IMG/VR virus record: IMGVR_UViG_3300044971_002285
Location: 1-53,387 of that record
DNA: 53,387 bases
Reading direction: 5' to 3' (one strand)
Origin: a virus
Lineage: Duplodnaviria > Caudoviricetes
The number at the start of each line of letters is the position of its first letter. The stretch's first letter is position 1. Made by a program: the position numbers and the translations under genes. The notes below the pieces were generated by a model. It saw nothing but the letters and a program-made list of their open reading frames with translations, had not been told where the DNA came from and did no database searches. Below are positions 1-53,387 of this stretch, one piece after another.

Positions 1-633
1 GGTGTAGTATCCGTCGTCCTCGTGATACCAAAAGTATTCGTCTTGGTCGTCCTCGTGGTAGTAGCCGCTGTCCTCGACATAGGTAGCATTGTCTCTCCAA
101 ATGTATTCGCCCTCACAGGAGCCCCCCTCGCACATTACGTAGTCGTCCTCGTCTACCTCGGCCCTCACAAGAAAGTCCCCACTAATGGTTATGAGAAGGT
201 CGGAGACCTCATCACGAAGCAGCGTAACGTGTCGCCTTGGTCTCGATATCCCCAGGTTAGTTGTCTCGCCAATGAGCGCATACATATCCGCAAACGCGCT
301 GGGCTCGGTGAGCATTACGCATTTGCTAATGGGTCGCTCCTCGCCATCATGGCAAGTCACCAACTCCTCGGGCTCACTTGGTGATGCCAAGGCAGGCTCG
401 GCCAAGGTGAGCCACTCTTTGACAAACGTCCAACTATAAGGGTTGCCCCCCTCGGTGTCGCTTATCTTGTATCGTTCTAACGCATCTGACCAATCATCGG
501 TAACGTCGACAACATAGAACGTCCTCTCGTTAAGCTCACGCATCCTGTCGTGGATAAATAGCCCGCCCACGTCATCGTGTTGTCCGTTGCCGAAGTCAAC
601 ACGTACTGAATCTCCTACATTAAATGTACTCAT
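1..633 (-). CDS. Hypothetical early protein, runs off the window edge; acidic Tyr/His/Asp-rich distal part
   Basis: Own translation from ATG 633 (MSTFNVGDSVRVDFGNG...YYHEDDQDEYFWYHEDDGYYT) open to base 1; AT-rich leader; absent from ORF track. Confidence 0.8.
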   Translation of the reverse strand, partial: MSTFNVGDSVRVDFGNGQHDDVGGLFIHDRMRELNERTFYVVDVTDDWSDALERYKISDTEGGNPYSWTFVKEWLTLAEPALASPSEPEELVTCHDGEERPISKCVMLTEPSAFADMYALIGETTNLGISRPRRHVTLLRDEVSDLLITISGDFLVRAEVDEDDYVMCEGGSCEGEYIWRDNATYVEDSGYYHEDDQDEYFWYHEDDGYYT

Positions 634-696
634 AGCAATTATTTATTTAGTTGATAGAATTAAAAATGCGAACACTTTAGGTAGTCCGCTTCACCT

Positions 697-1095
697 TTAG
701 TCAACTTTTACGGGGTGGTATGTTTTAGTGATAACAACCTCCTCTTGCACCTCCTCAAAGTATTTCGCATCCCATAGGAACGGGTAGCGAATGTCGTTGC
801 ACCCCTGCACTGCTTCTATGATGACTTGATGGGTAGGCTCAACGCTCCCTATTTCAAGCCCAACATACTTTGCATCGTGCTCAGTATGCCCTGTGGGGCG
901 AAATGCGTAAGGCCATAGGTCAACGCCATAAACATCCATCAGCACACTAAAAATTGCGTCTAAAGGATTGTCAACATTTGCACTCAGTCCCATGTTGCCC
1001 TCAACGTAATTGTTACCGTACTCGCTATCTTCTGTGATAAATTCACGCTTGATGCGTACTTTTTTACCTATTAACGATTTTATGTGGGTGTTCAT
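697..1095 (-). CDS. Hypothetical early protein (132 aa)
   Basis: ORF in tightly packed minus-strand cluster with AT-rich leader. Confidence 0.75.
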   Translation of the reverse strand: MNTHIKSLIGKKVRIKREFITEDSEYGNNYVEGNMGLSANVDNPLDAIFSVLMDVYGVDLWPYAFRPTGHTEHDAKYVGLEIGSVEPTHQVIIEAVQGCNDIRYPFLWDAKYFEEVQEEVVITKTYHPVKVD

Positions 1096-1100
1096 GATAA

Positions 1101-1274
1101 TTAAGGTTTAGAATAACTGGGAAGCTCCGACAAAGCACAAACAATAGGCTCAACACTCACCGCGCTAAATGCACTTTGGTATTGCTCAATCAAAAAAGAA
1201 GCCTCTTCAAAAGTAGAGGCTTGGTCAATCTCCTCGCGTCCATAAGACGTGAGGGCATATATTTTATAGGTCAT
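1101..1274 (-). CDS. Small hypothetical protein (57 aa, MTYKIYALTSYGREEIDQA...)
   Basis: Own translation; ATGA overlap with upstream ORF; fills gap. Confidence 0.6.
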   Translation of the reverse strand: MTYKIYALTSYGREEIDQASTFEEASFLIEQYQSAFSAVSVEPIVCALSELPSYSKP

Positions 1275-1393
1275 GGGTATTTGGTTGGTAAAATAGTGGA
1301 TAACAAAAAAGAAAGCAGGACAACAAGTCCTGCGCCAATGAAGCCAACAGCCATCCCGGCCTGTGGACTTACTGCAATAAAAATATCATACAT
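1271..1393 (-). CDS. Small single-TM membrane peptide (40 aa)
   Basis: Own translation MYDIFIAVSPQAGMAVGFIGAGLVVLLSFLLSTILPTKYP; overlaps both neighbours by a few nt. Confidence 0.55.
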   Translation of the reverse strand: MYDIFIAVSPQAGMAVGFIGAGLVVLLSFLLSTILPTKYP

Positions 1394-1697
1394 AGTTTTT
1401 AAGTTTCATCAATTCATCATACAATAGTTTGGAACATTCCTGCAGCCCCGACACCAAAAAGTGGCCGTGGTCTACGATTGCGACATAGTATTTGCCATCT
1501 TCTTGGAACGTATATGTCCCATCATAGTCACCGACAACGAGCACACCTTGCTTTACATCTTCTCTTGTGCGACCGAGCATCTTCAGTTCTTCGTCTGTAA
1601 AGCACGGGTCTATAAACAATTCTGTGTATAGACCTTGTTCAATGTCAAGACCTAACTCTTCTCGATAGGCTTCTCCAAGCATTTCTTTAATTTTCAT
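1386..1697 (-). CDS. Hypothetical acidic early protein (103 aa)
   Basis: ORF in early cluster. Confidence 0.75.
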   Translation of the reverse strand: MKIKEMLGEAYREELGLDIEQGLYTELFIDPCFTDEELKMLGRTREDVKQGVLVVGDYDGTYTFQEDGKYYVAIVDHGHFLVSGLQECSKLLYDELMKLKNYV

Positions 1698-1705
1698 AGC
1701 CTGTG

Positions 1706-1864
1706 TTATTTTATTAGGTTTTCAATTTCACTGGGGTTTGTCGTGCCATACTTAGCGAGCACTCTCACGAGCAATGCCTCGGCCTTCTTAAAGGCCGCGC
1801 TTTGCTTGTTTGCATTACTATAGGCAACGTGTGCCCTTCGTATGTCTTTTATCTCCGTGTTCAT
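1706..1864 (-). CDS. Small hypothetical protein (52 aa, MNTEIKDIRRAHVAY...)
   Basis: Own translation; ATGA coupling to 1861..2076. Confidence 0.6.
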   Translation of the reverse strand: MNTEIKDIRRAHVAYSNANKQSAAFKKAEALLVRVLAKYGTTNPSEIENLIK

Positions 1865-2076
1865 AGTAATTCAGCTTTTTGGTTCGCTAAGAAATTGCTC
1901 CAGTCGGTACTCGTTTCATTGTAAACCTGTGCAATTTCATCTTTGAAGGCTCGTGAGTTACTGAATACATCAGTATTATACAACGCACTATTAAAGTTGC
2001 CGTACAATTTTAGTACGAAATCAACGCCATATTTTCTCTCGATGCGGCTCAATGTCTTTTGATTCTTGGTGAGCAT
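1861..2076 (-). CDS. Hypothetical early protein (71 aa)
   Basis: ATG with AT-rich leader, in cluster. Confidence 0.7.
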   Translation of the reverse strand: MLTKNQKTLSRIERKYGVDFVLKLYGNFNSALYNTDVFSNSRAFKDEIAQVYNETSTDWSNFLANQKAELL

Positions 2077-2106
2077 AACAATTATATTTTAGAAAATTAG
2101 TAAACG

Positions 2107-2136
2107 AAAAAAGGGCGCAACCAATAAGGCGCGCCC
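2107..2136 (-). terminator. Intrinsic terminator-like hairpin
   Basis: GGGCGC..GCGCCC stem followed by T6 on the minus strand. Confidence 0.55.
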
Positions 2137-2179
2137 AAAAAAGGAACGAATAAAAGAGAAGGCGCAACCAATAAGGCGC
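2114..2179. repeat. Exact 19-bp direct repeat GGCGCAACCAATAAGGCGC x2
   Basis: Copies at 2114-2132 and 2161-2179. Confidence 0.9.
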
Positions 2180-2294
2180 ACCTATCCCTTTGTGTTAATT
2201 CACGGGTGGGCGTACCTGTACCCGTGAACCTATGCCGTTTTTATTGTGGCTCTCAATTTTGCGACCATAGGCCGCGCGTTCGCTTAGCGAAAAT

Positions 2295-2513
2295 TCAGTA
2301 CAGCATCCCCGCGCGTTTTAGGGCGCGCTTGGCTAACTTTTGCGCTTTATTGCTCATGCTCTTGTCAATCTTTGCGCTATGCAAATTATCAACTTGAGCC
2401 GTGCGAACCCGTGCGGCATGGTTCCGCGCTTGCCCTTTACGAACCTTTGCGCTCGTTAGGGTTTCGCGCGTATTTTTGCCAAGCGTGGACTCACGCGCAA
2501 GAACGAAAAGCAT
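2295..2513 (-). CDS. Small Arg/Lys-rich early protein (72 aa)
   Basis: ATG 1 nt after the upstream stop; very basic. Confidence 0.7.
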   Translation of the reverse strand: MLFVLARESTLGKNTRETLTSAKVRKGQARNHAARVRTAQVDNLHSAKIDKSMSNKAQKLAKRALKRAGMLY

Positions 2514-2514
2514 T

Positions 2515-2835
2515 TTAAGCGTTTTTAGGCTTAATTTCAGCCTTGGCGGCTTCTAAAATAGCGTAAAGCGTTGCAGTATCGTAGGTATCAACGAATTGTC
2601 CCAAACGAATAGTACCTAACCTTTTTAAGTTCGTACTCTTAAAAGATTCAAAGTGAATCGCTTGGTTTCGGCTAATGCCCAAAGTACGAAGGTATTTCGC
2701 TCCGTTCTTGGCATCGAATCCCTTTGCCTTGATGATTATACGGAGCGCATAGGCTACAGCCTCTTGCTCCGTTTCGGCTCCGCCAATTTTAGCAACGATG
2801 TTGCCTTTTGTATTTATTTGAGATAAAACCAACAT
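2515..2835 (-). CDS. First early protein (106 aa), hypothetical
   Basis: ATG 46 nt downstream of sigma54-like promoter. Confidence 0.75.
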   Translation of the reverse strand: MLVLSQINTKGNIVAKIGGAETEQEAVAYALRIIIKAKGFDAKNGAKYLRTLGISRNQAIHFESFKSTNLKRLGTIRLGQFVDTYDTATLYAILEAAKAEIKPKNA

Positions 2836-2880
2836 AGTGAATTTAATTTAATCGGGCATCGTTGCCCTTACCTATTAAGA

Positions 2881-2896
2881 TGCAAGAGCCGTGCCA
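2881..2896 (-). promoter_or_regulatory. sigma54 (RpoN)-type -24/-12 promoter
   Basis: Minus strand TGGCACG-GCTC-TTGCA is a perfect match to TGGCACG-N4-TTGCW; intergenic and oriented into the early cluster. Confidence 0.7.
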
Positions 2897-2955
2897 AAGT
2901 GTTGAAAAGTTGAAAAACTTTTAAGGGGTGAAAAGACAAACTTCAGGAAAATGAC

Positions 2956-2976
2956 TATTTAGAATTGTTCTAAATA
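2956..2976. promoter_or_regulatory. Perfect 9-3-9 palindrome TATTTAGAA-TTG-TTCTAAATA (operator/enhancer candidate)
   Basis: Inverted repeat 60 bp upstream of the sigma54-type promoter. Confidence 0.55.
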
Positions 2977-2992
2977 ATGAATTTTAGGCAAC

Positions 2993-3015
2993 AAAAAAGC
3001 CGCCCGAAGGCGGCT
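2993..3015 (-). terminator. Intrinsic terminator
   Basis: AGCCGCC-TTCG-GGCGGCT-TTTTT on the minus strand (UUCG loop). Confidence 0.85.
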
Positions 3016-3046
3016 CTATGGTTTTCATATTGTCGGTTTCTTTAGG

Positions 3047-3163
3047 TTATTTATTATCGGTTGTGCCTTTGTACCATCCATCAACCCGAAGGTTATGTTT
3101 TAGCACACTAATTAAGGGGTTATCATTTTTGCGCCTCTTTTCTACTTTTTTTGTCCACTTCAT
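3047..3163 (-). CDS. Possible 38-aa basic peptide (MKWTKKVEKRRKND...)
   Basis: Own translation; lies between second sigma54-like promoter and the 2993-3015 terminator. Confidence 0.3.
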   Translation of the reverse strand: MKWTKKVEKRRKNDNPLISVLKHNLRVDGWYKGTTDNK

Positions 3164-3205
3164 ATCGTTGGTTTCTTTAGTCGGCTTCAGTGCCGCTTAT
3201 TGTAT

Positions 3206-3221
3206 TTCAAATGTCGTGCCA
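3206..3221 (-). promoter_or_regulatory. Second sigma54-type promoter
   Basis: TGGCACG-ACAT-TTGAA, one mismatch in -12; preceded by CTT like the first copy. Confidence 0.55.
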
Positions 3222-3530
3222 AAGGGGTAAGGTAATTTACCTAATTGGGGAGCAAGGGTGAAATTTGTTTTGTGCCTTGGGTAAGGTAGGGTGAGTACCT
3301 CGCCCGAGCGGGGAACAATGCGTACCTAATGCTTCGCTGTACCAAGGGCACGACCGAACCGAGAAAAGCCAAAAAAGTGCAACAAGGCAAGCGCGAAGGG
3401 ACACCCCGTGCCTGTTGGCAATCCGTTTTGGTTTGTGTGTGGCTGTGTGTGTGGGGTAGTATAGTCCCCAAAAAACGAATTTCTCACCAGAAAAAACGTC
3501 CACACCGGACGTTGGTGATTTTGCTGTTAT

Positions 3531-3971
3531 TTAGATTGGTTCTAAACTGTCTTTACGCTGCTGTGTAATGATGGAATGGCAGTTGGCACAGCGTATTGCG
3601 CATTTGCGTATTTCGTTCTTTATAAGCTTGATGGAATTGCCTTGGTAAATCATATCCGAGACGTTTTTGTGCTTATCGGATAGGTGGTCAAACTGGAGGA
3701 CTCTGTGGTCTGTTATGCCGCAGTCTGTGCATTTCCCGTGAAGACGCTTGTATCGGTCCACGAATGCTTTGTTTCTGTTACGTTGGTATCTATTCTGCGT
3801 TACGCGTGTCTGTGGATTCTCCTTGTACCACCTTGCGGAGCCTGCTGCGGAGCATTTCTTACAGGAGGACTGCAGTCCATCTGTTTTGCGTTTGTTCTTG
3901 GAGTATTCTGCTGCAGTTTTCACCTCTCGACATACCGAGCAGGGTTTAGAGCTGTTATCCAGTGATGTCAT
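3531..3971 (-). CDS. HNH-like endonuclease with N-terminal Zn finger
   Basis: CSVC..CKKC, CTDC..LQFDH..CANCH motifs; ATG 3971 preferred over GTG 4019. Confidence 0.75.
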   Translation of the reverse strand: MTSLDNSSKPCSVCREVKTAAEYSKNKRKTDGLQSSCKKCSAAGSARWYKENPQTRVTQNRYQRNRNKAFVDRYKRLHGKCTDCGITDHRVLQFDHLSDKHKNVSDMIYQGNSIKLIKNEIRKCAIRCANCHSIITQQRKDSLEPI

Positions 3972-4584
3972 AGAAGAAGTTGTCATCGTCGCTTGTAGCC
4001 CATTTGTCGTGGCTTTCACAGTGATACTTCTGCATGTTCAGTTTGTAGTCTGGTATTTTACCAAATGGGTCGGACACCATGCTTGGCTCTGCCCATAGGA
4101 TTCTGTTATTGGGATATGCACAGAAGTATCCATCTTGTAGTTCGATGATGTGTGCTGCTTTATGCTGTGATGGTTCTTCTGCGAAGGACGTTGATATTCC
4201 TCTTGACATATCCGCATCCCAGTCGACTGTAAAGCGGTATATGCCTTCACGTTTTGTTCTGTCTTTCATCATTACCTGACAGCGTTTTCCTTTTAGGAAC
4301 ATAAACTGTACTACGTGTGGGCTGTATGAGAAGCAGTCCCATAGCTGTAGCTCGTGGAATGGCAGTGCTGGTGCTTCTGGTTTATCAAATGGAACTAGTG
4401 CCGAGATGGGGATTTTATCGTATACGGCACCTATGTCTGTCATTACAAGGAACAGCATTGCTGTGTTTTGAAGGCTTTTAATGGCAAATGCGGTACCTTC
4501 TACTAGTTCACCGTGTCCTGATTCGAGGTTACACAGGTACTCTTTGCGTATGTAGCACTCTATAGGTGGTATGTTTACGTTCAT
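3955..4584 (-). CDS. Conserved phage hypothetical protein
   Basis: Long ORF with LQLWDCFS and AYPNNRILW motifs familiar from phage hypotheticals; alternative start 4605. Confidence 0.8.
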   Translation of the reverse strand: MNVNIPPIECYIRKEYLCNLESGHGELVEGTAFAIKSLQNTAMLFLVMTDIGAVYDKIPISALVPFDKPEAPALPFHELQLWDCFSYSPHVVQFMFLKGKRCQVMMKDRTKREGIYRFTVDWDADMSRGISTSFAEEPSQHKAAHIIELQDGYFCAYPNNRILWAEPSMVSDPFGKIPDYKLNMQKYHCESHDKWATSDDDNFFYDITG

Positions 4585-4873
4585 AGGATAAATATACCGC
4601 TGCACGCAGGTTTATTCATCGTATTTGTAGTCAATTGTGAAGAAAAAGAAGCTATGAACCTACTGAACACAGTACACCCTTATTGTGCGAGCACTGGCGT
4701 AGTCTAGAATTGTAGTAGTCTGTAGTCTTTCGGTTTGCTTGCCCCTGCCTTAAACAGGGGCGGCGCTTTGCCGCCGGGACTGTTGATTGTTCTGCTTGTA
4801 TCTAACCTAGATGGTAAAGTTAGTGCATATTTACCTAAAAAGATTCACTTTGTTTATAATTTACCACCATTGT

Positions 4874-4907
4874 TAAAAAAATGGAGAGGGGAGCCCAAAA
4901 GCTCCCC
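4874..4907 (-). terminator. Terminator downstream of endolysin
   Basis: GGGGAGC-CCAAAA-GCTCCCC stem at 4888-4907 with A-run at 4875-4881. Confidence 0.6.
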
Positions 4908-4911
4908 ATCA

Positions 4912-5526
4912 CTACTTCAGCCAGTTGTAGTACTGCTTGGTGCGGGTAGCTCGGTCCTCAAGACCGTGCGTACCGCCATTCACCCGCTTGGTTAGCGCTA
5001 AGATGGTCTCATCGGTAACACCCTTGTCGCAGATGGCCCACAACTTGTTATTATCAAAGAAGAACCTAGCACTATCAAAAGCATACTCAGCAGCAACAGC
5101 ATCCGGACTGTCCACTAGCTCAGGCTTACCCAACCACCTAGCAAACGCCGCGTAGTTGTTCTTACCAGTAAGCTGCAGCGCTCCACGACCACGGTACTTC
5201 CATCCGTCACCAGAGGCCTCATCACCGTTGCCCATCCTAGAGGCATAAACGCGGTTAGCTATCTTCTCAGGATTCCGCTCGTACTTGGCAGCAACAGCAG
5301 CGTCAGCAAAGTATTTCTTGAAGGTACCAAGCAATCCCTTAGACGAATAGTTGAGGTTCTCAGAGAACGCCTTAAAGCCACCGGTCTCATGGGCTGTCTG
5401 GCCAAAGAAGTGCGCGGCCTGCTCCGGGGTCATACGGAAGTGCTTAGCGGCAGCCTTGATGGTTCCGGGGCCAAACGCCCCATCGGCTGTTACGCCGATG
5501 TTTTCCTGTAGTTTCTTTACGCTCAT
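4912..5526 (-). CDS. Endolysin, GH19 (chitinase class I-like) with short N-terminal peptidoglycan-binding motif
   Basis: ADGAFGPGT; FFGQTAHETGGF..ENLNYS; DGWKYRGRGALQLTGKNNY; TKRVNGGTHGLEDR. Confidence 0.92.
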   Translation of the reverse strand: MSVKKLQENIGVTADGAFGPGTIKAAAKHFRMTPEQAAHFFGQTAHETGGFKAFSENLNYSSKGLLGTFKKYFADAAVAAKYERNPEKIANRVYASRMGNGDEASGDGWKYRGRGALQLTGKNNYAAFARWLGKPELVDSPDAVAAEYAFDSARFFFDNNKLWAICDKGVTDETILALTKRVNGGTHGLEDRATRTKQYYNWLK

Positions 5527-5660
5527 CGCCCCTGGGAGTTATAAGGCTTAGAGTAGTTTTTACTCGCCTTGTTACTAGAGGCGCTCTTGGAGTGCTTTCC
5601 CCTCTTCTTGCTCTTGCTTACATATTTAGCAACAGCTAATCCCTTTGTCTTTGCAGCCAT
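5523..5660 (-). CDS. Small very basic protein (45 aa, ends KPYNSQGR)
   Basis: Own translation; ATGA coupling to the endolysin start. Confidence 0.7.
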   Translation of the reverse strand: MAAKTKGLAVAKYVSKSKKRGKHSKSASSNKASKNYSKPYNSQGR

Positions 5661-5692
5661 CGTTCACGTGTTATGTTCGAGTGTAAAACTAC

Positions 5693-5700
5693 TAACTTTG
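5693..5700 (+). promoter_or_regulatory. Bacteroidota -7 promoter box TAACTTTG
   Basis: Matches TAnnTTTG, intergenic, upstream of 5742. Confidence 0.65.
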
Positions 5701-5741
5701 CCTCATCTACTTATGTTTGAGAACAAATAAACAAGGCAATA

Positions 5742-6623
5742 GTGAACACCAAGAAATACACAAAAGGAGGCGCTCTAAAGCCCGTACCATCAGAAAAGAA
5801 AGGCCTATCTAAGCTACCCACCGAGGTACGCAACAAGATGGGATATATGATGGGCGGCGGTAAGATGGGCATGATGTACAAGAACGGAGGCAAGCAAGAC
5901 CCACCTCGTAAGAAGATTACCGACGTAATCGACCGCAACGGACGCCCAATCTCTCCTATGCGTCGTGAAGTAGAAGCAATGTTCTCGAAGTTCAAAGGAG
6001 AGGTCTACCCAGGACAGGCAGCAAAGACAGAAAAGACCTTTATGGCCAACGCCAAGGCCCGCGAGATGGAAAACCTTACCGAGATGCGCAACGCACTAAA
6101 GAAGTCTGACCCGGACGCCGTTGCAGCATTTGACCGTGGCCTCAAGGCTAAAGGCATGATGGTGGCCAAGCGCCCAGTCAAGAAGATGATGGGCGGTGGC
6201 AAGATGGAGTACGCCATGGGTGGTATGATGGGAAAGAAAATCGAAAGACTTGAGAATCGAGAAAAAAGCCTTGTAGCACGCGGAAGCAAAGCCGTAGACG
6301 AGGGTAGGGAGCGTAAAGCCGACCGACTTCTCGGAAGGGCGGCACGCGTAGAAAACCGTTTAATAAAGGCAAAAGAGTCAGCCCCCGTCAAAAAGATGAT
6401 GGGCGGTGGTAAGATGGATATGATGTATCAAAAAGGCGGTAAGATGGACATAGCTACGGGAGGAAAACGCCCGAAAACGCCTTCTGGTCCATACAACAAG
6501 ACCAAAGACAACAACAGCTACATCTCAAACGACGTAGATATGAGCCCAGCCATTAAAAAGCAGATGATGGCCCTTCGTCAGGCAATGATGTACTTCACAG
6601 GGGTTAGTCCAAAGAACAAGTAA
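5742..6623 (+). CDS. Basic Met/Gly/Lys-rich protein with repeated MMGGGKM / YxxGG motifs (putative virion core protein)
   Basis: Three MMGGGKM copies; strongly basic. Confidence 0.75.
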   Translation: MNTKKYTKGGALKPVPSEKKGLSKLPTEVRNKMGYMMGGGKMGMMYKNGGKQDPPRKKITDVIDRNGRPISPMRREVEAMFSKFKGEVYPGQAAKTEKTFMANAKAREMENLTEMRNALKKSDPDAVAAFDRGLKAKGMMVAKRPVKKMMGGGKMEYAMGGMMGKKIERLENREKSLVARGSKAVDEGRERKADRLLGRAARVENRLIKAKESAPVKKMMGGGKMDMMYQKGGKMDIATGGKRPKTPSGPYNKTKDNNSYISNDVDMSPAIKKQMMALRQAMMYFTGVSPKNK

Positions 6624-6631
6624 TATATTTG
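6624..6631 (+). promoter_or_regulatory. -7 box TATATTTG
   Basis: TAnnTTTG upstream of 6651. Confidence 0.6.
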
Positions 6632-6650
6632 TAACCTACAAAATGTAAAA

Positions 6651-7067
6651 ATGAAAAAGTATCGCGCAACAAAAATGGCCAACGGAGGAAAGACCCCCGT
6701 TAAGCCACCCGTAAAAGTCCAAGGAGCAACAGTCGTTGCTAAAAAGGGCGAAGGCATAAAGACTCAGGGCTTTGCAACCTCAGATTACTTACAAAAAAGG
6801 GACAGCCTAATGACTGCTGGAGTTTCTGACTTTATGAAGGGCAAACCAAAGGATTACAAGATATCCGATGCTGAGCGCAGCAATATAAAGGACAAAGTAC
6901 GAGCCGAGCTCATCAAAGGCGGTCAGCAGTTTTATGCTCCCGTATTCAAGGAAACAGGGGCTAAACTAACACCAACTCAATTGGCCGACAAAAAGCGCCT
7001 CGAAGAAGAGCAGCGCAAAAAATCAGCCGCTGGATATGGCGTACGTCCGGTAGCATATAAAAAATAG
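6651..7067 (+). CDS. Basic hypothetical protein (138 aa)
   Basis: ORF with own promoter box; KMANGG motif. Confidence 0.75.
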   Translation: MKKYRATKMANGGKTPVKPPVKVQGATVVAKKGEGIKTQGFATSDYLQKRDSLMTAGVSDFMKGKPKDYKISDAERSNIKDKVRAELIKGGQQFYAPVFKETGAKLTPTQLADKKRLEEEQRKKSAAGYGVRPVAYKK

Positions 7068-7076
7068 TACTTAAAT

Positions 7077-7109
7077 AAAAAAGGGGGCCCAAAAGCCCCC
7101 TTCTTATTT
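7077..7109. terminator. Bidirectional terminator between convergent genes
   Basis: AAGGGGGC-CCAAAA-GCCCCCTT flanked by A-rich and T-rich runs. Confidence 0.8.
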
Positions 7110-7121
7110 ATGGTTACTCCA

Positions 7122-7481
7122 CTATTTAAGGCGGACGAGGCCTCTTAGTGTTCCGCCATACATACTCATATAGTAAACATCGCATTCCTCAAAATGGAAG
7201 ATGTAACCAAAGACTGTTACGTCGCTCTTCGGAATTTTAGTTGCGTTGATACACGCACTGCCTAGGTCAGAATACAATTTGTACGCTCGATAGTCTGCGC
7301 TGTCTGAACTATTCAGACCTTCAATGACATAGTCGTAAACCCCAGGCTCGTATTTTACGAGTTTAATATCCTCAAAGGCGAGTGCTAATTTGGCATTAAG
7401 CTCAATAGCTTCAGGGGATTTTAGTTGTGCATTAGCTTGAAAACCAAGGGTTGCGGCTAGAAATAAAATGATGTTTTTCAT
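7122..7481 (-). CDS. Secreted/periplasmic protein with Sec signal peptide (119 aa)
   Basis: Start re-assigned to ATG 7481: MKNIILFLAATLGFQANA|Q, AxA site with +1 Gln typical of Bacteroidota. Confidence 0.75.
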   Translation of the reverse strand: MKNIILFLAATLGFQANAQLKSPEAIELNAKLALAFEDIKLVKYEPGVYDYVIEGLNSSDSADYRAYKLYSDLGSACINATKIPKSDVTVFGYIFHFEECDVYYMSMYGGTLRGLVRLK

Positions 7482-7504
7482 GATGGTTGGATTTAATTGA
7501 AAGG

Positions 7505-7535
7505 CAAATGTATGTAAAATTTTGAATTGACCAAA
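7505..7535 (-). promoter_or_regulatory. Complete Bacteroidota primary-sigma promoter
   Basis: TTTG (7535-7532), 19-nt spacer, TACATTTG (7512-7505). Confidence 0.75.
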
Positions 7536-7581
7536 TAAAAGCAAAAAAAATTTCAAATACCCAAAGGCCAAACAAGTTTGG

Positions 7582-7589
7582 TAACTTTG
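7582..7589 (+). promoter_or_regulatory. -7 box TAACTTTG, 4 nt before ATG
   Basis: TAnnTTTG match. Confidence 0.65.
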
Positions 7590-7593
7590 AGGC

Positions 7594-7812
7594 ATGAAGA
7601 CCAGTAGGTATTACGCAGGAAACGCCGAGGCACGAGCTAAAAAGGCTGAGTACGATACCGAATACCACTCCACACGACAGCGAAAGAAGTACCGCGCCTT
7701 CCTAAATAAGAAGAACCGCAACGCTGGCACCTATGGCAACGGCGACGGTAAAGACTACGACCACGACGAGCAACGTATGATGCCCGCATCACGCAACAGA
7801 GCAAAAAAATGA
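7594..7812 (+). CDS. Small basic protein with HNH-like remnant (GDGKDYDH..NRA)
   Basis: ORF with promoter box; motif recognition. Confidence 0.7.
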   Translation: MKTSRYYAGNAEARAKKAEYDTEYHSTRQRKKYRAFLNKKNRNAGTYGNGDGKDYDHDEQRMMPASRNRAKK

Positions 7813-7913
7813 CCGGAGTAGAGTTTGAAGACTGGCTAGAGGAGCTAGAGGAAGCCAAGCAGCCTAGCTGCAATATAGACAACCCCGAAGACTGCGAAGC
7901 TTGTGGCAGCTAA
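7809..7913 (+). CDS. 34-aa acidic peptide ending CNIDNPEDCEACGS (RNR alpha C-terminal tail-like)
   Basis: Own translation MTGVEFEDWLEELEEAKQPSCNIDNPEDCEACGS; ATGA coupling to upstream gene. Confidence 0.75.
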   Translation: MTGVEFEDWLEELEEAKQPSCNIDNPEDCEACGS

Positions 7914-7929
7914 TACTAAATTAGGCGAG

Positions 7930-8511
7930 ATGTATCGCTCGGTCTGTGCATACCCGGGCCGCCCAGGATTCTACACCTCCGACAAAGGTGCTGACCACGA
8001 CTATATCGACGCATATTACGCAACAGAATTTGAAGGAAAGCGAGAGAGCGTCTCAAACGTACTCGAGCTAGGCGTGCAGTGGGGCGGAAGCCTTATGCTG
8101 TGGAGCTCGTGGTTCACCAACGCTAAGGTCGTCGGCCTTGACATCTATGAAGCAGTGCCTCAGCACTACGACGAGATGCGCGGAGACCGTGAGTTCCCCA
8201 ACGTAGAGATACGCATACAAGATGGATACGCCAATCCGGTAATAGCAGAGCATCAAGACAACTTCTATGACTATATCATAGACGACGGCCCGCACAGCCT
8301 TGAGAGCATGATACTTGCTGTTGAGAAGTGGCTTCCTAAGATTAAGCCCGGAGGAAAGCTAATAATAGAAGACGTCCAGAACTACGATTGGTTTGAAAAG
8401 CTTGAAAGGAAAGTCAACCAAGAATTGGCTACGGAGTTCCGCAGATTTGACTTCCGCAAGAACAAGAACCGTTCCGACGATATGATTTTTGAGGTTACCA
8501 GAAGCAAGTAG
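7930..8511 (+). CDS. Class I SAM-dependent O-methyltransferase (Methyltransf_24-like)
   Basis: SDKG..HDY, VLELGVQWGGSL, GLDI, DYIIDDGPH, LIIEDV; ATG 7930 preferred over GTG 7903. Confidence 0.85.
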   Translation: MYRSVCAYPGRPGFYTSDKGADHDYIDAYYATEFEGKRESVSNVLELGVQWGGSLMLWSSWFTNAKVVGLDIYEAVPQHYDEMRGDREFPNVEIRIQDGYANPVIAEHQDNFYDYIIDDGPHSLESMILAVEKWLPKIKPGGKLIIEDVQNYDWFEKLERKVNQELATEFRRFDFRKNKNRSDDMIFEVTRSK

Positions 8512-8976
8512 CTACTCTAGGCCTTCGGTGGTGTGGGTAATCTTAAAAGACTCCTCACCATAAATCTTCCGGTACATGCGCGACACTAAAAGTCGCGCTT
8601 TCTGGGTGATGGCATACCGCACGCGGTAGTTGTACTTGGTCTCCTCCCTGAAAAACATATCCTCCTCCTTATTTGAGGGGGTAAGCTTCTCGAAGTGGTT
8701 GTAGATATACCCTTTTGCCTTTAGGGTATGCATATATCTCTTTATAATCTGTTTCTTGCTGCGCATCATAGCCTCCGCCAAATGGTCGATAGTCCAGAAC
8801 TCAAGGTCATAGGTAAACAGCAGTATATCCAACTCCGTGGGGTTGAGGTCGTGATTCTCTTTTGCATCACGATACATAAACGTAATGTACTTCAGGTCGT
8901 TTCTTAAAATAAACTTTGGGTCAATTTTGGAGAATTCCCTGAACAGCTTCTTTCGGCTAACCCTACTTTTAGGCAT
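8512..8976 (-). CDS. Putative winged-helix (MarR-like) DNA-binding regulator
   Basis: LNPTELDILLF..HTLKAKGYI..YAITQKA pattern; lone antisense gene with own -7 box. Confidence 0.6.
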   Translation of the reverse strand: MPKSRVSRKKLFREFSKIDPKFILRNDLKYITFMYRDAKENHDLNPTELDILLFTYDLEFWTIDHLAEAMMRSKKQIIKRYMHTLKAKGYIYNHFEKLTPSNKEEDMFFREETKYNYRVRYAITQKARLLVSRMYRKIYGEESFKITHTTEGLE

Positions 8977-8981
8977 ATCAG

Positions 8982-9000
8982 TATCTTTGTTTCAAAAGTA
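8982..9000. promoter_or_regulatory. Face-to-face -7 boxes: TATCTTTG (+, 8982-8989) and TACTTTTG (-, 9000-8993)
   Basis: Both match TAnnTTTG within a 29-bp intergenic gap between divergent genes. Confidence 0.65.
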
Positions 9001-9005
9001 CTCAA

Positions 9006-9965
9006 ATGGCGACTCTTAGCGGAACAAAAATTAAAGATACCTTCTCACTTCTTTTGAAGATGGCCTCATCTGCGGCATCATCATCGGAACAGGTGGTTCA
9101 GGATGGCGCAGGCAACAACACGGCGTTAAAGTTGTCTACCGACACGGTGGAATCTACAGGCGATTTTAAGTGCACAGGCACCGTCAGCACCTCTACAACC
9201 GATGTGTCAGCGCTTATGCTGAGCTCAACGGGGGTGTTCGTGCAGCGTAACCTAAGCACCAACCCCATTGGTACCACATCGGTAACAGCAAACTCCCCAG
9301 TCGGAGCGACAGGTAGCACTATAGGGCTACTGGCAGCTAGCTCCCTTTCCCAGCTTACCGAAACGACCGCGGCAACGACCGATAAGTTCCTCATCTACGA
9401 CCAGTCTGCCAGCGCCTACAAGTACATCACCCTGATAGACCTTTCTGACTTTGTGGTGAACACAGGGGCTACGGTAGTTCCTAACTTATTCTTGGCAAGA
9501 CCAGAGGCTACATCTTCAATAGGAACCGCAAATACCTTTGTCGGGTTTGCTGAGACTAACGGTCAACTTTCTACAGGCGCGACAGACGCCGCAACGTCTT
9601 GTGTGGCATTTGGCGGCGCATCAGCTAGTGTCACTACCGTTGACGCAGTGGGCATTCGAGACAATCTTCGCTTGAGCATCGCGTCTATGTATGAGATTAA
9701 GGCTTCCGTAGAATACATTGTGGCAGCGGGAACTCCGACAATTACAACTCAAATATTCTTAAATGACGGGGCAAGTTCTGCGGTCCTCATGGCTGACAAG
9801 CTAGTAGTAGGAGCCACTGGTACTTATACCGTCAATCTCACTCACTACCTATACGTCGCTACTGCGCCAAAAGATATCGGGTTAAGGGTTTCCTCTACGA
9901 CTGCCGCGACACTGACAAAACAGACTAGTTTTACTGTAACCAACCTAGGAAACGCAGTAACGTAA
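9006..9965 (+). CDS. Putative virion structural / fibre protein (Thr/Ser/Ala-rich)
   Basis: Composition; MATLSGTKIKDT N-terminus typical of fibre proteins. Confidence 0.65.
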   Translation: MATLSGTKIKDTFSLLLKMASSAASSSEQVVQDGAGNNTALKLSTDTVESTGDFKCTGTVSTSTTDVSALMLSSTGVFVQRNLSTNPIGTTSVTANSPVGATGSTIGLLAASSLSQLTETTAATTDKFLIYDQSASAYKYITLIDLSDFVVNTGATVVPNLFLARPEATSSIGTANTFVGFAETNGQLSTGATDAATSCVAFGGASASVTTVDAVGIRDNLRLSIASMYEIKASVEYIVAAGTPTITTQIFLNDGASSAVLMADKLVVGATGTYTVNLTHYLYVATAPKDIGLRVSSTTAATLTKQTSFTVTNLGNAVT

Positions 9966-9969
9966 GTCG

Positions 9970-10269
9970 ATGAACATAGAAAAGCGCGTAGAGGTCTTTA
10001 TCCACATAAGGGAGAAGATTGACGAAATCTTTGATATAATCAAGGCCAACAAGCTAGAGCAAGATTTTATGGCCACCTACTGCTTTGGCCTAGTCTGTGA
10101 TGAAGACCAAGACTCCGAATCAGCAAAATATGAGTTTATAGCGGGGCACAGCGTAGAAGAATCTGAAGAGTTAAATATGATGTTTAACGTAGTAGCGCAT
10201 AACTTTGTCTCACAGGCTGGCGACGACGAACTGCCGACAGACTCAATTGAATACTGGCTAAAAAAATAA
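9970..10269 (+). CDS. Acidic hypothetical protein
   Basis: ORF in operon. Confidence 0.75.
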   Translation: MNIEKRVEVFIHIREKIDEIFDIIKANKLEQDFMATYCFGLVCDEDQDSESAKYEFIAGHSVEESEELNMMFNVVAHNFVSQAGDDELPTDSIEYWLKK

Positions 10270-10279
10270 TGGAAATTAA

Positions 10280-10516
10280 ATGGAACTTATTAGAAAAATT
10301 ATCGTTGGGCAAAACCCCAAGGATGCCATGGCGTACTTCGTCGGGCAAAAAACAGGAGACGCGGTAGTTGACTCAATCGTTCAAGATGAGCGGGCGCTTT
10401 CAATAAATGGAATTCGCAGATATCTTATCTATATTTACACCAAGGATAAGGGCATCATGCTATGGAAGACCATTGACGAAATGCCTTGTTTAATTGAACA
10501 TGATTGTGATTTTTGA
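10280..10516 (+). CDS. Conserved phage hypothetical protein (78 aa)
   Basis: IRKIIVG..KDAMAYFVGQ..LWK..MP..IE pattern; in operon. Confidence 0.75.
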   Translation: MELIRKIIVGQNPKDAMAYFVGQKTGDAVVDSIVQDERALSINGIRRYLIYIYTKDKGIMLWKTIDEMPCLIEHDCDF

Positions 10517-11160
10517 TGAAGCCAATTAGATTTTTTATAGTCAAAGTACCAAAGGCGACAAAAGATACCATCGAGATAGCAGGTCAAGAGATGTACCTGG
10601 ACAGTAGGTTTGACGAGTTCGCACACCGAGCCCACGAAGGCGAGGTGATGGGAGTCCCCGAGCTGTATAAAACGGGAGTAAGTGTGGGAGACACCCTGTA
10701 TTTTCACCATCACGTGGTGATAGGCGGCAACCACATGGTTTACGGCAACCAACAGCTAAAAGATGCCAAGCTACGCCGCGGGCAGTTTATATACGAAAAC
10801 GAAGACCTGTACTACGTGCGGTGGGACGGCGGATATGACCCCCATAGCTGTCAGGCCTATGCCTACAAGTGCAAGAAGACGCAAGAGATACGCCTGCTTG
10901 GAGAATGGATATTCCTGACACCAGCACCGCAGGAGGACGAGCTACAAAGCGACGTCCTCGAAATAATACAGGAGAAGAAGACCTACAACCAGTACGGATA
11001 CATCAAGTACCCGTCAGCCAAGCTTGAGGAGCTTGGCCTGCACCCCGGAGACAAGGTGTTCATACAAAAGAACGCCGACTACTCCATGGAGGTAGACGGA
11101 GAGCTGCTATACCGAGTTTTACTAGTACACATATATGCACAAGTCCAAGAACAGCTTTGA
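10516..11160 (+). CDS. GroES-like co-chaperonin (apparently two tandem GroES-like units)
   Basis: MKP..FIVK..GEVMGVP..VSVGDTLYFHH and a second G.HPGDKVF..YSMEVDGELLYRV unit. Confidence 0.6.
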   Translation: MKPIRFFIVKVPKATKDTIEIAGQEMYLDSRFDEFAHRAHEGEVMGVPELYKTGVSVGDTLYFHHHVVIGGNHMVYGNQQLKDAKLRRGQFIYENEDLYYVRWDGGYDPHSCQAYAYKCKKTQEIRLLGEWIFLTPAPQEDELQSDVLEIIQEKKTYNQYGYIKYPSAKLEELGLHPGDKVFIQKNADYSMEVDGELLYRVLLVHIYAQVQEQL

Positions 11161-11431
11161 CAACATCGGCACCGCCAATAGGCTTATCGCCGCAATGGAG
11201 ATAGCCATCGAGAATATGATTCAGGAGATTCAGAAGCCGGTGGACCAAGAGCTATCCGGCTCACAGAGGAAGGCAGAGCTGCAGTCGATAAAGCAAACGG
11301 CGATAGACGCCAAAGAGCTTATTATAGAAAGAGAGAAGCTTCAGACCATCATAAATCAACTTCACGAACATGGGGAAATCACAGAACAAAAAGACTACTC
11401 CGGAGGGTTCGCAGAGCAATACTCTCGGTGA
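11135..11431 (+). CDS. Helical protein, possible terminase small subunit
   Basis: Immediately upstream of TerL; coiled-coil; ends GFAEQYSR. Confidence 0.5.
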   Translation: MHKSKNSFDNIGTANRLIAAMEIAIENMIQEIQKPVDQELSGSQRKAELQSIKQTAIDAKELIIEREKLQTIINQLHEHGEITEQKDYSGGFAEQYSR

Positions 11432-11483
11432 AAACTGGGTGTTCGTATACGTCACCAATCGCCCCGCCGAAAAGCCATAGACA

Positions 11484-13586
11484 ATGGCTGGACTGGTAAC
11501 GCATGCTGACTTCAATGGGTTTGTAGTCAATATATGCCACGATAGCACTAGCGGTGATATCGAGGTTATTGGCGATTTACCCATACAGCTGCCGGTAAGG
11601 CCCATCAAGAAAAAAATCCTATTCTACGACAAACCCCATAGCGAACAGTTCTGGACAAGGCAGGAGATGCCCGAAGAGCTGCAGCGCATAAAGGGGATGG
11701 ACGAGTGGATGGCGATACCCGAGGAGTTTCGAAAGAGGTACACCGCATATATCTCGCAGGAGTTTGAGCGCCGCCGCAAAGGGCTGTGGTTCTATAACAA
11801 CGGTGTGCCCACATACATCACCGGTAACCACTACTTCTTCCTGCAGTGGTCTAAGATTGACATCGGGTATCCTAAGTTCCTGGAGTTCCAAAGGCTTCTG
11901 TTTACTCACTTAGAGGCCTGTAGTGTCGACAGCCGATGCCTAGGGCAGGTGTATGTAAAATGCCGCCGCTCGGGATACACGCAGATGACGTCTTCGGTGC
12001 TGGTAAACGAGGGGTCGCAGGTGAAGGAGAAGCTGTTGGGCATTATGTCCAAGACAGGGGGCGACGCGCAGGAGAACATCTTTATGAAGAAGGTGATGCC
12101 GATATACAAGTCTCTGCCGTTCTTCTTCAAGCCCATCCAGGATGGAACGACAAACCCTAGGATGGAACTCGCCTTCCGAGAGCCCTCCAAGCGCATCACC
12201 AAGAAGGTGAAGACCGCCACCCGTGGCGATGCACTCAACACGGTCATCAACTGGAAGAACACCACCAACAACGCCTATGACGGGGAGAAGCTGCACATCC
12301 TCTACATGGACGAAGCGGGCAAGTGGGAAAAGCCTACCGATATAAGGGAGTCGTGGCGCATCCACCGCACCTGCCTTCTCGTGGGTAGGAACATCGTAGG
12401 CAAGGCTATCGTGGGAAGCACCGTCAACCCCCTCGACAAAGGGGGTCGGCAGTTCCGAGACCTTGTGATTAACAGCGACACCACCATAAGAAACGAAAAC
12501 GGCAGGACAAAGAGCGGACTCTATAAGCTGTTCATTCCGGCCTACGAGGCACTAGAAGGCTTCTTCGATGTGCACGGACAGGCGGTGATAGATGACCCGG
12601 AATCTACGATGGAGGGCATCGACGGTAACGATATTGTCATCGGCGCCAAGACATTTCTGAAAAACGAGAGGAAGGCGCTAGTGGACGACAGCTACGAACT
12701 CAACGAGGTGATACGCCAGTTTCCCTTTAGCGAAGCGGAAGCCTTTAGGGACAGCGCTAAGTCATCGGTCTTTAACGTGCAAAAGATTTACGAGCAGGTG
12801 CAGTACAACCAAGAGCTGTACCCCAATCCTGTGCTACAGGGTAATTTCGTATGGAAAGACGGCCAGCAAGACACTGAGGTGTATTTTAAGCCCGACGCCA
12901 ACGGCAGGTGGCGTGTCGCCTGGATGCCTCCCTTTGAGCTTCGTAACAAATCGGGGCCACAGAACAATTGGCTTGGTGTAGGAGGAGTAGACTCCTATGA
13001 CATCGACGCCACGGTGGATGGCCGCGGCTCTAAAGGCGCGTGCCATCTATACAACAAGTTCAACCTGCTGCATCCCGCGAATATGTTCGTCGCAGAGTAC
13101 GCCTCTCGTCCGCCGCTGGCTAAAATATTCTACGAGGATATTCTGATGGCCGCCAAGTTCTACGGCTATAGCATCCTTATCGAGAACAACAAGTATGGCA
13201 TCGCTAGGTACTTCGAGCAGCGCGGATACGACAACTATCTGCTAAACCGCCCTGAGCACCTAGGCTCCGGATACGGCAGCAGCACTAAGACAAAAGGCAT
13301 CCCCTCTAACTCACAGGACATCATACAGGCTCACGCCCAGGCGATTGAGGCATACATCCACTTCCACGTGGGCAGGAACGAGGAGACTGGAGAGTTTGGA
13401 AAGATGTACTTTGAAAGGACCCTTGAGGATTGGATTGGCTTTAAGGTAGACGACCGAACTGCATTTGACTTATCAATATCTAGCGGTCTTGCGCTTTTAG
13501 CAGCGCAAGGCACCACGATAAAAAAGGAGAAAACAGACTTTAACGTCAAGAAATTCTTTAGGCCCGGTCGGGTCATCTTACGCTAA
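11484..13586 (+). CDS. terL: Terminase large subunit
   Basis: KCRRSGYT Walker A variant, LYMDEAGKW Walker B, VGST, GGVDSYD nuclease motif, FDLSISSGLA. Confidence 0.92.
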   Translation: MAGLVTHADFNGFVVNICHDSTSGDIEVIGDLPIQLPVRPIKKKILFYDKPHSEQFWTRQEMPEELQRIKGMDEWMAIPEEFRKRYTAYISQEFERRRKGLWFYNNGVPTYITGNHYFFLQWSKIDIGYPKFLEFQRLLFTHLEACSVDSRCLGQVYVKCRRSGYTQMTSSVLVNEGSQVKEKLLGIMSKTGGDAQENIFMKKVMPIYKSLPFFFKPIQDGTTNPRMELAFREPSKRITKKVKTATRGDALNTVINWKNTTNNAYDGEKLHILYMDEAGKWEKPTDIRESWRIHRTCLLVGRNIVGKAIVGSTVNPLDKGGRQFRDLVINSDTTIRNENGRTKSGLYKLFIPAYEALEGFFDVHGQAVIDDPESTMEGIDGNDIVIGAKTFLKNERKALVDDSYELNEVIRQFPFSEAEAFRDSAKSSVFNVQKIYEQVQYNQELYPNPVLQGNFVWKDGQQDTEVYFKPDANGRWRVAWMPPFELRNKSGPQNNWLGVGGVDSYDIDATVDGRGSKGACHLYNKFNLLHPANMFVAEYASRPPLAKIFYEDILMAAKFYGYSILIENNKYGIARYFEQRGYDNYLLNRPEHLGSGYGSSTKTKGIPSNSQDIIQAHAQAIEAYIHFHVGRNEETGEFGKMYFERTLEDWIGFKVDDRTAFDLSISSGLALLAAQGTTIKKEKTDFNVKKFFRPGRVILR

Positions 13587-13596
13587 ATCATATAAG

Positions 13597-13604
13597 TATA
13601 TTTG
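13597..13604 (+). promoter_or_regulatory. -7 box TATATTTG
   Basis: TAnnTTTG upstream of portal. Confidence 0.65.
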
Positions 13605-13625
13605 CATATTAGCCCGTAGTGGATT

Positions 13626-16076
13626 ATGCAGAGAGATTATACATCAAAAGGCCAGTCTTCATACCCAGACCCGTTAGCGAGTACTGAGGAAAAGATGAAG
13701 CAATCCTATGGCCTTCAGTACGCTAAGGCCATGTACGCCCAGTGGATTGGTGTCGATTACGACAACTCACTCTACGGACGTAGGTTTAAGGAGATGCAGA
13801 ACAACCGAGATTATGCTCAGGGAACGCAGAACACATCAATATACCGACAGATACTTAGCTCCCTAGATGCTAACAACGGCGACGGGGCGATGCTGACATT
13901 GGACTACACCCCCGTGCCTATCATCCCGAAGTTCGTAAGGATTATCGTAAACAAAATCCTATCGCGTAAGCCATACCCACAGGTGCAGGCCATAGACCCC
14001 CTGTCAAGAAGCGAGAAGGACAAAAAGAAAAACGCCGCCGTCCTGCGCGTCGAGAACAAGGCGATGCTTCAAGAGGCTAAGTCTTTGGGGCTGTCGCTGC
14101 GTGTAGACCCAGACTCTTTACCAGACACCCCCGAGGAGACAGAAATTTTCTTGGACACCAACGTAAAGACAGACGCCGAGATTGCCGCACAGCTAGCAAC
14201 AGAGATGACGCTCACGTGGAATGACTTCGACGACGCCATCTACCGCCGCTGTATCGAGGACCTGGTGACCTGCGGTATCGCCATCATCAAAAGAACCAAC
14301 GACCCCAACTACGGAATCAAAGAGCAGTATGTGGACCCTGCGTACTTCATCCACAACTACACCGACGACCCCACCCTGTCGGACCTCACATACGCTGGGC
14401 ACTTCCGCACCGTTACCATCATGGAGCTGAAGAGGCTTGCGGGAAACCAGTTTACCGAGGAGCAATATCAGAAGATTGCCTCCACGGTAATGAACAAGTA
14501 CGGAAACGACCCGCTTCGATACACCACCCAAGGTGCTGACTACGACTCGCAGGGAAGCCGTTACCGTTATGGCTACGACGACTACAAGGTGCAGATTATG
14601 GACTTTGAGTTTATGTCTGTCGACGACATAATTTTTGAGAAGAAGACCTCCAAGTTCGGCAACATCGGGTTCTACCACAAAGGCAACAGCTACAACGCAC
14701 CCCAGCAGTCTGTATTCGACCGCGAGGCGGTGTATATGAAGAACGCAACGGTATACGGAGGGATTCTTATTGTAGGAACAGATATGCTGTTCAACTATGG
14801 GGTGCAGAAAAACATTCCCAAGAACGCCCACGATATCGCCCGCGCACGCCTCTCATATTCTGCCTCAGCAACGAACCTGCGTGGTATGATTCCAAAGTCG
14901 ATGGTCTCTAGCGTCATCGGATTCGGAGACATGCTGCAAATCACACACCTAAAGATTCAGCAGTCTATCGCTAAGGCAAAGCCGGATGGATTGATTATCG
15001 ACATCGAGGGACTTGAGAACGTACAGCTAGGCCGTGGCGGTGAGCTACAGCCACTAGAGATTCAAGATATCTACGAACAGACGGGTGTATTCTACTACCG
15101 CTCTAAGAATCCAGAAGGTGGGTTTCAGAACCCACCGATTAGAGAGATTGGAAACTCTATCCGTAACATCCAGGAACTAGTTTCACTTTACAACCACTAT
15201 CTGCGTATGATTCGTGATGCCACGGGCATCAACGAAGTGGTAGACGCGAGCACCCCAAAGGGCGATGCGTTGGTAGGAGTAAGAGAGCAGGCTATCGCCG
15301 CCTCTAACAACGCCACCTACGACATCACACATGCCGCTAAGGTGCTATATAAGAAGGTTTGTGACGATATAGTACGCTGCCTACAGGTGATACCGCCAAA
15401 GAGCGTTATATACAAGGTTTACACCAACGCCATCGGCGAGACCAATATGGCTGTTCTAAGTTCCTTTGATAACCTGTCGATGTACAACTTCGGCGTTATC
15501 GTAATGGGGGAGATGGACGACCGCGCCAAGATATACCTAGAGCAGAACATCAACATGGCGCTATCTCAAAAAGAGATTGACCTGGAGGATGCCATCGCAA
15601 TCCGACAGCTAAAAGACCCCGAGCAGGCCGAGAGATTGCTTGTGGTGCGCCGCAAAAAGCGTATGAAGTTAAGGATGGAAGAGGCATCGCAGCAGGCGCA
15701 GCTTACGGCACAGGCTAATGGCCAAGCGGCTCAAGTTGCCGCGCAGGCTAATATGCAGGCCGAGCAGTTAAAGGCTCAGCTAGAGGCGCAACGCATCCAG
15801 CTAGAGACTCAGGCAAAAGCCCAGCTTATGGAGCTTCAGCACTCTTACGATATGGAGCTGCAGGCGCTTAAAAATCAAGCTGTTATGGGTGTTGAGTCCA
15901 CACGCACCCAACTTCAGGAGGCCAATGAGGAGATGAAGGAAAACAGGAAGGACGCTAGGATAGGTAAGCAAGCCCAGGCTCAGTCTAAACTCATCGCCCA
16001 GCGTAAAGGAGAGCGTGCTGAACTGGGCGCCGAAGACCTGCGCGATGCAGAAGATATCGCCGAACTTATGCTGTAA
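13626..16076 (+). CDS. Portal protein
   Basis: 816 aa after TerL; PVPIIPKFV, TGINE..D motifs; Gln/Ala coiled-coil C-terminal barrel. Confidence 0.88.
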   Translation: MQRDYTSKGQSSYPDPLASTEEKMKQSYGLQYAKAMYAQWIGVDYDNSLYGRRFKEMQNNRDYAQGTQNTSIYRQILSSLDANNGDGAMLTLDYTPVPIIPKFVRIIVNKILSRKPYPQVQAIDPLSRSEKDKKKNAAVLRVENKAMLQEAKSLGLSLRVDPDSLPDTPEETEIFLDTNVKTDAEIAAQLATEMTLTWNDFDDAIYRRCIEDLVTCGIAIIKRTNDPNYGIKEQYVDPAYFIHNYTDDPTLSDLTYAGHFRTVTIMELKRLAGNQFTEEQYQKIASTVMNKYGNDPLRYTTQGADYDSQGSRYRYGYDDYKVQIMDFEFMSVDDIIFEKKTSKFGNIGFYHKGNSYNAPQQSVFDREAVYMKNATVYGGILIVGTDMLFNYGVQKNIPKNAHDIARARLSYSASATNLRGMIPKSMVSSVIGFGDMLQITHLKIQQSIAKAKPDGLIIDIEGLENVQLGRGGELQPLEIQDIYEQTGVFYYRSKNPEGGFQNPPIREIGNSIRNIQELVSLYNHYLRMIRDATGINEVVDASTPKGDALVGVREQAIAASNNATYDITHAAKVLYKKVCDDIVRCLQVIPPKSVIYKVYTNAIGETNMAVLSSFDNLSMYNFGVIVMGEMDDRAKIYLEQNINMALSQKEIDLEDAIAIRQLKDPEQAERLLVVRRKKRMKLRMEEASQQAQLTAQANGQAAQVAAQANMQAEQLKAQLEAQRIQLETQAKAQLMELQHSYDMELQALKNQAVMGVESTRTQLQEANEEMKENRKDARIGKQAQAQSKLIAQRKGERAELGAEDLRDAEDIAELML

Positions 16077-16085
16077 TTAAAGAAG

Positions 16086-16093
16086 TAAATTTG
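16086..16093 (+). promoter_or_regulatory. -7 box TAAATTTG, 4 nt before ATG
   Basis: TAnnTTTG match. Confidence 0.65.
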
Positions 16094-16097
16094 TAGT

Positions 16098-16487
16098 ATG
16101 TCATCTAGTTCTAATAATTGTAATGTCGTCGCAAACGTAAGCATAGCAACCAGGGTTGATATCGTATGTTGGCGAGGTGACACGTTTGTGCTTACCTCTA
16201 CCATTGCTGATGTAGATGGTAACGCTGTTGACCTAAGTGTTTACACTTGGAAAATGGAGGTACGAGAATATGATAATGGACCACTAGTTATTCTTAGCAC
16301 AAACATTACAATTACCGCAACAAACCTCGGTGTTCTTACTGTTACCATTAGTGCCGCAAACATGCTCGTAAACGCAGGAACCTATGTTTACGAAATTCAG
16401 GCTACAAACCCAACCCCTAACCCAGATACCGTGACTACATACTTGTATGGTCAATTCACTGTAACTCAAGATATTACTGCAAACTAA
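16098..16487 (+). CDS. Ig-like/BppU-N-like virion adaptor protein, candidate anchor for the collagen fibre
   Basis: [24 protein letters not shown] pattern; directly precedes the collagen. Confidence 0.65.
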
Positions 16488-16488
16488 A

Positions 16489-19400
16489 ATGGCTGGAGAA
16501 GTTGAAATTACCCTACCTGGACCCCTTGTCGTAGAAATTACCAACAATGGGGTTCAACAGCTCCCTGGCTCACCTGGCACCAAGGGGAGCAAGGGCGATG
16601 CTGGCCCTAAAGGCCAGAAAGGCCTTGCAGGTAAAGGAGATACTGGTGCTAAAGGAAACACCGGCCCCAAGGGAGACACTGGCGCTGGTACCAAGGGTAC
16701 CGCTGGTGCTAAGGGCACTACTGGTCCCAAAGGAGACGTCGGACCCAAGGGAGACACTGGTGCTGGCACCAAGGGTACCGCTGGCGCTAAAGGTGCCACT
16801 GGTACTAAAGGAGATGCTGGCGCTAAGGGTGCCACTGGTGCTGGTACTAAGGGTATCACTGGTCCCAAAGGAGACTTAGGTCCTAAAGGAGATGCTGGCG
16901 CTAAGGGTGCCACTGGTGCTGCTGGTAAAGGCGGTGATAAAGGAGAAACTGGTGCTAAGGGAGACCCTGGTGCCAAAGGCGCCACTGGTGCCAAAGGTTC
17001 CACTGGTGCCAAAGGTTCCACTGGTCCTAAAGGAGATACTGGTGCCGCTGGTAAAGGCGGAGACAAGGGAGAACCTGGTTCCAAAGGAGACCCTGGTGCC
17101 AAAGGTTCCACTGGTCCTAAAGGCGCCACTGGTCCTAAAGGAGATACTGGTACCGCTGGTAAAGGCGGAGACAAGGGAGAACCTGGTTCCAAAGGAGACC
17201 CTGGTGCCAAAGGTTCCACTGGTGCCAAAGGAGCTACTGGTCCTAAAGGTGAACCTGGTGCCGCCGGTAAAGGCGGAGACAAAGGAGAAAAAGGTCAAGA
17301 CGGTCTTGCTGGCGCTAAAGGGGCTACTGGCGCCAAAGGCTCCACTGGTCCTAAAGGTGAACCTGGTGTCGCCGGTAAAGGCGGAGACAAAGGAGAGACT
17401 GGCGCCAAGGGTAATACCGGTGCTGGTGCGAAAGGTACCACTGGTCCCAAAGGAGACGTTGGTCCCAAAGGAGAACCTGGTGCTGCCGGTAAAGGCGGTG
17501 ACAAAGGGGCTCCTGGCGATAAAGGAGAAAAAGGTCAGGATGGCATTGCTGGTCCCAAAGGAGCTCCTGGCGCTAAAGGCACCGCTGGTGCCAAGGGCGC
17601 CACTGGTGCCAAAGGCTCTACTGGTGCTGCTGGCAAAGGCGGAGACAAAGGGGAAGCTGGCTCTAAAGGAGAAGCTGGCCCCAAAGGAGATGCTGGTGCT
17701 AAGGGCGCCACTGGTGCCAAAGGTTCCACTGGTCCTAAAGGAGATGGTGGCCCCAAAGGAGAACCCGGCGCTGCTGGTAAAGGCGGAGACAAAGGAGAAA
17801 AAGGCCAAGACGGTGCTACTGGTGCTAAAGGTGCCACTGGCGCTAAAGGGGCTACTGGCCCCAAAGGAGACGTTGGTCCCAAAGGAGAAGCTGGCGCTGC
17901 TGGTAAAGGTGGTGACAAAGGAGAGAAAGGTCAAGATGGTTCCACTGGTGCTAAAGGTTCCACTGGCGCTAAAGGTGTCGCTGGTCCCAAAGGAGATGCT
18001 GGTGCTAAAGGAGCCACTGGTCCCAAAGGTGATTTAGGTCCCAAAGGAGACACTGGCGCCCAAGGCAAGGGCGGAGACAAAGGAGAGAAAGGTCAAGACG
18101 GTGCTACTGGCGCCAAGGGTACCGCTGGTGCTAAAGGTGCCACTGGTCCTAAAGGAGAAGTTGGTCCCAAGGGAGAGGTTGGCGTTAAAGGTGCCGCTGG
18201 TGCTAAAGGCGCTACTGGTCCCAAAGGTGATTTAGGTCCTAAAGGAGACACTGGTGCTCAGGGTAAAGGCGGTGACAAAGGAGAGAAGGGCCAAGATGGC
18301 GCTACTGGTGCTAAGGGTACCGCTGGTGCTAAAGGCGCTACCGGCCCTAAAGGAGAAGTTGGTCCTAAAGGAGATTTAGGTCCCAAAGGAGACACTGGTG
18401 CTAAAGGTGCCACTGGTCCTAAAGGAGATTTAGGTCCCAAAGGAGATACTGGTGCTCAGGGTAAAGGCGGTGACAAAGGAGAGAAGGGCCAAGATGGTGC
18501 TACTGGTGCTAAAGGCACTGCTGGTGCTAAAGGCTCTACTGGTCCCAAGGGAGACATTGGTCCCAAAGGAGATTTAGGTCCTAAAGGAGATGCTGGTGCC
18601 AAAGGCGCCACTGGTCCCAAGGGAGAAGTTGGTGCTAAAGGCGCCACTGGGCCTCAGGGACCTCAGGGAGATATAGGCCTGAAGGGCAATATTGGCGCCA
18701 CTGGCCCCAAGGGTGATTTAGGTCCCAAAGGAGACGTCGGCCCCAAAGGAGATGCTGGTGCTAAAGGAGCTACTGGCCCTAAAGGAGATTTAGGTCCCAA
18801 AGGAGATACTGGTGCCCAGGGCAAAGGCGGTGACAAAGGAGAAAAAGGTCAAGATGGTGCTACTGGCGCCAAGGGTACCGCTGGTGCTAAAGGCTCTACT
18901 GGTCCCAAAGGAGACATTGGTCCCAAAGGAGATGCTGGTGCTAAAGGTGCCGCTGGTGCTAAAGGAGCTACTGGTCCCAAGGGTGATTTAGGTCCCAAAG
19001 GAGACACTGGCGCTCAAGGTAAAGGCGGCGACAAAGGCGAGAAAGGTCAAGAGGGCCCTCTAGGCCCTCAAGGTCCCAAAGGAGACGTTGGTCCCAAAGG
19101 AGAAGTTGGTGCTAAGGGAACCACTGGTGCCAAGGGCGCTACTGGTCCTAAAGGTGACTTAGGCCCTACTGGCCCTACTGGCCCACAGGGTGCTCAGGGT
19201 AAGGGTGGCGATAAAGGAGAGAAAGGCCAAGATGGTCCTACTGGAGCACAAGGTCCCAAAGGAGACGTTGGTCCCAAAGGGGAAGTTGGTGCCAAGGGAA
19301 CCACTGGTGCTAAGGGCACTACTGGCGCGACTGGCCCTAAAGGCGACTTAGGCCCTACTGGTCCTACTGGTCCTATTGGCCCTACTGGTCCCAAAGGAGA

Positions 19401-22400
19401 TACTGGAGCCAAAGGAGATACTGGTGCCAAGGGAGCCACTGGCCCTACTGGTCCTACTGGTCCTCAAGGCGCTCAAGGTAAAGGCGGTGACAAAGGCGAG
19501 AAAGGTCAAGATGGTCCTACTGGAGCACAAGGTCCTAAAGGAGATGTTGGGCCCAAAGGAGAAGTTGGTGCTAAAGGCGCCACTGGTGCGACTGGTCCTA
19601 AGGGTGACTTAGGCCCTACTGGTCCTACTGGCCCTACTGGTCCTAAAGGAGATACTGGCGCCAAAGGAGATACTGGTGCCAAGGGCGCTACTGGTCCTAC
19701 TGGCCCTCTAGGCCCTCAAGGCCCTATTGGCCCCACTGGTCCTAAAGGAGATGCCGGCGCTAAGGGTACTGCTGGGGCTAAAGGTGCTACTGGTCCCAAA
19801 GGTGACTTAGGTCCCCAGGGTGCCCAAGGTAAAGGTGGTGACAAAGGAGAGAAGGGCCAAGATGGCCCTACTGGAGCACAAGGTCCTACTGGTCCTACTG
19901 GTCCTAAAGGAGATACTGGCGCCAAGGGAACCACTGGCGCCAAGGGTGCTACTGGTCCTACTGGCCCTACTGGTCCTACTGGCCCTCTAGGCCCTCAAGG
20001 CCCTACTGGTCCTACCGGTCCTAAAGGAGATGCTGGTGCCAAAGGTGCCACTGGTCCTACTGGCCCTACTGGTCCTCAAGGTGCTCAAGGTAAAGGCGGA
20101 GACAAAGGCGAGAAAGGTCAAGATGGCCCTACTGGCCCTCAAGGTCCCACTGGTGCTAAAGGAGCTACTGGTGCCAAGGGTAATACTGGAGCACAAGGCC
20201 CTACTGGACCTCAAGGTGCTCAAGGCGCAAAAGGTAACACTGGAGCACAAGGTCCTCAAGGTGCTCAGGGTGCTAAGGGTGCTCAAGGCGCTCAAGGCGC
20301 TACTGGACCTAAGGGTGACTTAGGTCCTACTGGACCTACTGGTCCTCAAGGTGCCCAGGGCAAAGGTGGTGACAAAGGAGAGAAGGGTCAAGAGGGCCCT
20401 CTAGGTCCTCAAGGCCCTCAAGGTCCTACTGGTGCCAAGGGTAATACTGGAGCACAAGGTCCCACTGGCCCTCAAGGAGCTCAAGGCGCAAAGGGTAATA
20501 CTGGAGCACAAGGTCCTCAAGGCGCTCAGGGTGCTCAAGGCGCTCAGGGTGCTACTGGACCTAAGGGTGACTTAGGTCCCACTGGTCCTACTGGTCCTTT
20601 AGGCCCTCAAGGTCCTATTGGCCCTACTGGTCCTACTGGTGCCAAGGGTAATACTGGAGCACAAGGTCCCACTGGTCCTACTGGTCCTCAAGGTGCTCAG
20701 GGTAAGGGTGGCGACAAGGGAGAGAAAGGTCAAGATGGCCCCACTGGTCCGCAAGGAGCACAAGGTCCTACTGGTGCCAAGGGTAATACTGGAGCACAAG
20801 GCCCTACTGGACCTCAAGGTGCTCAAGGCGCAAAGGGTAACACTGGAGCTCAAGGCCCTACTGGACCTACTGGCCCTACTGGTCCTAAAGGAGATGCTGG
20901 TGCTAAAGGCGCTACTGGCGCTCAAGGCCCTCAAGGAGCACAAGGTCCTACTGGTGCTAAGGGTAACACTGGAGCTCAAGGCGCTACTGGTCCTACTGGT
21001 CCTAAAGGAGATTTAGGTCCTACTGGTCCTACTGGTCCTTTGGGCCCTCAAGGTCCTATTGGCCCTACTGGTCCTACTGGTGCCAAGGGTAATACTGGAG
21101 CACAAGGTCCTACTGGCCCTACTGGCCCTCAAGGTGCCCAAGGTAAAGGTGGTGACAAAGGAGAGAAAGGTCAAGAAGGACCCCTAGGCCCTCAAGGCCC
21201 TCAAGGTCCTACTGGTGCCAAGGGTAATACTGGAGCACAAGGCCCTACTGGTCCTACTGGTCCTCTGGGACCTCAAGGTCCTCAAGGCGCAAAAGGTAAC
21301 ACTGGAGCTCAAGGTCCTCAGGGTGCTCAAGGCCCTAAGGGCGACTTAGGTCCCACTGGTCCTACTGGTCCTTTAGGCCCTCAAGGTCCTATTGGCCCTA
21401 CTGGTCCTACTGGTGCTAAGGGTAACACTGGAGCACAAGGTCCTCAAGGCGCTCAGGGTGCTCAAGGCGCTCAAGGCGCTACTGGACCTAAGGGTGACTT
21501 AGGTCCTACTGGACCTACTGGTCCTCAAGGTGCCCAGGGCAAAGGTGGTGACAAAGGAGAGAAAGGTCAAGAGGGCCCTCTAGGCCCTCAAGGCCCTCAA
21601 GGTCCTACTGGTCCCAAGGGTAACACTGGCGCTCAAGGTCCTGCTGGCCCTACTGGTCCTCTGGGACCTCAAGGTCCTACTGGTGCCAAGGGTAATACTG
21701 GAGCACAAGGTCCTACTGGTCCTACTGGTCCTCTGGGACCTCAAGGTCCTCAAGGCGCAAAAGGTAACACTGGAGCTCAAGGTCCTCAGGGTGCTCAAGG
21801 CCCTAAGGGTGACTTAGGTCCCACTGGTCCTACTGGTCCTTTAGGCCCTCAAGGTCCTATTGGCCCTACTGGTCCTACTGGTGCCAAGGGCAATACTGGA
21901 GCGCAAGGTCCTGCTGGACCCACTGGTCCCCTAGGCCCTCAAGGTCCTGCTGGCCCTACGGGTCCTCAAGGTGCTCAGGGTGCGAAAGGTAACACTGGAG
22001 CACAAGGTGCTCAAGGTGCTCAAGGCCCTATTGGTCCTACTGGCCCTACTGGTGCCAAGGGTAACACTGGCGCTCAAGGCCCTACTGGTCCTACTGGTCC
22101 TCAAGGTGCCCAGGGCAAAGGTGGTGACAAAGGAGAGAAGGGTCAAGAGGGCCCTCTAGGTCCTCAGGGTCCCACTGGTCCTACTGGTCCTTTGGGCCCT
22201 CAAGGTCCTGCTGGCCCTACTGGTCCTCAAGGTGCTCAAGGCGCAAAAGGTAATACTGGAGCACAAGGTGCTCAAGGCGCTCAGGGTGCTCAAGGTCCTG
22301 CTGGTCCTACTGGTCCTCTAGGCCCTCAAGGTCCTACTGGTCCTACTGGTGCTAAGGGTAACACTGGCGCACAAGGCCCTGCTGGACCTACTGGTCCTCT

Positions 22401-22908
22401 GGGCCCTCAAGGTCCTGCTGGTCCTCAAGGTCCTGCTGGCGCTAAGGGTAACACTGGAGCACAAGGCCCTGCTGGACCTACTGGTCCTCTAGGCCCTCAA
22501 GGTCCTGCTGGTCCGCAAGGAGCAAAGGGTAATACTGGAGCACAAGGCCCTGCCGGACCTACTGGTCCGCAAGGTGCTCAAGGTAAAGGTGGTGACAAAG
22601 GAGAGAAAGGTCAAGAAGGACCTCTAGGCCCTCAAGGGCCCACTGGTCCTAAGGGTAATACTGGAGCACAAGGTCCGGCTGGACCTACTGGTCCTCAAGG
22701 TGCCAAGGGTAACACTGGCGCACAGGGTCCTACTGGTGCAACTGGTGCTAAAGGCTCTACTGGTCCTACTGGAGCAGGTTCATTCACTGCTGCGGGGGCC
22801 GTGGGTATGTTTACTAGCGTTCCAGATGACTCCGGATTCACCGGACCGGAGGGATGGATAACATTCACCATAAGCGGTACTTCATACGCAGTCCCCGCAT
22901 GGAAATAA
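16489..22908 (+). CDS. Giant collagen-like fibre protein (2139 aa)
   Basis: About 2070 aa of nearly uninterrupted Gly-X-Y between short N- and C-terminal non-collagen ends. Confidence 0.95.
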
Positions 22909-22928
22909 CAGACCATACGTGATAAATA

Positions 22929-22960
22929 AGGGCGCCCCAAAAGGCGCCCTATTTGTTTTG
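22929..22960 (+). terminator. Intrinsic terminator after collagen
   Basis: AGGGCGCC-CCAAAA-GGCGCCCT followed by ATTTGTTTTG. Confidence 0.7.
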
Positions 22961-22975
22961 TGTAAGCTAAATGCC

Positions 22976-22983
22976 TATATTTG
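22976..22983 (+). promoter_or_regulatory. -7 box TATATTTG for the oxygenase/glycosyltransferase operon
   Basis: TAnnTTTG match. Confidence 0.65.
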
Positions 22984-23002
22984 ATGACTAAATTGAATTG
23001 AC

Positions 23003-23557
23003 ATGATGCTAAATGCTTTCATCGTAGACGGATTCTACGACAATCCAGATGAGGTACGTGCATTTGCCCTAGGCCAAGAGTTCAACGTAACTGGTAATTT
23101 TCCAGGTGCTAGGACGAAAAGCTTTTCTAATCAAAGCATCTTCGATACCCTTCAATCAATAGTAGGGCCTCAAGCGGGTAAAATTGATTATTATCCAGAG
23201 AACTACAACGGAGCATACCAGATAACAACAGCTAAAGACCGTTCTTGGATACACGCAGATATTGGCACAAAGTGGGCCGGCATCGTTTACCTAACCCCTA
23301 ATGCTCCATTATCTAGTGGCACTGGGTTCTTTAGACATAAGGACTCTGGACTAACATGGTCTGCTGACGGACAGGGAGATTGGAATGCAGACTCTCAGGA
23401 CATGACCAAGTGGGATTTGACAGCATCCATAGGGAACATGTACAACCGATTGATATTGTACCGCGGTAAGCAGTTTCACTCGTCTCTTGATTATTTCGGC
23501 AACAGCTTAGAAAACGGGAGACTGTTCCAGACATTTTTCTTTTCAACCGAGGAATGA
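23003..23557 (+). CDS. 2OG-Fe(II) oxygenase-fold protein (DUF6445-like)
   Basis: IVDGFYDNP, HAD (HxD), WAGIVYL, GTGFF, YNRLILY..FHS, RLFQTFF. Confidence 0.8.
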   Translation: MMLNAFIVDGFYDNPDEVRAFALGQEFNVTGNFPGARTKSFSNQSIFDTLQSIVGPQAGKIDYYPENYNGAYQITTAKDRSWIHADIGTKWAGIVYLTPNAPLSSGTGFFRHKDSGLTWSADGQGDWNADSQDMTKWDLTASIGNMYNRLILYRGKQFHSSLDYFGNSLENGRLFQTFFFSTEE

Positions 23558-25881
23558 ACGTAGTCTTTCACGTTGGTTACTACGCCACACCTTGGAACGC
23601 AACTGCTGGAATCCCCGGAGGGACAGAGCAGTGCATTGTAAACCTATCAAAACAGCTGGGCCTACTCGGTCATAATGTCTACATATATGGCAATGTATTA
23701 GAAGAAGAAATTAAATTTTCATCCGGCTCTGTTTCATTCCTGTCGCTTGGCTCTAAGGCCAAGCTCCCTGAGCTCATTGATATTCTTGTTGGAGTGTCGT
23801 ATTTACACTATCTAAAATATTTCCCCCAACAAAAGGTCGGCTCAAGAATATTTTGGCTACACAACGAGGAACCATTTTTTTGGTTTGAAGGCCAAAAAAT
23901 GTCTGATGCCGACATTGAATATGCCTTTGAAAATACTGACTTATTTGTCTGCCTTACTGATTGGCATAAATCTGATTTTCAGAAAAGACACCCTAAGACT
24001 ATTGGAAAAATCAAAGTCATTGGGAATGGAATAGATGAGCAAAAAATACACAAGACAACTCAAAAGGAAAAAAACTCCTATGTGTATACGTCTCACGCCG
24101 AGCGAGGACTTGGCACCGTGCTTGATGATTTAGAGTCGGGAAAAATATCGGGGCATCTGCATATATGTACCCCTTTGTACGGCATAAAATATTTTAACGA
24201 CCACTTCTTAGAAAGGATATCCGGGAAATCAAATGTCACATACTACGGGTCCCTGTCTACCGAACAGCTCTATTTTCTGCTCAGCAAGATGGAGAACTGG
24301 TACTACCCAACTGCCTACAACGAGACCTACTGCATTACTGCTATTGAAATGCTGGCACATGAGGTAAAGCCAATTGTAAATGCTGTTGCGGGTCTTTCTG
24401 ATACGCTTAAAGAATTTGCAAGCGATACAAGCTGCCTGGAGTGTGTAAGGAAATATGTAGAAACAAGGTGGTGGAGCAATGTTGCAAAAGAGTGGGTTTC
24501 TTTATTTTCTGAATCTACTTTTAAGAAATGGCCAAATAAAATAATTGGCCAGGCCCCAACTCATTTGCTTCAAAACATAACGTTTATTCCTAATTATGAT
24601 GTTGACCAAGTATATATAATTTCCCTATCAAGCGAGGAAGAGAATTCTAGCAAGTTAATAGAGAAATTTGCAAATTCTGGAATAAGGTCAAAATCTGTTG
24701 TGGTGTTTGACGCAACAAATGGCTATACCAATTATTTAATGCCTGAGGTTACCGTGTCAAGCTCATGGAAAATAGAGAGTGACAATAAATGGTGGAACCG
24801 CGACGTCACGCCAGGAGAAGTTGGCTGTGCCGTATCCCATTGGAGGGTGTGGAAAGATGCGCATAAAAATGGGTATAAACGAATACTGGTCCTTGAAGAA
24901 GACTTTACCGTTCTTCGTAAGTTTGACCGAGCCCAGATTGCTAAATGTGGAGAAAACTGGACCCTGTTTTTTCTGGGTCACTGCTTCATACGGCCACCCC
25001 GCCGGGACGTAACAGAAAACATTGTTGAGCCTGACTTTACCTATAATGCCCACGCATATATGCTTTCAGATGTCGGCTGTAAGCTGTTGCTAGACCAAAA
25101 TTTTGACCAATCAATAATCCCAGTAGATGAGTTTTTATCTGCTACCTTCTGCGACCACCCCCGGGGAGACTTGCAAAAAATAAATCAAACTAGTAAGGCT
25201 TTAGCACTAGTTCCTGCTATCTTTGGTCAAACAAGCAATAAAGAAACGTCTACCACCGAAAACAAACCTAAAATAAATAAAATGAACCTTTGCGACTATC
25301 CTTATGATGAATTTGTCAAGCGCTTTGTAACGTATTCCGCGCAGACTAAAGAGTGGGAGTTAATTGTTGACGAACCGATTGCTGATGTCTTTATATTTCC
25401 CTTGTTTACTGAGGAATTCTGTAGCCTGCTAATAAAGCAGGCAGAAGAATCTCAAAAATGGACTAGGAATAGGCATGCCCACTATCCCACGTGCGATATG
25501 CTAATTAACGAACTTGGACTTGCCTCTCTTTATCATAGGGTCTTGGAGGATTTTGTTTATCCTGTTGCAATCCAAAAATGGGCACTAGAGGGAAAGGAAT
25601 GGCCCACTATGTCAAGTGAAAATTTTATTATCAAATATGATAAATCCATTCAAGGCCATTTGTCGTTGCACCACGACAGCGCTTCGATATCTATGGTCCT
25701 AGCCCTTAACGAGGACTACGAAGGTGGCGGCACCTATTTCTGGAGGCAAAAGGAATTACACAAAGGAAAAACCGGATATATATCTATTCACCCTTCCGTA
25801 ATCACTCATCGACATGGAGCAAGGGCGGTGACAAAAGGTCAACGATTTGTTCTTGTATCATTCTGTAATCGCAATAAATAA
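23554..25881 (+). CDS. Three-domain fusion: GT4-like glycosyltransferase + GT25 (COLGALT-like) + PLOD-like 2OG-Fe(II) lysyl hydroxylase
   Basis: GGTE, YTSHAERGL, ETYCITAIE; DQVYIISL, RDVTPGEVGCAVSHWRVWK, LVLEEDF; DEPIADVFIFPLFTEEFC, YPTCD, FIIKY..LSLHHDSAS..ALNEDYEGGGTYF..HP..THRH..RFVLVSF. Confidence 0.88.
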   Translation: MNVVFHVGYYATPWNATAGIPGGTEQCIVNLSKQLGLLGHNVYIYGNVLEEEIKFSSGSVSFLSLGSKAKLPELIDILVGVSYLHYLKYFPQQKVGSRIFWLHNEEPFFWFEGQKMSDADIEYAFENTDLFVCLTDWHKSDFQKRHPKTIGKIKVIGNGIDEQKIHKTTQKEKNSYVYTSHAERGLGTVLDDLESGKISGHLHICTPLYGIKYFNDHFLERISGKSNVTYYGSLSTEQLYFLLSKMENWYYPTAYNETYCITAIEMLAHEVKPIVNAVAGLSDTLKEFASDTSCLECVRKYVETRWWSNVAKEWVSLFSESTFKKWPNKIIGQAPTHLLQNITFIPNYDVDQVYIISLSSEEENSSKLIEKFANSGIRSKSVVVFDATNGYTNYLMPEVTVSSSWKIESDNKWWNRDVTPGEVGCAVSHWRVWKDAHKNGYKRILVLEEDFTVLRKFDRAQIAKCGENWTLFFLGHCFIRPPRRDVTENIVEPDFTYNAHAYMLSDVGCKLLLDQNFDQSIIPVDEFLSATFCDHPRGDLQKINQTSKALALVPAIFGQTSNKETSTTENKPKINKMNLCDYPYDEFVKRFVTYSAQTKEWELIVDEPIADVFIFPLFTEEFCSLLIKQAEESQKWTRNRHAHYPTCDMLINELGLASLYHRVLEDFVYPVAIQKWALEGKEWPTMSSENFIIKYDKSIQGHLSLHHDSASISMVLALNEDYEGGGTYFWRQKELHKGKTGYISIHPSVITHRHGARAVTKGQRFVLVSFCNRNK

Positions 25882-26480
25882 TGAATCTTAATCCCACATT
25901 CCCAAAAGAAAACGGTCCAGACATGACCGGTTGGTACTTTTTTGAGGCTGCCTTTAGCCCCCTAGAAGTTGTTCAAATCAAAAATGAATTGGCTACCATC
26001 CCCTTTCACAGGGCGCAAATTGCCAGTAATGCCGAGGGCGATGCTCTTGATGTTGTAAGGAAATCAAATATAAAATGGATTCCTAAAAACGAAACACACG
26101 GGTGGCTCTATGACCGGCTCATGCAGTATATGTCCATTGCCAATAACAACCTGTGGCATTTTAATCTTGAGTCTATTCTTGATTCAATACAATACACGCA
26201 ATACCACGGAAACGAAAAGGGTTTTTACGGGTGGCACATGGATATCGGACCACAGGAATTGGCATTTAGAAAGCTCTCCCTTGTTGTCCAACTTAGCAAC
26301 CCTTCCGACTACTCGGGTGGGGACCTTCAAATACGTTCAGGCCATGGCGAAGCAACAGTTTCAAAAACTCAAGGTACGGTAATTGTTTTTCCATCATATC
26401 TGCTTCATCAGGTGACGCCTGTTACCGGTGGACTTCGAGAGTCTCTAGTGCTTTGGTCGGGGGGCAACAGCTATAAATAG
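25881..26480 (+). CDS. 2OG-Fe(II) oxygenase, prolyl-4-hydroxylase/PKHD-type
   Basis: YGWHMD, RKLSLVVQLS, YSGGDL, VFPSYLLHQVTPVTGGLRESLVLW. Confidence 0.88.
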   Translation: MNLNPTFPKENGPDMTGWYFFEAAFSPLEVVQIKNELATIPFHRAQIASNAEGDALDVVRKSNIKWIPKNETHGWLYDRLMQYMSIANNNLWHFNLESILDSIQYTQYHGNEKGFYGWHMDIGPQELAFRKLSLVVQLSNPSDYSGGDLQIRSGHGEATVSKTQGTVIVFPSYLLHQVTPVTGGLRESLVLWSGGNSYK

Positions 26481-26485
26481 TCTGT

Positions 26486-26493
26486 TATCTTTG
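26486..26493 (+). promoter_or_regulatory. -7 box TATCTTTG, 5 nt before ATG
   Basis: TAnnTTTG match. Confidence 0.65.
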
Positions 26494-26498
26494 CCTAT

Positions 26499-26819
26499 AT
26501 GGCAAATGAGACAGACATTCTAAAGAGATACGGTCTTTCTGGCTTTAGCAAGCCTAAAAAAACCCCATCACACCCAACGAAGAAGGGCATCGTTGCCGTC
26601 AAGATAGACGGTCGCCCTCGTATTATTCGTTTTGGTGACCAGAATATGGGGCACAACTATAGCCCCGAGGCACGCAAGTCATTCAAAAGTCGCCATGCGA
26701 AGAACATAGCCCGAGGCCCTGTTAGTCCAGCATACTGGGCTAACAAATTCTTTTGGGGTGGCTCCGCCGCTGACAAGAAGATGCCGCCAAAGTCTCAAAA
26801 ATATACCAGAGGAATCTGA
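26499..26819 (+). CDS. Small basic conserved phage protein
   Basis: IRFGDQ..RKSFKSRH..SPAYWA pattern. Confidence 0.8.
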   Translation: MANETDILKRYGLSGFSKPKKTPSHPTKKGIVAVKIDGRPRIIRFGDQNMGHNYSPEARKSFKSRHAKNIARGPVSPAYWANKFFWGGSAADKKMPPKSQKYTRGI

Positions 26820-27196
26820 TGAGCGTAGCGGTAAAAACAAACCCAGCCCTTTGGGAGCGGTCAAAGGCTAAAGCTAAGGCAAGGATGGGCGGAAAGCACT
26901 CTGCTCGCGCAATGCAGCTTGCCGTGTCTATCTATAAGAAGGCAGGAGGGGGATACTCTGGCGCTAAGAAAGCCACAAAGCTTTCTGAATGGTCTAAGCA
27001 GAAGTGGCGCACCAAGAGTGGCAAGCCGTCTTCTAAGACAGGAGAAAGGTATCTTCCTGAGAAGGCTATAAAGTCATTAAGTTCTGCGGAATACGCCGCC
27101 ACTACAAGGGCCAAAAGAGAGGGGACAAAGCAGGGAAAGCAATACGTTGCGCAGCCCAAATCAATTGCCGCGAAGGTAAAAAAGTTTCGCGTATAG
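26819..27196 (+). CDS. Basic conserved phage protein (DUF5872-like)
   Basis: SARAMQLA..YKKAGGGY; QKWRTKSGKPS..GERYLP. Confidence 0.8.
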   Translation: MSVAVKTNPALWERSKAKAKARMGGKHSARAMQLAVSIYKKAGGGYSGAKKATKLSEWSKQKWRTKSGKPSSKTGERYLPEKAIKSLSSAEYAATTRAKREGTKQGKQYVAQPKSIAAKVKKFRV

Positions 27197-27234
27197 AATT
27201 CTGTTTCGCTTAAAATGCAATGAGCTCACATCTA

Positions 27235-27242
27235 TACATTTG
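27235..27242 (+). promoter_or_regulatory. -7 box TACATTTG for the scaffold-capsid operon
   Basis: TAnnTTTG match. Confidence 0.65.
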
Positions 27243-27264
27243 CATAAACCATAATTAAATTTAT

Positions 27265-28368
27265 ATGAACTCAGTTGAATCACAGATGGAGCAGGCACTT
27301 ATGAACGCAGGCGTTGATGTGTCAAACACTCCGCCAGCATCCCTTGCGGGAAGTGCTGAAGAACAATTTACGGGACCACCTTCGTTTCAAACCGAAGAGG
27401 CCCCGCAACCGCAGGAATCGACTCAGCCTGCAGAAGCTTTTGAGCCTCAAGCTCAAGAGCCTTTGGAAAGTGAGTCGAGTTCTTTGACAGAACCCTCTAT
27501 CAGCGAGGGATTCATGGCATACCCCGAGCAATACGACAGCGAAACGCTAGAAGATGGCTATGAGGAAATGTCCGATGATGACGTCGCTGAAATGTATGCC
27601 CAACTTGACCCTCGCATTCAAGTTATCGCAGACTTCGTTGCCAAGACTGGACGCTCTCCAGAAGACTGGTTCCGCTACCAGGCGCTAAACCCATCCGAAA
27701 TGGATGACATTACCGCCGTGCGAATCAATCTCGCTAGTGAGTATTCTAATCTATCCAATGAAGAAGTAAACTTCCTATTGTCTAGTAAATATAAATTAGA
27801 CGATTCAGTTTACGGTGAAGATGAAATTCGCCTCGGTACTTTGCAACTCAAGCTTGACGCTGCAAAAGCTCGTACGCAAATGGAATCCCTCCGTGAGGAG
27901 TTCCAAATGCCTGAGTTTGAAGAACAGCCCCAACCTCAATCATACGAAAGCCCTTTCGATGAAAGTTGGATGCGCGCAATGCACAATTCTCTCGGTGAAC
28001 TTGGACAGATTTCTTTTGACCTGCCCAACGGAAAAGAGTTTAATTTCGGCGTTCCCGATTCCTACCGAAACGAATTGTTTCAGGAGAATGTTGAGATGGA
28101 AAAGTTCTTCGACAAGTATATGGATAGCGAAGGCCAGTGGGACCACGACCTATGGAATATGCACCGCACGGTAACGGATAATCTTCCGAATATCTTGCAG
28201 AACATCTACCAGCAGGGACTCAGCGACGGACAGCGAGCAATCGTTGAACGCGCTGCAAATGTGGACTCATCTAACCCCGTTTCTCCAATACAAAATCAAA
28301 ACAACGCCTTAGCCGAGCAAATCTTAGATGCGCTCGGACGGCAAAAAACCTTAACCTTCAAAATATAG
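27265..28368 (+). CDS. Putative capsid scaffolding protein
   Basis: Very acidic, disordered N-terminus, immediately upstream of capsid gene. Confidence 0.7.
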   Translation: MNSVESQMEQALMNAGVDVSNTPPASLAGSAEEQFTGPPSFQTEEAPQPQESTQPAEAFEPQAQEPLESESSSLTEPSISEGFMAYPEQYDSETLEDGYEEMSDDDVAEMYAQLDPRIQVIADFVAKTGRSPEDWFRYQALNPSEMDDITAVRINLASEYSNLSNEEVNFLLSSKYKLDDSVYGEDEIRLGTLQLKLDAAKARTQMESLREEFQMPEFEEQPQPQSYESPFDESWMRAMHNSLGELGQISFDLPNGKEFNFGVPDSYRNELFQENVEMEKFFDKYMDSEGQWDHDLWNMHRTVTDNLPNILQNIYQQGLSDGQRAIVERAANVDSSNPVSPIQNQNNALAEQILDALGRQKTLTFKI

Positions 28369-28376
28369 CATAAATC

Positions 28377-29771
28377 ATGGCTACATCTAGTGCACCCCCC
28401 GTGTATAATGACAACAAGGCAGCGGTATTCCGCCGCCTTGACCCGACCAAGTACACCTCCTTGGCCGACTACATTGACGAAATCAACGCTCCCGACAACC
28501 GCGACCAGCTGGTCAAGACCTATGGTTACCAGCAAATCAGCGGCGGGCTAACGGGGTTTCTAAACCTTACAGGCGCAGTACGCGGAAACGGTACCGCCGA
28601 TGAGGTCCAGTATTGGGAAGAAACCCGCTTGCACGCTTACGCATCTGTAGCTCCTACGGCTTCTGCCGCAGCCGCAGCTACTACGTTCGTAGGTCAAAAA
28701 GCAACCAGCGACGCTTCTGTCCTTCGTTTGAATGACGTAGTTCTTGTTGGTGGTCAAGACCGCTTCATCGTTACGACTATCAGTCCGACCGGCGAGGTAT
28801 CTAACACCGCTACCGCTAACTACACCTTCCAAGCTCTTTCTAGTTCTGGCCTAACCGCCTCTGTAAGCACCGCATCAATCAACCTTCCGGTTATTGGTAA
28901 CTTGTTTGCTCAAGGTTCTGACCAAAACAACGGATACTTGGAATCTAACATCATCAAGCGTACCAACGCTTATAGCATCATCAAAGAGGTATTCAAGGTT
29001 ACCGGTTCTCAAGCCACCAACATTGGCTGGATTAACGTAGGCAACGGCGACTACCGCTACTATGTCAAAGGAGAGATGGACACCCGTTCTCGCTTCCTCG
29101 ACAAGCGTGAGATGATGTTGTTGCTGGGCCAAGGCATCACTAGCTCTTTGACTACTACGAACATCGGAGGTCTTCCTACGTCTGGAGAGGGTTACTTCTC
29201 TGCCATCGAAAACCGCGGTATTGTACAGTCTGGATTGATTGACTCTTTAGCTGAAATGGACATCTTGATTGCTGAACTTGACAAGCAAGGCGCTGCTCCC
29301 GAGTACGCTATGTATGTTAACACAACCCAAGACCTGGACATTGACGATATGGTTGCTTCATTGAATGGCGCTGCTGGATTCTCAAACTCTACTATTGGTG
29401 TTAACGCATTCGGTGGTAAAGTAGGCGAAGCTGCAATGCTTGGATTCAAATCATTCTCTCGTGGTTCTTACACGTTCCACAAGCACGGCTGGAAGCTGCT
29501 TAACGACCCGACCTTGCTGTCTGGTTCTAACTACCTAGGCGTGATGATTCCGATGACTACTGTTGTTGACCCCAAGACTGGCAATCGTGCCGCTGCTTTG
29601 GAGCTTAACTACAAAGACACCAACGGCTACAGCCGTGAAATGGAGCACTGGATGACCGGTTCTATCCTGGGCGTTGCTAACACGAACGAGGACTCCTTGC
29701 AGTTCAACTACCGTTCTGAGTGCGCTTTGGTTACTCGTGCCGCTAACCAGCACATCCTTATCAAGTCGTAA
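28377..29771 (+). CDS. Major capsid protein
   Basis: 464 aa after the scaffold, high-expression codon bias, strong terminator after it; C-terminal YRSECAL..AAN pattern. Confidence 0.85.
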   Translation: MATSSAPPVYNDNKAAVFRRLDPTKYTSLADYIDEINAPDNRDQLVKTYGYQQISGGLTGFLNLTGAVRGNGTADEVQYWEETRLHAYASVAPTASAAAAATTFVGQKATSDASVLRLNDVVLVGGQDRFIVTTISPTGEVSNTATANYTFQALSSSGLTASVSTASINLPVIGNLFAQGSDQNNGYLESNIIKRTNAYSIIKEVFKVTGSQATNIGWINVGNGDYRYYVKGEMDTRSRFLDKREMMLLLGQGITSSLTTTNIGGLPTSGEGYFSAIENRGIVQSGLIDSLAEMDILIAELDKQGAAPEYAMYVNTTQDLDIDDMVASLNGAAGFSNSTIGVNAFGGKVGEAAMLGFKSFSRGSYTFHKHGWKLLNDPTLLSGSNYLGVMIPMTTVVDPKTGNRAAALELNYKDTNGYSREMEHWMTGSILGVANTNEDSLQFNYRSECALVTRAANQHILIKS

Positions 29772-29783
29772 ACCTGGAAATCT

Positions 29784-29812
29784 GGAGGGGGCTTCGGCCT
29801 CCTCCTTTTTTT
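29784..29812 (+). terminator. Intrinsic terminator after capsid gene
   Basis: GGAGGGGGC-TTCG-GCCTCCTCC followed by T7. Confidence 0.88.
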
Positions 29813-29833
29813 ATTATTTAATTTTATTTAGCA

Positions 29834-30655
29834 ATGAGCACTGAACAACCCCCCCTTCCCGCCAAGCGCGGACCCCGTGTCATAGAGGCACCCACACCAA
29901 CAGCTAAACGAGGCACAACCGTTATCCAACGGGAGCAAGCCCCCAACCTACAGAAAATCTATGAGATTCCTTATGGCGGTGGTATCGTTTGCAAAATCAA
30001 GTCTGAGGCTACGGTCTATGACAAAGAAACTCGCGAGGTACGCGGTATTAGATACTGCCCAAACGAGCCTAGCGTTTACACCGACGAGCAGAGCCACAAC
30101 GCACGACGCGAGCACATCCTCTTTCGTAACGGTATGCTAGTAGCACCTGAGAACAAGCCTAACCTTGCTCAGTTTCTAGACCTACACCCGCAGAACAAAG
30201 CCAACGGCGGAGAGCTGTTTCAATTAGTTGAGCGCTCTCGTAACGTACAGGCACAGGTAGACCGAGAGTTCTTGATGCACGATGCCGTTGCATTGGTGCG
30301 CACCAAGGAGCTTGACGAGCTATTGGCTGTTGCTGTTGCGCTAGGAATCAACATCCAGCAAAAGAACATTGAGATTCGCCGCGAGCTTCTTACGGAAGCT
30401 AAGGCGAACCCTGACGCTTTCATTAAGATGTTTGACGACCCTAGGGTTAAATGCCGTTCTTCGGTTATCCAATCAAATGACTTCCAAATCATTTCCCTCC
30501 GTCCCGATGGAGTGTATTGGTTTGACAGTGGACGTCTTATCCTATCGGTACCCGCTGGGCAGGACCCCACGGACATTATGGTTCGTTTCTGCCTCACCGA
30601 AAAGGGAGCATCTGTTTATGAGGAACTTGTCACCCGTTTGGAGAAGTTGTCGTAA
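29834..30655 (+). CDS. Conserved hypothetical protein downstream of capsid
   Basis: 273-aa ORF; IRYC.NE.S..DEQ, FLDLHP.N motifs. Confidence 0.8.
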   Translation: MSTEQPPLPAKRGPRVIEAPTPTAKRGTTVIQREQAPNLQKIYEIPYGGGIVCKIKSEATVYDKETREVRGIRYCPNEPSVYTDEQSHNARREHILFRNGMLVAPENKPNLAQFLDLHPQNKANGGELFQLVERSRNVQAQVDREFLMHDAVALVRTKELDELLAVAVALGINIQQKNIEIRRELLTEAKANPDAFIKMFDDPRVKCRSSVIQSNDFQIISLRPDGVYWFDSGRLILSVPAGQDPTDIMVRFCLTEKGASVYEELVTRLEKLS

Positions 30656-30664
30656 ATTTGCGTC

Positions 30665-30735
30665 ACACAACACAAGTCGGGCCCATCTGGTTGGTATCTA
30701 GGGTTCGACAAACTGGGGGCTTAGGCCCCCTTTTT
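30665..30735 (+). ncRNA. Candidate ~70-nt small RNA
   Basis: -7 box TAAATTTG 30653-30660, hairpin 30676-30709, terminator 30715-30735, no ATG-initiated ORF. Confidence 0.4.
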
Positions 30736-30741
30736 CTTTTT
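30715..30741 (+). terminator. Intrinsic terminator
   Basis: GGGGGC-TTAG-GCCCCC-TTTTTCTTTTT. Confidence 0.85.
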
Positions 30742-30742
30742 G

Positions 30743-30750
30743 TATATTTG
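30743..30750 (+). promoter_or_regulatory. -7 box TATATTTG for the tail operon
   Basis: TAnnTTTG match. Confidence 0.65.
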
Positions 30751-30767
30751 CCATAAAGCCAAAGACT

Positions 30768-31520
30768 ATGGCAAGTGTAGAAAGAGTATACAGAGCAGTA
30801 AAAGACATCGCAAACAAAGACCAGCGTGGGTTTATCACGCCGGCTATCTTTAACGAGTTTGCATCAATCGCGCAGATGAACGTATTCAATCGTTTGTTTG
30901 ACGAGATGAGCCTTGCTGTGCGTATGCGCCGTGCTGGCACGGATGCGCAGCGGCAGTTCGCCAAGGCTAAGAAAATTCAGGAGGACCTCTCTACGTTCTC
31001 TAAGAAGTCAACATTGAACTTGGCTTCGGGTGTGGTAGACAAGCCTTCGGATTTTGCTAGGGTTATTTCTATAACCACTCCCGGGAAATATGTCCTTGGT
31101 GTGTTTCAGCAATATCAAGTTCAAGTTGTGTACAACACTGAACACATAGATAGAATCCTAAACAGCGATTTATCAAAGCCCACAAGCATTGCTCCCGTTG
31201 CTCTTATAGGCAATCAAATTGAGGTGTTTCCAAACGTAAACACTAGCGTCACTTCAATCGTATTTCGGTACTACAAGCTTCCCCAGGGGATTGTGCCCAC
31301 CACTGGCGTCAAGACAACCTCTGCGCCTTCTTTTGGCTACACCTCAGCGGTTCCCGGTGTCGAGCTGTACTCCGCTGCCAACAGCGTAGACTTCGAGCTT
31401 CCTGAGCAATATTTTACAGAGCTCGTTGTGGAAATTTTAGGGTTGGTTGGAATCAATCTACGTGATAGTGATGTCTACAACTACGGGTCCAGTGAAACCA
31501 CCAAAGACGAAGCACAATAA
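30768..31520 (+). CDS. Tail ring / head-tail adaptor protein
   Basis: ANKDQRGFITP..FN..AQ and DFELP..LV..IL..G pattern; position after capsid. Confidence 0.7.
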   Translation: MASVERVYRAVKDIANKDQRGFITPAIFNEFASIAQMNVFNRLFDEMSLAVRMRRAGTDAQRQFAKAKKIQEDLSTFSKKSTLNLASGVVDKPSDFARVISITTPGKYVLGVFQQYQVQVVYNTEHIDRILNSDLSKPTSIAPVALIGNQIEVFPNVNTSVTSIVFRYYKLPQGIVPTTGVKTTSAPSFGYTSAVPGVELYSAANSVDFELPEQYFTELVVEILGLVGINLRDSDVYNYGSSETTKDEAQ

Positions 31521-32263
31521 TGTCATACTCATACATCCCCCTAGACCAGGTTATCAACGACTACATCATCGCGATGCAGGAGGACGACTACGCTTCCAAC
31601 GTAGCCGACTATCAGATACGCCAGTATGCCCTTCGTGGAATCCGTGAGTTCGGAATGGACATCTCTGCAAACATCAAAAGCGTGCTCCTTGACGTAAACG
31701 AGCAGTACGGATACGTAGAGATTCCTTGCGACCTTTTAGCCCTTACTAAAATAGGGCAGATAGGAAGCGACGGTCTTGTTTATGTCTTCGCCGAGAACAA
31801 GAACATGAACCTTTTGGAGAATTACCCCGCCGATAGCGTTCCAGATTATCTTCTAGGGTTTGACTCTTATGTCTTCAGAAACTTTCTGTTTGAGGGGACC
31901 GCAGGCCGTCTTTACGGAATGGGTGGTGGCCAAGGCGCTGGAGAGTACCGAGTGAACTGGGCAGAGAACCGTATTGAGGTTTCAATGCTGTCTGCCACAA
32001 CACAGGTGTTGATAGAGTACATCTCCGATGAGGCCAAGTGTGAAAACCCTTCGGTCCCCACGGCGGCTGAGGAAGCCCTTCGTGCGTACATCTACTACAA
32101 GACCTTAGAGCGCAAGGCGAGCGTCCCCATGGGAGAGAAGCAGCGTGCTCGCTCGGAATACTACAACCAACTTCGCTTAGCTAACGCTCGCATGAAGTCA
32201 TTTAGTAAGAATGATGCTCTGCAAATCATTCGCCGCAATTTCCGCCTAAGCCCCAAAGCATAA
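31520..32263 (+). CDS. Second tail ring / tubular protein
   Basis: Position; IEYISD..AEEALRAYI motif. Confidence 0.68.
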   Translation: MSYSYIPLDQVINDYIIAMQEDDYASNVADYQIRQYALRGIREFGMDISANIKSVLLDVNEQYGYVEIPCDLLALTKIGQIGSDGLVYVFAENKNMNLLENYPADSVPDYLLGFDSYVFRNFLFEGTAGRLYGMGGGQGAGEYRVNWAENRIEVSMLSATTQVLIEYISDEAKCENPSVPTAAEEALRAYIYYKTLERKASVPMGEKQRARSEYYNQLRLANARMKSFSKNDALQIIRRNFRLSPKA

Positions 32264-32266
32264 GCT

Positions 32267-35200
32267 ATGCCATCTATTGACAAGCTGATACCTCGCTATC
32301 TGAATACCGATGACGACGAGCGACTGATAAAAAATATAGAGATGACCGATGCGCAAAATCTGCGTATATCGGTGGATGTCGAGCGTGATGCCCTTGTGGT
32401 AAAGAACGCCTATGGTAATATTGCCCGCTCGAGTACTCTGCAAAACGGAACAATGCCAGCCGGCACAAACGTGGCTATCGGCTCAGTAGCCGATGACACC
32501 ACGCACCAAATCTATTTTGCGGTATTCAATAGCAATAGCAACCACATTATCGTTAGGTATGACTTTAACGCCAAAAAGGCGTATAAAGTCTATCAGGGCT
32601 CTGTGCTTCAGTTTTCGCAGGACTCCTTCGTGCAGATGTCTATTGTTAGAAATTCCAACACAGACATCCTGCTATACCTAAATGATAGCCTGACGCCACC
32701 GAAGAAGATAAACGCAACTAAATCGGAGCAGAGTTTTAGCGGGAATGGGGGATATCCCGCCGCCTTCACCTCGGGAACCGATGCTGAAAAGCTTTTGTAC
32801 ATCACCGTGGCCAAGCAGCCCCCGCTGACCCCTCCCACGATTGCATTTGCAAATAATCCTAAGTACCCGCAGAATGACCTCTTCGAGAAGAACTTTCAGT
32901 TTGCGTATCAGTATGAGTACATAGACGGAGAACAATCTGCTCTTAGCCCCTACTCGGCCCTGACGGTCACAGAGTTTCAGCTTAAAGACGGTTTTATCAA
33001 TTTTGCCGACAGGCTTACCTTAAACGAAATAATCGTAACTGTTGACAACAACGCGGGAGACGTTAGAAGGATAAAGATATACGCACGGCGTGGCGATAGG
33101 GACGCTGCGTTTTTCCTTATCAATACAATTTTGAACAACCCCCTTGGTGGAACACAGTCTGTAAGTTTCCGTGACGACATCAGCTATGTTCCGTTGTCTG
33201 CCGAGGTGCAGGACAAGCGCTTTGACAACGTACCTCAGGTTGCCGACTCACAGGCAATCTGTAGCAGCCGCTTGTTCTACGGGGGCTATACCGAAGGGTA
33301 CCCCAACCTCGTGATTGATGGTACTACTGTTACTCCCAACTACAACGAGAGACCAGAGGTTGATAACTTGGCCATAGCGCTAGTACCTAACCCTTTATCG
33401 AGCGATAACGACTATGAAAAAAACCAATTTTTCTCCATTGATTTCAGCTCAATACCCGCAACGATAACGGAAGATTCTTCTCTGTTTCTGTCGTTTTCTT
33501 GGGATGACGGGTTTGTAACATTAAAAAACGGATTTCAAGAAAGGGACTTCAGGTTTTTTGAGGGAAATGGAAGCAACGCAATTACTGAAGACCCTGCAGG
33601 AGACCCTCTTGAAGCGGTTTCTGGTATGCGTCAAAGTGGCACTTTTCAAGGCGGATATACGATTGGCCCTAATGTAGATGGACCATTAAAATTTCCTCCC
33701 ACTATTCGCTTCATAAAGCAAAAAAACACCAGTGAAACAGAAGAAAAAAGTGTCCCGATTAACGAAATAAGGAGGGGAGTTAAACTTGTAACGGGAGGTA
33801 TTCAGGTACGTGAAAGAATAGAAATTCCAAAGCTTACTAAGGGTCTGCCAACTACAAGGCAACAGGTCATTGATGCTGTAACTGCTAAAATAACCAAACG
33901 TTATCCCTTAATAGCAAACCCTCAAGCAGGGAATGGTGGCTTTAGTATTTGCACAACGGGAGGCGGCAGCCCGTCAACCGCAGAGTCCGCCGCGTTCAAG
34001 GGGAAAGGGTATTCATATATTCGAGCATTTAGACAGGTGAGTGATGTGGTAACCTATAGGGTTCAAATTGATGTCCTTACCGTTTCCGTTGATAAATTTG
34101 TGTTCGGGACTAAGCAGGCAGACGTAATAGAACCAGAGGCTCCCACTGCTCAGTTTGATTTTATTGAAGGGTCTGCCAATTCATTGGGCCATAGCAATCG
34201 AATGTTTGTTTGTCCCAATGCAGAAAATGGGAGGGGGCAATTTGTGGGTATTAAAACAGTTAACAAATCAGAAAGTAATGGGCGAGTCGCTCGAGTAGAC
34301 CCTTCTATTGTTAGCGGCGGTTGTTTCTTAATAGGAAAGCAGAAGATGGACGGCACTCAGTGCTTTAAGTCTGGAGCTATGCACCAACTTGGCCTTGTTT
34401 ACTTTGATGACCGCGGCCGCGCAGGTGGCGTTCAAAAGCTTGACCCGGCAGAAATTCTTCACACTAACGACAGAACCGGGCAAAACTCTTTAGATGGATA
34501 TGCAAACGTGGTGATGCGCATAAAGCACACACCACCAGTGTGGGCTAAGCGCTACTCTCCCGTGTACTCTGGAAAGGGCTCCATCATCAATAAGGTTCAG
34601 TATGGCGTAGGAGGCGCATACCTTGCGTTTAACGACCAATCTAACCAGGGCTCGTTTGGAGCCAACCAAAGCATATATCTATCGTTAAACAACCTTCAGG
34701 GCAAGGAGAACTCCTATACCAATCAGTTTGGGGCCATGATTGAATATGGCTTTGCAATAGGAGACAAAGTTCGCATTGTTCAGTATAACAACACCGACGA
34801 AGAAGAGCTTAACCCCATTAATAACTATGTGTTTAAGGTTGTGAAGACCGTAAACCTCATAGACGACCAGCTCATCAATCCACTGCTGGACCGGAGCTCT
34901 AGTGCTGCTGTTCAGAATACTACTGGCACCTTTCTAGTAATCGAAGACAACGACGAAGCCACTGGGTTTAACAGCAAGAGCATACTCGATAACAACACCA
35001 ACTGGGATAAGCAGTGTGTCATTGAGATATTCCGCGAAAACAAGGCCTTCGACACGCTGATGTACTACGAGATAGGAACTAGTCTCCCCATTACTGCAGG
35101 AGTTCACGGAACAGAGCGCGAGCAGACAAGCGTATCTGTAAAGATTACAGCGACAGCAAGCGTCGTCACGGCTTTCTCTGTTCAGCAGGTATACAAGGGC

Positions 35201-37306
35201 GATATCATACAGCAGGCATCTACGGGAATTCAGATTCTTGTTGGAAACGTCACGCCAAGCACCGAAGAATCTGGATTTTACTTTAAGTTCTTTGGCACCA
35301 CAACTGGCAGCCCTGCTATTTCGACAACGACGTTCACCGTCACCAATCCGGATTCTGTTCTACTTCTAGATAATGGCGACTCGTATTTTAGGTTGCGCAA
35401 CATCCTTACAGGAGTTGGCGCATCCAATCAGAATATGTTTAGCAACACAAGGATTGCGTTTGCTCAGAACAACATTGTTGAGTTTATCGAGGACTACCGC
35501 GTTAGCGACTTCTACTCATCTGATTTTCAGTCTCTTGGTCGCTCGTTCCCATTCCTTCCCGATGCAAGGACTTACAAGCGAGTTGGCTCATTAACCTATT
35601 CCGACCCCTTTAACAACGAGAACACCACGCTAGGGCTCTCTTCGTTTAACACAACAAAGCTCAACTACAAGGACCTGTCCTATGACTACGGCTCAATCAG
35701 AAGCCTTGTCCCATACAACGAGTCAATGTACGTGCTTCACGAGCGACGCGCGGGGGTTATTCCTGTTGGAAGGAATGTAATATCATCAGACACCGGAGAG
35801 GCTCTTGTGGCCTCAAATTTGATTCTCGGGCCGGTAAGGTATTATGCTGCAGAACACGGTGTAAACAACAACCCGGAATCTGTTGCCTCTTATAGAGGTT
35901 ATGTCTTTTTTGTTGATTGTATTGCGGCCAAGGTTTGCCGTATTGGCTTTGAATCAGGCCTTGAGATTATCAGCGAACAGCTAGTAGACTCGTTCTTTGA
36001 AAGCATCTTTCATTCTACCCTTACCACCGCGACAAACCGCAGATACATCGGGGGAATAGACCTCGAGAACACCGAGTATATTATAAGCGCAAGCCCTCTG
36101 TTTACCTCTACCATCACCATTAACGACACCCTTACGGGAAATCAGTCTGCTGGATTTGGAAATACCAACAGCGCCTCTACGCTGATAAACCCTATTCCTG
36201 TATACGATGACAGCCTCACGTTAAATTTTGACAGTGACCCAAGGACTTTTAACGTAAGCCAAGATGAATTCAACACTTCGGGTTCTGCACTTTTAATAAC
36301 AGACCAGCAGACAAACCTGCCTATCGTAGCCATCGCTGAAAGTCTTTCGCCGGCATATCAGAATGGGGCGCTAACGTCAGCAGTACCAGTTACTGTAACT
36401 AGTTCCTCATTTAATTCTTTTATCCCCGCGACCTTCAGCCAGAACACTACCAACTTGACGTTGACAAATACGGCGCAGTCTACGGGAACTATTACCAACA
36501 CAATAGAGACCCTACCTTCATTTGCTATTGCTTATGACATCAGGGCTAACTACTGGAGCACTAGGTACTCTTACGTCCCAGAGCAGATAGTGTCCCTCTC
36601 TGATGCTCTTTTTACAATTAAGGCCGGAATCATTTATGAGCACACCGGTGCTGTAGCCCGCAATACTTTTTATGGAACTGCCGCCCCGAGTATTGTAGAG
36701 GTTGTTGCCAACTTCAACCCTTCAATGGTAAAGGTGTACGAGGCTATCAGCCTCGAGGGGAACAGCGGAGCGTGGTCTTGTACCATGAAAAACGCATCGC
36801 AAACCTCGTCTCTTGCTAGCACCATCTGGCAGGAGAAGGAAGGATTCTACTACGCCCCGATACATCAGGACTCAACGCAATCGCCCGCCACCACCTCGAC
36901 AGCTAACATAACCTCGGTAGATGGGACATCTCAGTTCTTTGCCTTAGGAGTGGTTGACTCCGCCTCGGGCTCTGTGATTAACTTCAAGAACGCTATTAAC
37001 AATATGTCGTTTCCTGTTGGGTCTACTACCGCTCTATACAAGATATCGGGGGCAACACTTGTTCCCCTGGGATACCGTGCTGACAGCAGGAGCGGAGAGA
37101 AACAAATAACCTGCAACGCTACGGCCACAAGTGTCGTCCAAAACGACACCGTGGTCCTTGTCGCCGCATCTTCCATTGAAGGCGATGCTCTTCGTGACTA
37201 CTATTTGCAGGTAACGCTTACCAATAACCTTACCACTGCCCATGAGTTGTACGCGATAAACTTGATATACACCAAGTCTAATCTACACAACCAACAGGGT
37301 CAGTAA
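32267..37306 (+). CDS. Tail nozzle/muzzle (stabilisation) protein, 1679 aa
   Basis: LNTDDDERLI..DAQNLR, FAYQYEY.DGE.SALSP, RLFYGGY.EG, HGVNNNPES motifs; beta-rich. Confidence 0.75.
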   Translation: MPSIDKLIPRYLNTDDDERLIKNIEMTDAQNLRISVDVERDALVVKNAYGNIARSSTLQNGTMPAGTNVAIGSVADDTTHQIYFAVFNSNSNHIIVRYDFNAKKAYKVYQGSVLQFSQDSFVQMSIVRNSNTDILLYLNDSLTPPKKINATKSEQSFSGNGGYPAAFTSGTDAEKLLYITVAKQPPLTPPTIAFANNPKYPQNDLFEKNFQFAYQYEYIDGEQSALSPYSALTVTEFQLKDGFINFADRLTLNEIIVTVDNNAGDVRRIKIYARRGDRDAAFFLINTILNNPLGGTQSVSFRDDISYVPLSAEVQDKRFDNVPQVADSQAICSSRLFYGGYTEGYPNLVIDGTTVTPNYNERPEVDNLAIALVPNPLSSDNDYEKNQFFSIDFSSIPATITEDSSLFLSFSWDDGFVTLKNGFQERDFRFFEGNGSNAITEDPAGDPLEAVSGMRQSGTFQGGYTIGPNVDGPLKFPPTIRFIKQKNTSETEEKSVPINEIRRGVKLVTGGIQVRERIEIPKLTKGLPTTRQQVIDAVTAKITKRYPLIANPQAGNGGFSICTTGGGSPSTAESAAFKGKGYSYIRAFRQVSDVVTYRVQIDVLTVSVDKFVFGTKQADVIEPEAPTAQFDFIEGSANSLGHSNRMFVCPNAENGRGQFVGIKTVNKSESNGRVARVDPSIVSGGCFLIGKQKMDGTQCFKSGAMHQLGLVYFDDRGRAGGVQKLDPAEILHTNDRTGQNSLDGYANVVMRIKHTPPVWAKRYSPVYSGKGSIINKVQYGVGGAYLAFNDQSNQGSFGANQSIYLSLNNLQGKENSYTNQFGAMIEYGFAIGDKVRIVQYNNTDEEELNPINNYVFKVVKTVNLIDDQLINPLLDRSSSAAVQNTTGTFLVIEDNDEATGFNSKSILDNNTNWDKQCVIEIFRENKAFDTLMYYEIGTSLPITAGVHGTEREQTSVSVKITATASVVTAFSVQQVYKGDIIQQASTGIQILVGNVTPSTEESGFYFKFFGTTTGSPAISTTTFTVTNPDSVLLLDNGDSYFRLRNILTGVGASNQNMFSNTRIAFAQNNIVEFIEDYRVSDFYSSDFQSLGRSFPFLPDARTYKRVGSLTYSDPFNNENTTLGLSSFNTTKLNYKDLSYDYGSIRSLVPYNESMYVLHERRAGVIPVGRNVISSDTGEALVASNLILGPVRYYAAEHGVNNNPESVASYRGYVFFVDCIAAKVCRIGFESGLEIISEQLVDSFFESIFHSTLTTATNRRYIGGIDLENTEYIISASPLFTSTITINDTLTGNQSAGFGNTNSASTLINPIPVYDDSLTLNFDSDPRTFNVSQDEFNTSGSALLITDQQTNLPIVAIAESLSPAYQNGALTSAVPVTVTSSSFNSFIPATFSQNTTNLTLTNTAQSTGTITNTIETLPSFAIAYDIRANYWSTRYSYVPEQIVSLSDALFTIKAGIIYEHTGAVARNTFYGTAAPSIVEVVANFNPSMVKVYEAISLEGNSGAWSCTMKNASQTSSLASTIWQEKEGFYYAPIHQDSTQSPATTSTANITSVDGTSQFFALGVVDSASGSVINFKNAINNMSFPVGSTTALYKISGATLVPLGYRADSRSGEKQITCNATATSVVQNDTVVLVAASSIEGDALRDYYLQVTLTNNLTTAHELYAINLIYTKSNLHNQQGQ

Positions 37307-37313
37307 AAAGCCC

Positions 37314-37321
37314 TATTTTTG
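37314..37321 (+). promoter_or_regulatory. -7 box TATTTTTG, 4 nt before ATG
   Basis: TAnnTTTG match. Confidence 0.6.
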
Positions 37322-37325
37322 TATT

Positions 37326-38282
37326 ATGGCCAAACCTAAAAAATTCGTAGTCGGAGGACTCTTAAATCTTGGCGCAGGCATTGGCACGGCGGCTATTTCA
37401 TACGCGCAGCGGCAAAAGGCATTACGTCAGCTAGCTCAAGTAGACCAAGCTGAAAGTAGTAACATTATGTCAATGGCAGCCCGTAACCGCGTTGCCCGCC
37501 AAGAGACCGACGCGACTGCCGCTACGGACGCCGCTGCTCGCGCCACTGCTTCGCAGTTAGCCGCCGCCCAAGAGGCGGGCGGCTCTCGTGCTGTGCAGTC
37601 AACAGGCCCTAGCGCCCAGAGGGCTCAAGAGGAGGCTGTTGCTCGTAGCCTTGCAAGGTTTGGACAATACGGAGCCGCTATTTCAGAGCAGGATGATGCT
37701 GGTGTGTTGGAGGCAAGCCGAGCACGCAGCGCCCCTAGAATTCAAAGCCTACAGTCGGCTGCCGATGCCGCTACTCAGAACATGGTTGGAGGCGTAGCGC
37801 AGGCGGCGAGTGGTCTTGCTCAAACAATCGGTGGAATCGGCAAGAAGCCTCAAAAAACTCCTAGCGCCAAAGATACCGAAGGAATCAAAGCAGCTGCCCC
37901 TGCCATCAACAAGATGGGAGACTTCGCTGCTCAACAATCGGCTGGCATAAGCCAAAAGATTAACGAGAACCTAGGAAGTACATTGGCGCGTCCAAGTGTG
38001 ACGCCGGCTTCGTTTTTAGAAATAGAGGAAGACCGTATGGAACAAAGAACCCCGCGGACATTGAAGACGGGCGGAAAGGCCTTGAAGACACCTGGAGACT
38101 TTTCTCATAAAGCCAACCCTATTGACGTCATGAAAGACGGCAAAAAGATTGCGGAAATGACGGGCGGAGAATATATCTTTAACCCAAAGCAATCTCAAAA
38201 GCTGCGCAACCTTGCTGAAGACGGAACTTCCACCTTACATAAGTTTGTTCGCGAACTCCTAAGTAAAAGCCAATTCAAATAA
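37326..38282 (+). CDS. Putative internal virion/ejection protein 1
   Basis: Ala/Gln/Gly-rich helices; C-terminal G.FSH..NP..EMTGGEYIFN motif; follows tail genes. Confidence 0.65.
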   Translation: MAKPKKFVVGGLLNLGAGIGTAAISYAQRQKALRQLAQVDQAESSNIMSMAARNRVARQETDATAATDAAARATASQLAAAQEAGGSRAVQSTGPSAQRAQEEAVARSLARFGQYGAAISEQDDAGVLEASRARSAPRIQSLQSAADAATQNMVGGVAQAASGLAQTIGGIGKKPQKTPSAKDTEGIKAAAPAINKMGDFAAQQSAGISQKINENLGSTLARPSVTPASFLEIEEDRMEQRTPRTLKTGGKALKTPGDFSHKANPIDVMKDGKKIAEMTGGEYIFNPKQSQKLRNLAEDGTSTLHKFVRELLSKSQFK

Positions 38283-39640
38283 TGCGCGGAGCAGAATACA
38301 TACCAGTTGCCAGCATTCCCATCGTTGACCTTGGCGCCCAGTATGAGGCGGCCAAGTTGCGTCGTGAGGAGTCGGAAGAGCGCAAGCTTGCCTACTTAAA
38401 TCAGTTTAAGCAGGTGAGGGGCTCTCTTTCTGATGGCGTGCGTCCTGCTGTTCAGCAGCGGTGGAATCAAGTTGAGAGCCTTCTTGACCAAGGCGATATG
38501 TCTTTTGAAGGGCGTAAGAAGCTACAGCAGGCCTATAAGGATTACGCTGAATATACCGCTCAAGGAGTTGACTTTACAAGGGCGCTAGACGAGCGCGAGG
38601 CAGAGGTGTTGTCGAACCCACAGAAATATAATCTTGACGTCCTAAAGGAGCTTGATACATATAGGTCTGTTAAGCCTGATGATACCTTCTTGTCAAACCC
38701 TACGCTTCCTAGTCTGGCTCAGTACACCAGATACCAGCCCAAGAGATTGTCTTCCTCGACTATGGCGTCTACCATCTATAACAACATGAAGCAATTTGAT
38801 GGCCTCGATGCCATTAGAAATGCAGACGGCACCCTGAATCAGGTTGCCCTTGAAAATGCTGTTAATGCGCAATACATAGGCCAGAGCTCTGAGGATGTCG
38901 ATGCTATTGTTGCAGAAGAACTTTCTAGACTTGGAAGGCTTGACGGTAATGTCGCCGAGGCTGTCGAGGTTATTAGAAGCCTTTCTGATGCAGAAAAGCA
39001 AAACCTTATAAAGTCCGCATCTCAAAGGACGATACAAACGCTTTCTAATTTGGTATCAAAAGATGTCTTTACCCGAGAAGAAGAAAGAGCTGCCGATATA
39101 GAAGATTATCAGAAGAAAGTTGACATTCAAGGAAAACAATCCATAAAGGAGATGAACCTTAGCAACGCAGCCGCTGCCGAACTTCAAAGAAAGCGCATCG
39201 CTGCAGAAAAGGAACCCACAACTCCAACGAGAAATCTCTACGCCCTCTTCTCGGACTATGTAGACCAAACCATTACCGACGATATCCTTTCCGCCGATGA
39301 ATCTGAGATGGTTCAAAACCTAGCCTCAAAACTGCCGCCTGGCTACGTGGTAGAAGAAAGTCGCCCGGGATTTGACCAAATAACCATAAGGGGTCAACAG
39401 GGTGGCACAGGGGTGGCAATTGACCTTCCAAATAACCTAAACGCCAAAGGTGACGCCGGTGTAAAGGCAAGGGCTTTGGTGAAGAAGCAAATCCAGCAAG
39501 CCATAATAAATAGCATACCCGCTGGAACAGAGAACCCAGAAGAGGACAAGCTGTTATACTTGAGTCGGATTATTAATCAAGGACTTACTGCCCCTGCTGG
39601 CGCTAAGGCTACTCCGAATGACCCATTGGGAGTCCTGTAA
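38282..39640 (+). CDS. Putative internal virion/ejection protein 2
   Basis: Helical 452-aa ORF, TAATG coupling. Confidence 0.65.
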   Translation: MRGAEYIPVASIPIVDLGAQYEAAKLRREESEERKLAYLNQFKQVRGSLSDGVRPAVQQRWNQVESLLDQGDMSFEGRKKLQQAYKDYAEYTAQGVDFTRALDEREAEVLSNPQKYNLDVLKELDTYRSVKPDDTFLSNPTLPSLAQYTRYQPKRLSSSTMASTIYNNMKQFDGLDAIRNADGTLNQVALENAVNAQYIGQSSEDVDAIVAEELSRLGRLDGNVAEAVEVIRSLSDAEKQNLIKSASQRTIQTLSNLVSKDVFTREEERAADIEDYQKKVDIQGKQSIKEMNLSNAAAAELQRKRIAAEKEPTTPTRNLYALFSDYVDQTITDDILSADESEMVQNLASKLPPGYVVEESRPGFDQITIRGQQGGTGVAIDLPNNLNAKGDAGVKARALVKKQIQQAIINSIPAGTENPEEDKLLYLSRIINQGLTAPAGAKATPNDPLGVL

Positions 39641-39650
39641 ACTAGTAATC

Positions 39651-42600
39651 ATGCCAGAACCTAAACTATCTCCCGCTCAGTTTGCAGCTAGAATAAAGTC
39701 ACAATATCCAGAATATAAGGATATTGCTGATGATGTTCTAGCGCAAAAGATTGTCAGCAAGTATCCGGAATATGCTGAGTCTGTTGACTTCGGAGTAAAA
39801 AAAAAAGAACCTTCGGATTCCACTACTCCAAAGGTCGCTATGGAATCTCCTTCGGAAGCTGGTTCTTCGGCGCCCAAACCACCAGGACTACTTCCTGACT
39901 TCACCGCGCTAAGGCAGCGACAGCAGGTAGAGCAAATCGGAGAAATCCCTTTGCAAAAGCAAGAAACCTACAAGCCCACCCCCGAACAGCAGAGCACTAT
40001 GATGCGGCGCATCGCCGATGGCGAGGTAGCCTATGTGCCCTCTCCGCTTTCTCAGGTGTATGAAAAGGTCAAAACAGGAGTCGAACTTGACCCCGTAGAG
40101 CAGTACACCTACGACCAGCGTCTAAACAAACTAGATGTCGAGCAAAAGATTGAGAACTACTCCAACGTAAAAGGACTAGGTCTTGCCGCTAACGCAGGTG
40201 CTCAGCTTTTCCTTGACCAGTTGTACCCTTCCGCTTTTCCAGGCTCTGAAGAATTGTCTCGGTATGCCCGTAATATGAATAAGGCATACCTTATCAGCAG
40301 CGGTGTTCCTGAAGAAGATGCGGACAAAAGTTTCAGCCAACAGAAAGACTTTATCAATGGCGCCAAGGTCTTTGGAGTAGAGGCCGCCAACACGGTAGGG
40401 CTTAGCGCCCTATCCGCAATGCTTATGGGTGCTCCTGTGGCTTCATTCGGTGTAACAGCAGCAGCCCCAGGCGTTGCTAGGCAGGCTGCGCAGGCTGTAA
40501 GTAGAAACATAGCGCAAAACCCAGCCACGTTTGCAACCATGGGCTATGTCGGGTCCAATACGGCATATAAATCGGTAAAGAACGACCCCACTAAAACAGA
40601 AGCAGAAAAGGTTGCTTATTCAACCTACGCTGGCTTAAAAGAAATGCTTACCGAATCTGGCTTTATTGGAGATTTAAGGGCGTGGAATCAGACTCTTTCA
40701 GCAGCCGAAAAAACGGCTGCGAAAGCGACATTCAAGAGCACGTTTGTTGACTATCAAAAAGCGCTTCGCAAGCAGGGCCTTGAAGAGGGAACAGAAGAGG
40801 GTGCCTCTTGGACTGGAGACCTGCTATGGGCTCTTGGCACTGGAGAAAAGCTCCCCTCTGCAAGAGAAGGCTGGGAGGCAATGGCCCTTGGCGCTGTCGC
40901 TCCGGGCTTTGCGGTAACATCGCAGTATGCTCCGACCCTTTCGGATTTTGCCGCAGGATACCTTCCCTTCACCCTACCCAAATCAGAGGACATCACTGCC
41001 CTGTCTGAGTTGAAGAAGAAAAAGGAACAGGTAGATAAGGACCTAACTACTGAGGACCTTCCCGTTGCTGAGCGCGAGAAACTCGAGGCTGCGTCTGAGA
41101 GGATATCTTCCAACATAGAATCACTAAGGCAAAAGTCTTTTGAGGAGCGTAAGGATATGTCTCCTGAAGACTTCTCTATGCTGTCTCTTATAGATGCTCA
41201 GGTAGAAGGCCTAAACCTTCAATTTGAAGCGGCTAAGACCGCTTCTATGAAGGTGGAAATTAAACAGGAAGTAATTGAATTGCTTGCTGCTAAAAAGGAA
41301 ATAGAAGACAGTTACGCAATCCCTAAAGTAGAAACAGATGCCGTTCAAGAGCAAACAGCAGGTGAAGTACCTGTTCAGCCAGGAGCCACAGTTGGCGAAG
41401 AAGTGGCGCAAGGAGAACCCCAAGCAGAACCTCAAGTCGTTGCCGAAGAAGTTGTCATCCCAGAAGAAGAAGTAACTCCAGTAGTCGAAGAGGGTATTGT
41501 TGAGGAAGTTCCATCCGAGACCCAAAATCTAACCGAAGAGGACCTCCCCGGGTTTGACCGAATGATGACCGAACTAGATGGTGTCGTTAAGAAGTCAGAG
41601 CAGCGTCGTGCCTCTAGGCAGAAGACCTTTGAAAATGCCATGAACTATGTCGTAGGCTCTAATGCCTACGAGACCGCGACAGACGTACAGCGCGAGGCTT
41701 TGGTGCGTATGGTCAACAAAAGATTTGATAAAAGGATGAAGTCCGCCCCTTCAGTGGGGCGGATGTTTGACACCATCAAAGACATCAAGAAAATCACGAT
41801 GTCTGAGTATGCACTGCTGAAAAATCAAATCCAAAGTGCAGCACGTGGAGCTAAAGACGCTAAGGTGGCAATAGCCAATGCTAGCAAGTCTGTGGGCGCA
41901 TCAATACAGGACCTCTCTAATAAAGGTAGGATTAGCCTCAAGCAAGCGGCATCACTCACCAACAGATTCGCCAAGACCAACCCGCTAGATGAGGTGTCGG
42001 TAGAGCGCTTTGTAAACTACGCAGCAAAGGTGTTTAGCAATGCCGAGTACGCAGCGCAGCTAGCCGGTCTGGCTAAGGCCATCCCGCTAGCAAAAAAGAA
42101 CGCTCAGAAGAAACTTGGTATCGCCGAAGGCGTGGCACAGCCTATAATGAGTATGCTTAGCATATCTCCAGACCTTATCCCAGATTCGGTTCTTCCCGTA
42201 TATACTGAAATTCTAGGGATGCTATCCCAGCGCACTGCTGTTCTACAACTTCAAGAGATAGATGACGTCAAGAGAAAAGTCGAAAGCGTATTAGACGCTG
42301 TAGACTTGGAATTGTCAAAAATCCCAGAGCTTGTCGAAAGGTTTATCGAATACCAAGAAAAGGTATTGGACAAAAACGAAAAGATTGATTTCCCCAAGAC
42401 CCTTTCTAAAATGGTTGCAGAGGGAATAATTGACGAGAACGAGGCTGAAATCCTTCGCAATAATCGCTCATTGGTAATACAGCGAGCCTCTAAAGAAAAG
42501 CCTACCGAGGAAGAGCTGGCGCAGGAGAAAGAGGCCCTCCTTGCAATGGTCAGCGTCGCGAAGGTTGACTCCGCTCGCCTGCCATCTCGTGACGAAAGAG

Positions 42601-45329
42601 CTGTTGCAGCTACGCTGAGTCAGCTTCTGTCCACTCCCGCGGTAGATATGCTAGACAATACTCAGCTAAAGGGATTGCTTCGTGCTATCGACAACATCAA
42701 CGACGGATTCCTGCCGCATTATGCTGAGCTGACCGTTGAGCGCCTAAACGCAATCAATGAGTCAATCAAGATAAACAAGGCCCTTGAGTCCGCCAAGCCA
42801 ATTAAGATTAGTGAGGCGATAGCAAATACCAAGTCTTTTTTATTTAGAACCAAAAACGCACCGCTAGTAGAAATGATTCGTCGCAATCCATTATACTATC
42901 TGGACCAGCTGTTTGGCAACTTCAAGGACAAAACAATCTTCAACTCAGTATTTGGAAAGGTATCTGCTGCCCAAACGAAGTTTCAAACATCTTCTAATGA
43001 CATTAGAAACAGACTAAATAACGCGGAAGATGCGGTGTTTAAGTCAAGAGAATCTGATTCCAACGAGGCCACTAAGTCTAAGTATAGGATGATGACCTAC
43101 CTGCGCGAGCTTGAGTTCTTGTCAAACCCAGGCAGCAATCAGGTTAACCCTGCTGCTGCTCATATACAGGCAACAATTGACCAAATTGAAACTGGTAAGT
43201 CTATATATACCGATAAGGAAGCGGCTATGCTTCAGGAAATTTTAGATAAATTCAGTGAGGATGGCGCCATTAAGATGCAGGAGATATACGATTCCTTCAA
43301 CAATACGGAAAAAAAGGCGATAGAAGAAATACAGAAGATAAATACGGAGCTTCGCGATAAGGCAGTCTTTACGTCGGTAATCATTCGTGGTGATAAGATA
43401 TCTCCACTGAATAACTACATGCACCTAAATGTCATTCACGAACATCGGGCCGAAGAACAGCTAATTGGCGACGCATTTGTCAATGACTACAACGAATCAC
43501 TACGTCCATCTACCAAGGCAAAGTCTTTGATAGCAAGAACCGGAAGGGTTTCTCCTATTAACTTCGACGTATTCTCCTCCACCTCTAGGGGTGCGAATTA
43601 CGTGCTTATGGATTATTTCCTAACAGAGCCAGTACGTACCACTCGTAAGATGTTTGCCGAGTCACAGAAGGCGCTAAAGAGTGGAAAAGCACCTAAGCAG
43701 CAAAGAGAAATTCTTAATGCGGTAGAGTCTGTTTTTGAAGAATCCATTGGAAACCTACTCAACAGAAACTTTACCTCTAGCTCTATGGGCGATGAGTTTG
43801 GTGCATTTATTAATCGTCAGGGCTATCGTGCCATTCTAGCTAGTGTTCCAAGGTTTCTTGGTGAGCTGACCTCCAACCTTATGTTTGCTGCCATTGTATC
43901 GCCAAAAGATTTTACGGCAGGCGCTAGGCTTAAAGACTTAGTCTTGTCAGCGGACGCTGCTAAGGTTATGGATGCTGTTGGCAGTAAGCAGACCACTAGG
44001 CTGTATCCCAACGAAAGCCTTAGCGGTAAGCTTATTGACGAATCCATTATGAGTCAGGCTGCCGGAGCAAAAGGCAGCCGAGCCAAGGGCGACGTGGCAA
44101 ACAAAATTAATCAGGTATACAACAAGGCAGGAATTAGAAATTTCCAAAATTTCGTAGCTACTGCCTCTGATGCCTTGATATCTACTCCCGATAAACTAAT
44201 AATGCGCCCACTTTGGTTTGGTGCTTTCGCTAATGAGTTTAAGAAGCAGACCGGTAAGGATGCTGACTTTGACCTTATCGCTAGCAATAACGAGGCCTAT
44301 ATGAACGCAAACAAAGATGCGTTAGCAAGAGCAAATGATTATGCTGACCAGACTTCGGTTTTTGCTGGTGCATCGGACAACGCCTTTATGGGAATCCTAA
44401 AGGGAGTTCCTAATAAAAATCAAAATGGTCTTGTTAAATTTTTTAATACGTTCAACAACTTTATGACTCGTTTCTTGATTTACGAATATGTAACTGCAAG
44501 AACGGGAATCTATGCTGCAATGGGCAATGGAGCTGTCTCTAAAAAGCAGGGTGTCGCTCTGTTGGCTGGCGCTACAACCAGGATGGTCGCCTACTCGGTG
44601 CTTGTCCCTATGCTCAATGAGTTAATGATTAGTATCGTCAATAGCCTTCTTGGCAGGCCAGACAAGGAAGAAGAGGACGAGAAGTCATTCGCGCAGCGCC
44701 TAGCGCAGGGTACTACCTCAGCCGTTACCTCTCTTCTTTTGGGTCGTGACTTTGGAAACATCGTAAAGGCTCCTATTGCCTATGGTGTTGAGCGTGTAAA
44801 TCAGGATTACTTGGATTTTCTTCGCAATGGCGAGTACGATTCTTTCAAAGACCAGATAATGTTCAGTCAAATCCCTGTCGGCGACGAGTCTGGCAGTCAG
44901 ACAAATGTTGGCGACTTTCTGATAACCATGTTAGGTCCTTCCGCTCCAGCTATGAGGTCACTTGATTTTGCGCGAAAAACATTACGCGATGAAGACAAGA
45001 AGGAGCCTGACGCTATAAAGCGCCAAGAGATGGCAAAATACGTACGCATACCCCTTGAGTTGGCTGGGCAGGCTGGATTTGTTCCGCTGTACAAGGACCT
45101 TCGTAAGATTCTGCTCAATGAAATGTACAAAGACCTCAGGAAAGCGGAAGACACCCCCGACGGCCTTAGCAAGATGAATAAGAAGGATATGGAGTTTTTA
45201 TATCCCGAGATATACAATCAGCTTTACGGCCCCGACAGCCCTCTTCTTGATTACGAGCAAATCAAAAAAGATTTGCGAAAGGAGCAGAAGATTCTTTTAG
45301 AGTCGGCAAAATACGACGGCGCCAAGTAG
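39651..45329 (+). CDS. Large internal virion/ejection protein 3 (~1890 aa)
   Basis: Very large helical ORF ending the structural module; hydrophobic Gly/Ala segments; ATG 39651 preferred over 39618. Confidence 0.75.
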   Translation: MPEPKLSPAQFAARIKSQYPEYKDIADDVLAQKIVSKYPEYAESVDFGVKKKEPSDSTTPKVAMESPSEAGSSAPKPPGLLPDFTALRQRQQVEQIGEIPLQKQETYKPTPEQQSTMMRRIADGEVAYVPSPLSQVYEKVKTGVELDPVEQYTYDQRLNKLDVEQKIENYSNVKGLGLAANAGAQLFLDQLYPSAFPGSEELSRYARNMNKAYLISSGVPEEDADKSFSQQKDFINGAKVFGVEAANTVGLSALSAMLMGAPVASFGVTAAAPGVARQAAQAVSRNIAQNPATFATMGYVGSNTAYKSVKNDPTKTEAEKVAYSTYAGLKEMLTESGFIGDLRAWNQTLSAAEKTAAKATFKSTFVDYQKALRKQGLEEGTEEGASWTGDLLWALGTGEKLPSAREGWEAMALGAVAPGFAVTSQYAPTLSDFAAGYLPFTLPKSEDITALSELKKKKEQVDKDLTTEDLPVAEREKLEAASERISSNIESLRQKSFEERKDMSPEDFSMLSLIDAQVEGLNLQFEAAKTASMKVEIKQEVIELLAAKKEIEDSYAIPKVETDAVQEQTAGEVPVQPGATVGEEVAQGEPQAEPQVVAEEVVIPEEEVTPVVEEGIVEEVPSETQNLTEEDLPGFDRMMTELDGVVKKSEQRRASRQKTFENAMNYVVGSNAYETATDVQREALVRMVNKRFDKRMKSAPSVGRMFDTIKDIKKITMSEYALLKNQIQSAARGAKDAKVAIANASKSVGASIQDLSNKGRISLKQAASLTNRFAKTNPLDEVSVERFVNYAAKVFSNAEYAAQLAGLAKAIPLAKKNAQKKLGIAEGVAQPIMSMLSISPDLIPDSVLPVYTEILGMLSQRTAVLQLQEIDDVKRKVESVLDAVDLELSKIPELVERFIEYQEKVLDKNEKIDFPKTLSKMVAEGIIDENEAEILRNNRSLVIQRASKEKPTEEELAQEKEALLAMVSVAKVDSARLPSRDERAVAATLSQLLSTPAVDMLDNTQLKGLLRAIDNINDGFLPHYAELTVERLNAINESIKINKALESAKPIKISEAIANTKSFLFRTKNAPLVEMIRRNPLYYLDQLFGNFKDKTIFNSVFGKVSAAQTKFQTSSNDIRNRLNNAEDAVFKSRESDSNEATKSKYRMMTYLRELEFLSNPGSNQVNPAAAHIQATIDQIETGKSIYTDKEAAMLQEILDKFSEDGAIKMQEIYDSFNNTEKKAIEEIQKINTELRDKAVFTSVIIRGDKISPLNNYMHLNVIHEHRAEEQLIGDAFVNDYNESLRPSTKAKSLIARTGRVSPINFDVFSSTSRGANYVLMDYFLTEPVRTTRKMFAESQKALKSGKAPKQQREILNAVESVFEESIGNLLNRNFTSSSMGDEFGAFINRQGYRAILASVPRFLGELTSNLMFAAIVSPKDFTAGARLKDLVLSADAAKVMDAVGSKQTTRLYPNESLSGKLIDESIMSQAAGAKGSRAKGDVANKINQVYNKAGIRNFQNFVATASDALISTPDKLIMRPLWFGAFANEFKKQTGKDADFDLIASNNEAYMNANKDALARANDYADQTSVFAGASDNAFMGILKGVPNKNQNGLVKFFNTFNNFMTRFLIYEYVTARTGIYAAMGNGAVSKKQGVALLAGATTRMVAYSVLVPMLNELMISIVNSLLGRPDKEEEDEKSFAQRLAQGTTSAVTSLLLGRDFGNIVKAPIAYGVERVNQDYLDFLRNGEYDSFKDQIMFSQIPVGDESGSQTNVGDFLITMLGPSAPAMRSLDFARKTLRDEDKKEPDAIKRQEMAKYVRIPLELAGQAGFVPLYKDLRKILLNEMYKDLRKAEDTPDGLSKMNKKDMEFLYPEIYNQLYGPDSPLLDYEQIKKDLRKEQKILLESAKYDGAK

Positions 45330-45361
45330 ATTTCGCCCCCTGCATTTTAGTTGTGGCCATG

Positions 45362-45369
45362 TATTTTTG
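45362..45369 (+). promoter_or_regulatory. -7 box TATTTTTG, 4 nt before ATG 45374
   Basis: TAnnTTTG match. Confidence 0.6.
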
Positions 45370-45373
45370 CTGC

Positions 45374-45595
45374 ATGGGATGGAAGGAAATTTTTAAGAAG
45401 AGTAACGACTACGACGAGAAAAACGTGCTTGGAGCACTCTCGTTTACGGTGATGGTGATAGTTATGATTGCAGACCTCGTGACGGGAGTTTGCGGCACAC
45501 ATCTCCCCTTAAATGAGTACGTATATAACAGTTTCGTTATAGTAACCCTTGGATGCTTTGGCATCTCTGGAATAGAGAAGTTCGCTAAGAAATGA
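45374..45595 (+). CDS. Holin-like two-TM membrane protein
   Basis: Two hydrophobic segments and a basic C-terminus; start re-assigned to ATG 45374. Confidence 0.6.
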   Translation: MGWKEIFKKSNDYDEKNVLGALSFTVMVIVMIADLVTGVCGTHLPLNEYVYNSFVIVTLGCFGISGIEKFAKK

Positions 45596-45843
45596 AAATG
45601 CCCGTATCTTTTGACCAGTTCCAAAAGAACCCGGTTGCCGCAATTGCCTTTGTGGCAATTGTTGCCATAGGATATCTGTACGTCGACCAGAAAATGACCA
45701 ACACCAAGGTTGATGACCGCTGCCAGACCCGTGTAAACGAGCTAGATGCTAAGGTAGAGAAGTACACCCAGCACATTCGCCGCCTTGACTCCGCGCTGGC
45801 ATACACAAGTGCTAAGAACGAAATGCTTATCCAAACGAAATGA
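45592..45843 (+). CDS. Single-TM coiled-coil protein (holin/lysis-associated)
   Basis: PVAAIAFVAIVAIGYLY followed by coiled coil; ATGA coupling. Confidence 0.6.
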   Translation: MKMPVSFDQFQKNPVAAIAFVAIVAIGYLYVDQKMTNTKVDDRCQTRVNELDAKVEKYTQHIRRLDSALAYTSAKNEMLIQTK

Positions 45844-46184
45844 GACACATACTCCTGCTTTTCATCATCGGTATCGCCATTGGCAGCGTGATTGCGGAGC
45901 AGAGAACTGCTCCCGCTAAAGCTGACCCCGTTGATATGCTTATAGAGAAATCACATGGCACCATGCGCAAGGCCGCAGCGGTATCGCAGCGTGCTGACAA
46001 GCAAGTAGCCGAGGGCGTAAGCAAGATGAAAGAATCAATTCAAGCACTGGAGATGGAAAAGAAGCAGTTGGTGGAACAAGTTAAAGTAATGCAAGATGAG
46101 ATTGTTGCTATTAAGTCTGAGCCTGTTGCTCAGCCTTTCAATGTACTCGCAATCCTACCCGATTCAACGGGTGGAGGGGAGTGA
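45840..46184 (+). CDS. N-terminal TM/signal plus coiled-coil protein (i-spanin-like)
   Basis: Hydrophobic N-terminus followed by heptad-rich helix. Confidence 0.55.
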   Translation: MRHILLLFIIGIAIGSVIAEQRTAPAKADPVDMLIEKSHGTMRKAAAVSQRADKQVAEGVSKMKESIQALEMEKKQLVEQVKVMQDEIVAIKSEPVAQPFNVLAILPDSTGGGE

Positions 46185-46458
46185 TACAGTGGTCGTTCTG
46201 AAGATGTCTCAGGCCGCTGCGATGAACAACAGATTCGTAAGGCTAAAGAAAGAGATTGACTCCGTAAGCGTAGACTATCGCGATATGAAATCTATTGCCG
46301 ACTCTCTCGCCACACAGAATGTCCGAACTATGGAGATGCTCCGCAAGGCTAGTCTCGAGCCTGAGGCTGCGGTAAAAAAAGCAAATGACCAATGGCGTAC
46401 TGGAGTTGCTCTATATCTGTGGGGTAGATTTGCATTCTTCGTATTATTTGAGCTATGA
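46096..46458 (+). CDS. Signal-peptide protein with coiled coil and C-terminal hydrophobic tail
   Basis: MRLLLLSLSLLLSLSMYS|Q; overlaps upstream gene by 89 nt. Confidence 0.6.
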   Translation: MRLLLLSLSLLLSLSMYSQSYPIQRVEGSDTVVVLKMSQAAAMNNRFVRLKKEIDSVSVDYRDMKSIADSLATQNVRTMEMLRKASLEPEAAVKKANDQWRTGVALYLWGRFAFFVLFEL

Positions 46459-46916
46459 TGGACAACACAATTAAAAGATGCTTTTTACTGATTCTCACAA
46501 TACCGTTTTTCATAGGGTGCTCCGCAAACTGGCACATGAAAAAAGCCATAGCAAAGGACCCGACACTATTGTCGGCGCCCACGGTTGTTACGAAATGGGA
46601 TACGATTACGATGCCACAAATAACAATAGTAGACACGGTAGAGGTTCCCGCCGTAGGCGATAGCGTAGTCGTTCAGAGCGACTCTATAGCAGTTACTATA
46701 AAGACAATCGTAGATGGGAACGGCAAGAAAAAACTTGCCGTCTCCGCCAAGACAACGACCATCAGGGTCCCCCACTATATCCACGTAGAGTGCCCACCAC
46801 AGGTGAAGGTGCTACCCATTCCTTGGTATTACAAGGTGTATAAAATATCGTTTTTTATACTGATAGCATTGCTGTTGCTTATTGCACTTCAGCGACTTCG
46901 TTCATCCATTGTTTAA
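46455..46916 (+). CDS. Lipoprotein with C-terminal TM (unimolecular-spanin-like architecture)
   Basis: FFIG|C lipobox, Val/Thr/Asp beta-rich middle, C-terminal TM with basic tail. Confidence 0.6.
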   Translation: MMDNTIKRCFLLILTIPFFIGCSANWHMKKAIAKDPTLLSAPTVVTKWDTITMPQITIVDTVEVPAVGDSVVVQSDSIAVTIKTIVDGNGKKKLAVSAKTTTIRVPHYIHVECPPQVKVLPIPWYYKVYKISFFILIALLLLIALQRLRSSIV

Positions 46917-46930
46917 TTACAAAATATAAC

Positions 46931-46938
46931 TAACTTTG
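46931..46938 (+). promoter_or_regulatory. -7 box TAACTTTG
   Basis: TAnnTTTG match; ATTG 19 nt upstream. Confidence 0.55.
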
Positions 46939-46950
46939 AGTCAGGAAGTA

Positions 46951-47181
46951 ATGGCTATTGCCGAAAAAAAACGTCCAATGGAATGGGAATACTACACCAA
47001 CCAGAGTAAGAGAGAGGAGATTGATAATCTCCTCCAGCAGGCAGCATCTTTGTTTGCCAACTGCGACTCGACCCCTGAAGCGAAGGTAATTGCTCGTAAG
47101 CGCGAGAAAGATATACTGCGGAAGGTTGCTAAGATAGACAGCTTCTTCGCGGAACGCTGCGGCTGCAACGAGCTATACTAA
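46951..47181 (+). CDS. Small hypothetical protein
   Basis: ORF; ATG 46951 preferred over TTG 46936. Confidence 0.7.
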   Translation: MAIAEKKRPMEWEYYTNQSKREEIDNLLQQAASLFANCDSTPEAKVIARKREKDILRKVAKIDSFFAERCGCNELY

Positions 47182-48138
47182 TCCCTTTAGCCGCTCCTTG
47201 TTTATCAAGGATATATCGTAGTGCTTCTTGCAGTACTCGTATAACTCTCCAGCAAGGTTTTGCGCTTTCTCAAGGGTCATCTCTTTAACAGCTGTCCTCC
47301 AGTCCTCTGGGGTCGAGCATATTATGCCCGTCTTGTTGTGAATCACCGCCTCCTTATATGGGGTGACGTTTGACACTATGATTGCTGTCTTGGTATACCC
47401 TGCCTCTATCACCTTTAGGTTGGACTTACACCTGTTGAATTTGGTGTTTATTATTGGCGATAACGACACATCAAAGTGTCGGTAGAGCTGCGCATATAGA
47501 TGGATGTCCTTTGGATACATCGTGTATTTAGCACGAAGAATATCCGGATAGTCCATAAGGTTCATGCAGTATAGCTCGTAGTCTTCAAAGGTCATCCCCA
47601 TTGATAGCAAATCCTTCTGATGCCCGTTAGCACCTAAATATCCAAAGCGAACCAGCCCATTGGGGTTTGGGTCTTTCTCTTGGTCAGCCCACTGCTCTTC
47701 CTGCTCATGCACGGTGTTGGGGATAATCCTGTAAGGTATATTTTTATTTACCTTTCGCATCTTATGGGCGAGCGCCTCAGAGGGTGTCCATATCTCATCG
47801 GCAATCCTAATGGTTGCTAGAATCTCGCGGGATATCTGCTTTTTGTATACCTCCTTTGCGGGGTTGTCATCGGGCAGCACCCAGTAGTCGTCGTTGTCGA
47901 GGATAAGCTTCACCTTGTATCCCTTTAGCCAACGCTTAAAGGACCCGTAGTTGGAGACGGTACACCTTCTAGATACTACCACGCTACCAACCTTTGTCAT
48001 ATCAAATTCCTTGAGCTCATCGAAGCTCGAGAAAAAGTGTATGTTGATTCCTTCTTCTGCCTTTAGGCGAAGAAACGGGGTCATCAATCTGTGGTAGTTG
48101 ATGCCGTTTAGGCCATCAAGAAATATCAGAGTTATCAT
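47173..48138 (-). CDS. GT-B (GT4-like) glycosyltransferase
   Basis: YHRL..P, LDNDDYW, FNRCKSNLKVIEAG, SNVTPY. Confidence 0.85.
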   Translation of the reverse strand: MITLIFLDGLNGINYHRLMTPFLRLKAEEGINIHFFSSFDELKEFDMTKVGSVVVSRRCTVSNYGSFKRWLKGYKVKLILDNDDYWVLPDDNPAKEVYKKQISREILATIRIADEIWTPSEALAHKMRKVNKNIPYRIIPNTVHEQEEQWADQEKDPNPNGLVRFGYLGANGHQKDLLSMGMTFEDYELYCMNLMDYPDILRAKYTMYPKDIHLYAQLYRHFDVSLSPIINTKFNRCKSNLKVIEAGYTKTAIIVSNVTPYKEAVIHNKTGIICSTPEDWRTAVKEMTLEKAQNLAGELYEYCKKHYDISLINKERLKGLV

Positions 48139-48343
48139 CGTGGTATTCCAATAATGCGGAGCGAATCATATCAAACTCGCTGTCTATCTCCCTCTTGAAC
48201 TTGCGTATGGTATTGTGAAGCCTGTCTGCGTCAGTCCTTGCTCTTCCTGCTTCGTCGTGCAGGCTTTCGTACAGGAGTGTTGCTGCGTTTGCTATCCTCG
48301 ATGTCGCCATGAAGTAGGTCTTGCTCAGTTCCTTTTTGTCCAT
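48116..48343 (-). CDS. Small helical hypothetical protein
   Basis: ATG ORF bridging RusA-like and GT genes. Confidence 0.65.
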   Translation of the reverse strand: MDKKELSKTYFMATSRIANAATLLYESLHDEAGRARTDADRLHNTIRKFKREIDSEFDMIRSALLEYHDDNSDIS

Positions 48344-48692
48344 GAGATGTAATGGTTACTAGGAACTGCTCTTTGGGGAGCGACGCGTCGAAGCGGGTTT
48401 CTTGCGAGAGATAATACTTTGGAGTGTCGTCAGGGACGTAGCCATAATTTCGTAGATAATCAGCAAGGAATTTACTACAACATATAGCATTATCAACATC
48501 ATAGCGACAATTGTAGCGCACAGCAATAGAAAATCGTTCCAGATGAAATTTGCCAAACGGCGCAAGCGCTGCTGAAATGTATTTCCAATAGACTTCCTTA
48601 TGTTTTTTACGGACCATAAAGTGGCGACCCGCATAGTATACGTTAAGGCTGGGCGGTTTTGGTAGAATGATTTGAATGTTTTCATAGTTCAC
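48231..48692 (-). CDS. RusA-like Holliday junction resolvase
   Basis: LPKPPSLN, DVDNA..K..D.L..G..PDD motifs. Confidence 0.75.
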   Translation of the reverse strand: MNYENIQIILPKPPSLNVYYAGRHFMVRKKHKEVYWKYISAALAPFGKFHLERFSIAVRYNCRYDVDNAICCSKFLADYLRNYGYVPDDTPKYYLSQETRFDASLPKEQFLVTITSHGQKGTEQDLLHGDIEDSKRSNTPVRKPARRSRKSKD

Positions 48693-48697
48693 TGGTA

Positions 48698-50482
48698 CTA
48701 AGTTAGGTCAATGCTCCCTGAATTCAAGTGCATTGGCCTAAAAGTTTTCTTGCCGAACATCGGGTTCATTCCAGTGCGCGTGTAGTTAAGCTCAAAAAGA
48801 ACGGGCTGGTCATAGGGCGTATTGCCACCTCCTGTTTCGGTGTTCCGCACTTTCCTTACGTGTATCTCCGTTCTGAATCGGATGTCTGGTTCAGGGTGCT
48901 GGACCTTCCTGTGAAATGTGAGTACAGAGTCAGCACGGTTGACCCACTTGCCCCCACCTTCGGTGTCCTCCGCCATCGGGGCCACTGGTAGTCCATCGGG
49001 GCCCTTACGGCGAATGGCATCGGTGATAGCGTGAGCGTTTACCCAAAGGGCAATGTCGTTCTGCGTTGTAAAGGTTAAAAACTCGGATGCCGCCTCATAG
49101 TGGTACTCGTGGGAGGTGATGCCTTGATTGTTCTTACCCATCGTAATCTTCAAGCTGTTGTAGGGGTCAATAAGATATCCATCGTACCGCTCTTGACGTA
49201 CTAGCTTCTCTGCAAAAATGAGCAGGTCGGAGTAGCTGTATACCTGCGCGTTGCTTATGACGGTAAAGTGCTTGTTAACCCACTTAAATGCTACCGTGCG
49301 CTCATCGTAATTCATCATGTCAATGGGCTTGTCAAGTAAGAACTCCATAAGACGCATCTTAAAGGATGCTGTCTTGTTCTCGCTAGAGTAGACCACCCAT
49401 CTCCATCCATGCTGAACCGCTGATGCCACCATCAGGAACTGCGCCATGGTGGTCTTACCTACGTTGCTGTGTCCGTTGATAATGGTGAGCTCCCTTTTTA
49501 ACAGAAAATACTGGTCTAGTATCTCAAACCCGGTGCTAAGTCCTCTTATTATATCTCCCTTGGCGAATTTCTCAATCCAGTTGTAGTCGGTGTCGTCTGA
49601 AGATATAAACGACATATCTCCATCGTTGATTTGCATCTCTCGGCGTATCCGTGCCTCGTCCTCTATGACATCGCGGATGGGAATCTTTTTGCCCTCGGCA
49701 ATGCCGTCCTTAATTGTAGTCTTGGCAAGAGATATGTTTTCGACGTTGCTCTTCTTTTCTATCTCTCTGAGCAGCACCCTCTCTGCCTCATCCTCTTCCA
49801 TCCTACCTGCCGCGACGTAGCCGCCACAAAGAATGGCGGCACGGAGCAATACTGCGTGCTTCTCGCCATCCTGGGCTCGGCGCACCATCCTAGCAACAAC
49901 GCTAAGCTTCTCGTAGTCGGTGTGGAGTTCCTGCATGTGGGCTACCTGATGTTCCTGCTGCTCCTTTAGCATGCCCCCAAACACCTTACTATTGTCGTTA
50001 CGCACTAGCTCGGGGTCGTAACTCTCAAAACACGCCCTAGATTCGTTTATTCCGGATGGGTCAGCCTCTAGGCCATAGGTGCTCTCATAGTACGTCTGAA
50101 GGGCTCTAAAATGCTCTCTGTGCCTCTCGGGGTTGCTTATCTTAACAAGAGCCTTGAGTCCTTGTCCCGATGGAGATATCCAGCATGCGTAGACGTACTC
50201 ATCTGTAGAAAGCAGGGCCTTTGAGGCCTCTGCGCTTACGTGGTCAAAGTCAAGGACTATGAGCCCGCTATGAGCCTCTAGCGCATCATCCTTTCGGACG
50301 GAGAAGGTGCCAGAGAACAATGCAACGGGGAGGGACTTCTTTAGCTCCGCATTGCCTGCCCTGATGGCAAGGACGTTCTCGGCGCTCCTGCCCGATACGA
50401 TTCTATCCAATGCCGCCACTACGTCTATGAAGTGCGGTTTGTCCGTCTTGGTGACGGACTCAAACATAGTTATGGTAGTCAT
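48698..50482 (-). CDS. Primase-helicase fusion (VirE_N/BT4734-like N-domain + DnaB/RecA-fold helicase)
   Basis: KKSLP..FSGTF, HSGLIVLDFDH, WISPSGQGLK; Walker A GHSNVGKT, Walker B LIDPYN, KVRN..GG. Confidence 0.88.
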   Translation of the reverse strand: MTTITMFESVTKTDKPHFIDVVAALDRIVSGRSAENVLAIRAGNAELKKSLPVALFSGTFSVRKDDALEAHSGLIVLDFDHVSAEASKALLSTDEYVYACWISPSGQGLKALVKISNPERHREHFRALQTYYESTYGLEADPSGINESRACFESYDPELVRNDNSKVFGGMLKEQQEHQVAHMQELHTDYEKLSVVARMVRRAQDGEKHAVLLRAAILCGGYVAAGRMEEDEAERVLLREIEKKSNVENISLAKTTIKDGIAEGKKIPIRDVIEDEARIRREMQINDGDMSFISSDDTDYNWIEKFAKGDIIRGLSTGFEILDQYFLLKRELTIINGHSNVGKTTMAQFLMVASAVQHGWRWVVYSSENKTASFKMRLMEFLLDKPIDMMNYDERTVAFKWVNKHFTVISNAQVYSYSDLLIFAEKLVRQERYDGYLIDPYNSLKITMGKNNQGITSHEYHYEAASEFLTFTTQNDIALWVNAHAITDAIRRKGPDGLPVAPMAEDTEGGGKWVNRADSVLTFHRKVQHPEPDIRFRTEIHVRKVRNTETGGGNTPYDQPVLFELNYTRTGMNPMFGKKTFRPMHLNSGSIDLT

Positions 50483-50787
50483 TGGAAATTCTGTTCGTAA
50501 TCTTTTTCTAAATAGGCAAACGACCTGGATATTGGCTTGCTGCTGTATAATTTAATTACCCTAAAGTTGTGCACCTTCCTATTACCAAAAAGCGCCATCT
50601 GCAAGGAGTTCATTGTTTCTGGGAACCTGTTTATGTCAAGAGTGTTTTTTGCCCTTGACACAAACTTGATGGGCATCTCTTCAGTGCCCTTAGTGTTTGA
50701 CACTAGCTTCTTTCCAAGTTTGGTGTGCCAAAATACCTGTGCCGCGTGTAGGTAAATCATTTGGCCTTCGTTATTTTCTTCGCTCAT
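50479..50787 (-). CDS. Hypothetical protein
   Basis: ORF; ATG 50787 preferred. Confidence 0.7.
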   Translation of the reverse strand: MSEENNEGQMIYLHAAQVFWHTKLGKKLVSNTKGTEEMPIKFVSRAKNTLDINRFPETMNSLQMALFGNRKVHNFRVIKLYSSKPISRSFAYLEKDYEQNFQ

Positions 50788-51424
50788 AGCCGAACCTTTC
50801 AAAGTCATCATGGTATATGGCGGTAATCAAGCGAACTGCATCTTGACTAAGTTCTAGTCTTTCTGAATAGCTTTTGTTTTTTTCTTCTAATTTTTTAGGC
50901 AACTCAAGACCAATGGTTTTTGCTACAATTCCTAAGTCTTGTTCAAATGTCTCTAGTCTTCCAATAAAATCTATATCATCTGAAATCCAAGCCGATTGGC
51001 TTGTCATCACATCGTACTTACCGCCTACAAAATCTCCATGATACCAAAACTGAATCATTGAGACCAAAGCAAGCGCCTTCGGTGCATCGACTATGTTATC
51101 ACAAAGCTCTGGAAGTGAATGTCTTTCATTAAGGATTTCATGAACACCAAAAACTTCATCTAATGTAAAATTCTTGTGGTCCGAGTAATTGCTTAAAAAC
51201 CAAGTATATGGGTCTCTAACAAATGCAAACTTAAAATAATTTTTCCAACGATATTCTCCAGAAATTTCCCTTAACGCTTTGTGTCCCTGGTGTCCATAGG
51301 GAGGGTGCTCATTGTCTGATGATATACATTTTGGGTCGGCATCAATAAACATCTGTTCAATCGTAGTGCTCCCAGTCTTAGGGATGCGAATGAAGATGCA
51401 CTTGTATTTATCTGATATTATCAT
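50771..51424 (-). CDS. Sulfotransferase (Sulfotransfer_2 / carbohydrate sulfotransferase-like)
   Basis: FIRIPKTGSTT (5'-PSB), FAFVRDPY..S.Y (3'-PB), DFIGRLE, YHDDFERFGY. Confidence 0.88.
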   Translation of the reverse strand: MIISDKYKCIFIRIPKTGSTTIEQMFIDADPKCISSDNEHPPYGHQGHKALREISGEYRWKNYFKFAFVRDPYTWFLSNYSDHKNFTLDEVFGVHEILNERHSLPELCDNIVDAPKALALVSMIQFWYHGDFVGGKYDVMTSQSAWISDDIDFIGRLETFEQDLGIVAKTIGLELPKKLEEKNKSYSERLELSQDAVRLITAIYHDDFERFGYERRK

Positions 51425-51915
51425 AAGGCTTTAGCGAGTACAAGTTCCTCATCGGTGATTGGGTTATAAAACTCGTACTCTTGTATTGCCTCCCGCAAGG
51501 ACGTCGCTTTGACAACTGGCGCTATGTACTCGTCCGTGGCTGGGCAGTAGTATGTCAGCATATAGTCGCGGTATATGAGCTTGCTAAGCATCTCATCAGT
51601 TAAAATCCTTATCTCCGAGATTGCATCCATATATTTTTTGGTATAATCTAAATCATAGGGCGCTCCCTTTGGCGATAGAGATGTTGCCACCCTGTGCTTT
51701 GACACGCTGTGAATGGTGCTACAATGGTCCCTATTAAATAGTTCTCCCAACTCGTTAAGGGTCATGGGCGTATTCTCTCGAAGGTATCCCCATATCATCC
51801 TGCGTGTCTCTACGATACGACGCTCTCTACTTCGGGTATATAAATCCAATAGGTTCGTGCTGTTGACCTTGCAAAACACAGCACAAATAGTGTTAACCGA
51901 TAAATCTTTTTTCAT
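51421..51915 (-). CDS. DnaA C-terminal (domain IV)-like HTH protein
   Basis: RSRERRIVETRRM..YL..T.MTL.ELG..F.RDH.ST.H pattern. Confidence 0.75.
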   Translation of the reverse strand: MKKDLSVNTICAVFCKVNSTNLLDLYTRSRERRIVETRRMIWGYLRENTPMTLNELGELFNRDHCSTIHSVSKHRVATSLSPKGAPYDLDYTKKYMDAISEIRILTDEMLSKLIYRDYMLTYYCPATDEYIAPVVKATSLREAIQEYEFYNPITDEELVLAKAL

Positions 51916-52469
51916 AATTTTATATTTATTGCATACAGGTCGTCTCTCTCTTGATACACTAAATAATGGCGGTCTTCTAAAAACTTAACTGCCAACTCTT
52001 TATTGGCGCCTAAGTGTTTTGTTTCAGCCTTAATTATTTGAGGACGAAGTGCCCCCTCATAATTTACCATTTGTAGGATGGCCCAATCGTGTCCCTCTGT
52101 ATCAATCTTCAGAAAATCAATTCTCTTAACTTGACATTCAAGCATCAGCGCATCGTAGGTAGTTGTTAAAACATCAACGGCCTCAACAAGGTTTTTATTC
52201 GAGCCTATTACATATTCTTCAAAGCAACTCATACCGCTAAAGTCCCTGTCGTTTTTGCATATATCGTCTTTGTAGACAAACATAGCTCGTGTAGAGTTTG
52301 TCGTGTCAATGGCCTTGTTGACGTATTGAACCCCGGGCATTCGCTCAATATCGTTTAGATATTTTGCAATGGGCTCCACAATTATGCCTTCCCATCCATG
52401 GCCAGCAAGATGGTTCAGGGTGCCAAAGTTGCAGCTCCCTATCTCGATAAAAAATTTAGTATCTCTCAT
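51912..52469 (-). CDS. FkbM-family methyltransferase
   Basis: FIEIGS, WEGIIVEP, IDFLKIDTEGHD..IL. Confidence 0.88.
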   Translation of the reverse strand: MRDTKFFIEIGSCNFGTLNHLAGHGWEGIIVEPIAKYLNDIERMPGVQYVNKAIDTTNSTRAMFVYKDDICKNDRDFSGMSCFEEYVIGSNKNLVEAVDVLTTTYDALMLECQVKRIDFLKIDTEGHDWAILQMVNYEGALRPQIIKAETKHLGANKELAVKFLEDRHYLVYQERDDLYAINIKL

Positions 52470-52842
52470 AATAAGTTAGATTGTCATATTCATTTGGCCC
52501 AAAGTATACCCAAGCCTTAATTGCAGTATCTATTTCCTCCATAACAATAGGAATCTCTCTTCTGCAATACCACTCTGGATGTCCCTCGAGAATGTCTAGG
52601 CGGCGTAGTACCTTCTTGTTTACCAAGTAGACCTCTACCTCTACGTTGTGGCCTTTGTTTAGCTTGTAAAGCAAAAACGGAAGGCCTCCTTGACGTATTA
52701 TCAAAGGATACCTGTCTGCGGTCTTTCCCTTGCCCATAAGGGTAGCGTCTTCAAGAATAAAATTATTGCCATATCCTCCCTTTAGCGTGCCATAGACGGC
52801 AACAGCTATATCGTTGTCTAAAACATCAGACTGCCTCTGCAT
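52456..52842 (-). CDS. Gamma-glutamylcyclotransferase (AIG2/GGACT-like)
   Basis: VAVYGTLKGG, EVYLV, LDILEGHP..Y.R, AWVY; ATG 52842 preferred. Confidence 0.85.
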   Translation of the reverse strand: MQRQSDVLDNDIAVAVYGTLKGGYGNNFILEDATLMGKGKTADRYPLIIRQGGLPFLLYKLNKGHNVEVEVYLVNKKVLRRLDILEGHPEWYCRREIPIVMEEIDTAIKAWVYFGPNEYDNLTYYERY

Positions 52843-52982
52843 ACTAAAAGATTTAGGTAGTGCTCCAGATATTCCTTTCTTCCGCTCATTATTGGTGTTC
52901 CGTTCCATGTTAGTTTCCATTCATTTTTAATTTCATTATAGTCTATCTTATACATCCTGTAAAAATCACTCCTTCTCTTCAT
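52818..52982 (-). CDS. Small hypothetical protein (54 aa)
   Basis: Own translation MKRRSDFYRMYKIDY...; ATGA coupling. Confidence 0.5.
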   Translation of the reverse strand: MKRRSDFYRMYKIDYNEIKNEWKLTWNGTPIMSGRKEYLEHYLNLLVCRGSLMF

Positions 52983-53140
52983 AACCTATATTCTCTCCAG
53001 TTTTTCGGACTATTTTTCCAGCGTATATACATCTTCGCGGCAACGGCAAGCCGCTGCGGCCTAAACTTATACTTACTCTTTATCTGAGCCATTGCAATCC
53101 TTATGAATTGTTCCCTCTCCTTGTCATCTGTTTCACTCAT
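52979..53140 (-). CDS. Small basic hypothetical protein (53 aa)
   Basis: Own translation MSETDDKEREQFIRIAMAQ...; ATGA coupling on both sides. Confidence 0.6.
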   Translation of the reverse strand: MSETDDKEREQFIRIAMAQIKSKYKFRPQRLAVAAKMYIRWKNSPKNWREYRL

Positions 53141-53387
53141 AGTAGGTCTTTTGATTTAATTAAAACTCCCAACGAGGTGTTGTTGTCGCCTCCTGGCACT
53201 CCTATGCGGCCGTATTTTGTCTTGCATAAGCGCTTCAACCTTGCTGTTGAAATAATTATTAAGTACAAAATGTCTTCTTCCTCCATTGCCACCTCGTTTT
53301 CTTTGTGACGGCATCCCCTTTCGGATGCCGCAATCAAGACCCAATAGTCAGCCTCCGTATTGGCTATGCCCGACGGCTTATTTCTTG
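53137..53387 (-). CDS. 5'-truncated conserved phage protein, possibly PD-(D/E)XK-like
   Basis: Frame open to the window edge: ..NKPSGIANTEADYW..GGDNNTS.GVLI. Confidence 0.65.
   Translation of the reverse strand, partial: RNKPSGIANTEADYWVLIAASERGCRHKENEVAMEEEDILYLIIISTARLKRLCKTKYGRIGVPGGDNNTSLGVLIKSKDLL

Follow-up and report, generated by a model that had tools for sequence, protein, structure and literature searches.

Can a tailed phage build a collagen fibre and decorate its lysines with sugars by means of enzymes that it encodes itself? This question is raised by a fibre module (16098-26480) in the genome of an uncultured podovirus of Bacteroidota-type bacteria, of which a stretch of 53,387 nucleotides, referred to as the window, was analyzed. 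The genome of ~53 kb is nearly complete (91% completeness, CheckV), and its terminase and portal resemble their counterparts in Flavobacterium and Cellulophaga phages. The module comprises a giant collagen, the small protein encoded before it and a set of modifying enzymes (Table 1). This layout agrees with the initial annotation, which had described an adaptor gene, a 2139-aa Gly-X-Y protein and three enzyme genes, and had proposed that the phage produces a hydroxylysine-glycosylated collagen fibre with its own enzymes. To our knowledge, hydroxylysine-linked collagen glycosylation is treated as an animal trait, with mimivirus as the sole viral exception. Homology, predicted fold, invariant catalytic residues and synteny support the proposal, and we consider it likely that the module specifies a virion fibre, anchored through a conserved N-terminus and ending in exchangeable C-terminal tips, in which Y-position lysines would be hydroxylated and glycosylated and further oxygenase marks would be added.

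Table 1. Features of the fibre module and its immediate surroundings, in window positions.
Feature	Position	Strand	Details
Sequence box ahead of P0001	16086-16093		TAAATTTG
P0001, small protein of 129 aa encoded immediately ahead of the collagen	16098..16487	+	phrog_1084 (unknown function), E 2.7e-18
P0002, 2139-aa collagen-like fibre protein	16489..22908	+	~26-aa conserved N-terminal segment, ~2070 aa Gly-X-Y, 42-aa C-terminal knob
Terminator-like hairpin just past the collagen stop	22929..22950	+	8 pairs (7 G-C), then T-rich run
Promoter-like site	22952..22983	+	TTTG-N20-TATATTTG, 20 nt before P0003 ATG
P0003, 184-aa DUF6445 protein, predicted 2OG-Fe(II) oxygenase	23003..23557	+	H84, D86, H159, R173
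P0004, 775-aa fusion protein	23554..25881	+	
P0004 residues 1-322, GT4-type retaining GT-B glycosyltransferase domain	23554..24519	+	EX7E, E257...E265
P0004 residues 347-563, GT25 domain homologous to the COLGALT1 catalytic GT2 domain	24592..25242	+	G421, G424, C425; E448, D450; D525
P0004 residues 576-775, PLOD/L230-type collagen lysyl hydroxylase domain	25279..25878	+	H706, D708, H754, R764
P0005, 199-aa predicted 2OG-Fe(II) oxygenase, P4H/PKHD type	25881..26480	+	H119, D121, H176, R186
Small ORFs of 106 and 125 aa, located between P0005 and the scaffold-like/capsid genes	26499..27196	+	phrog_7595, phrog_14910 (unknown function)

The presumed substrate, P0002, carries the long uninterrupted Gly-X-Y repeat of the triple-helix family: 683 triplets stand in runs of six or more, and glycine accounts for 727 of the 2139 residues. 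The hundreds of X-Lys-Gly sites noticed in the initial annotation were recovered, as 230 of the 231 lysines directly precede a glycine and 205 lie in G-X-K-G sites, mostly within GAK (81), GPK (68), GDK (25) and GEK (19) triplets. Of the 266 prolines, 250 come after a glycine (X position) and only 14 before one, and 28% of the triplets have threonine at Y. In a composition table of related collagens, every one of the 42 rows contained Y-position lysine, at 4-10% in the deepest branches and at 16-65% in the others; Y-position threonine fell to 0% in some rows. The N-terminal motif is conserved in 16 loci and the C-termini are swapped between relatives, with a Peptidase_S74 chaperone in three of the six tips tested; this conserved N-terminus together with the variable tips supports the assignment of P0002 as a predicted fibre. 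The small protein P0001, whose homologue directly precedes the collagen in most podovirus-type loci, is possibly a fibre adaptor or attachment protein. It is beta-sandwich-like, gave a weak match to the Ig-like Pfam family Invasin_D3 (E 0.026), and has an atlas lead to a BppU-N/LtfC-like cluster, in which 11% of the members carry that family.

The central enzyme of the module is P0004, in which a retaining GT-B glycosyltransferase of the GT4 type, a GT25 domain and a lysyl hydroxylase domain are fused. Comparison with PLOD3, L230 and COLGALT1 bore out the homology of the individual domains. In phmmer searches against the PDB, residues 594-772 matched mimivirus L230 (6ax6, E 1.2e-20) and human LH3 (6fxk, E 2.7e-20), and with the AF2 model of P0004 (pLDDT 85.1) Foldseek returned LH3 at the top (E 1.4e-19), followed by L230 and COLGALT1 (E 8.7e-15). 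For the lysyl hydroxylase domain, the alignment with chain 6ax6_B had a TMt of 0.83 and an rmsd of 2.8 A over 210 columns at 29% identity, and the second match in a BFVD search was a Megavirus procollagen-lysine 5-dioxygenase. The Fe(II) triad H706/D708/H754 and the 2OG-binding R764 align with the corresponding HHD, H and R residues of LH3. These four positions are invariant in 16 relatives of P0004 with 33-81% identity, as are E448, D450, D525, G421, G424 and C425 of the GT25 domain and E257 and E265 of the GT4 domain. L230, like LH3, has an N-terminal GT-A domain in front of the lysyl hydroxylase; this architecture is absent in P0004, where the N-terminal part is formed by GT4 (GT-B) followed by GT25. 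Other lysyl hydroxylase forms exist, namely stand-alone proteins of ~202 aa and GT25-LH fusions. GT4, GT25 and LH are joined in a single chain in 85 or more protein clusters, and this joining suggests that they act one after the other on the same site.

Both glycosyltransferase domains counted in the initial annotation were found. The GT25 domain scored 48.6 bits with PF01755 (cut-off 24), and was far closer to COLGALT1 (E 1e-14 to 2.1e-15 overall and 2.1e-15 to 3.2e-15 over P0004 residues ~351-539; the match covers ~312-510 of the COLGALT1 chain) than to solved bacterial GT25 enzymes (E 0.005-0.1). It was described for COLGALT1 that E435 and D437 belong to the metal-binding EDD motif, that G408, G411 and C412 form the uridine pocket, that Asp522 is a key residue and that Trp495 in the acceptor crevice is essential in the human enzyme (PMC12003778). 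Counterparts of the metal-binding residues (E448/D450), the uridine pocket (G421/G424/C425) and Asp522 (D525) are present in P0004. Trp495, in contrast, aligns with Asn498, next to a His500 that is invariant in the phage family, and thus the handling of donor or acceptor may differ. The two-domain GT1+GT2 layout of COLGALT1 is also absent, as P0004 has only the GT2-like domain. The N-terminal domain remained below both Pfam cut-offs (PF13439, Glyco_transf_4, 25.4 bits against 28.5, E 1.7e-5; PF00534, 16.1 against 26.4), although one or the other family appears among the precomputed Pfam hits of many relatives. It nevertheless has a clear GT-B fold and the EX7E motif, and Foldseek matched it to MshA, glycogen synthases, the alpha-1,2-glucosyltransferase tll1591, BshA and WaaG (E 1e-10 to 1e-13). 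The linker between the two glycosyltransferase domains (residues 323-346) is disordered in the AF2 model.

With the lysyl hydroxylase domain and the two flanking genes, the module encodes three predicted 2OG-Fe(II) oxygenase domains, the number originally proposed. P0005 matched PF13640 (50 bits, cut-off 27, E 6.1e-13) and the PKHD-type hydroxylase 3dkq (E 3.7e-11); its nearest solved relatives, of the PKHD/PiuC type, have no known substrate as far as the available descriptions go. A homologue of P0005 adjoins the collagen or the enzyme in deep branches too. P0003 was assigned through PF20043 (DUF6445; 42.4 bits, cut-off 24, E 1e-10), phrog_1644 (E 5.5e-36) and the residues H84, D86, H159 and R173, which are invariant in 12 sequences. 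Its AF2 model was of moderate confidence (pLDDT 65, pTM 0.68), and on this model the best Foldseek matches were PHD2, OGFOD1 and the P4H of P. putida (E 5e-5, TM 0.4-0.5).

The neighbourhood of P0004 relatives, which are encoded on 289 IMG/VR contigs, was inspected. Of 83 loci that were retrieved (670 kb of upstream and 534 kb of downstream flank), 64 had a same-strand collagen ORF upstream and none had one downstream, and among loci with at least 5 kb of upstream sequence the fraction was 56 of 66. The co-occurrence with lysine-rich collagens that the initial annotation led us to expect was thus observed. Most exceptions were cut contigs or had their collagen farther upstream, at 10-12 kb. 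A collagen within 10 kb was missing from ten loci whose flanks were complete, and the whole records of three of these all contained a same-strand collagen 10-12 kb upstream. The upstream position holds in podovirus-type phages, in distant myovirus-type phages and in two cultured phages, Synechococcus virus S-PRM1 and Roseobacter phage CRP-6; both share the layout, and their collagen gene carries a tail fibre annotation. Among 185,579 species genomes a single full-length P0004 match was found, on a Flavobacteriaceae MAG contig, and there too a collagen lies upstream. Of the nearest relatives in which the enzymes are missing, L001 has no collagen and L002 just a stretch of 15 triplets. Within the clade of the window the module is located between the portal gene and the scaffold/capsid genes, and it keeps this position throughout the clade, in which capsid proteins are 76-94% identical.

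These data bear on the possibility that the enzymes act elsewhere, on host LPS or capsule or on another virion or host protein, and are close to the collagen through shared late expression only. Both glycosyltransferase families, GT25 and GT4, are typical of envelope-sugar synthesis, the Pfam label of GT25 is 'LPS biosynthesis protein', the fusion is annotated as 'GR25 family glycosyltransferase involved in LPS biosynthesis', and the ten collagen-free flanks point in the same direction. We regard this reading as improbable, given that the best solved match of the GT25 domain is COLGALT1, that the oxygenase domain is specifically PLOD/L230-like, that the collagen is found on one side of the enzyme gene in two phage types, and that no long collagen is present in relatives from which the enzymes are absent. 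It is somewhat less improbable, but still unlikely, that the collagen is modified by a chemistry unlike that of animals, be it a single sugar on hydroxylysine, as in L230, a GT4 product on the threonine of G-P-T repeats, as in BclA, or hydroxylysine cross-links without glycans. The abundance of Y-position threonine in the window and the replacement of Trp495 would fit such a chemistry; L230 is described as attaching glucose directly, and the collagen-like repeats of BclA from the Bacillus exosporium are known to be glycosylated (PMC8968730). A threonine, as in BclA, or another protein could indeed be the acceptor of the GT4 domain; however, GT4 is retained in clades whose collagens have 0-3% threonine at Y (for example L059, L062, L063 and L065), and its fusion to GT25 and LH recurs across the protein clusters mentioned above.

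Very improbable is a decayed, non-functional cassette or a giant repeat gene created during assembly. The P0002 gene is highly repetitive and the G+C content of the enzyme genes (0.41) is lower than that of the genome (about 0.47), but all reading frames of the cassette are open, the catalytic residues are invariant over the 16 sequences at identities down to 33%, the module position is constant in the clade, and collagens of 1000-2200 aa are found on independent contigs.

Returning to the hydroxylysine-glycosylated fibre, we infer the enzyme activities, the sugars, the order of the steps and the location and role of the fibre in the virion from the observed gene content, homology, catalytic residues and synteny. 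Collagen chains would be synthesized in the host cytoplasm, where the C-terminal domain of P0004 would use Fe(II), 2-oxoglutarate and O2 to hydroxylate the Y-position lysine of X-Lys-Gly before zipping of the triple helix. The GT25 domain, inverting by homology, would attach a first hexose to the new hydroxyl, and the GT4 domain, retaining by family, would probably attach a second sugar, an outcome that would mirror the animal Glc-alpha1,2-Gal-beta-Hyl logic with a non-homologous last enzyme. P0005 and P0003 may contribute further hydroxylations; P0005 probably targets X-position proline and the target of P0003 is possibly linked to Y-position glutamine, roles proposed from covariation with only four independent contrasts (sign test not significant, p 0.125-0.25). 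No P0003 homologue was detected in one clade with Gln-rich collagens. The product would be a trimeric, sugar-coated fibre of ~0.6 micrometre, anchored to the virion by its N-terminus and ending in a small distal knob.

Extending this to tailed phages that infect Bacteroidota, cyanobacteria and roseobacters, we only tentatively suggest that they run a complete self-encoded collagen maturation on half-micrometre virion fibres. Its steps would be hydroxylation of lysine, addition of a first sugar by a COLGALT-type domain and of a second by an unrelated retaining GT4 domain, X-position proline hydroxylation by P0005, and a hydroxylation that depends on P0003 and follows Y-position glutamine. If true, the last two hydroxylations would be ones not made this way in animals, the PLOD and COLGALT catalytic domains, held as hallmarks of the metazoan matrix, would be widespread and modular among phages, and phages may have acted as a reservoir or conduit while these domains evolved.

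Among known systems, L230 of Acanthamoeba polyphaga mimivirus, a bifunctional collagen lysyl hydroxylase and hydroxylysine glucosyltransferase with an orthologue in Megavirus, is comparable as a viral fusion of a glycosyltransferase with a homologous PLOD-type lysyl hydroxylase, encoded by a virus that also encodes collagens. It belongs to a giant virus of amoebae, whereas P0004 belongs to a 53-kb bacterial phage, has a GT4 GT-B and a COLGALT-type GT25 domain as partners, and is encoded directly behind its presumed substrate gene. With animal LH3/PLOD3 and GLT25D1/COLGALT1 the phage enzyme shares the two catalytic families, the key residues (HxD...H plus Arg; E..D; GxxGC; Asp522) and the presumed X-Lys-Gly site, so that an inverting-then-retaining sugar order is plausible. 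The animal enzymes form a hetero-complex, whereas P0004 is a single polypeptide without the GT-A/accessory domains of LH3 or the GT1 domain of COLGALT1; its retaining step would be catalyzed by an unrelated GT4, Trp495 is replaced by Asn, and the setting is the bacterial cytoplasm instead of the ER. Scl, BclA and phage tail-fibre collagens resemble P0002 in having Pro at X, Thr, Gln or Lys at Y, and a stalk with a globular tip, and tips of the Peptidase_S74 or BclA_C-like type occur in the phage relatives. P0002 is far longer (~2070 residues uninterrupted) and is accompanied by its own set of PLOD/COLGALT-type enzymes, whereas collagen-like proteins of bacteria and phages are in general reported to carry no hydroxylation and to be essentially unmodified (PMC8968730). 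From genomic context, Iyer et al. (2010) predicted that bacterial 2OG dioxygenase-sulfotransferase operons modify co-encoded collagen-like or tail-collar proteins, with further modification of the hydroxyl; these operons are bacterial and, in the available text of that paper, without PLOD- or COLGALT-type domains (PMC2938197). A literature search for collagen lysine hydroxylation or glycosylation enzymes of this kind in phages returned no description.

A large and conserved phage family of PLOD/COLGALT type beside lysine-rich collagens would extend hydroxylysine-glycosylation chemistry to bacterial viruses, and compact single-chain enzymes for the bacterial cytoplasm would serve the production of modified recombinant collagen. 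It would also raise the question of what benefit a 53-kb podovirus draws from a sugar-coated 0.6-micrometre fibre. Since related cassettes are present in the cultured phages S-PRM1, S-CAM9 and CRP-6, the predicted modification is directly testable.

The enzyme genes are tightly packed (P0003 and P0004 overlap by 4 nt, P0004 and P0005 by 1 nt), and the initial annotation had assigned them a promoter of their own. A terminator-like hairpin and a promoter-like site, with what we take to be a Bacteroidota-type consensus, do precede P0003, but no enrichment of the composite pattern was seen across the window (3 occurrences against 1.22 expected). The -7 box alone was found within 30 nt upstream of at least 10 plus-strand gene starts in the window by hand count. 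No terminator was found downstream of P0005, and the enzyme-gene transcript may therefore continue into the head genes. The two small ORFs that follow the enzyme genes gave no match in a Pfam search, and they are kept at the same place across the podovirus clade.

The collagen of this phage is probably modified at its lysines by the phage's own enzymes, since homology, intact active sites and a very strongly conserved synteny support the reading of the initial annotation, which had proposed a hydroxylysine-glycosylated collagen fibre made with phage-encoded activities. The window (53,387 bases, completeness rating 91%) harbors terminase and portal genes whose nearest cultured relatives are Flavobacterium (Elemovirus) and Cellulophaga phages, with a terminase identity of 39-47%. 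Five genes, P0001 to P0005, come after the portal gene and are followed by two small ORFs, a scaffold-like gene (367 aa) and a capsid-like gene (464 aa). The closest relatives with an annotation have genes of about 350 aa and 460 aa immediately 3' of the portal gene, so that they lack the module, which is about 11 kb long. It is not private to this phage, because the same order was found at the same place across the whole clade, in which portals are 59-88% and capsid proteins 76-94% identical. Collagen gene and enzyme trio are separated by a spacer of 94 nt. The G+C content is 0.41 at window positions 24001-26000 (enzyme genes), 0.53-0.57 in the collagen gene and about 0.47 in the genome. A further glycosyltransferase gene (phrog_7162, E 2.1e-40) lies apart from the fibre module, in the early/replication arm.

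Positions of genes and sequence features (window coordinates, unless a related locus is named)
Feature	Position	Strand	Remark
Large terminase	11484-13586		match to podovirus PHROG family
Portal	13626-16076		match to podovirus PHROG family
P0001, small protein	16098-16487		129 aa
P0002, collagen	16489-22908		2139 aa
P0003, oxygenase	23003-23557		overlaps neighbour in enzyme trio
P0004, GT4-GT25-LH fusion	23554-25881		overlaps neighbours in enzyme trio
P0005, oxygenase	25881-26480		overlaps neighbour in enzyme trio
Further glycosyltransferase	47173-48138	-
Gene starts with TAnnTTTG box	5742, 6651, 9006, 13626, 16098, 23003, 26499, 27265, 30768, 37326	+
Related locus L003	3-2603
GT2-like gene, locus L080	8671-9999		442 aa
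Synechococcus virus S-PRM1 (L099)	1851-10692
Roseobacter phage CRP-6 (L100)	1653-7528

The three oxygenase and two glycosyltransferase domains counted initially were all recovered, namely P0003, P0005 and the collagen lysyl hydroxylase (LH) domain of P0004, together with the GT4 and GT25 domains of P0004. P0004 consists of three domains with disordered linkers at residues 323-346 and 564-575 (AF2 model, pLDDT 85.1), and the kinship expected for the C-terminal and middle ones was borne out. By sequence, the C-terminal domain matched the LH domains of mimivirus L230 (E 1.2e-20) and human LH3 (E 2.7e-20), and the likeness to L230 was also found by fold (TMt 0.83, rmsd 2.8 A, identity 29%). The iron triad and the 2OG arginine have their counterparts in H706, D708, H754 and R764, which are invariant among 16 relatives with identities down to 33%. 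The middle domain matched the catalytic GT2 domain of human COLGALT1 with an E-value of about 2e-15, whereas bacterial GT25 structures reached only E 0.005. According to the COLGALT1 structure paper (PMC12003778), residues essential in the enzyme are the metal motif E435/D437, the uridine pocket G408/G411/C412 and Asp522; their counterparts in P0004 (E448/D450, G421/G424/C425 and D525) are all invariant in the relatives. Trp495 of COLGALT1 is not conserved in P0004, where Asn498 is the aligned residue. The N-terminal domain adopts the GT-B fold of retaining GT4 enzymes, and its EX7E pair is invariant; its Pfam score was slightly below the cut-off, and when the GT4 domain alone was compared with the PDB by sequence the best match had an E-value of 0.19.

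The Gly-X-Y region of P0002 starts near residue 27 and extends to residue 2097; 683 of its triplets lie in runs of at least 6. Glycine follows 230 of the 231 lysines, and among 205 G-X-K-G sites X is mostly A (81), P (68), D (25) or E (19). Of 266 prolines, 250 directly follow Gly, at the X position, and 14 precede Gly. Sites of the X-Pro-Gly type, the classical target of collagen prolyl 4-hydroxylases, are therefore nearly absent. From the N- towards the C-terminus, the number of lysines per 200 residues drops from about 30 to 8 and proline and glutamine become more frequent, and a charged 8-residue motif occurs in 23 copies whose spacing grows from 36 to 192 residues. At the standard triple-helix rise of about 0.29 nm per residue, the roughly 2070 residues would form a helix of about 0.6 micrometre.

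Among podovirus-type relatives, the N-terminal 25-55 residues of the collagen show conservation, and a QLPG(S/A)KG-like motif at their end leads into the helix. The C-termini differ and comprise short knobs of 27-50 aa (42 aa in the window copy), domains of about 145 aa that weakly resemble BclA_C (E 0.0058, below the cut-off), endosialidase-chaperone domains (Peptidase_S74, in 3 of 6 tested) and larger domains of no known kind. Phage fibres are usually built in this way, with tips that can be exchanged on a constant N-terminal part. At the related locus L003, the neighbouring enzyme genes are 95-100% identical to those of the window, yet the collagen differs in composition (16% lysine at the Y position, compared with 29% in the window) and in its C-terminal knob, so that change is much faster in the fibre gene than in the genes around it. 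Most homologues of P0001 (L008-L046) start with a Cys-rich stretch of 4-5 Cys in the first 13 residues, possibly a metal site or a disulphide knot; this stretch is largely missing from the window copy, which has one Cys. A predicted complex of P0001 with residues 1-45 of the collagen obtained a score of 0.02 and a mark of 0.32, values that speak neither for nor against a role of P0001 as adaptor.

An operon of this kind that usually lacked a collagen neighbour would have argued against the proposed reading. Relatives of P0004 numbered 108 in the protein database, with 85 covering at least 97% of its length, and 'GR25 family glycosyltransferase' was the most specific name given by any source. 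The LH domain also occurs by itself, as a protein of about 202 aa, and in GT25-LH proteins. A relative of P0004 was encoded by 289 IMG/VR contigs, of which 80 were examined together with three more loci, covering 670 kb of upstream and 534 kb of downstream flanks. A collagen ORF (at least 15 triplets) was located upstream on the same strand in 64 of the 83 loci and downstream in none, so that collagen neighbours are the rule. Nine of the 19 loci lacking a nearby collagen have less than 2.5 kb of upstream sequence, and the remaining 10 belong to one myovirus-type clade. In whole records of this clade the collagen was found 10-12 kb upstream on the same strand in all three examined, and no collagen was detected in a fourth, incomplete record; the reversed search pattern is identical and thus gives no control, and the matches listed spell out Gly-X-Y codons. 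In relatives without the enzymes, collagen is absent or limited to a 15-triplet stretch. Among 185,579 prokaryote species (one genome each), only one full-length relative was detected, on a Flavobacteriaceae MAG contig with collagens upstream of it. These loci also bear on the common target: lysine at the Y position is the sole constant of enzyme-linked collagens, whereas threonine at Y drops to 0% in some clades that retain the GT4 domain, which argues for lysine rather than threonine.

Another myovirus-type clade has the order giant collagen, P0005 homologue, GT2-like gene, fusion and neck genes. In the T4-like clade represented by L080, the GT2-like gene is flanked by the P0005 homologue on one side and the GT4-GT25-LH fusion on the other and would provide a third sugar-transfer activity. 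Against cultured phages, a megablast search with the enzyme region gave no match. Related cassettes are present in S-PRM1, where two 2OG oxygenases and a GT25-LH protein come after gp158, which has 59 collagen triplets and Lys at Y in 23 of them, and in CRP-6, where portal, a small gene and fibre genes, one with 98 triplets, precede a 590-aa protein with a C-terminal LH domain. The collagen-bearing gene of CRP-6 is annotated as tail fibre, and every enzyme gene in both cassettes as hypothetical or generic oxygenase.

P0005 is a 2OG oxygenase of the P4H/PKHD type. P0003, a DUF6445 protein with an invariant HxD...H...R set, showed a fold match of modest quality to 2OG oxygenases and no sequence match in the PDB. 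Covariation with collagen composition was analyzed with a quickly built tree of 41 unique loci, after removal of duplicate enzyme C-termini and of loci without an upstream collagen ORF of at least 40 triplets. Proline at X amounts to 0-3% where the P0005 homologue is absent and mostly to 5-49% where it is present. In podovirus-type loci, glutamine at Y amounts to 12-36% with a P0003 homologue and 0-6% without; no P0003 homologue was detectable in a Gln-rich myovirus-type clade. Presence of P0005 thus tracks X-position proline and presence of P0003 tracks Y-position glutamine in podovirus-type loci, which would fit hydroxylation of X-position proline by P0005 and an action of P0003 on sites linked to Y-position glutamine; we treat this as a lead only because just four independent pairs were available, none in the opposite direction, and with four contrasts a sign test cannot reach significance.

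Compared to the collagen lysine pathway of animals and giant viruses, the tailed phages would possess the same pathway, differing in a single GT4-GT25-LH chain, an adjoining substrate gene and two extra oxygenases. In the literature searched, the only viral examples of collagen lysine hydroxylation and glycosylation are mimivirus L230 and R699, and no description for phage collagens was found in openly searchable main texts. A 2022 review describes prokaryotic collagen-like proteins as mostly free of these modifications and phage collagens as short segments only, and Iyer et al. (2010) predict that other dioxygenase families and sulfotransferases modify bacterial collagen-like proteins. Supplementary BLAST figures of PMC12003778 are described as containing bacterial and viral GT2-domain matches.

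A strong hairpin with a T-run directly follows the collagen stop codon, and a candidate site, TTTG-N20-TATATTTG, lies 20 nt 5' of P0003. A sigma-70 scan gave no convincing promoter 5' of the enzyme genes, and a Bacteroidota-type composite pattern was not enriched in the window. As no terminator was found 3' of P0005, the enzyme trio may belong to a longer late transcript. TAnnTTTG, which we take to be the Bacteroidota -7 element, is not enriched by raw count (43 in the window, 36 expected) and is remarkable only for its placement ahead of gene starts: by hand count at window positions 5693-46938, ten or more genes on the plus strand, among them P0001, P0003 and a 106-aa ORF, have such a box 5-30 nt before the start. 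This placement is consistent with late promoters of the Bacteroidota type, and in combination with the MAG contig and the related phages it indicates a host from the Bacteroidota.

What the first reader, a model, noticed from the sequence alone, without database searches (positions are those of the whole stretch)
23554..25881. Unusual GT4-GT25-lysyl-hydroxylase triple fusion
Seen: the C-terminal ~190 aa (IVDEPIADVFIFPLFTEEFC..YPTCD..FIIKY..QGHLSLHHDSAS..ALNEDYEGGG..HP..THRH..RFVLVSF) follows, motif by motif, the PLOD3 catalytic domain as I recall it (EQPCPDVYWFPL, VPTVD, FVVRY, HHDSST, DYEGGG, HPGRLTH, RYIMVSF). The middle (DQVYIISL..RDVTPGEVGCAVSHWRVWK..LVLEED) parallels the COLGALT GT25 domain (DEVFMINL..RPLTKGELGCFLSHYNIWK..LVFEDD). 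Inference: it unites activities that animals split between LH and COLGALT, and the GT-B domain may add a second sugar. This bears on the evolutionary origin of collagen-modifying enzymes.
Basis: partly seen in the sequence, partly recalled or inferred. Interest (0 to 1): 0.88.

Follow-up and report, generated by a model that had tools for sequence, protein, structure and literature searches.

The report
Phage enzyme for glycosylating its collagen fibre
A freshwater phage encodes one protein that joins a collagen-type lysine hydroxylase to two sugar-adding domains, right beside a giant collagen-like fibre gene full of target lysines, which suggests bacterial viruses carry out a collagen modification known so far only from animals and giant viruses.

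Summary
ORF 23554-25881 (775 aa) has three confidently folded domains. The first is a retaining-type GT-B glycosyltransferase. The second is a GT25 domain closest to the catalytic lobe of human COLGALT1 (E 2e-15). The third is a lysyl-hydroxylase domain closest to mimivirus L230 and human LH3 (E 1e-20, TM 0.85), with Fe/2OG ligands invariant in 41 of 41 homologues.

Directly upstream lies a 2139-aa collagen-like protein of 687 Gly-X-Y triplets, with Lys at Y 201 times and at X 25 times.

The fusion is not rare: IMG/VR holds 341 relatives. In 62 of the 80 fetched loci a Lys-at-Y collagen gene sits just upstream on the same strand. T4-like carriers keep theirs about 12 kb away.

Related forms exist (GT-B+LH; GT25+PLOD-GT+LH) and are also linked to collagen genes.

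My reading (about 0.65): a self-contained enzyme hydroxylates Y-lysines of the phage's own fibre and glycosylates the hydroxylysines. Sugar identity and the order of the two transfers are unresolved, and no biochemistry exists. I found no paper describing this.

It is a new variant of a known kind (viral LH-GT enzymes such as L230). The claim about evolutionary origins could not be tested.

The parts
16098..16487 (+). p129, a small conserved protein between the portal and collagen genes (function unknown; possible fibre anchor or adaptor)
   Evidence: phrog_1084, E 2.7e-18. tblastn homologue in 49 of 80 related loci, always between portal and collagen.
16489..22908 (+). 2139-aa collagen-like fibre protein, the proposed substrate. 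26-aa N-terminal non-collagen part, 687 Gly-X-Y triplets, 42-aa C-terminal tip.
   Evidence: 687 triplets in 6 runs; K at Y 201 and at X 25; P at X 248 and at Y 12. It is the only Gly-X-Y ORF in the window. N-terminus is conserved and C-terminal tips are swapped among relatives. Two alternative tips are Peptidase_S74 chaperone domains.
22929..22950 (+). Terminator-like G+C hairpin with T-run directly after the collagen stop codon
   Evidence: 8 pairs, 7 of them G-C, then ATTTGTTTTG. Terminator-like sites are not enriched in the region overall (14 found, 15.5 expected).
22976..22983 (+). TATATTTG box 20 nt upstream of the DUF6445 start (candidate Bacteroidota-type -7 promoter element; the element's identity is recalled)
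   Evidence: The motif is not enriched window-wide (43 found, 36 +/- 5 expected).
23003..23557 (+). DUF6445 protein (184 aa), a probable third 2OG/Fe(II) oxygenase of the cassette
   Evidence: Pfam DUF6445, E 1e-10. Invariant H84-x-D86, H159 and R173 in 11 of 11 homologues. Low-confidence model (pLDDT 65.5) whose listed Foldseek hits are all Fe/2OG dioxygenases at E about 1e-5. Its stop codon overlaps the fusion's start (ATGA).
23554..24519 (+). Fusion domain 1 (residues 1-322): retaining-type GT-B (GT4-like) glycosyltransferase
   Evidence: Block pLDDT 82-96. Foldseek hits: BH4 alpha-glucosyltransferase 9v0l, alpha-1,2-glucosyltransferase 7fg9, retaining MshA 3c4q, glycogen synthases. E257 and E265 (E-x7-E) are invariant in 41 of 41.
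24520..24591 (+). Disordered linker 1 (residues 323-346)
   Evidence: pLDDT below 50.
24592..25266 (+). Fusion domain 2 (residues 347-571): GT25 domain like the catalytic C-lobe of COLGALT1
   Evidence: E448 in 40/41, D450 in 38/41, D525 in 39/41, E/D at 526 in 41/41. The COLGALT1 acceptor residues W495, R354 and K470 are not conserved.
25282..25878 (+). Fusion domain 3 (residues 577-775): PLOD/L230-type lysyl hydroxylase domain
   Evidence: 6ax6_B TM 0.85, rmsd 2.5 A, 29% identity. H706, D708, H754, Y695 and R764 are 41/41. Predicted homodimer through I750/W676/I712.
25881..26480 (+). 199-aa PKHD/P4Hc-type 2OG oxygenase, a proposed prolyl hydroxylase for X-position Pro
   Evidence: Pfam 2OG-FeII_Oxy_3, E 6e-13. 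PDB PKHD-type hydroxylase 3dkq, E 3.7e-11. Its presence tracks X-Pro content of the neighbouring collagen. Its start overlaps the fusion's stop.

Best explanation
The 775-aa protein is a phage-encoded, self-contained enzyme that modifies collagen lysines. It acts in the infected cell's cytoplasm on the phage's own 2139-aa collagen-like fibre protein, which is encoded just upstream. Step 1 (inferred from homology and context): the C-terminal Fe(II)/2-oxoglutarate domain, probably as a tail-to-tail dimer like L230 and LH3, hydroxylates Lys at the Y position of Gly-X-Lys-Gly. There are 201 such sites per chain. Step 2 (inferred): the GT25 domain, an inverting Mn-dependent GT-A with its EED and DE motifs intact, transfers a hexose from a UDP-sugar to the new 5-hydroxyl group. 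Step 3 (inferred, least certain): the N-terminal retaining GT-B domain adds an alpha-linked sugar. That sugar either goes onto the first sugar (the analogue of Glc-alpha1,2-Gal-Hyl, which I favour at about 60:40) or directly onto other hydroxylysines. The product would be a heavily glycosylated, roughly 0.6-micrometre trimeric virion fibre with a conserved N-terminal anchor and an exchangeable distal tip. Two flanking small oxygenases (DUF6445 and a PKHD-type enzyme) probably modify other residues of the same fibre. Shown here: domain identities, conservation of catalytic residues, conserved synteny and substrate composition. Not shown: any enzyme activity, the sugar identities, or the fibre's place on the virion.
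For: Domain identity: L230 and LH3 at E about 1e-20; COLGALT1 at E about 2e-15; Foldseek 6ax6_B TM 0.85 and rmsd 2.5 A, LH3 E 2e-19, COLGALT1 E 2e-15, and retaining GT-B enzymes E 1e-12 to 1e-13 on a model with pLDDT 88.7.

Catalytic residues, defined in passages of PMC5802723 and PMC12987934 and mapped through the alignments: H706/D708/H754/Y695/R764 in 41/41; E448 40/41; D450 38/41; D525 39/41; E/D526 41/41; E257 and E265 41/41.

Substrate: the adjacent ORF has 687 triplets with K at Y 201 and at X 25.

Synteny: 62 of 80 IMG/VR loci have a collagen-like ORF of at least 15 triplets upstream on the same strand, with KX 0-1 and KY up to 279. Of the other 18, 8 have under 2.5 kb of upstream sequence and 10 belong to a T4-like clade. 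Two of three T4-like records of that clade hold Gly-x-Lys collagen genes about 12 kb upstream on the same strand, and the third is a 28%-complete fragment.

GT-B+LH relatives: 15 of 17 loci have the same upstream collagen. A GT25+PLOD-GT+LH relative has a 454-triplet collagen ORF (K at Y 108) 3.7 kb upstream.

GT-B does not depend on Thr: it persists where Y-Thr is 0-4% (L016, L025, L034, L054, L057, L060).

Fibre nature: conserved N-terminus, swapped C-terminal tips, Peptidase_S74 at E 8e-19 and 4.5e-14.

LH homodimer: score 0.43, best of 3 controls 0.00. That mark was reached by 20 of 30 proteins solved as pairs and 1 of 23 solved as single chains. Runs agree in at least 95% of contacts and partner pLDDT is at least 90. 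The interface pairs I750 with W676 and I712, the equivalents of L230's L873 and its pocket residues Y798 and Y831. L230 and LH3 dimers are solved, so the pass may only reflect that likeness.

RNA-library contigs of four studies cover 15-28 of 30 bins of the locus at 90-99% identity. This is weak evidence because DNA carry-over is not excluded.
Against: No biochemical data exist for any member.

Three COLGALT1 acceptor-side residues are not conserved. W495 (the paper reports that W495A abolishes activity) is N in 23 of 41 and never W. R354 is variable. K470 falls in a gap. The GT25 acceptor may therefore differ from free Hyl.

GT-B+LH forms without any GT25 within 10 kb (17 of 17 loci) show that GT25 is dispensable. 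They argue that GT-B may be the sugar-transferring domain nearest to Hyl.

GT-B-only relatives in cellular genomes lie next to collagen-like genes whose Y positions are Thr/Gln-rich (L102 at 3 nt, L119 at 202 nt, L098 at 674 nt). That fits Thr-O-glycosylation.

Bacterial chromosomal GT-B+LH genes (L083-L087) have no collagen ORF within 10 kb, and L083 sits in ordinary metabolic context. The LH domain is therefore not always next to collagen.

Pfam's GT4 model is below its cut-off in this protein.

Three of 41 members have lost D450 and two have lost D525.

The 80 loci include many near-duplicates; they reduce to about 41 distinct collagen profiles.
Confidence: 0.65

Rival explanations
1. Same substrate protein, different chemistry. 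The LH domain makes hydroxylysine and one GT domain glycosylates it, but the GT-B domain starts an independent O-glycan on Thr/Ser of Gly-X-Thr triplets (recalled: as on the BclA-type collagen-like exosporium proteins of Bacillus). It does not extend the Hyl-linked sugar.
For: The window's collagen has Thr at Y 192 times. GT-B-only relatives in bacteria sit 3-674 nt from collagen-like genes whose Y positions are dominated by Thr/Gln and not Lys (L102, L119, L098). [quoted passage not shown]
Against: The GT-B domain, with invariant E-x7-E, persists in phage loci whose collagen has only 0-4% Thr at Y. It is always fused to LH in these phages. Lys at Y is the one constant of all neighbouring collagens (7-56% of triplets).
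Confidence: 0.15
2. The glycosyltransferase domains act on host envelope glycans (LPS or capsule), as phage GTs are usually annotated, and the LH-like domain hydroxylates some other target. On this reading, the position beside the collagen gene reflects the structural-module layout and not a substrate relationship.
For: Pfam names GT25 an 'LPS biosynthesis protein', and source annotations call relatives 'GR25 family glycosyltransferase involved in LPS biosynthesis'. PMC7029224 (passages) interprets pelagimyophage GTs as O-chain modifiers. COLGALT1 acceptor residues W495, R354 and K470 are not kept. Chromosomal bacterial GT-B+LH genes lack collagen neighbours.
Against: The GT25 domain is far closer to COLGALT1 (E 2e-15) than to the solved bacterial GT25 (E 2.4e-3). 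It keeps E526, the equivalent of the residue that anchors the Hyl epsilon-amine. It is covalently fused to a collagen-type LH. The collagen link recurs in podophage-type and T4-like genomes and in three different fusion architectures. K is confined to the Y position, the LH/COLGALT site.
Confidence: 0.07
3. Order reversed within the main model. The retaining GT-B domain glycosylates hydroxylysine directly (recalled: as L230's own GT domain makes Glc-Hyl), and the GT25 domain extends that sugar.
For: GT-B+LH is the minimal recurrent unit: 17 of 17 loci have no GT25 within 10 kb, and the L159 type has no other GT gene between the collagen gene and the neck genes. GT25 lacks the Hyl-stacking Trp of COLGALT1.
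Against: The GT25 catalytic base and the Hyl-amine-anchoring Glu are conserved. In the parallel family GT25+PLOD-GT+LH the domain set matches the animal pathway, where GT25 acts first (PMC12987934 and PMC12003778 passages).
Confidence: 0.25

Closest known systems
Acanthamoeba polyphaga mimivirus L230 (bifunctional lysyl hydroxylase and glycosyltransferase; structures 6ax6, 9nev)
   Same: A virus-encoded enzyme that joins a C-terminal collagen-type LH domain to glycosyltransferase activity and acts on virus-encoded collagen-like protein. It is the best sequence and fold match to the LH domain. The Fe triad, 2OG ligands and dimer residue are equivalent.
   Different: L230 is from a giant virus of amoebae and has one GT domain of the PLOD GT-A type. 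The phage protein has no PF25342 PLOD-GT domain. It carries a GT-B domain plus a GT25 domain, infects bacteria, and sits in an operon with its substrate.
Human LH3/PLOD3 with COLGALT1/GLT25D1 (complex 8zgc)
   Same: The same three chemical functions are expected: Lys hydroxylation, an inverting GT25 transfer to Hyl, and a retaining second transfer. The LH and GT25 domains are homologous (E 2.7e-20 and 2e-15), with EDD/DE-type catalytic motifs kept.
   Different: In animals these are two separate ER-lumen proteins. COLGALT1 has an extra non-catalytic N-lobe and LH3 has GT-A and accessory domains, none of which are present here. The retaining step would be done by an unrelated GT-B fold. COLGALT1 acceptor residues W495, R354 and K470 are not conserved.
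Unnamed metagenomic GT25 + PLOD-GT + LH fusions (P0262, P0269, P0285, P0291, P0297, P0313, P0181)
   Same: GT25 and LH lie in one chain. The LH domain is 36-49% identical to this one. One viral locus (L163) has a Lys/Thr-rich collagen ORF 3.7 kb upstream.
   Different: The domain order is GT25 first, and a PLOD-type GT-A domain (PF25342, E down to 6.5e-78) takes the place of the GT-B domain. I found no publication on these either.
Bacillus BclA-type glycosylated collagen-like proteins (recalled; the review PMC8968730, passages, mentions bacterial collagen glycosylation)
   Same: A microbial surface fibre made of a Gly-X-Y stalk with a C-terminal globular tip, glycosylated by dedicated GTs.
   Different: Those glycans are on Thr and no hydroxylysine is involved. 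No LH or GT25 enzyme takes part.
Mycobacteriophage virion glycosylation by phage-encoded GTs (seen only as search listings)
   Same: Phage-encoded glycosyltransferases modify the phage's own virion proteins.
   Different: No collagen, no hydroxylation step and no GT25/LH domains. I did not read these papers.

Membership tests
Collagen lysyl hydroxylase (PLOD / L230-type LH domain) | Double-stranded beta-helix domain whose nearest solved relatives are LHs | tested here: met
   Only L230 and LH3 chains match this region at E<=1, at 1.2e-20 and 2.7e-20. Foldseek 6ax6_B: TM 0.85, rmsd 2.5 A.
Collagen lysyl hydroxylase (PLOD / L230-type LH domain) | Fe(II) triad His-x-Asp...His (L230 H825/D827/H877) and 2OG ligands (Y814/R887), per PMC5802723 | tested here: met
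   H706/D708/H754 and Y695/R764 by the alignment. All are 41/41 in A1.
Collagen lysyl hydroxylase (PLOD / L230-type LH domain) | LH-specific tail-to-tail dimer: Leu (L873) inserted in an aromatic pocket (Y798/Y801/Y831) | tested here: inconclusive
   I750 (I 39, V 2 of 41) and W676 (W/F/Y in 41/41) are conserved, but the Y831 equivalent is I712 and the Y801 equivalent is uncertain. The predicted homodimer scores 0.43 against 0.00 for the best control and uses exactly these residues. It may be recalled from solved LH dimers.
Collagen lysyl hydroxylase (PLOD / L230-type LH domain) | Hydroxylates peptidyl Lys in X-Lys-Gly | not testable with these tools
   Context only: the neighbouring collagen has K at Y 201 times against 25 at X.
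PLOD multidomain architecture (PLOD GT domain + accessory + LH) | N-terminal PLOD-type GT-A domain (Pfam PF25342) | tested here: not met
   No PF25342 hit in the window protein at E<=0.01. The same model hits other metagenomic LH proteins at E 1e-46 to 1e-78.
GT25 / COLGALT catalytic domain | Pfam Glyco_transf_25 above its gathering score | tested here: met
   48.6 bits against a cut-off of 24, residues 352-459. Also over the cut-off in the six-frame search.
GT25 / COLGALT catalytic domain | EDD motif (E435/D436/D437, Mn ligand) and DE motif (D522 base, E523), per PMC12987934 | tested here: met
   E448 40/41; E449 (E 26, D 14, Q 1); D450 38/41; D525 39/41; position 526 E 33, D 8.
GT25 / COLGALT catalytic domain | Acceptor-side residues for Hyl-Gly: YW motif (W495), R354, K470 | tested here: not met
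   Y497 is kept (34/41). The W495 position is N 23, T 5, L 5, C 3, Q 2, G 2, E 1, with no W. The R354 position is variable. K470 lies in an alignment gap.
GT25 / COLGALT catalytic domain | Two-lobe COLGALT architecture with a non-catalytic N-terminal GT-A lobe | tested here: not met
   The alignment covers only the C-lobe of COLGALT1 (chain residues about 339-536). The phage N-terminus is a GT-B fold.
GT4-like retaining GT-B glycosyltransferases | GT-B two-Rossmann fold resembling retaining GT4/GT5 enzymes | tested here: met
   Foldseek E 1e-12 to 1e-13, target TM 0.58-0.65 to 9v0l, 7qsg, 7fg9, 3c4q ('retaining glycosyltransferase MshA') and 5zer.
GT4-like retaining GT-B glycosyltransferases | Pfam GT4 / Glycos_transf_1 models above their cut-offs | tested here: not met
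   PF13439 scores 25.4 against 28.5 and PF00534 scores 16.1 against 26.4 in the window protein. Relatives do pass: L159 PF13439 30.3 bits, L146 PF13692 39.6 bits.
GT4-like retaining GT-B glycosyltransferases | E-x7-E motif in the C-terminal Rossmann domain (the motif definition is recalled, not taken from a call) | tested here: met
   E257 and E265 are invariant, 41/41.

The most novel reading that the evidence does not exclude
Tailed phages of aquatic bacteria carry a complete, modular toolkit for modifying collagen, keyed to particular residues. LH plus one to three GT domains serves Y-Lys. A PKHD-type oxygenase appears only where X-Pro is abundant. DUF6445 appears where Y-Gln is abundant, which would be a collagen modification with no known counterpart. 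On this reading, hydroxylysine-linked glycosylation is widespread in bacterial viruses. The fused GT25-LH proteins would then be living examples of the single-chain ancestor state that structural papers have speculated about for the animal LH3/COLGALT1 pair.
Probability: 0.2. Interest if true: 0.9.

Novelty: new variant of a known kind. Interest (0 to 1): 0.77.

Why it matters
The review I read in passages (PMC8968730) treats hydroxylysine glycosylation as an animal collagen modification, with mimivirus cited as the viral precedent. It says prokaryotic collagen-like proteins mostly lack hydroxylation and glycosylation.

If this reading is right, hundreds of bacteriophage lineages make Hyl-glycosylated collagen fibres about half a micrometre long. 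They would do it with a single soluble cytoplasmic enzyme encoded next to its substrate.

That would give collagen biochemists a compact bacterial-expression system for site-specific Hyl glycosylation of recombinant collagens.

It would give phage biologists a new class of modified host-recognition fibre.

It would also supply natural fused intermediates (GT-B+LH, GT-B+GT25+LH, GT25+PLOD-GT+LH) for the open question in the COLGALT1 structure paper (PMC12003778): whether the LH and COLGALT enzymes share an ancestor.

Tried and rejected
DNA-level search of the phage collection found only two 95-140-nt matches, so there is no close cultured relative. Protein search of that collection found only partial matches: GT25+2OG in Synechococcus phages at 26-28% identity, and LH only in Roseobacter phage CRP-6.

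I first called the phage 'marine'. I drop that, because its DNA is held by lake and freshwater runs.

Scans with the GT25+LH protein P0103 and with P0285 found no viral loci, so I could not examine those architectures' neighbourhoods. P0181 gave only two loci, one with too little flank.

I meant the 46 GT-B-only cellular loci as a neutral base-rate control. It failed as a control, because 8 of 46 hold collagen-like ORFs, some directly adjacent. I have no neutral base rate for collagen ORFs in viral contigs.

The covariation of DUF6445 with Y-Gln, and of the PKHD-type oxygenase with X-Pro, rests on only 4 independent contrasts each (same way in 3.7-3.9 on average, opposite in 0, sign test p 0.125). 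It is not significant. The L065-L081 clade (Y-Gln 34-40%, no DUF6445 found) contradicts the first pattern. L062 and L065 (oxygenase present, PX 1 and 8) deviate from the second.

DUF6445 has no PDB sequence match, and its model is of low confidence (pLDDT 65.5). The tool warns that fold matches to a low-confidence model may be meaningless.

TAnnTTTG is not enriched window-wide, and neither are terminator-like sites.

Domain-wise phylogeny with metazoan PLOD/COLGALT was not done. The searches return phage and metagenome proteins first, the ten long hits I looked up carry no organism names, and PDB sequences are not stored proteins.

Parts of the locus lack RNA-contig cover in some runs. I draw nothing from those gaps.

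Paper supplements were closed. The supplementary alignments and BLAST taxonomy figures of PMC5802723 and PMC12003778 may bear on whether bacterial or phage homologues were already noted there.

Not-in-print claim: it rests on searches, on a library that lacks most subscription journals.

Full report
OBSERVATION. ORF 23554..25881 (+, 775 aa) exists as described.

Pfam finds Glyco_transf_25 at residues 352-459 (48.6 bits, cut-off 24) and an OGFOD2-like segment at 586-672 (35.2 bits, cut-off 31). It also finds sub-threshold GT4 and Glycos_transf_1 signals in residues 21-288.

Against all PDB sequences, the C-terminus matches only mimivirus L230 (E 1.2e-20) and human LH3 (E 2.7e-20). The middle matches COLGALT1 (E 1e-14 with the whole protein; 1.6e-15 to 2.3e-15 with the domain alone). 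That is far better than a bacterial GT25 structure (2.4e-3) or mimivirus R655 (0.083). The N-terminal 325 residues have no significant PDB sequence match. The GT4 call needed a structure model.

STRUCTURE AND CATALYTIC RESIDUES. I built an AlphaFold2 model on an alignment of 41 full-length homologues at 33-81% identity (A1). Its mean pLDDT is 88.7. It has three folded domains separated by disordered linkers at 323-346 and 572-576, and a pTM of 0.48, so the arrangement between domains is not defined.

Foldseek against PDB returns full-length LH3 (E 2e-19), COLGALT1 (E 2e-15) and L230 (target TM 0.85, rmsd 2.5 A, 29% identity). For the N-terminal domain it returns retaining GT-B enzymes: BH4 alpha-glucosyltransferases, alpha-1,2-glucosyltransferase tll1591, MshA and glycogen synthases, at E 1e-12 to 1e-13.

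Defining residues came from passages of the L230 structure paper (PMC5802723) and the GLT25D1 cryo-EM paper (PMC12987934). I mapped them through the printed alignments. The COLGALT1 numbering offset checks out at L348, R354, E435-D437, K470, Y494/W495 and D522/E523.
- LH domain: the Fe triad H706/D708/H754 and the 2OG ligands Y695/R764 are invariant in 41 of 41. The dimer-leucine equivalent I750 is I in 39 and V in 2.
- GT25 domain: E448 40/41, D450 38/41, catalytic base D525 39/41, and the Hyl-amine-anchoring position 526 is E or D in 41/41. The Hyl-stacking Trp (W495) is never Trp (N in 23 of 41), R354 is variable, and K470 lies in a gap.
- GT-B domain: E257 and E265 (an E-x7-E pair, which I recall as the GT4 hallmark) are 41/41.

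All three domains look catalytically competent. The acceptor pocket of the GT25 domain differs from the human enzyme.

THE NEIGHBOURHOOD. The window is an IMG/VR viral record of 53,387 bp, about 91% complete. The gene order is:
- terminase (11484-13586)
- portal (13626-16076)
- p129
- a 2139-aa ORF (16489-22908)
- DUF6445
- the fusion
- a 199-aa 2OG oxygenase
- two small proteins
- an acidic 367-aa protein, presumably the scaffold
- a capsid-type structural protein
- an SU10-type adaptor

The capsid protein is 29-31% identical to those of podophages of Flavobacterium, Cellulophaga and Maribacter.

The 2139-aa ORF is collagen-like, with 687 Gly-X-Y triplets in six runs. Lys is at Y 201 times and at X 25 times. 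Pro is at X 248 times and at Y 12 times. Y-position Lys followed by Gly is the site used by LH and COLGALT1 (PMC12987934 passages). Using a rise per residue of about 0.29 nm (recalled), the helix would be roughly 0.6 micrometres long.

A strong hairpin with a T-run follows the collagen stop codon. A TATATTTG box precedes DUF6445. The DUF6445/fusion and fusion/oxygenase junctions overlap. The three enzyme genes therefore look like one translationally coupled unit.

HOW GENERAL IS IT. The 90%-identity protein collection holds 164 hits, more than 100 of them full-length fusions down to 32% identity, mostly on contigs of phage size. IMG/VR holds 341 relative-encoding stretches, and 80 loci were fetched.

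In 62 of the 80 loci an ORF with at least 15 Gly-X-Y triplets lies upstream on the same strand. K is at X 0-1 times and at Y up to 279 times. Of the 18 loci without one, 8 have less than 2.5 kb of upstream sequence. The other 10 belong to one clade at about 36% identity, which sits in T4-like myophage context (Gp23, T4 portal, PhoH, sheath).

I searched the whole records of three members of that clade. Two hold Gly-x-Lys collagen genes about 12 kb upstream on the same strand. The third is a 28%-complete fragment with none. Many loci are near-duplicates, and they reduce to about 41 distinct collagen profiles.

The module portal-p129-collagen-(DUF6445)-fusion-(oxygenase)-p106-p125-scaffold-capsid is conserved; portal was found in 48 of 80 loci and p129 in 49 of 80.

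Among representative genomes of 185,579 prokaryotic species, only 9 of 55 loci go beyond the GT-B domain. Two are full fusions on short Flavobacteriaceae MAG contigs. Five are GT-B+LH genes in Rhodobacteraceae, Granulosicoccaceae and Chromatiales. One is LH only, and one is an Aquimarina GT25+LH region that contains stop codons. Of these nine, only L090 has a collagen ORF nearby, and L083 lies in ordinary chromosomal context.

A FAMILY OF ARCHITECTURES. The LH-domain searches revealed GT-B+LH proteins of about 560 aa and GT25+LH proteins of about 490 aa. They also showed 2209 representative clusters at E<=1e-3.

GT-B+LH loci are T4-like. In 15 of 17 they follow a Lys-at-Y collagen ORF and a PKHD-type oxygenase; the other two have under 0.6 kb of upstream sequence. 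None has GT25 within 10 kb. Some have a GT2 gene in between. The L075 clade has collagen, oxygenase, GT2 and then the triple fusion.

Seven of the ten long LH-bearing proteins I scanned have GT25 followed by the PLOD-type GT domain (PF25342) and LH. That is, in effect, COLGALT fused to a full PLOD. One viral locus of that family has a 454-triplet collagen ORF (Y: Thr 232, Lys 108) 3.7 kb upstream.

So LH plus a retaining GT is the recurrent core. GT25 or GT2 are add-ons, and the number of GT domains per cassette varies from one to three.

ACCESSORY OXYGENASES. The 199-aa protein matches PKHD-type hydroxylases (3dkq, E 3.7e-11). Among 41 distinct collagen profiles it is present in all with X-Pro of at least 19. 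It is absent in all with X-Pro of 12 or less, including loci that have Y-Pro. The exceptions are L062 (truncated ORF) and L065.

DUF6445 has invariant H-x-D, H and R in 11 of 11 sequences. Its low-confidence model hits only Fe/2OG dioxygenases. It is present where Y-Gln is 12-35% and absent in podophage-type loci with 0-7%. It was not found in the L065-L081 clade, where Y-Gln is 34-40%.

On a tree of the fusion protein each trait changes 4 times. The matching residue moves the same way in 3.7-3.9 of 4 independent contrasts and never the other way. With only 4 pairs the sign test gives p 0.125. These patterns are leads, not findings.

THE SUBSTRATE IS A VIRION FIBRE. Among podophage-type relatives the collagen ORFs share a conserved 26-50-aa N-terminus and have unrelated C-terminal modules of 27-477 aa. 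Two of the C-terminal types carry the Peptidase_S74 intramolecular-chaperone domain (E 8e-19 and 4.5e-14), which I recall as typical of trimeric phage fibres and spikes.

In the T4-like genomes the cassette lies directly upstream of the gp15-like and sheath genes. In the window it follows the portal gene. Attachment at the neck or portal is my inference from these positions.

DIMER, EXPRESSION, HABITAT. Two copies of the LH domain are predicted to bind. The score is 0.43 and the best of 3 controls is 0.00. That mark was reached by 20 of 30 proteins solved as pairs and 1 of 23 solved as single chains. The runs agree in at least 95% of contacts and partner pLDDT is at least 90. The interface pairs I750 with W676 and I712 of the other copy, which are the equivalents of L230's L873 and its pocket residues Y798 and Y831. 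LH dimers are solved, so this shows likeness and does not prove binding.

Twelve DNA runs from 10 studies, beyond two possible source runs, hold at least half of the sampled words. All are labelled lake-water or freshwater metagenomes.

Contigs from four metatranscriptomic libraries (four studies) cover 28, 27, 20 and 15 of 30 bins at 90-99% identity. Pieces bridge the DUF6445/fusion junction (X15, X16, X18) and the fusion/oxygenase junction (X16). The tool notes that RNA libraries can contain DNA, so transcription is suggested but not shown.

MECHANISM AND RIVALS. My best reading is that the LH domain hydroxylates Y-Lys of the unfolded fibre chains, the GT25 domain puts a hexose on Hyl, and the GT-B domain adds an alpha-linked sugar. 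For 'GT25 first' speak the conserved base and amine anchor, and the animal-like GT25+PLOD-GT+LH family. For 'GT-B first' speak the GT25-less GT-B+LH cassettes and the missing Trp.

A real alternative is that GT-B glycosylates Thr. Relatives of the GT-B domain in bacteria sit 3-674 nt from Thr/Gln-rich collagen-like genes. Yet GT-B stays in phage cassettes whose collagens have 0-4% Thr at Y. Action on host LPS is the conventional annotation, but it does not explain the fusion to LH or the recurrent collagen linkage.

NOVELTY. Eight full-text searches found no description of a phage LH-GT25 fusion or of hydroxylysine in phage fibres.
- Iyer et al. 2010 (passages) predicted that bacterial beta-hydroxylases and sulfotransferases modify collagen-like proteins. 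They did not predict PLOD-type or GT25 enzymes.
- The COLGALT1 paper (passages) reports BLAST hits in giant viruses and bacteria and raises a common-ancestor question.
- The protein atlas auto-names some phage clusters 'lysyl hydroxylase...', so automatic annotation has already seen the LH likeness.

I class this as a new variant of a known kind, namely viral LH-GT collagen-modifying enzymes such as L230.

LIMITS. No biochemistry exists. No neutral base rate for collagen ORFs is available. No tree with named eukaryotic sequences was built. The look-up of encoding contigs and paper supplements were closed. Several motif definitions (E-x7-E, the S74 role, the Bacteroidota -7 box, the collagen rise per residue) are recalled.

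Noticed in passing
window 23003-23557; loci L002-L081: DUF6445 (invariant H-x-D, H and R; probable 2OG oxygenase) is present where the neighbouring collagen has Gln at 12-35% of Y positions. It is absent in podophage-type loci with 0-7% Y-Gln. There are 4 independent contrasts, none opposite, p 0.125. The L065-L081 clade (Y-Gln 34-40%, no DUF6445 found) is an exception. Possible Gln-directed modification.
   Followed up: partly
window 25881-26480; loci L002-L081, L145-L161: The PKHD/P4Hc-type oxygenase is present in every locus with X-position Pro of at least 19, and absent where X-Pro is 12 or less, even if Y-Pro is present. Exceptions are L062 and L065. This suggests a prolyl hydroxylase for X-position Pro, unlike animal collagen P4H (recalled to act at Y).
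   Followed up: partly
P0262, P0269, P0285, P0291, P0297, P0313, P0181; L163:1135-6258 and 10001-11863: A second, unnamed metagenomic family fuses GT25 + PLOD-type GT (PF25342) + LH, which is COLGALT and a full PLOD in one chain. In viral locus L163 a 1707-aa collagen-like ORF (Y: Thr 232, Lys 108) lies 3.7 kb upstream.
   Followed up: partly
L102:1966-2463, L119:6449-11902, L098:11748-12956, L113:6782-8272: Bacterial relatives of the GT-B domain alone (21-28% identity) lie 3 nt to 1.7 kb from collagen-like genes. These are mostly Thr/Gln-rich at Y; L113 has K at Y 37 times in 83 triplets. This GT-B lineage may be a general glycosyltransferase for collagen-like proteins.
   Followed up: partly
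L145-L161 (e.g. L159:910-6483, L146:191-10354): T4-like myophages on contigs up to 178 kb carry collagen, a PKHD-type oxygenase, optionally a GT2, then GT-B+LH, directly upstream of the gp15-like and tail-sheath genes. I recall that position as the one of T4's whisker gene wac.
   Followed up: partly
collagen ORF ends in L009, L012, L013, L016, L028, L033, L054-L060 and window 22780-22905: The collagen fibres share a conserved N-terminus but carry at least five unrelated C-terminal tip modules (27-477 aa). These include Peptidase_S74 chaperone domains and a ~145-aa module with a weak BclA_C hint (E 0.061). This looks like tip swapping in a host-recognition fibre.
   Followed up: partly
L083:9992-11662: A GT-B+LH gene sits in a 3.5-Mb Aliishimia MAG chromosome among FAD oxidoreductase, VTT-domain and histidine-kinase genes, with no collagen ORF within 10 kb. 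Its substrate is unknown.
   Followed up: partly
L089:4439-6307: The GT25+LH match in Aquimarina sp. RZ0 translates with 5 stop codons. It may be a pseudogene or several frames. I did not read it through.
   Followed up: no
alignment A1 columns for residues 448, 450, 525: A few full-length family members have lost GT25 catalytic residues (D450 to G in 2 and N in 1; D525 to G in 1 and N in 1; E448 to S in 1). The GT25 domain may be inactive in some lineages.
   Followed up: no
window 6624, 8982, 13597, 16086, 22976, 26486, 27235, 30743, 37314: TAnnTTTG boxes lie 12-30 nt upstream of many + strand late-gene starts, although the motif is not enriched window-wide (43 found, 36 +/- 5 expected). This is compatible with a Bacteroidota host (recalled promoter type).
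   Followed up: partly
window 22700-26600: The phage's DNA is held by lake-water and freshwater metagenome runs of at least 10 studies, so it is a freshwater phage, although many relatives come from other aquatic samples.
   Followed up: partly
window 7903-8511: A 202-aa SAM-methyltransferase-like protein (Methyltransf_24, E 2.6e-7) lies in the early/middle region.
   Followed up: no
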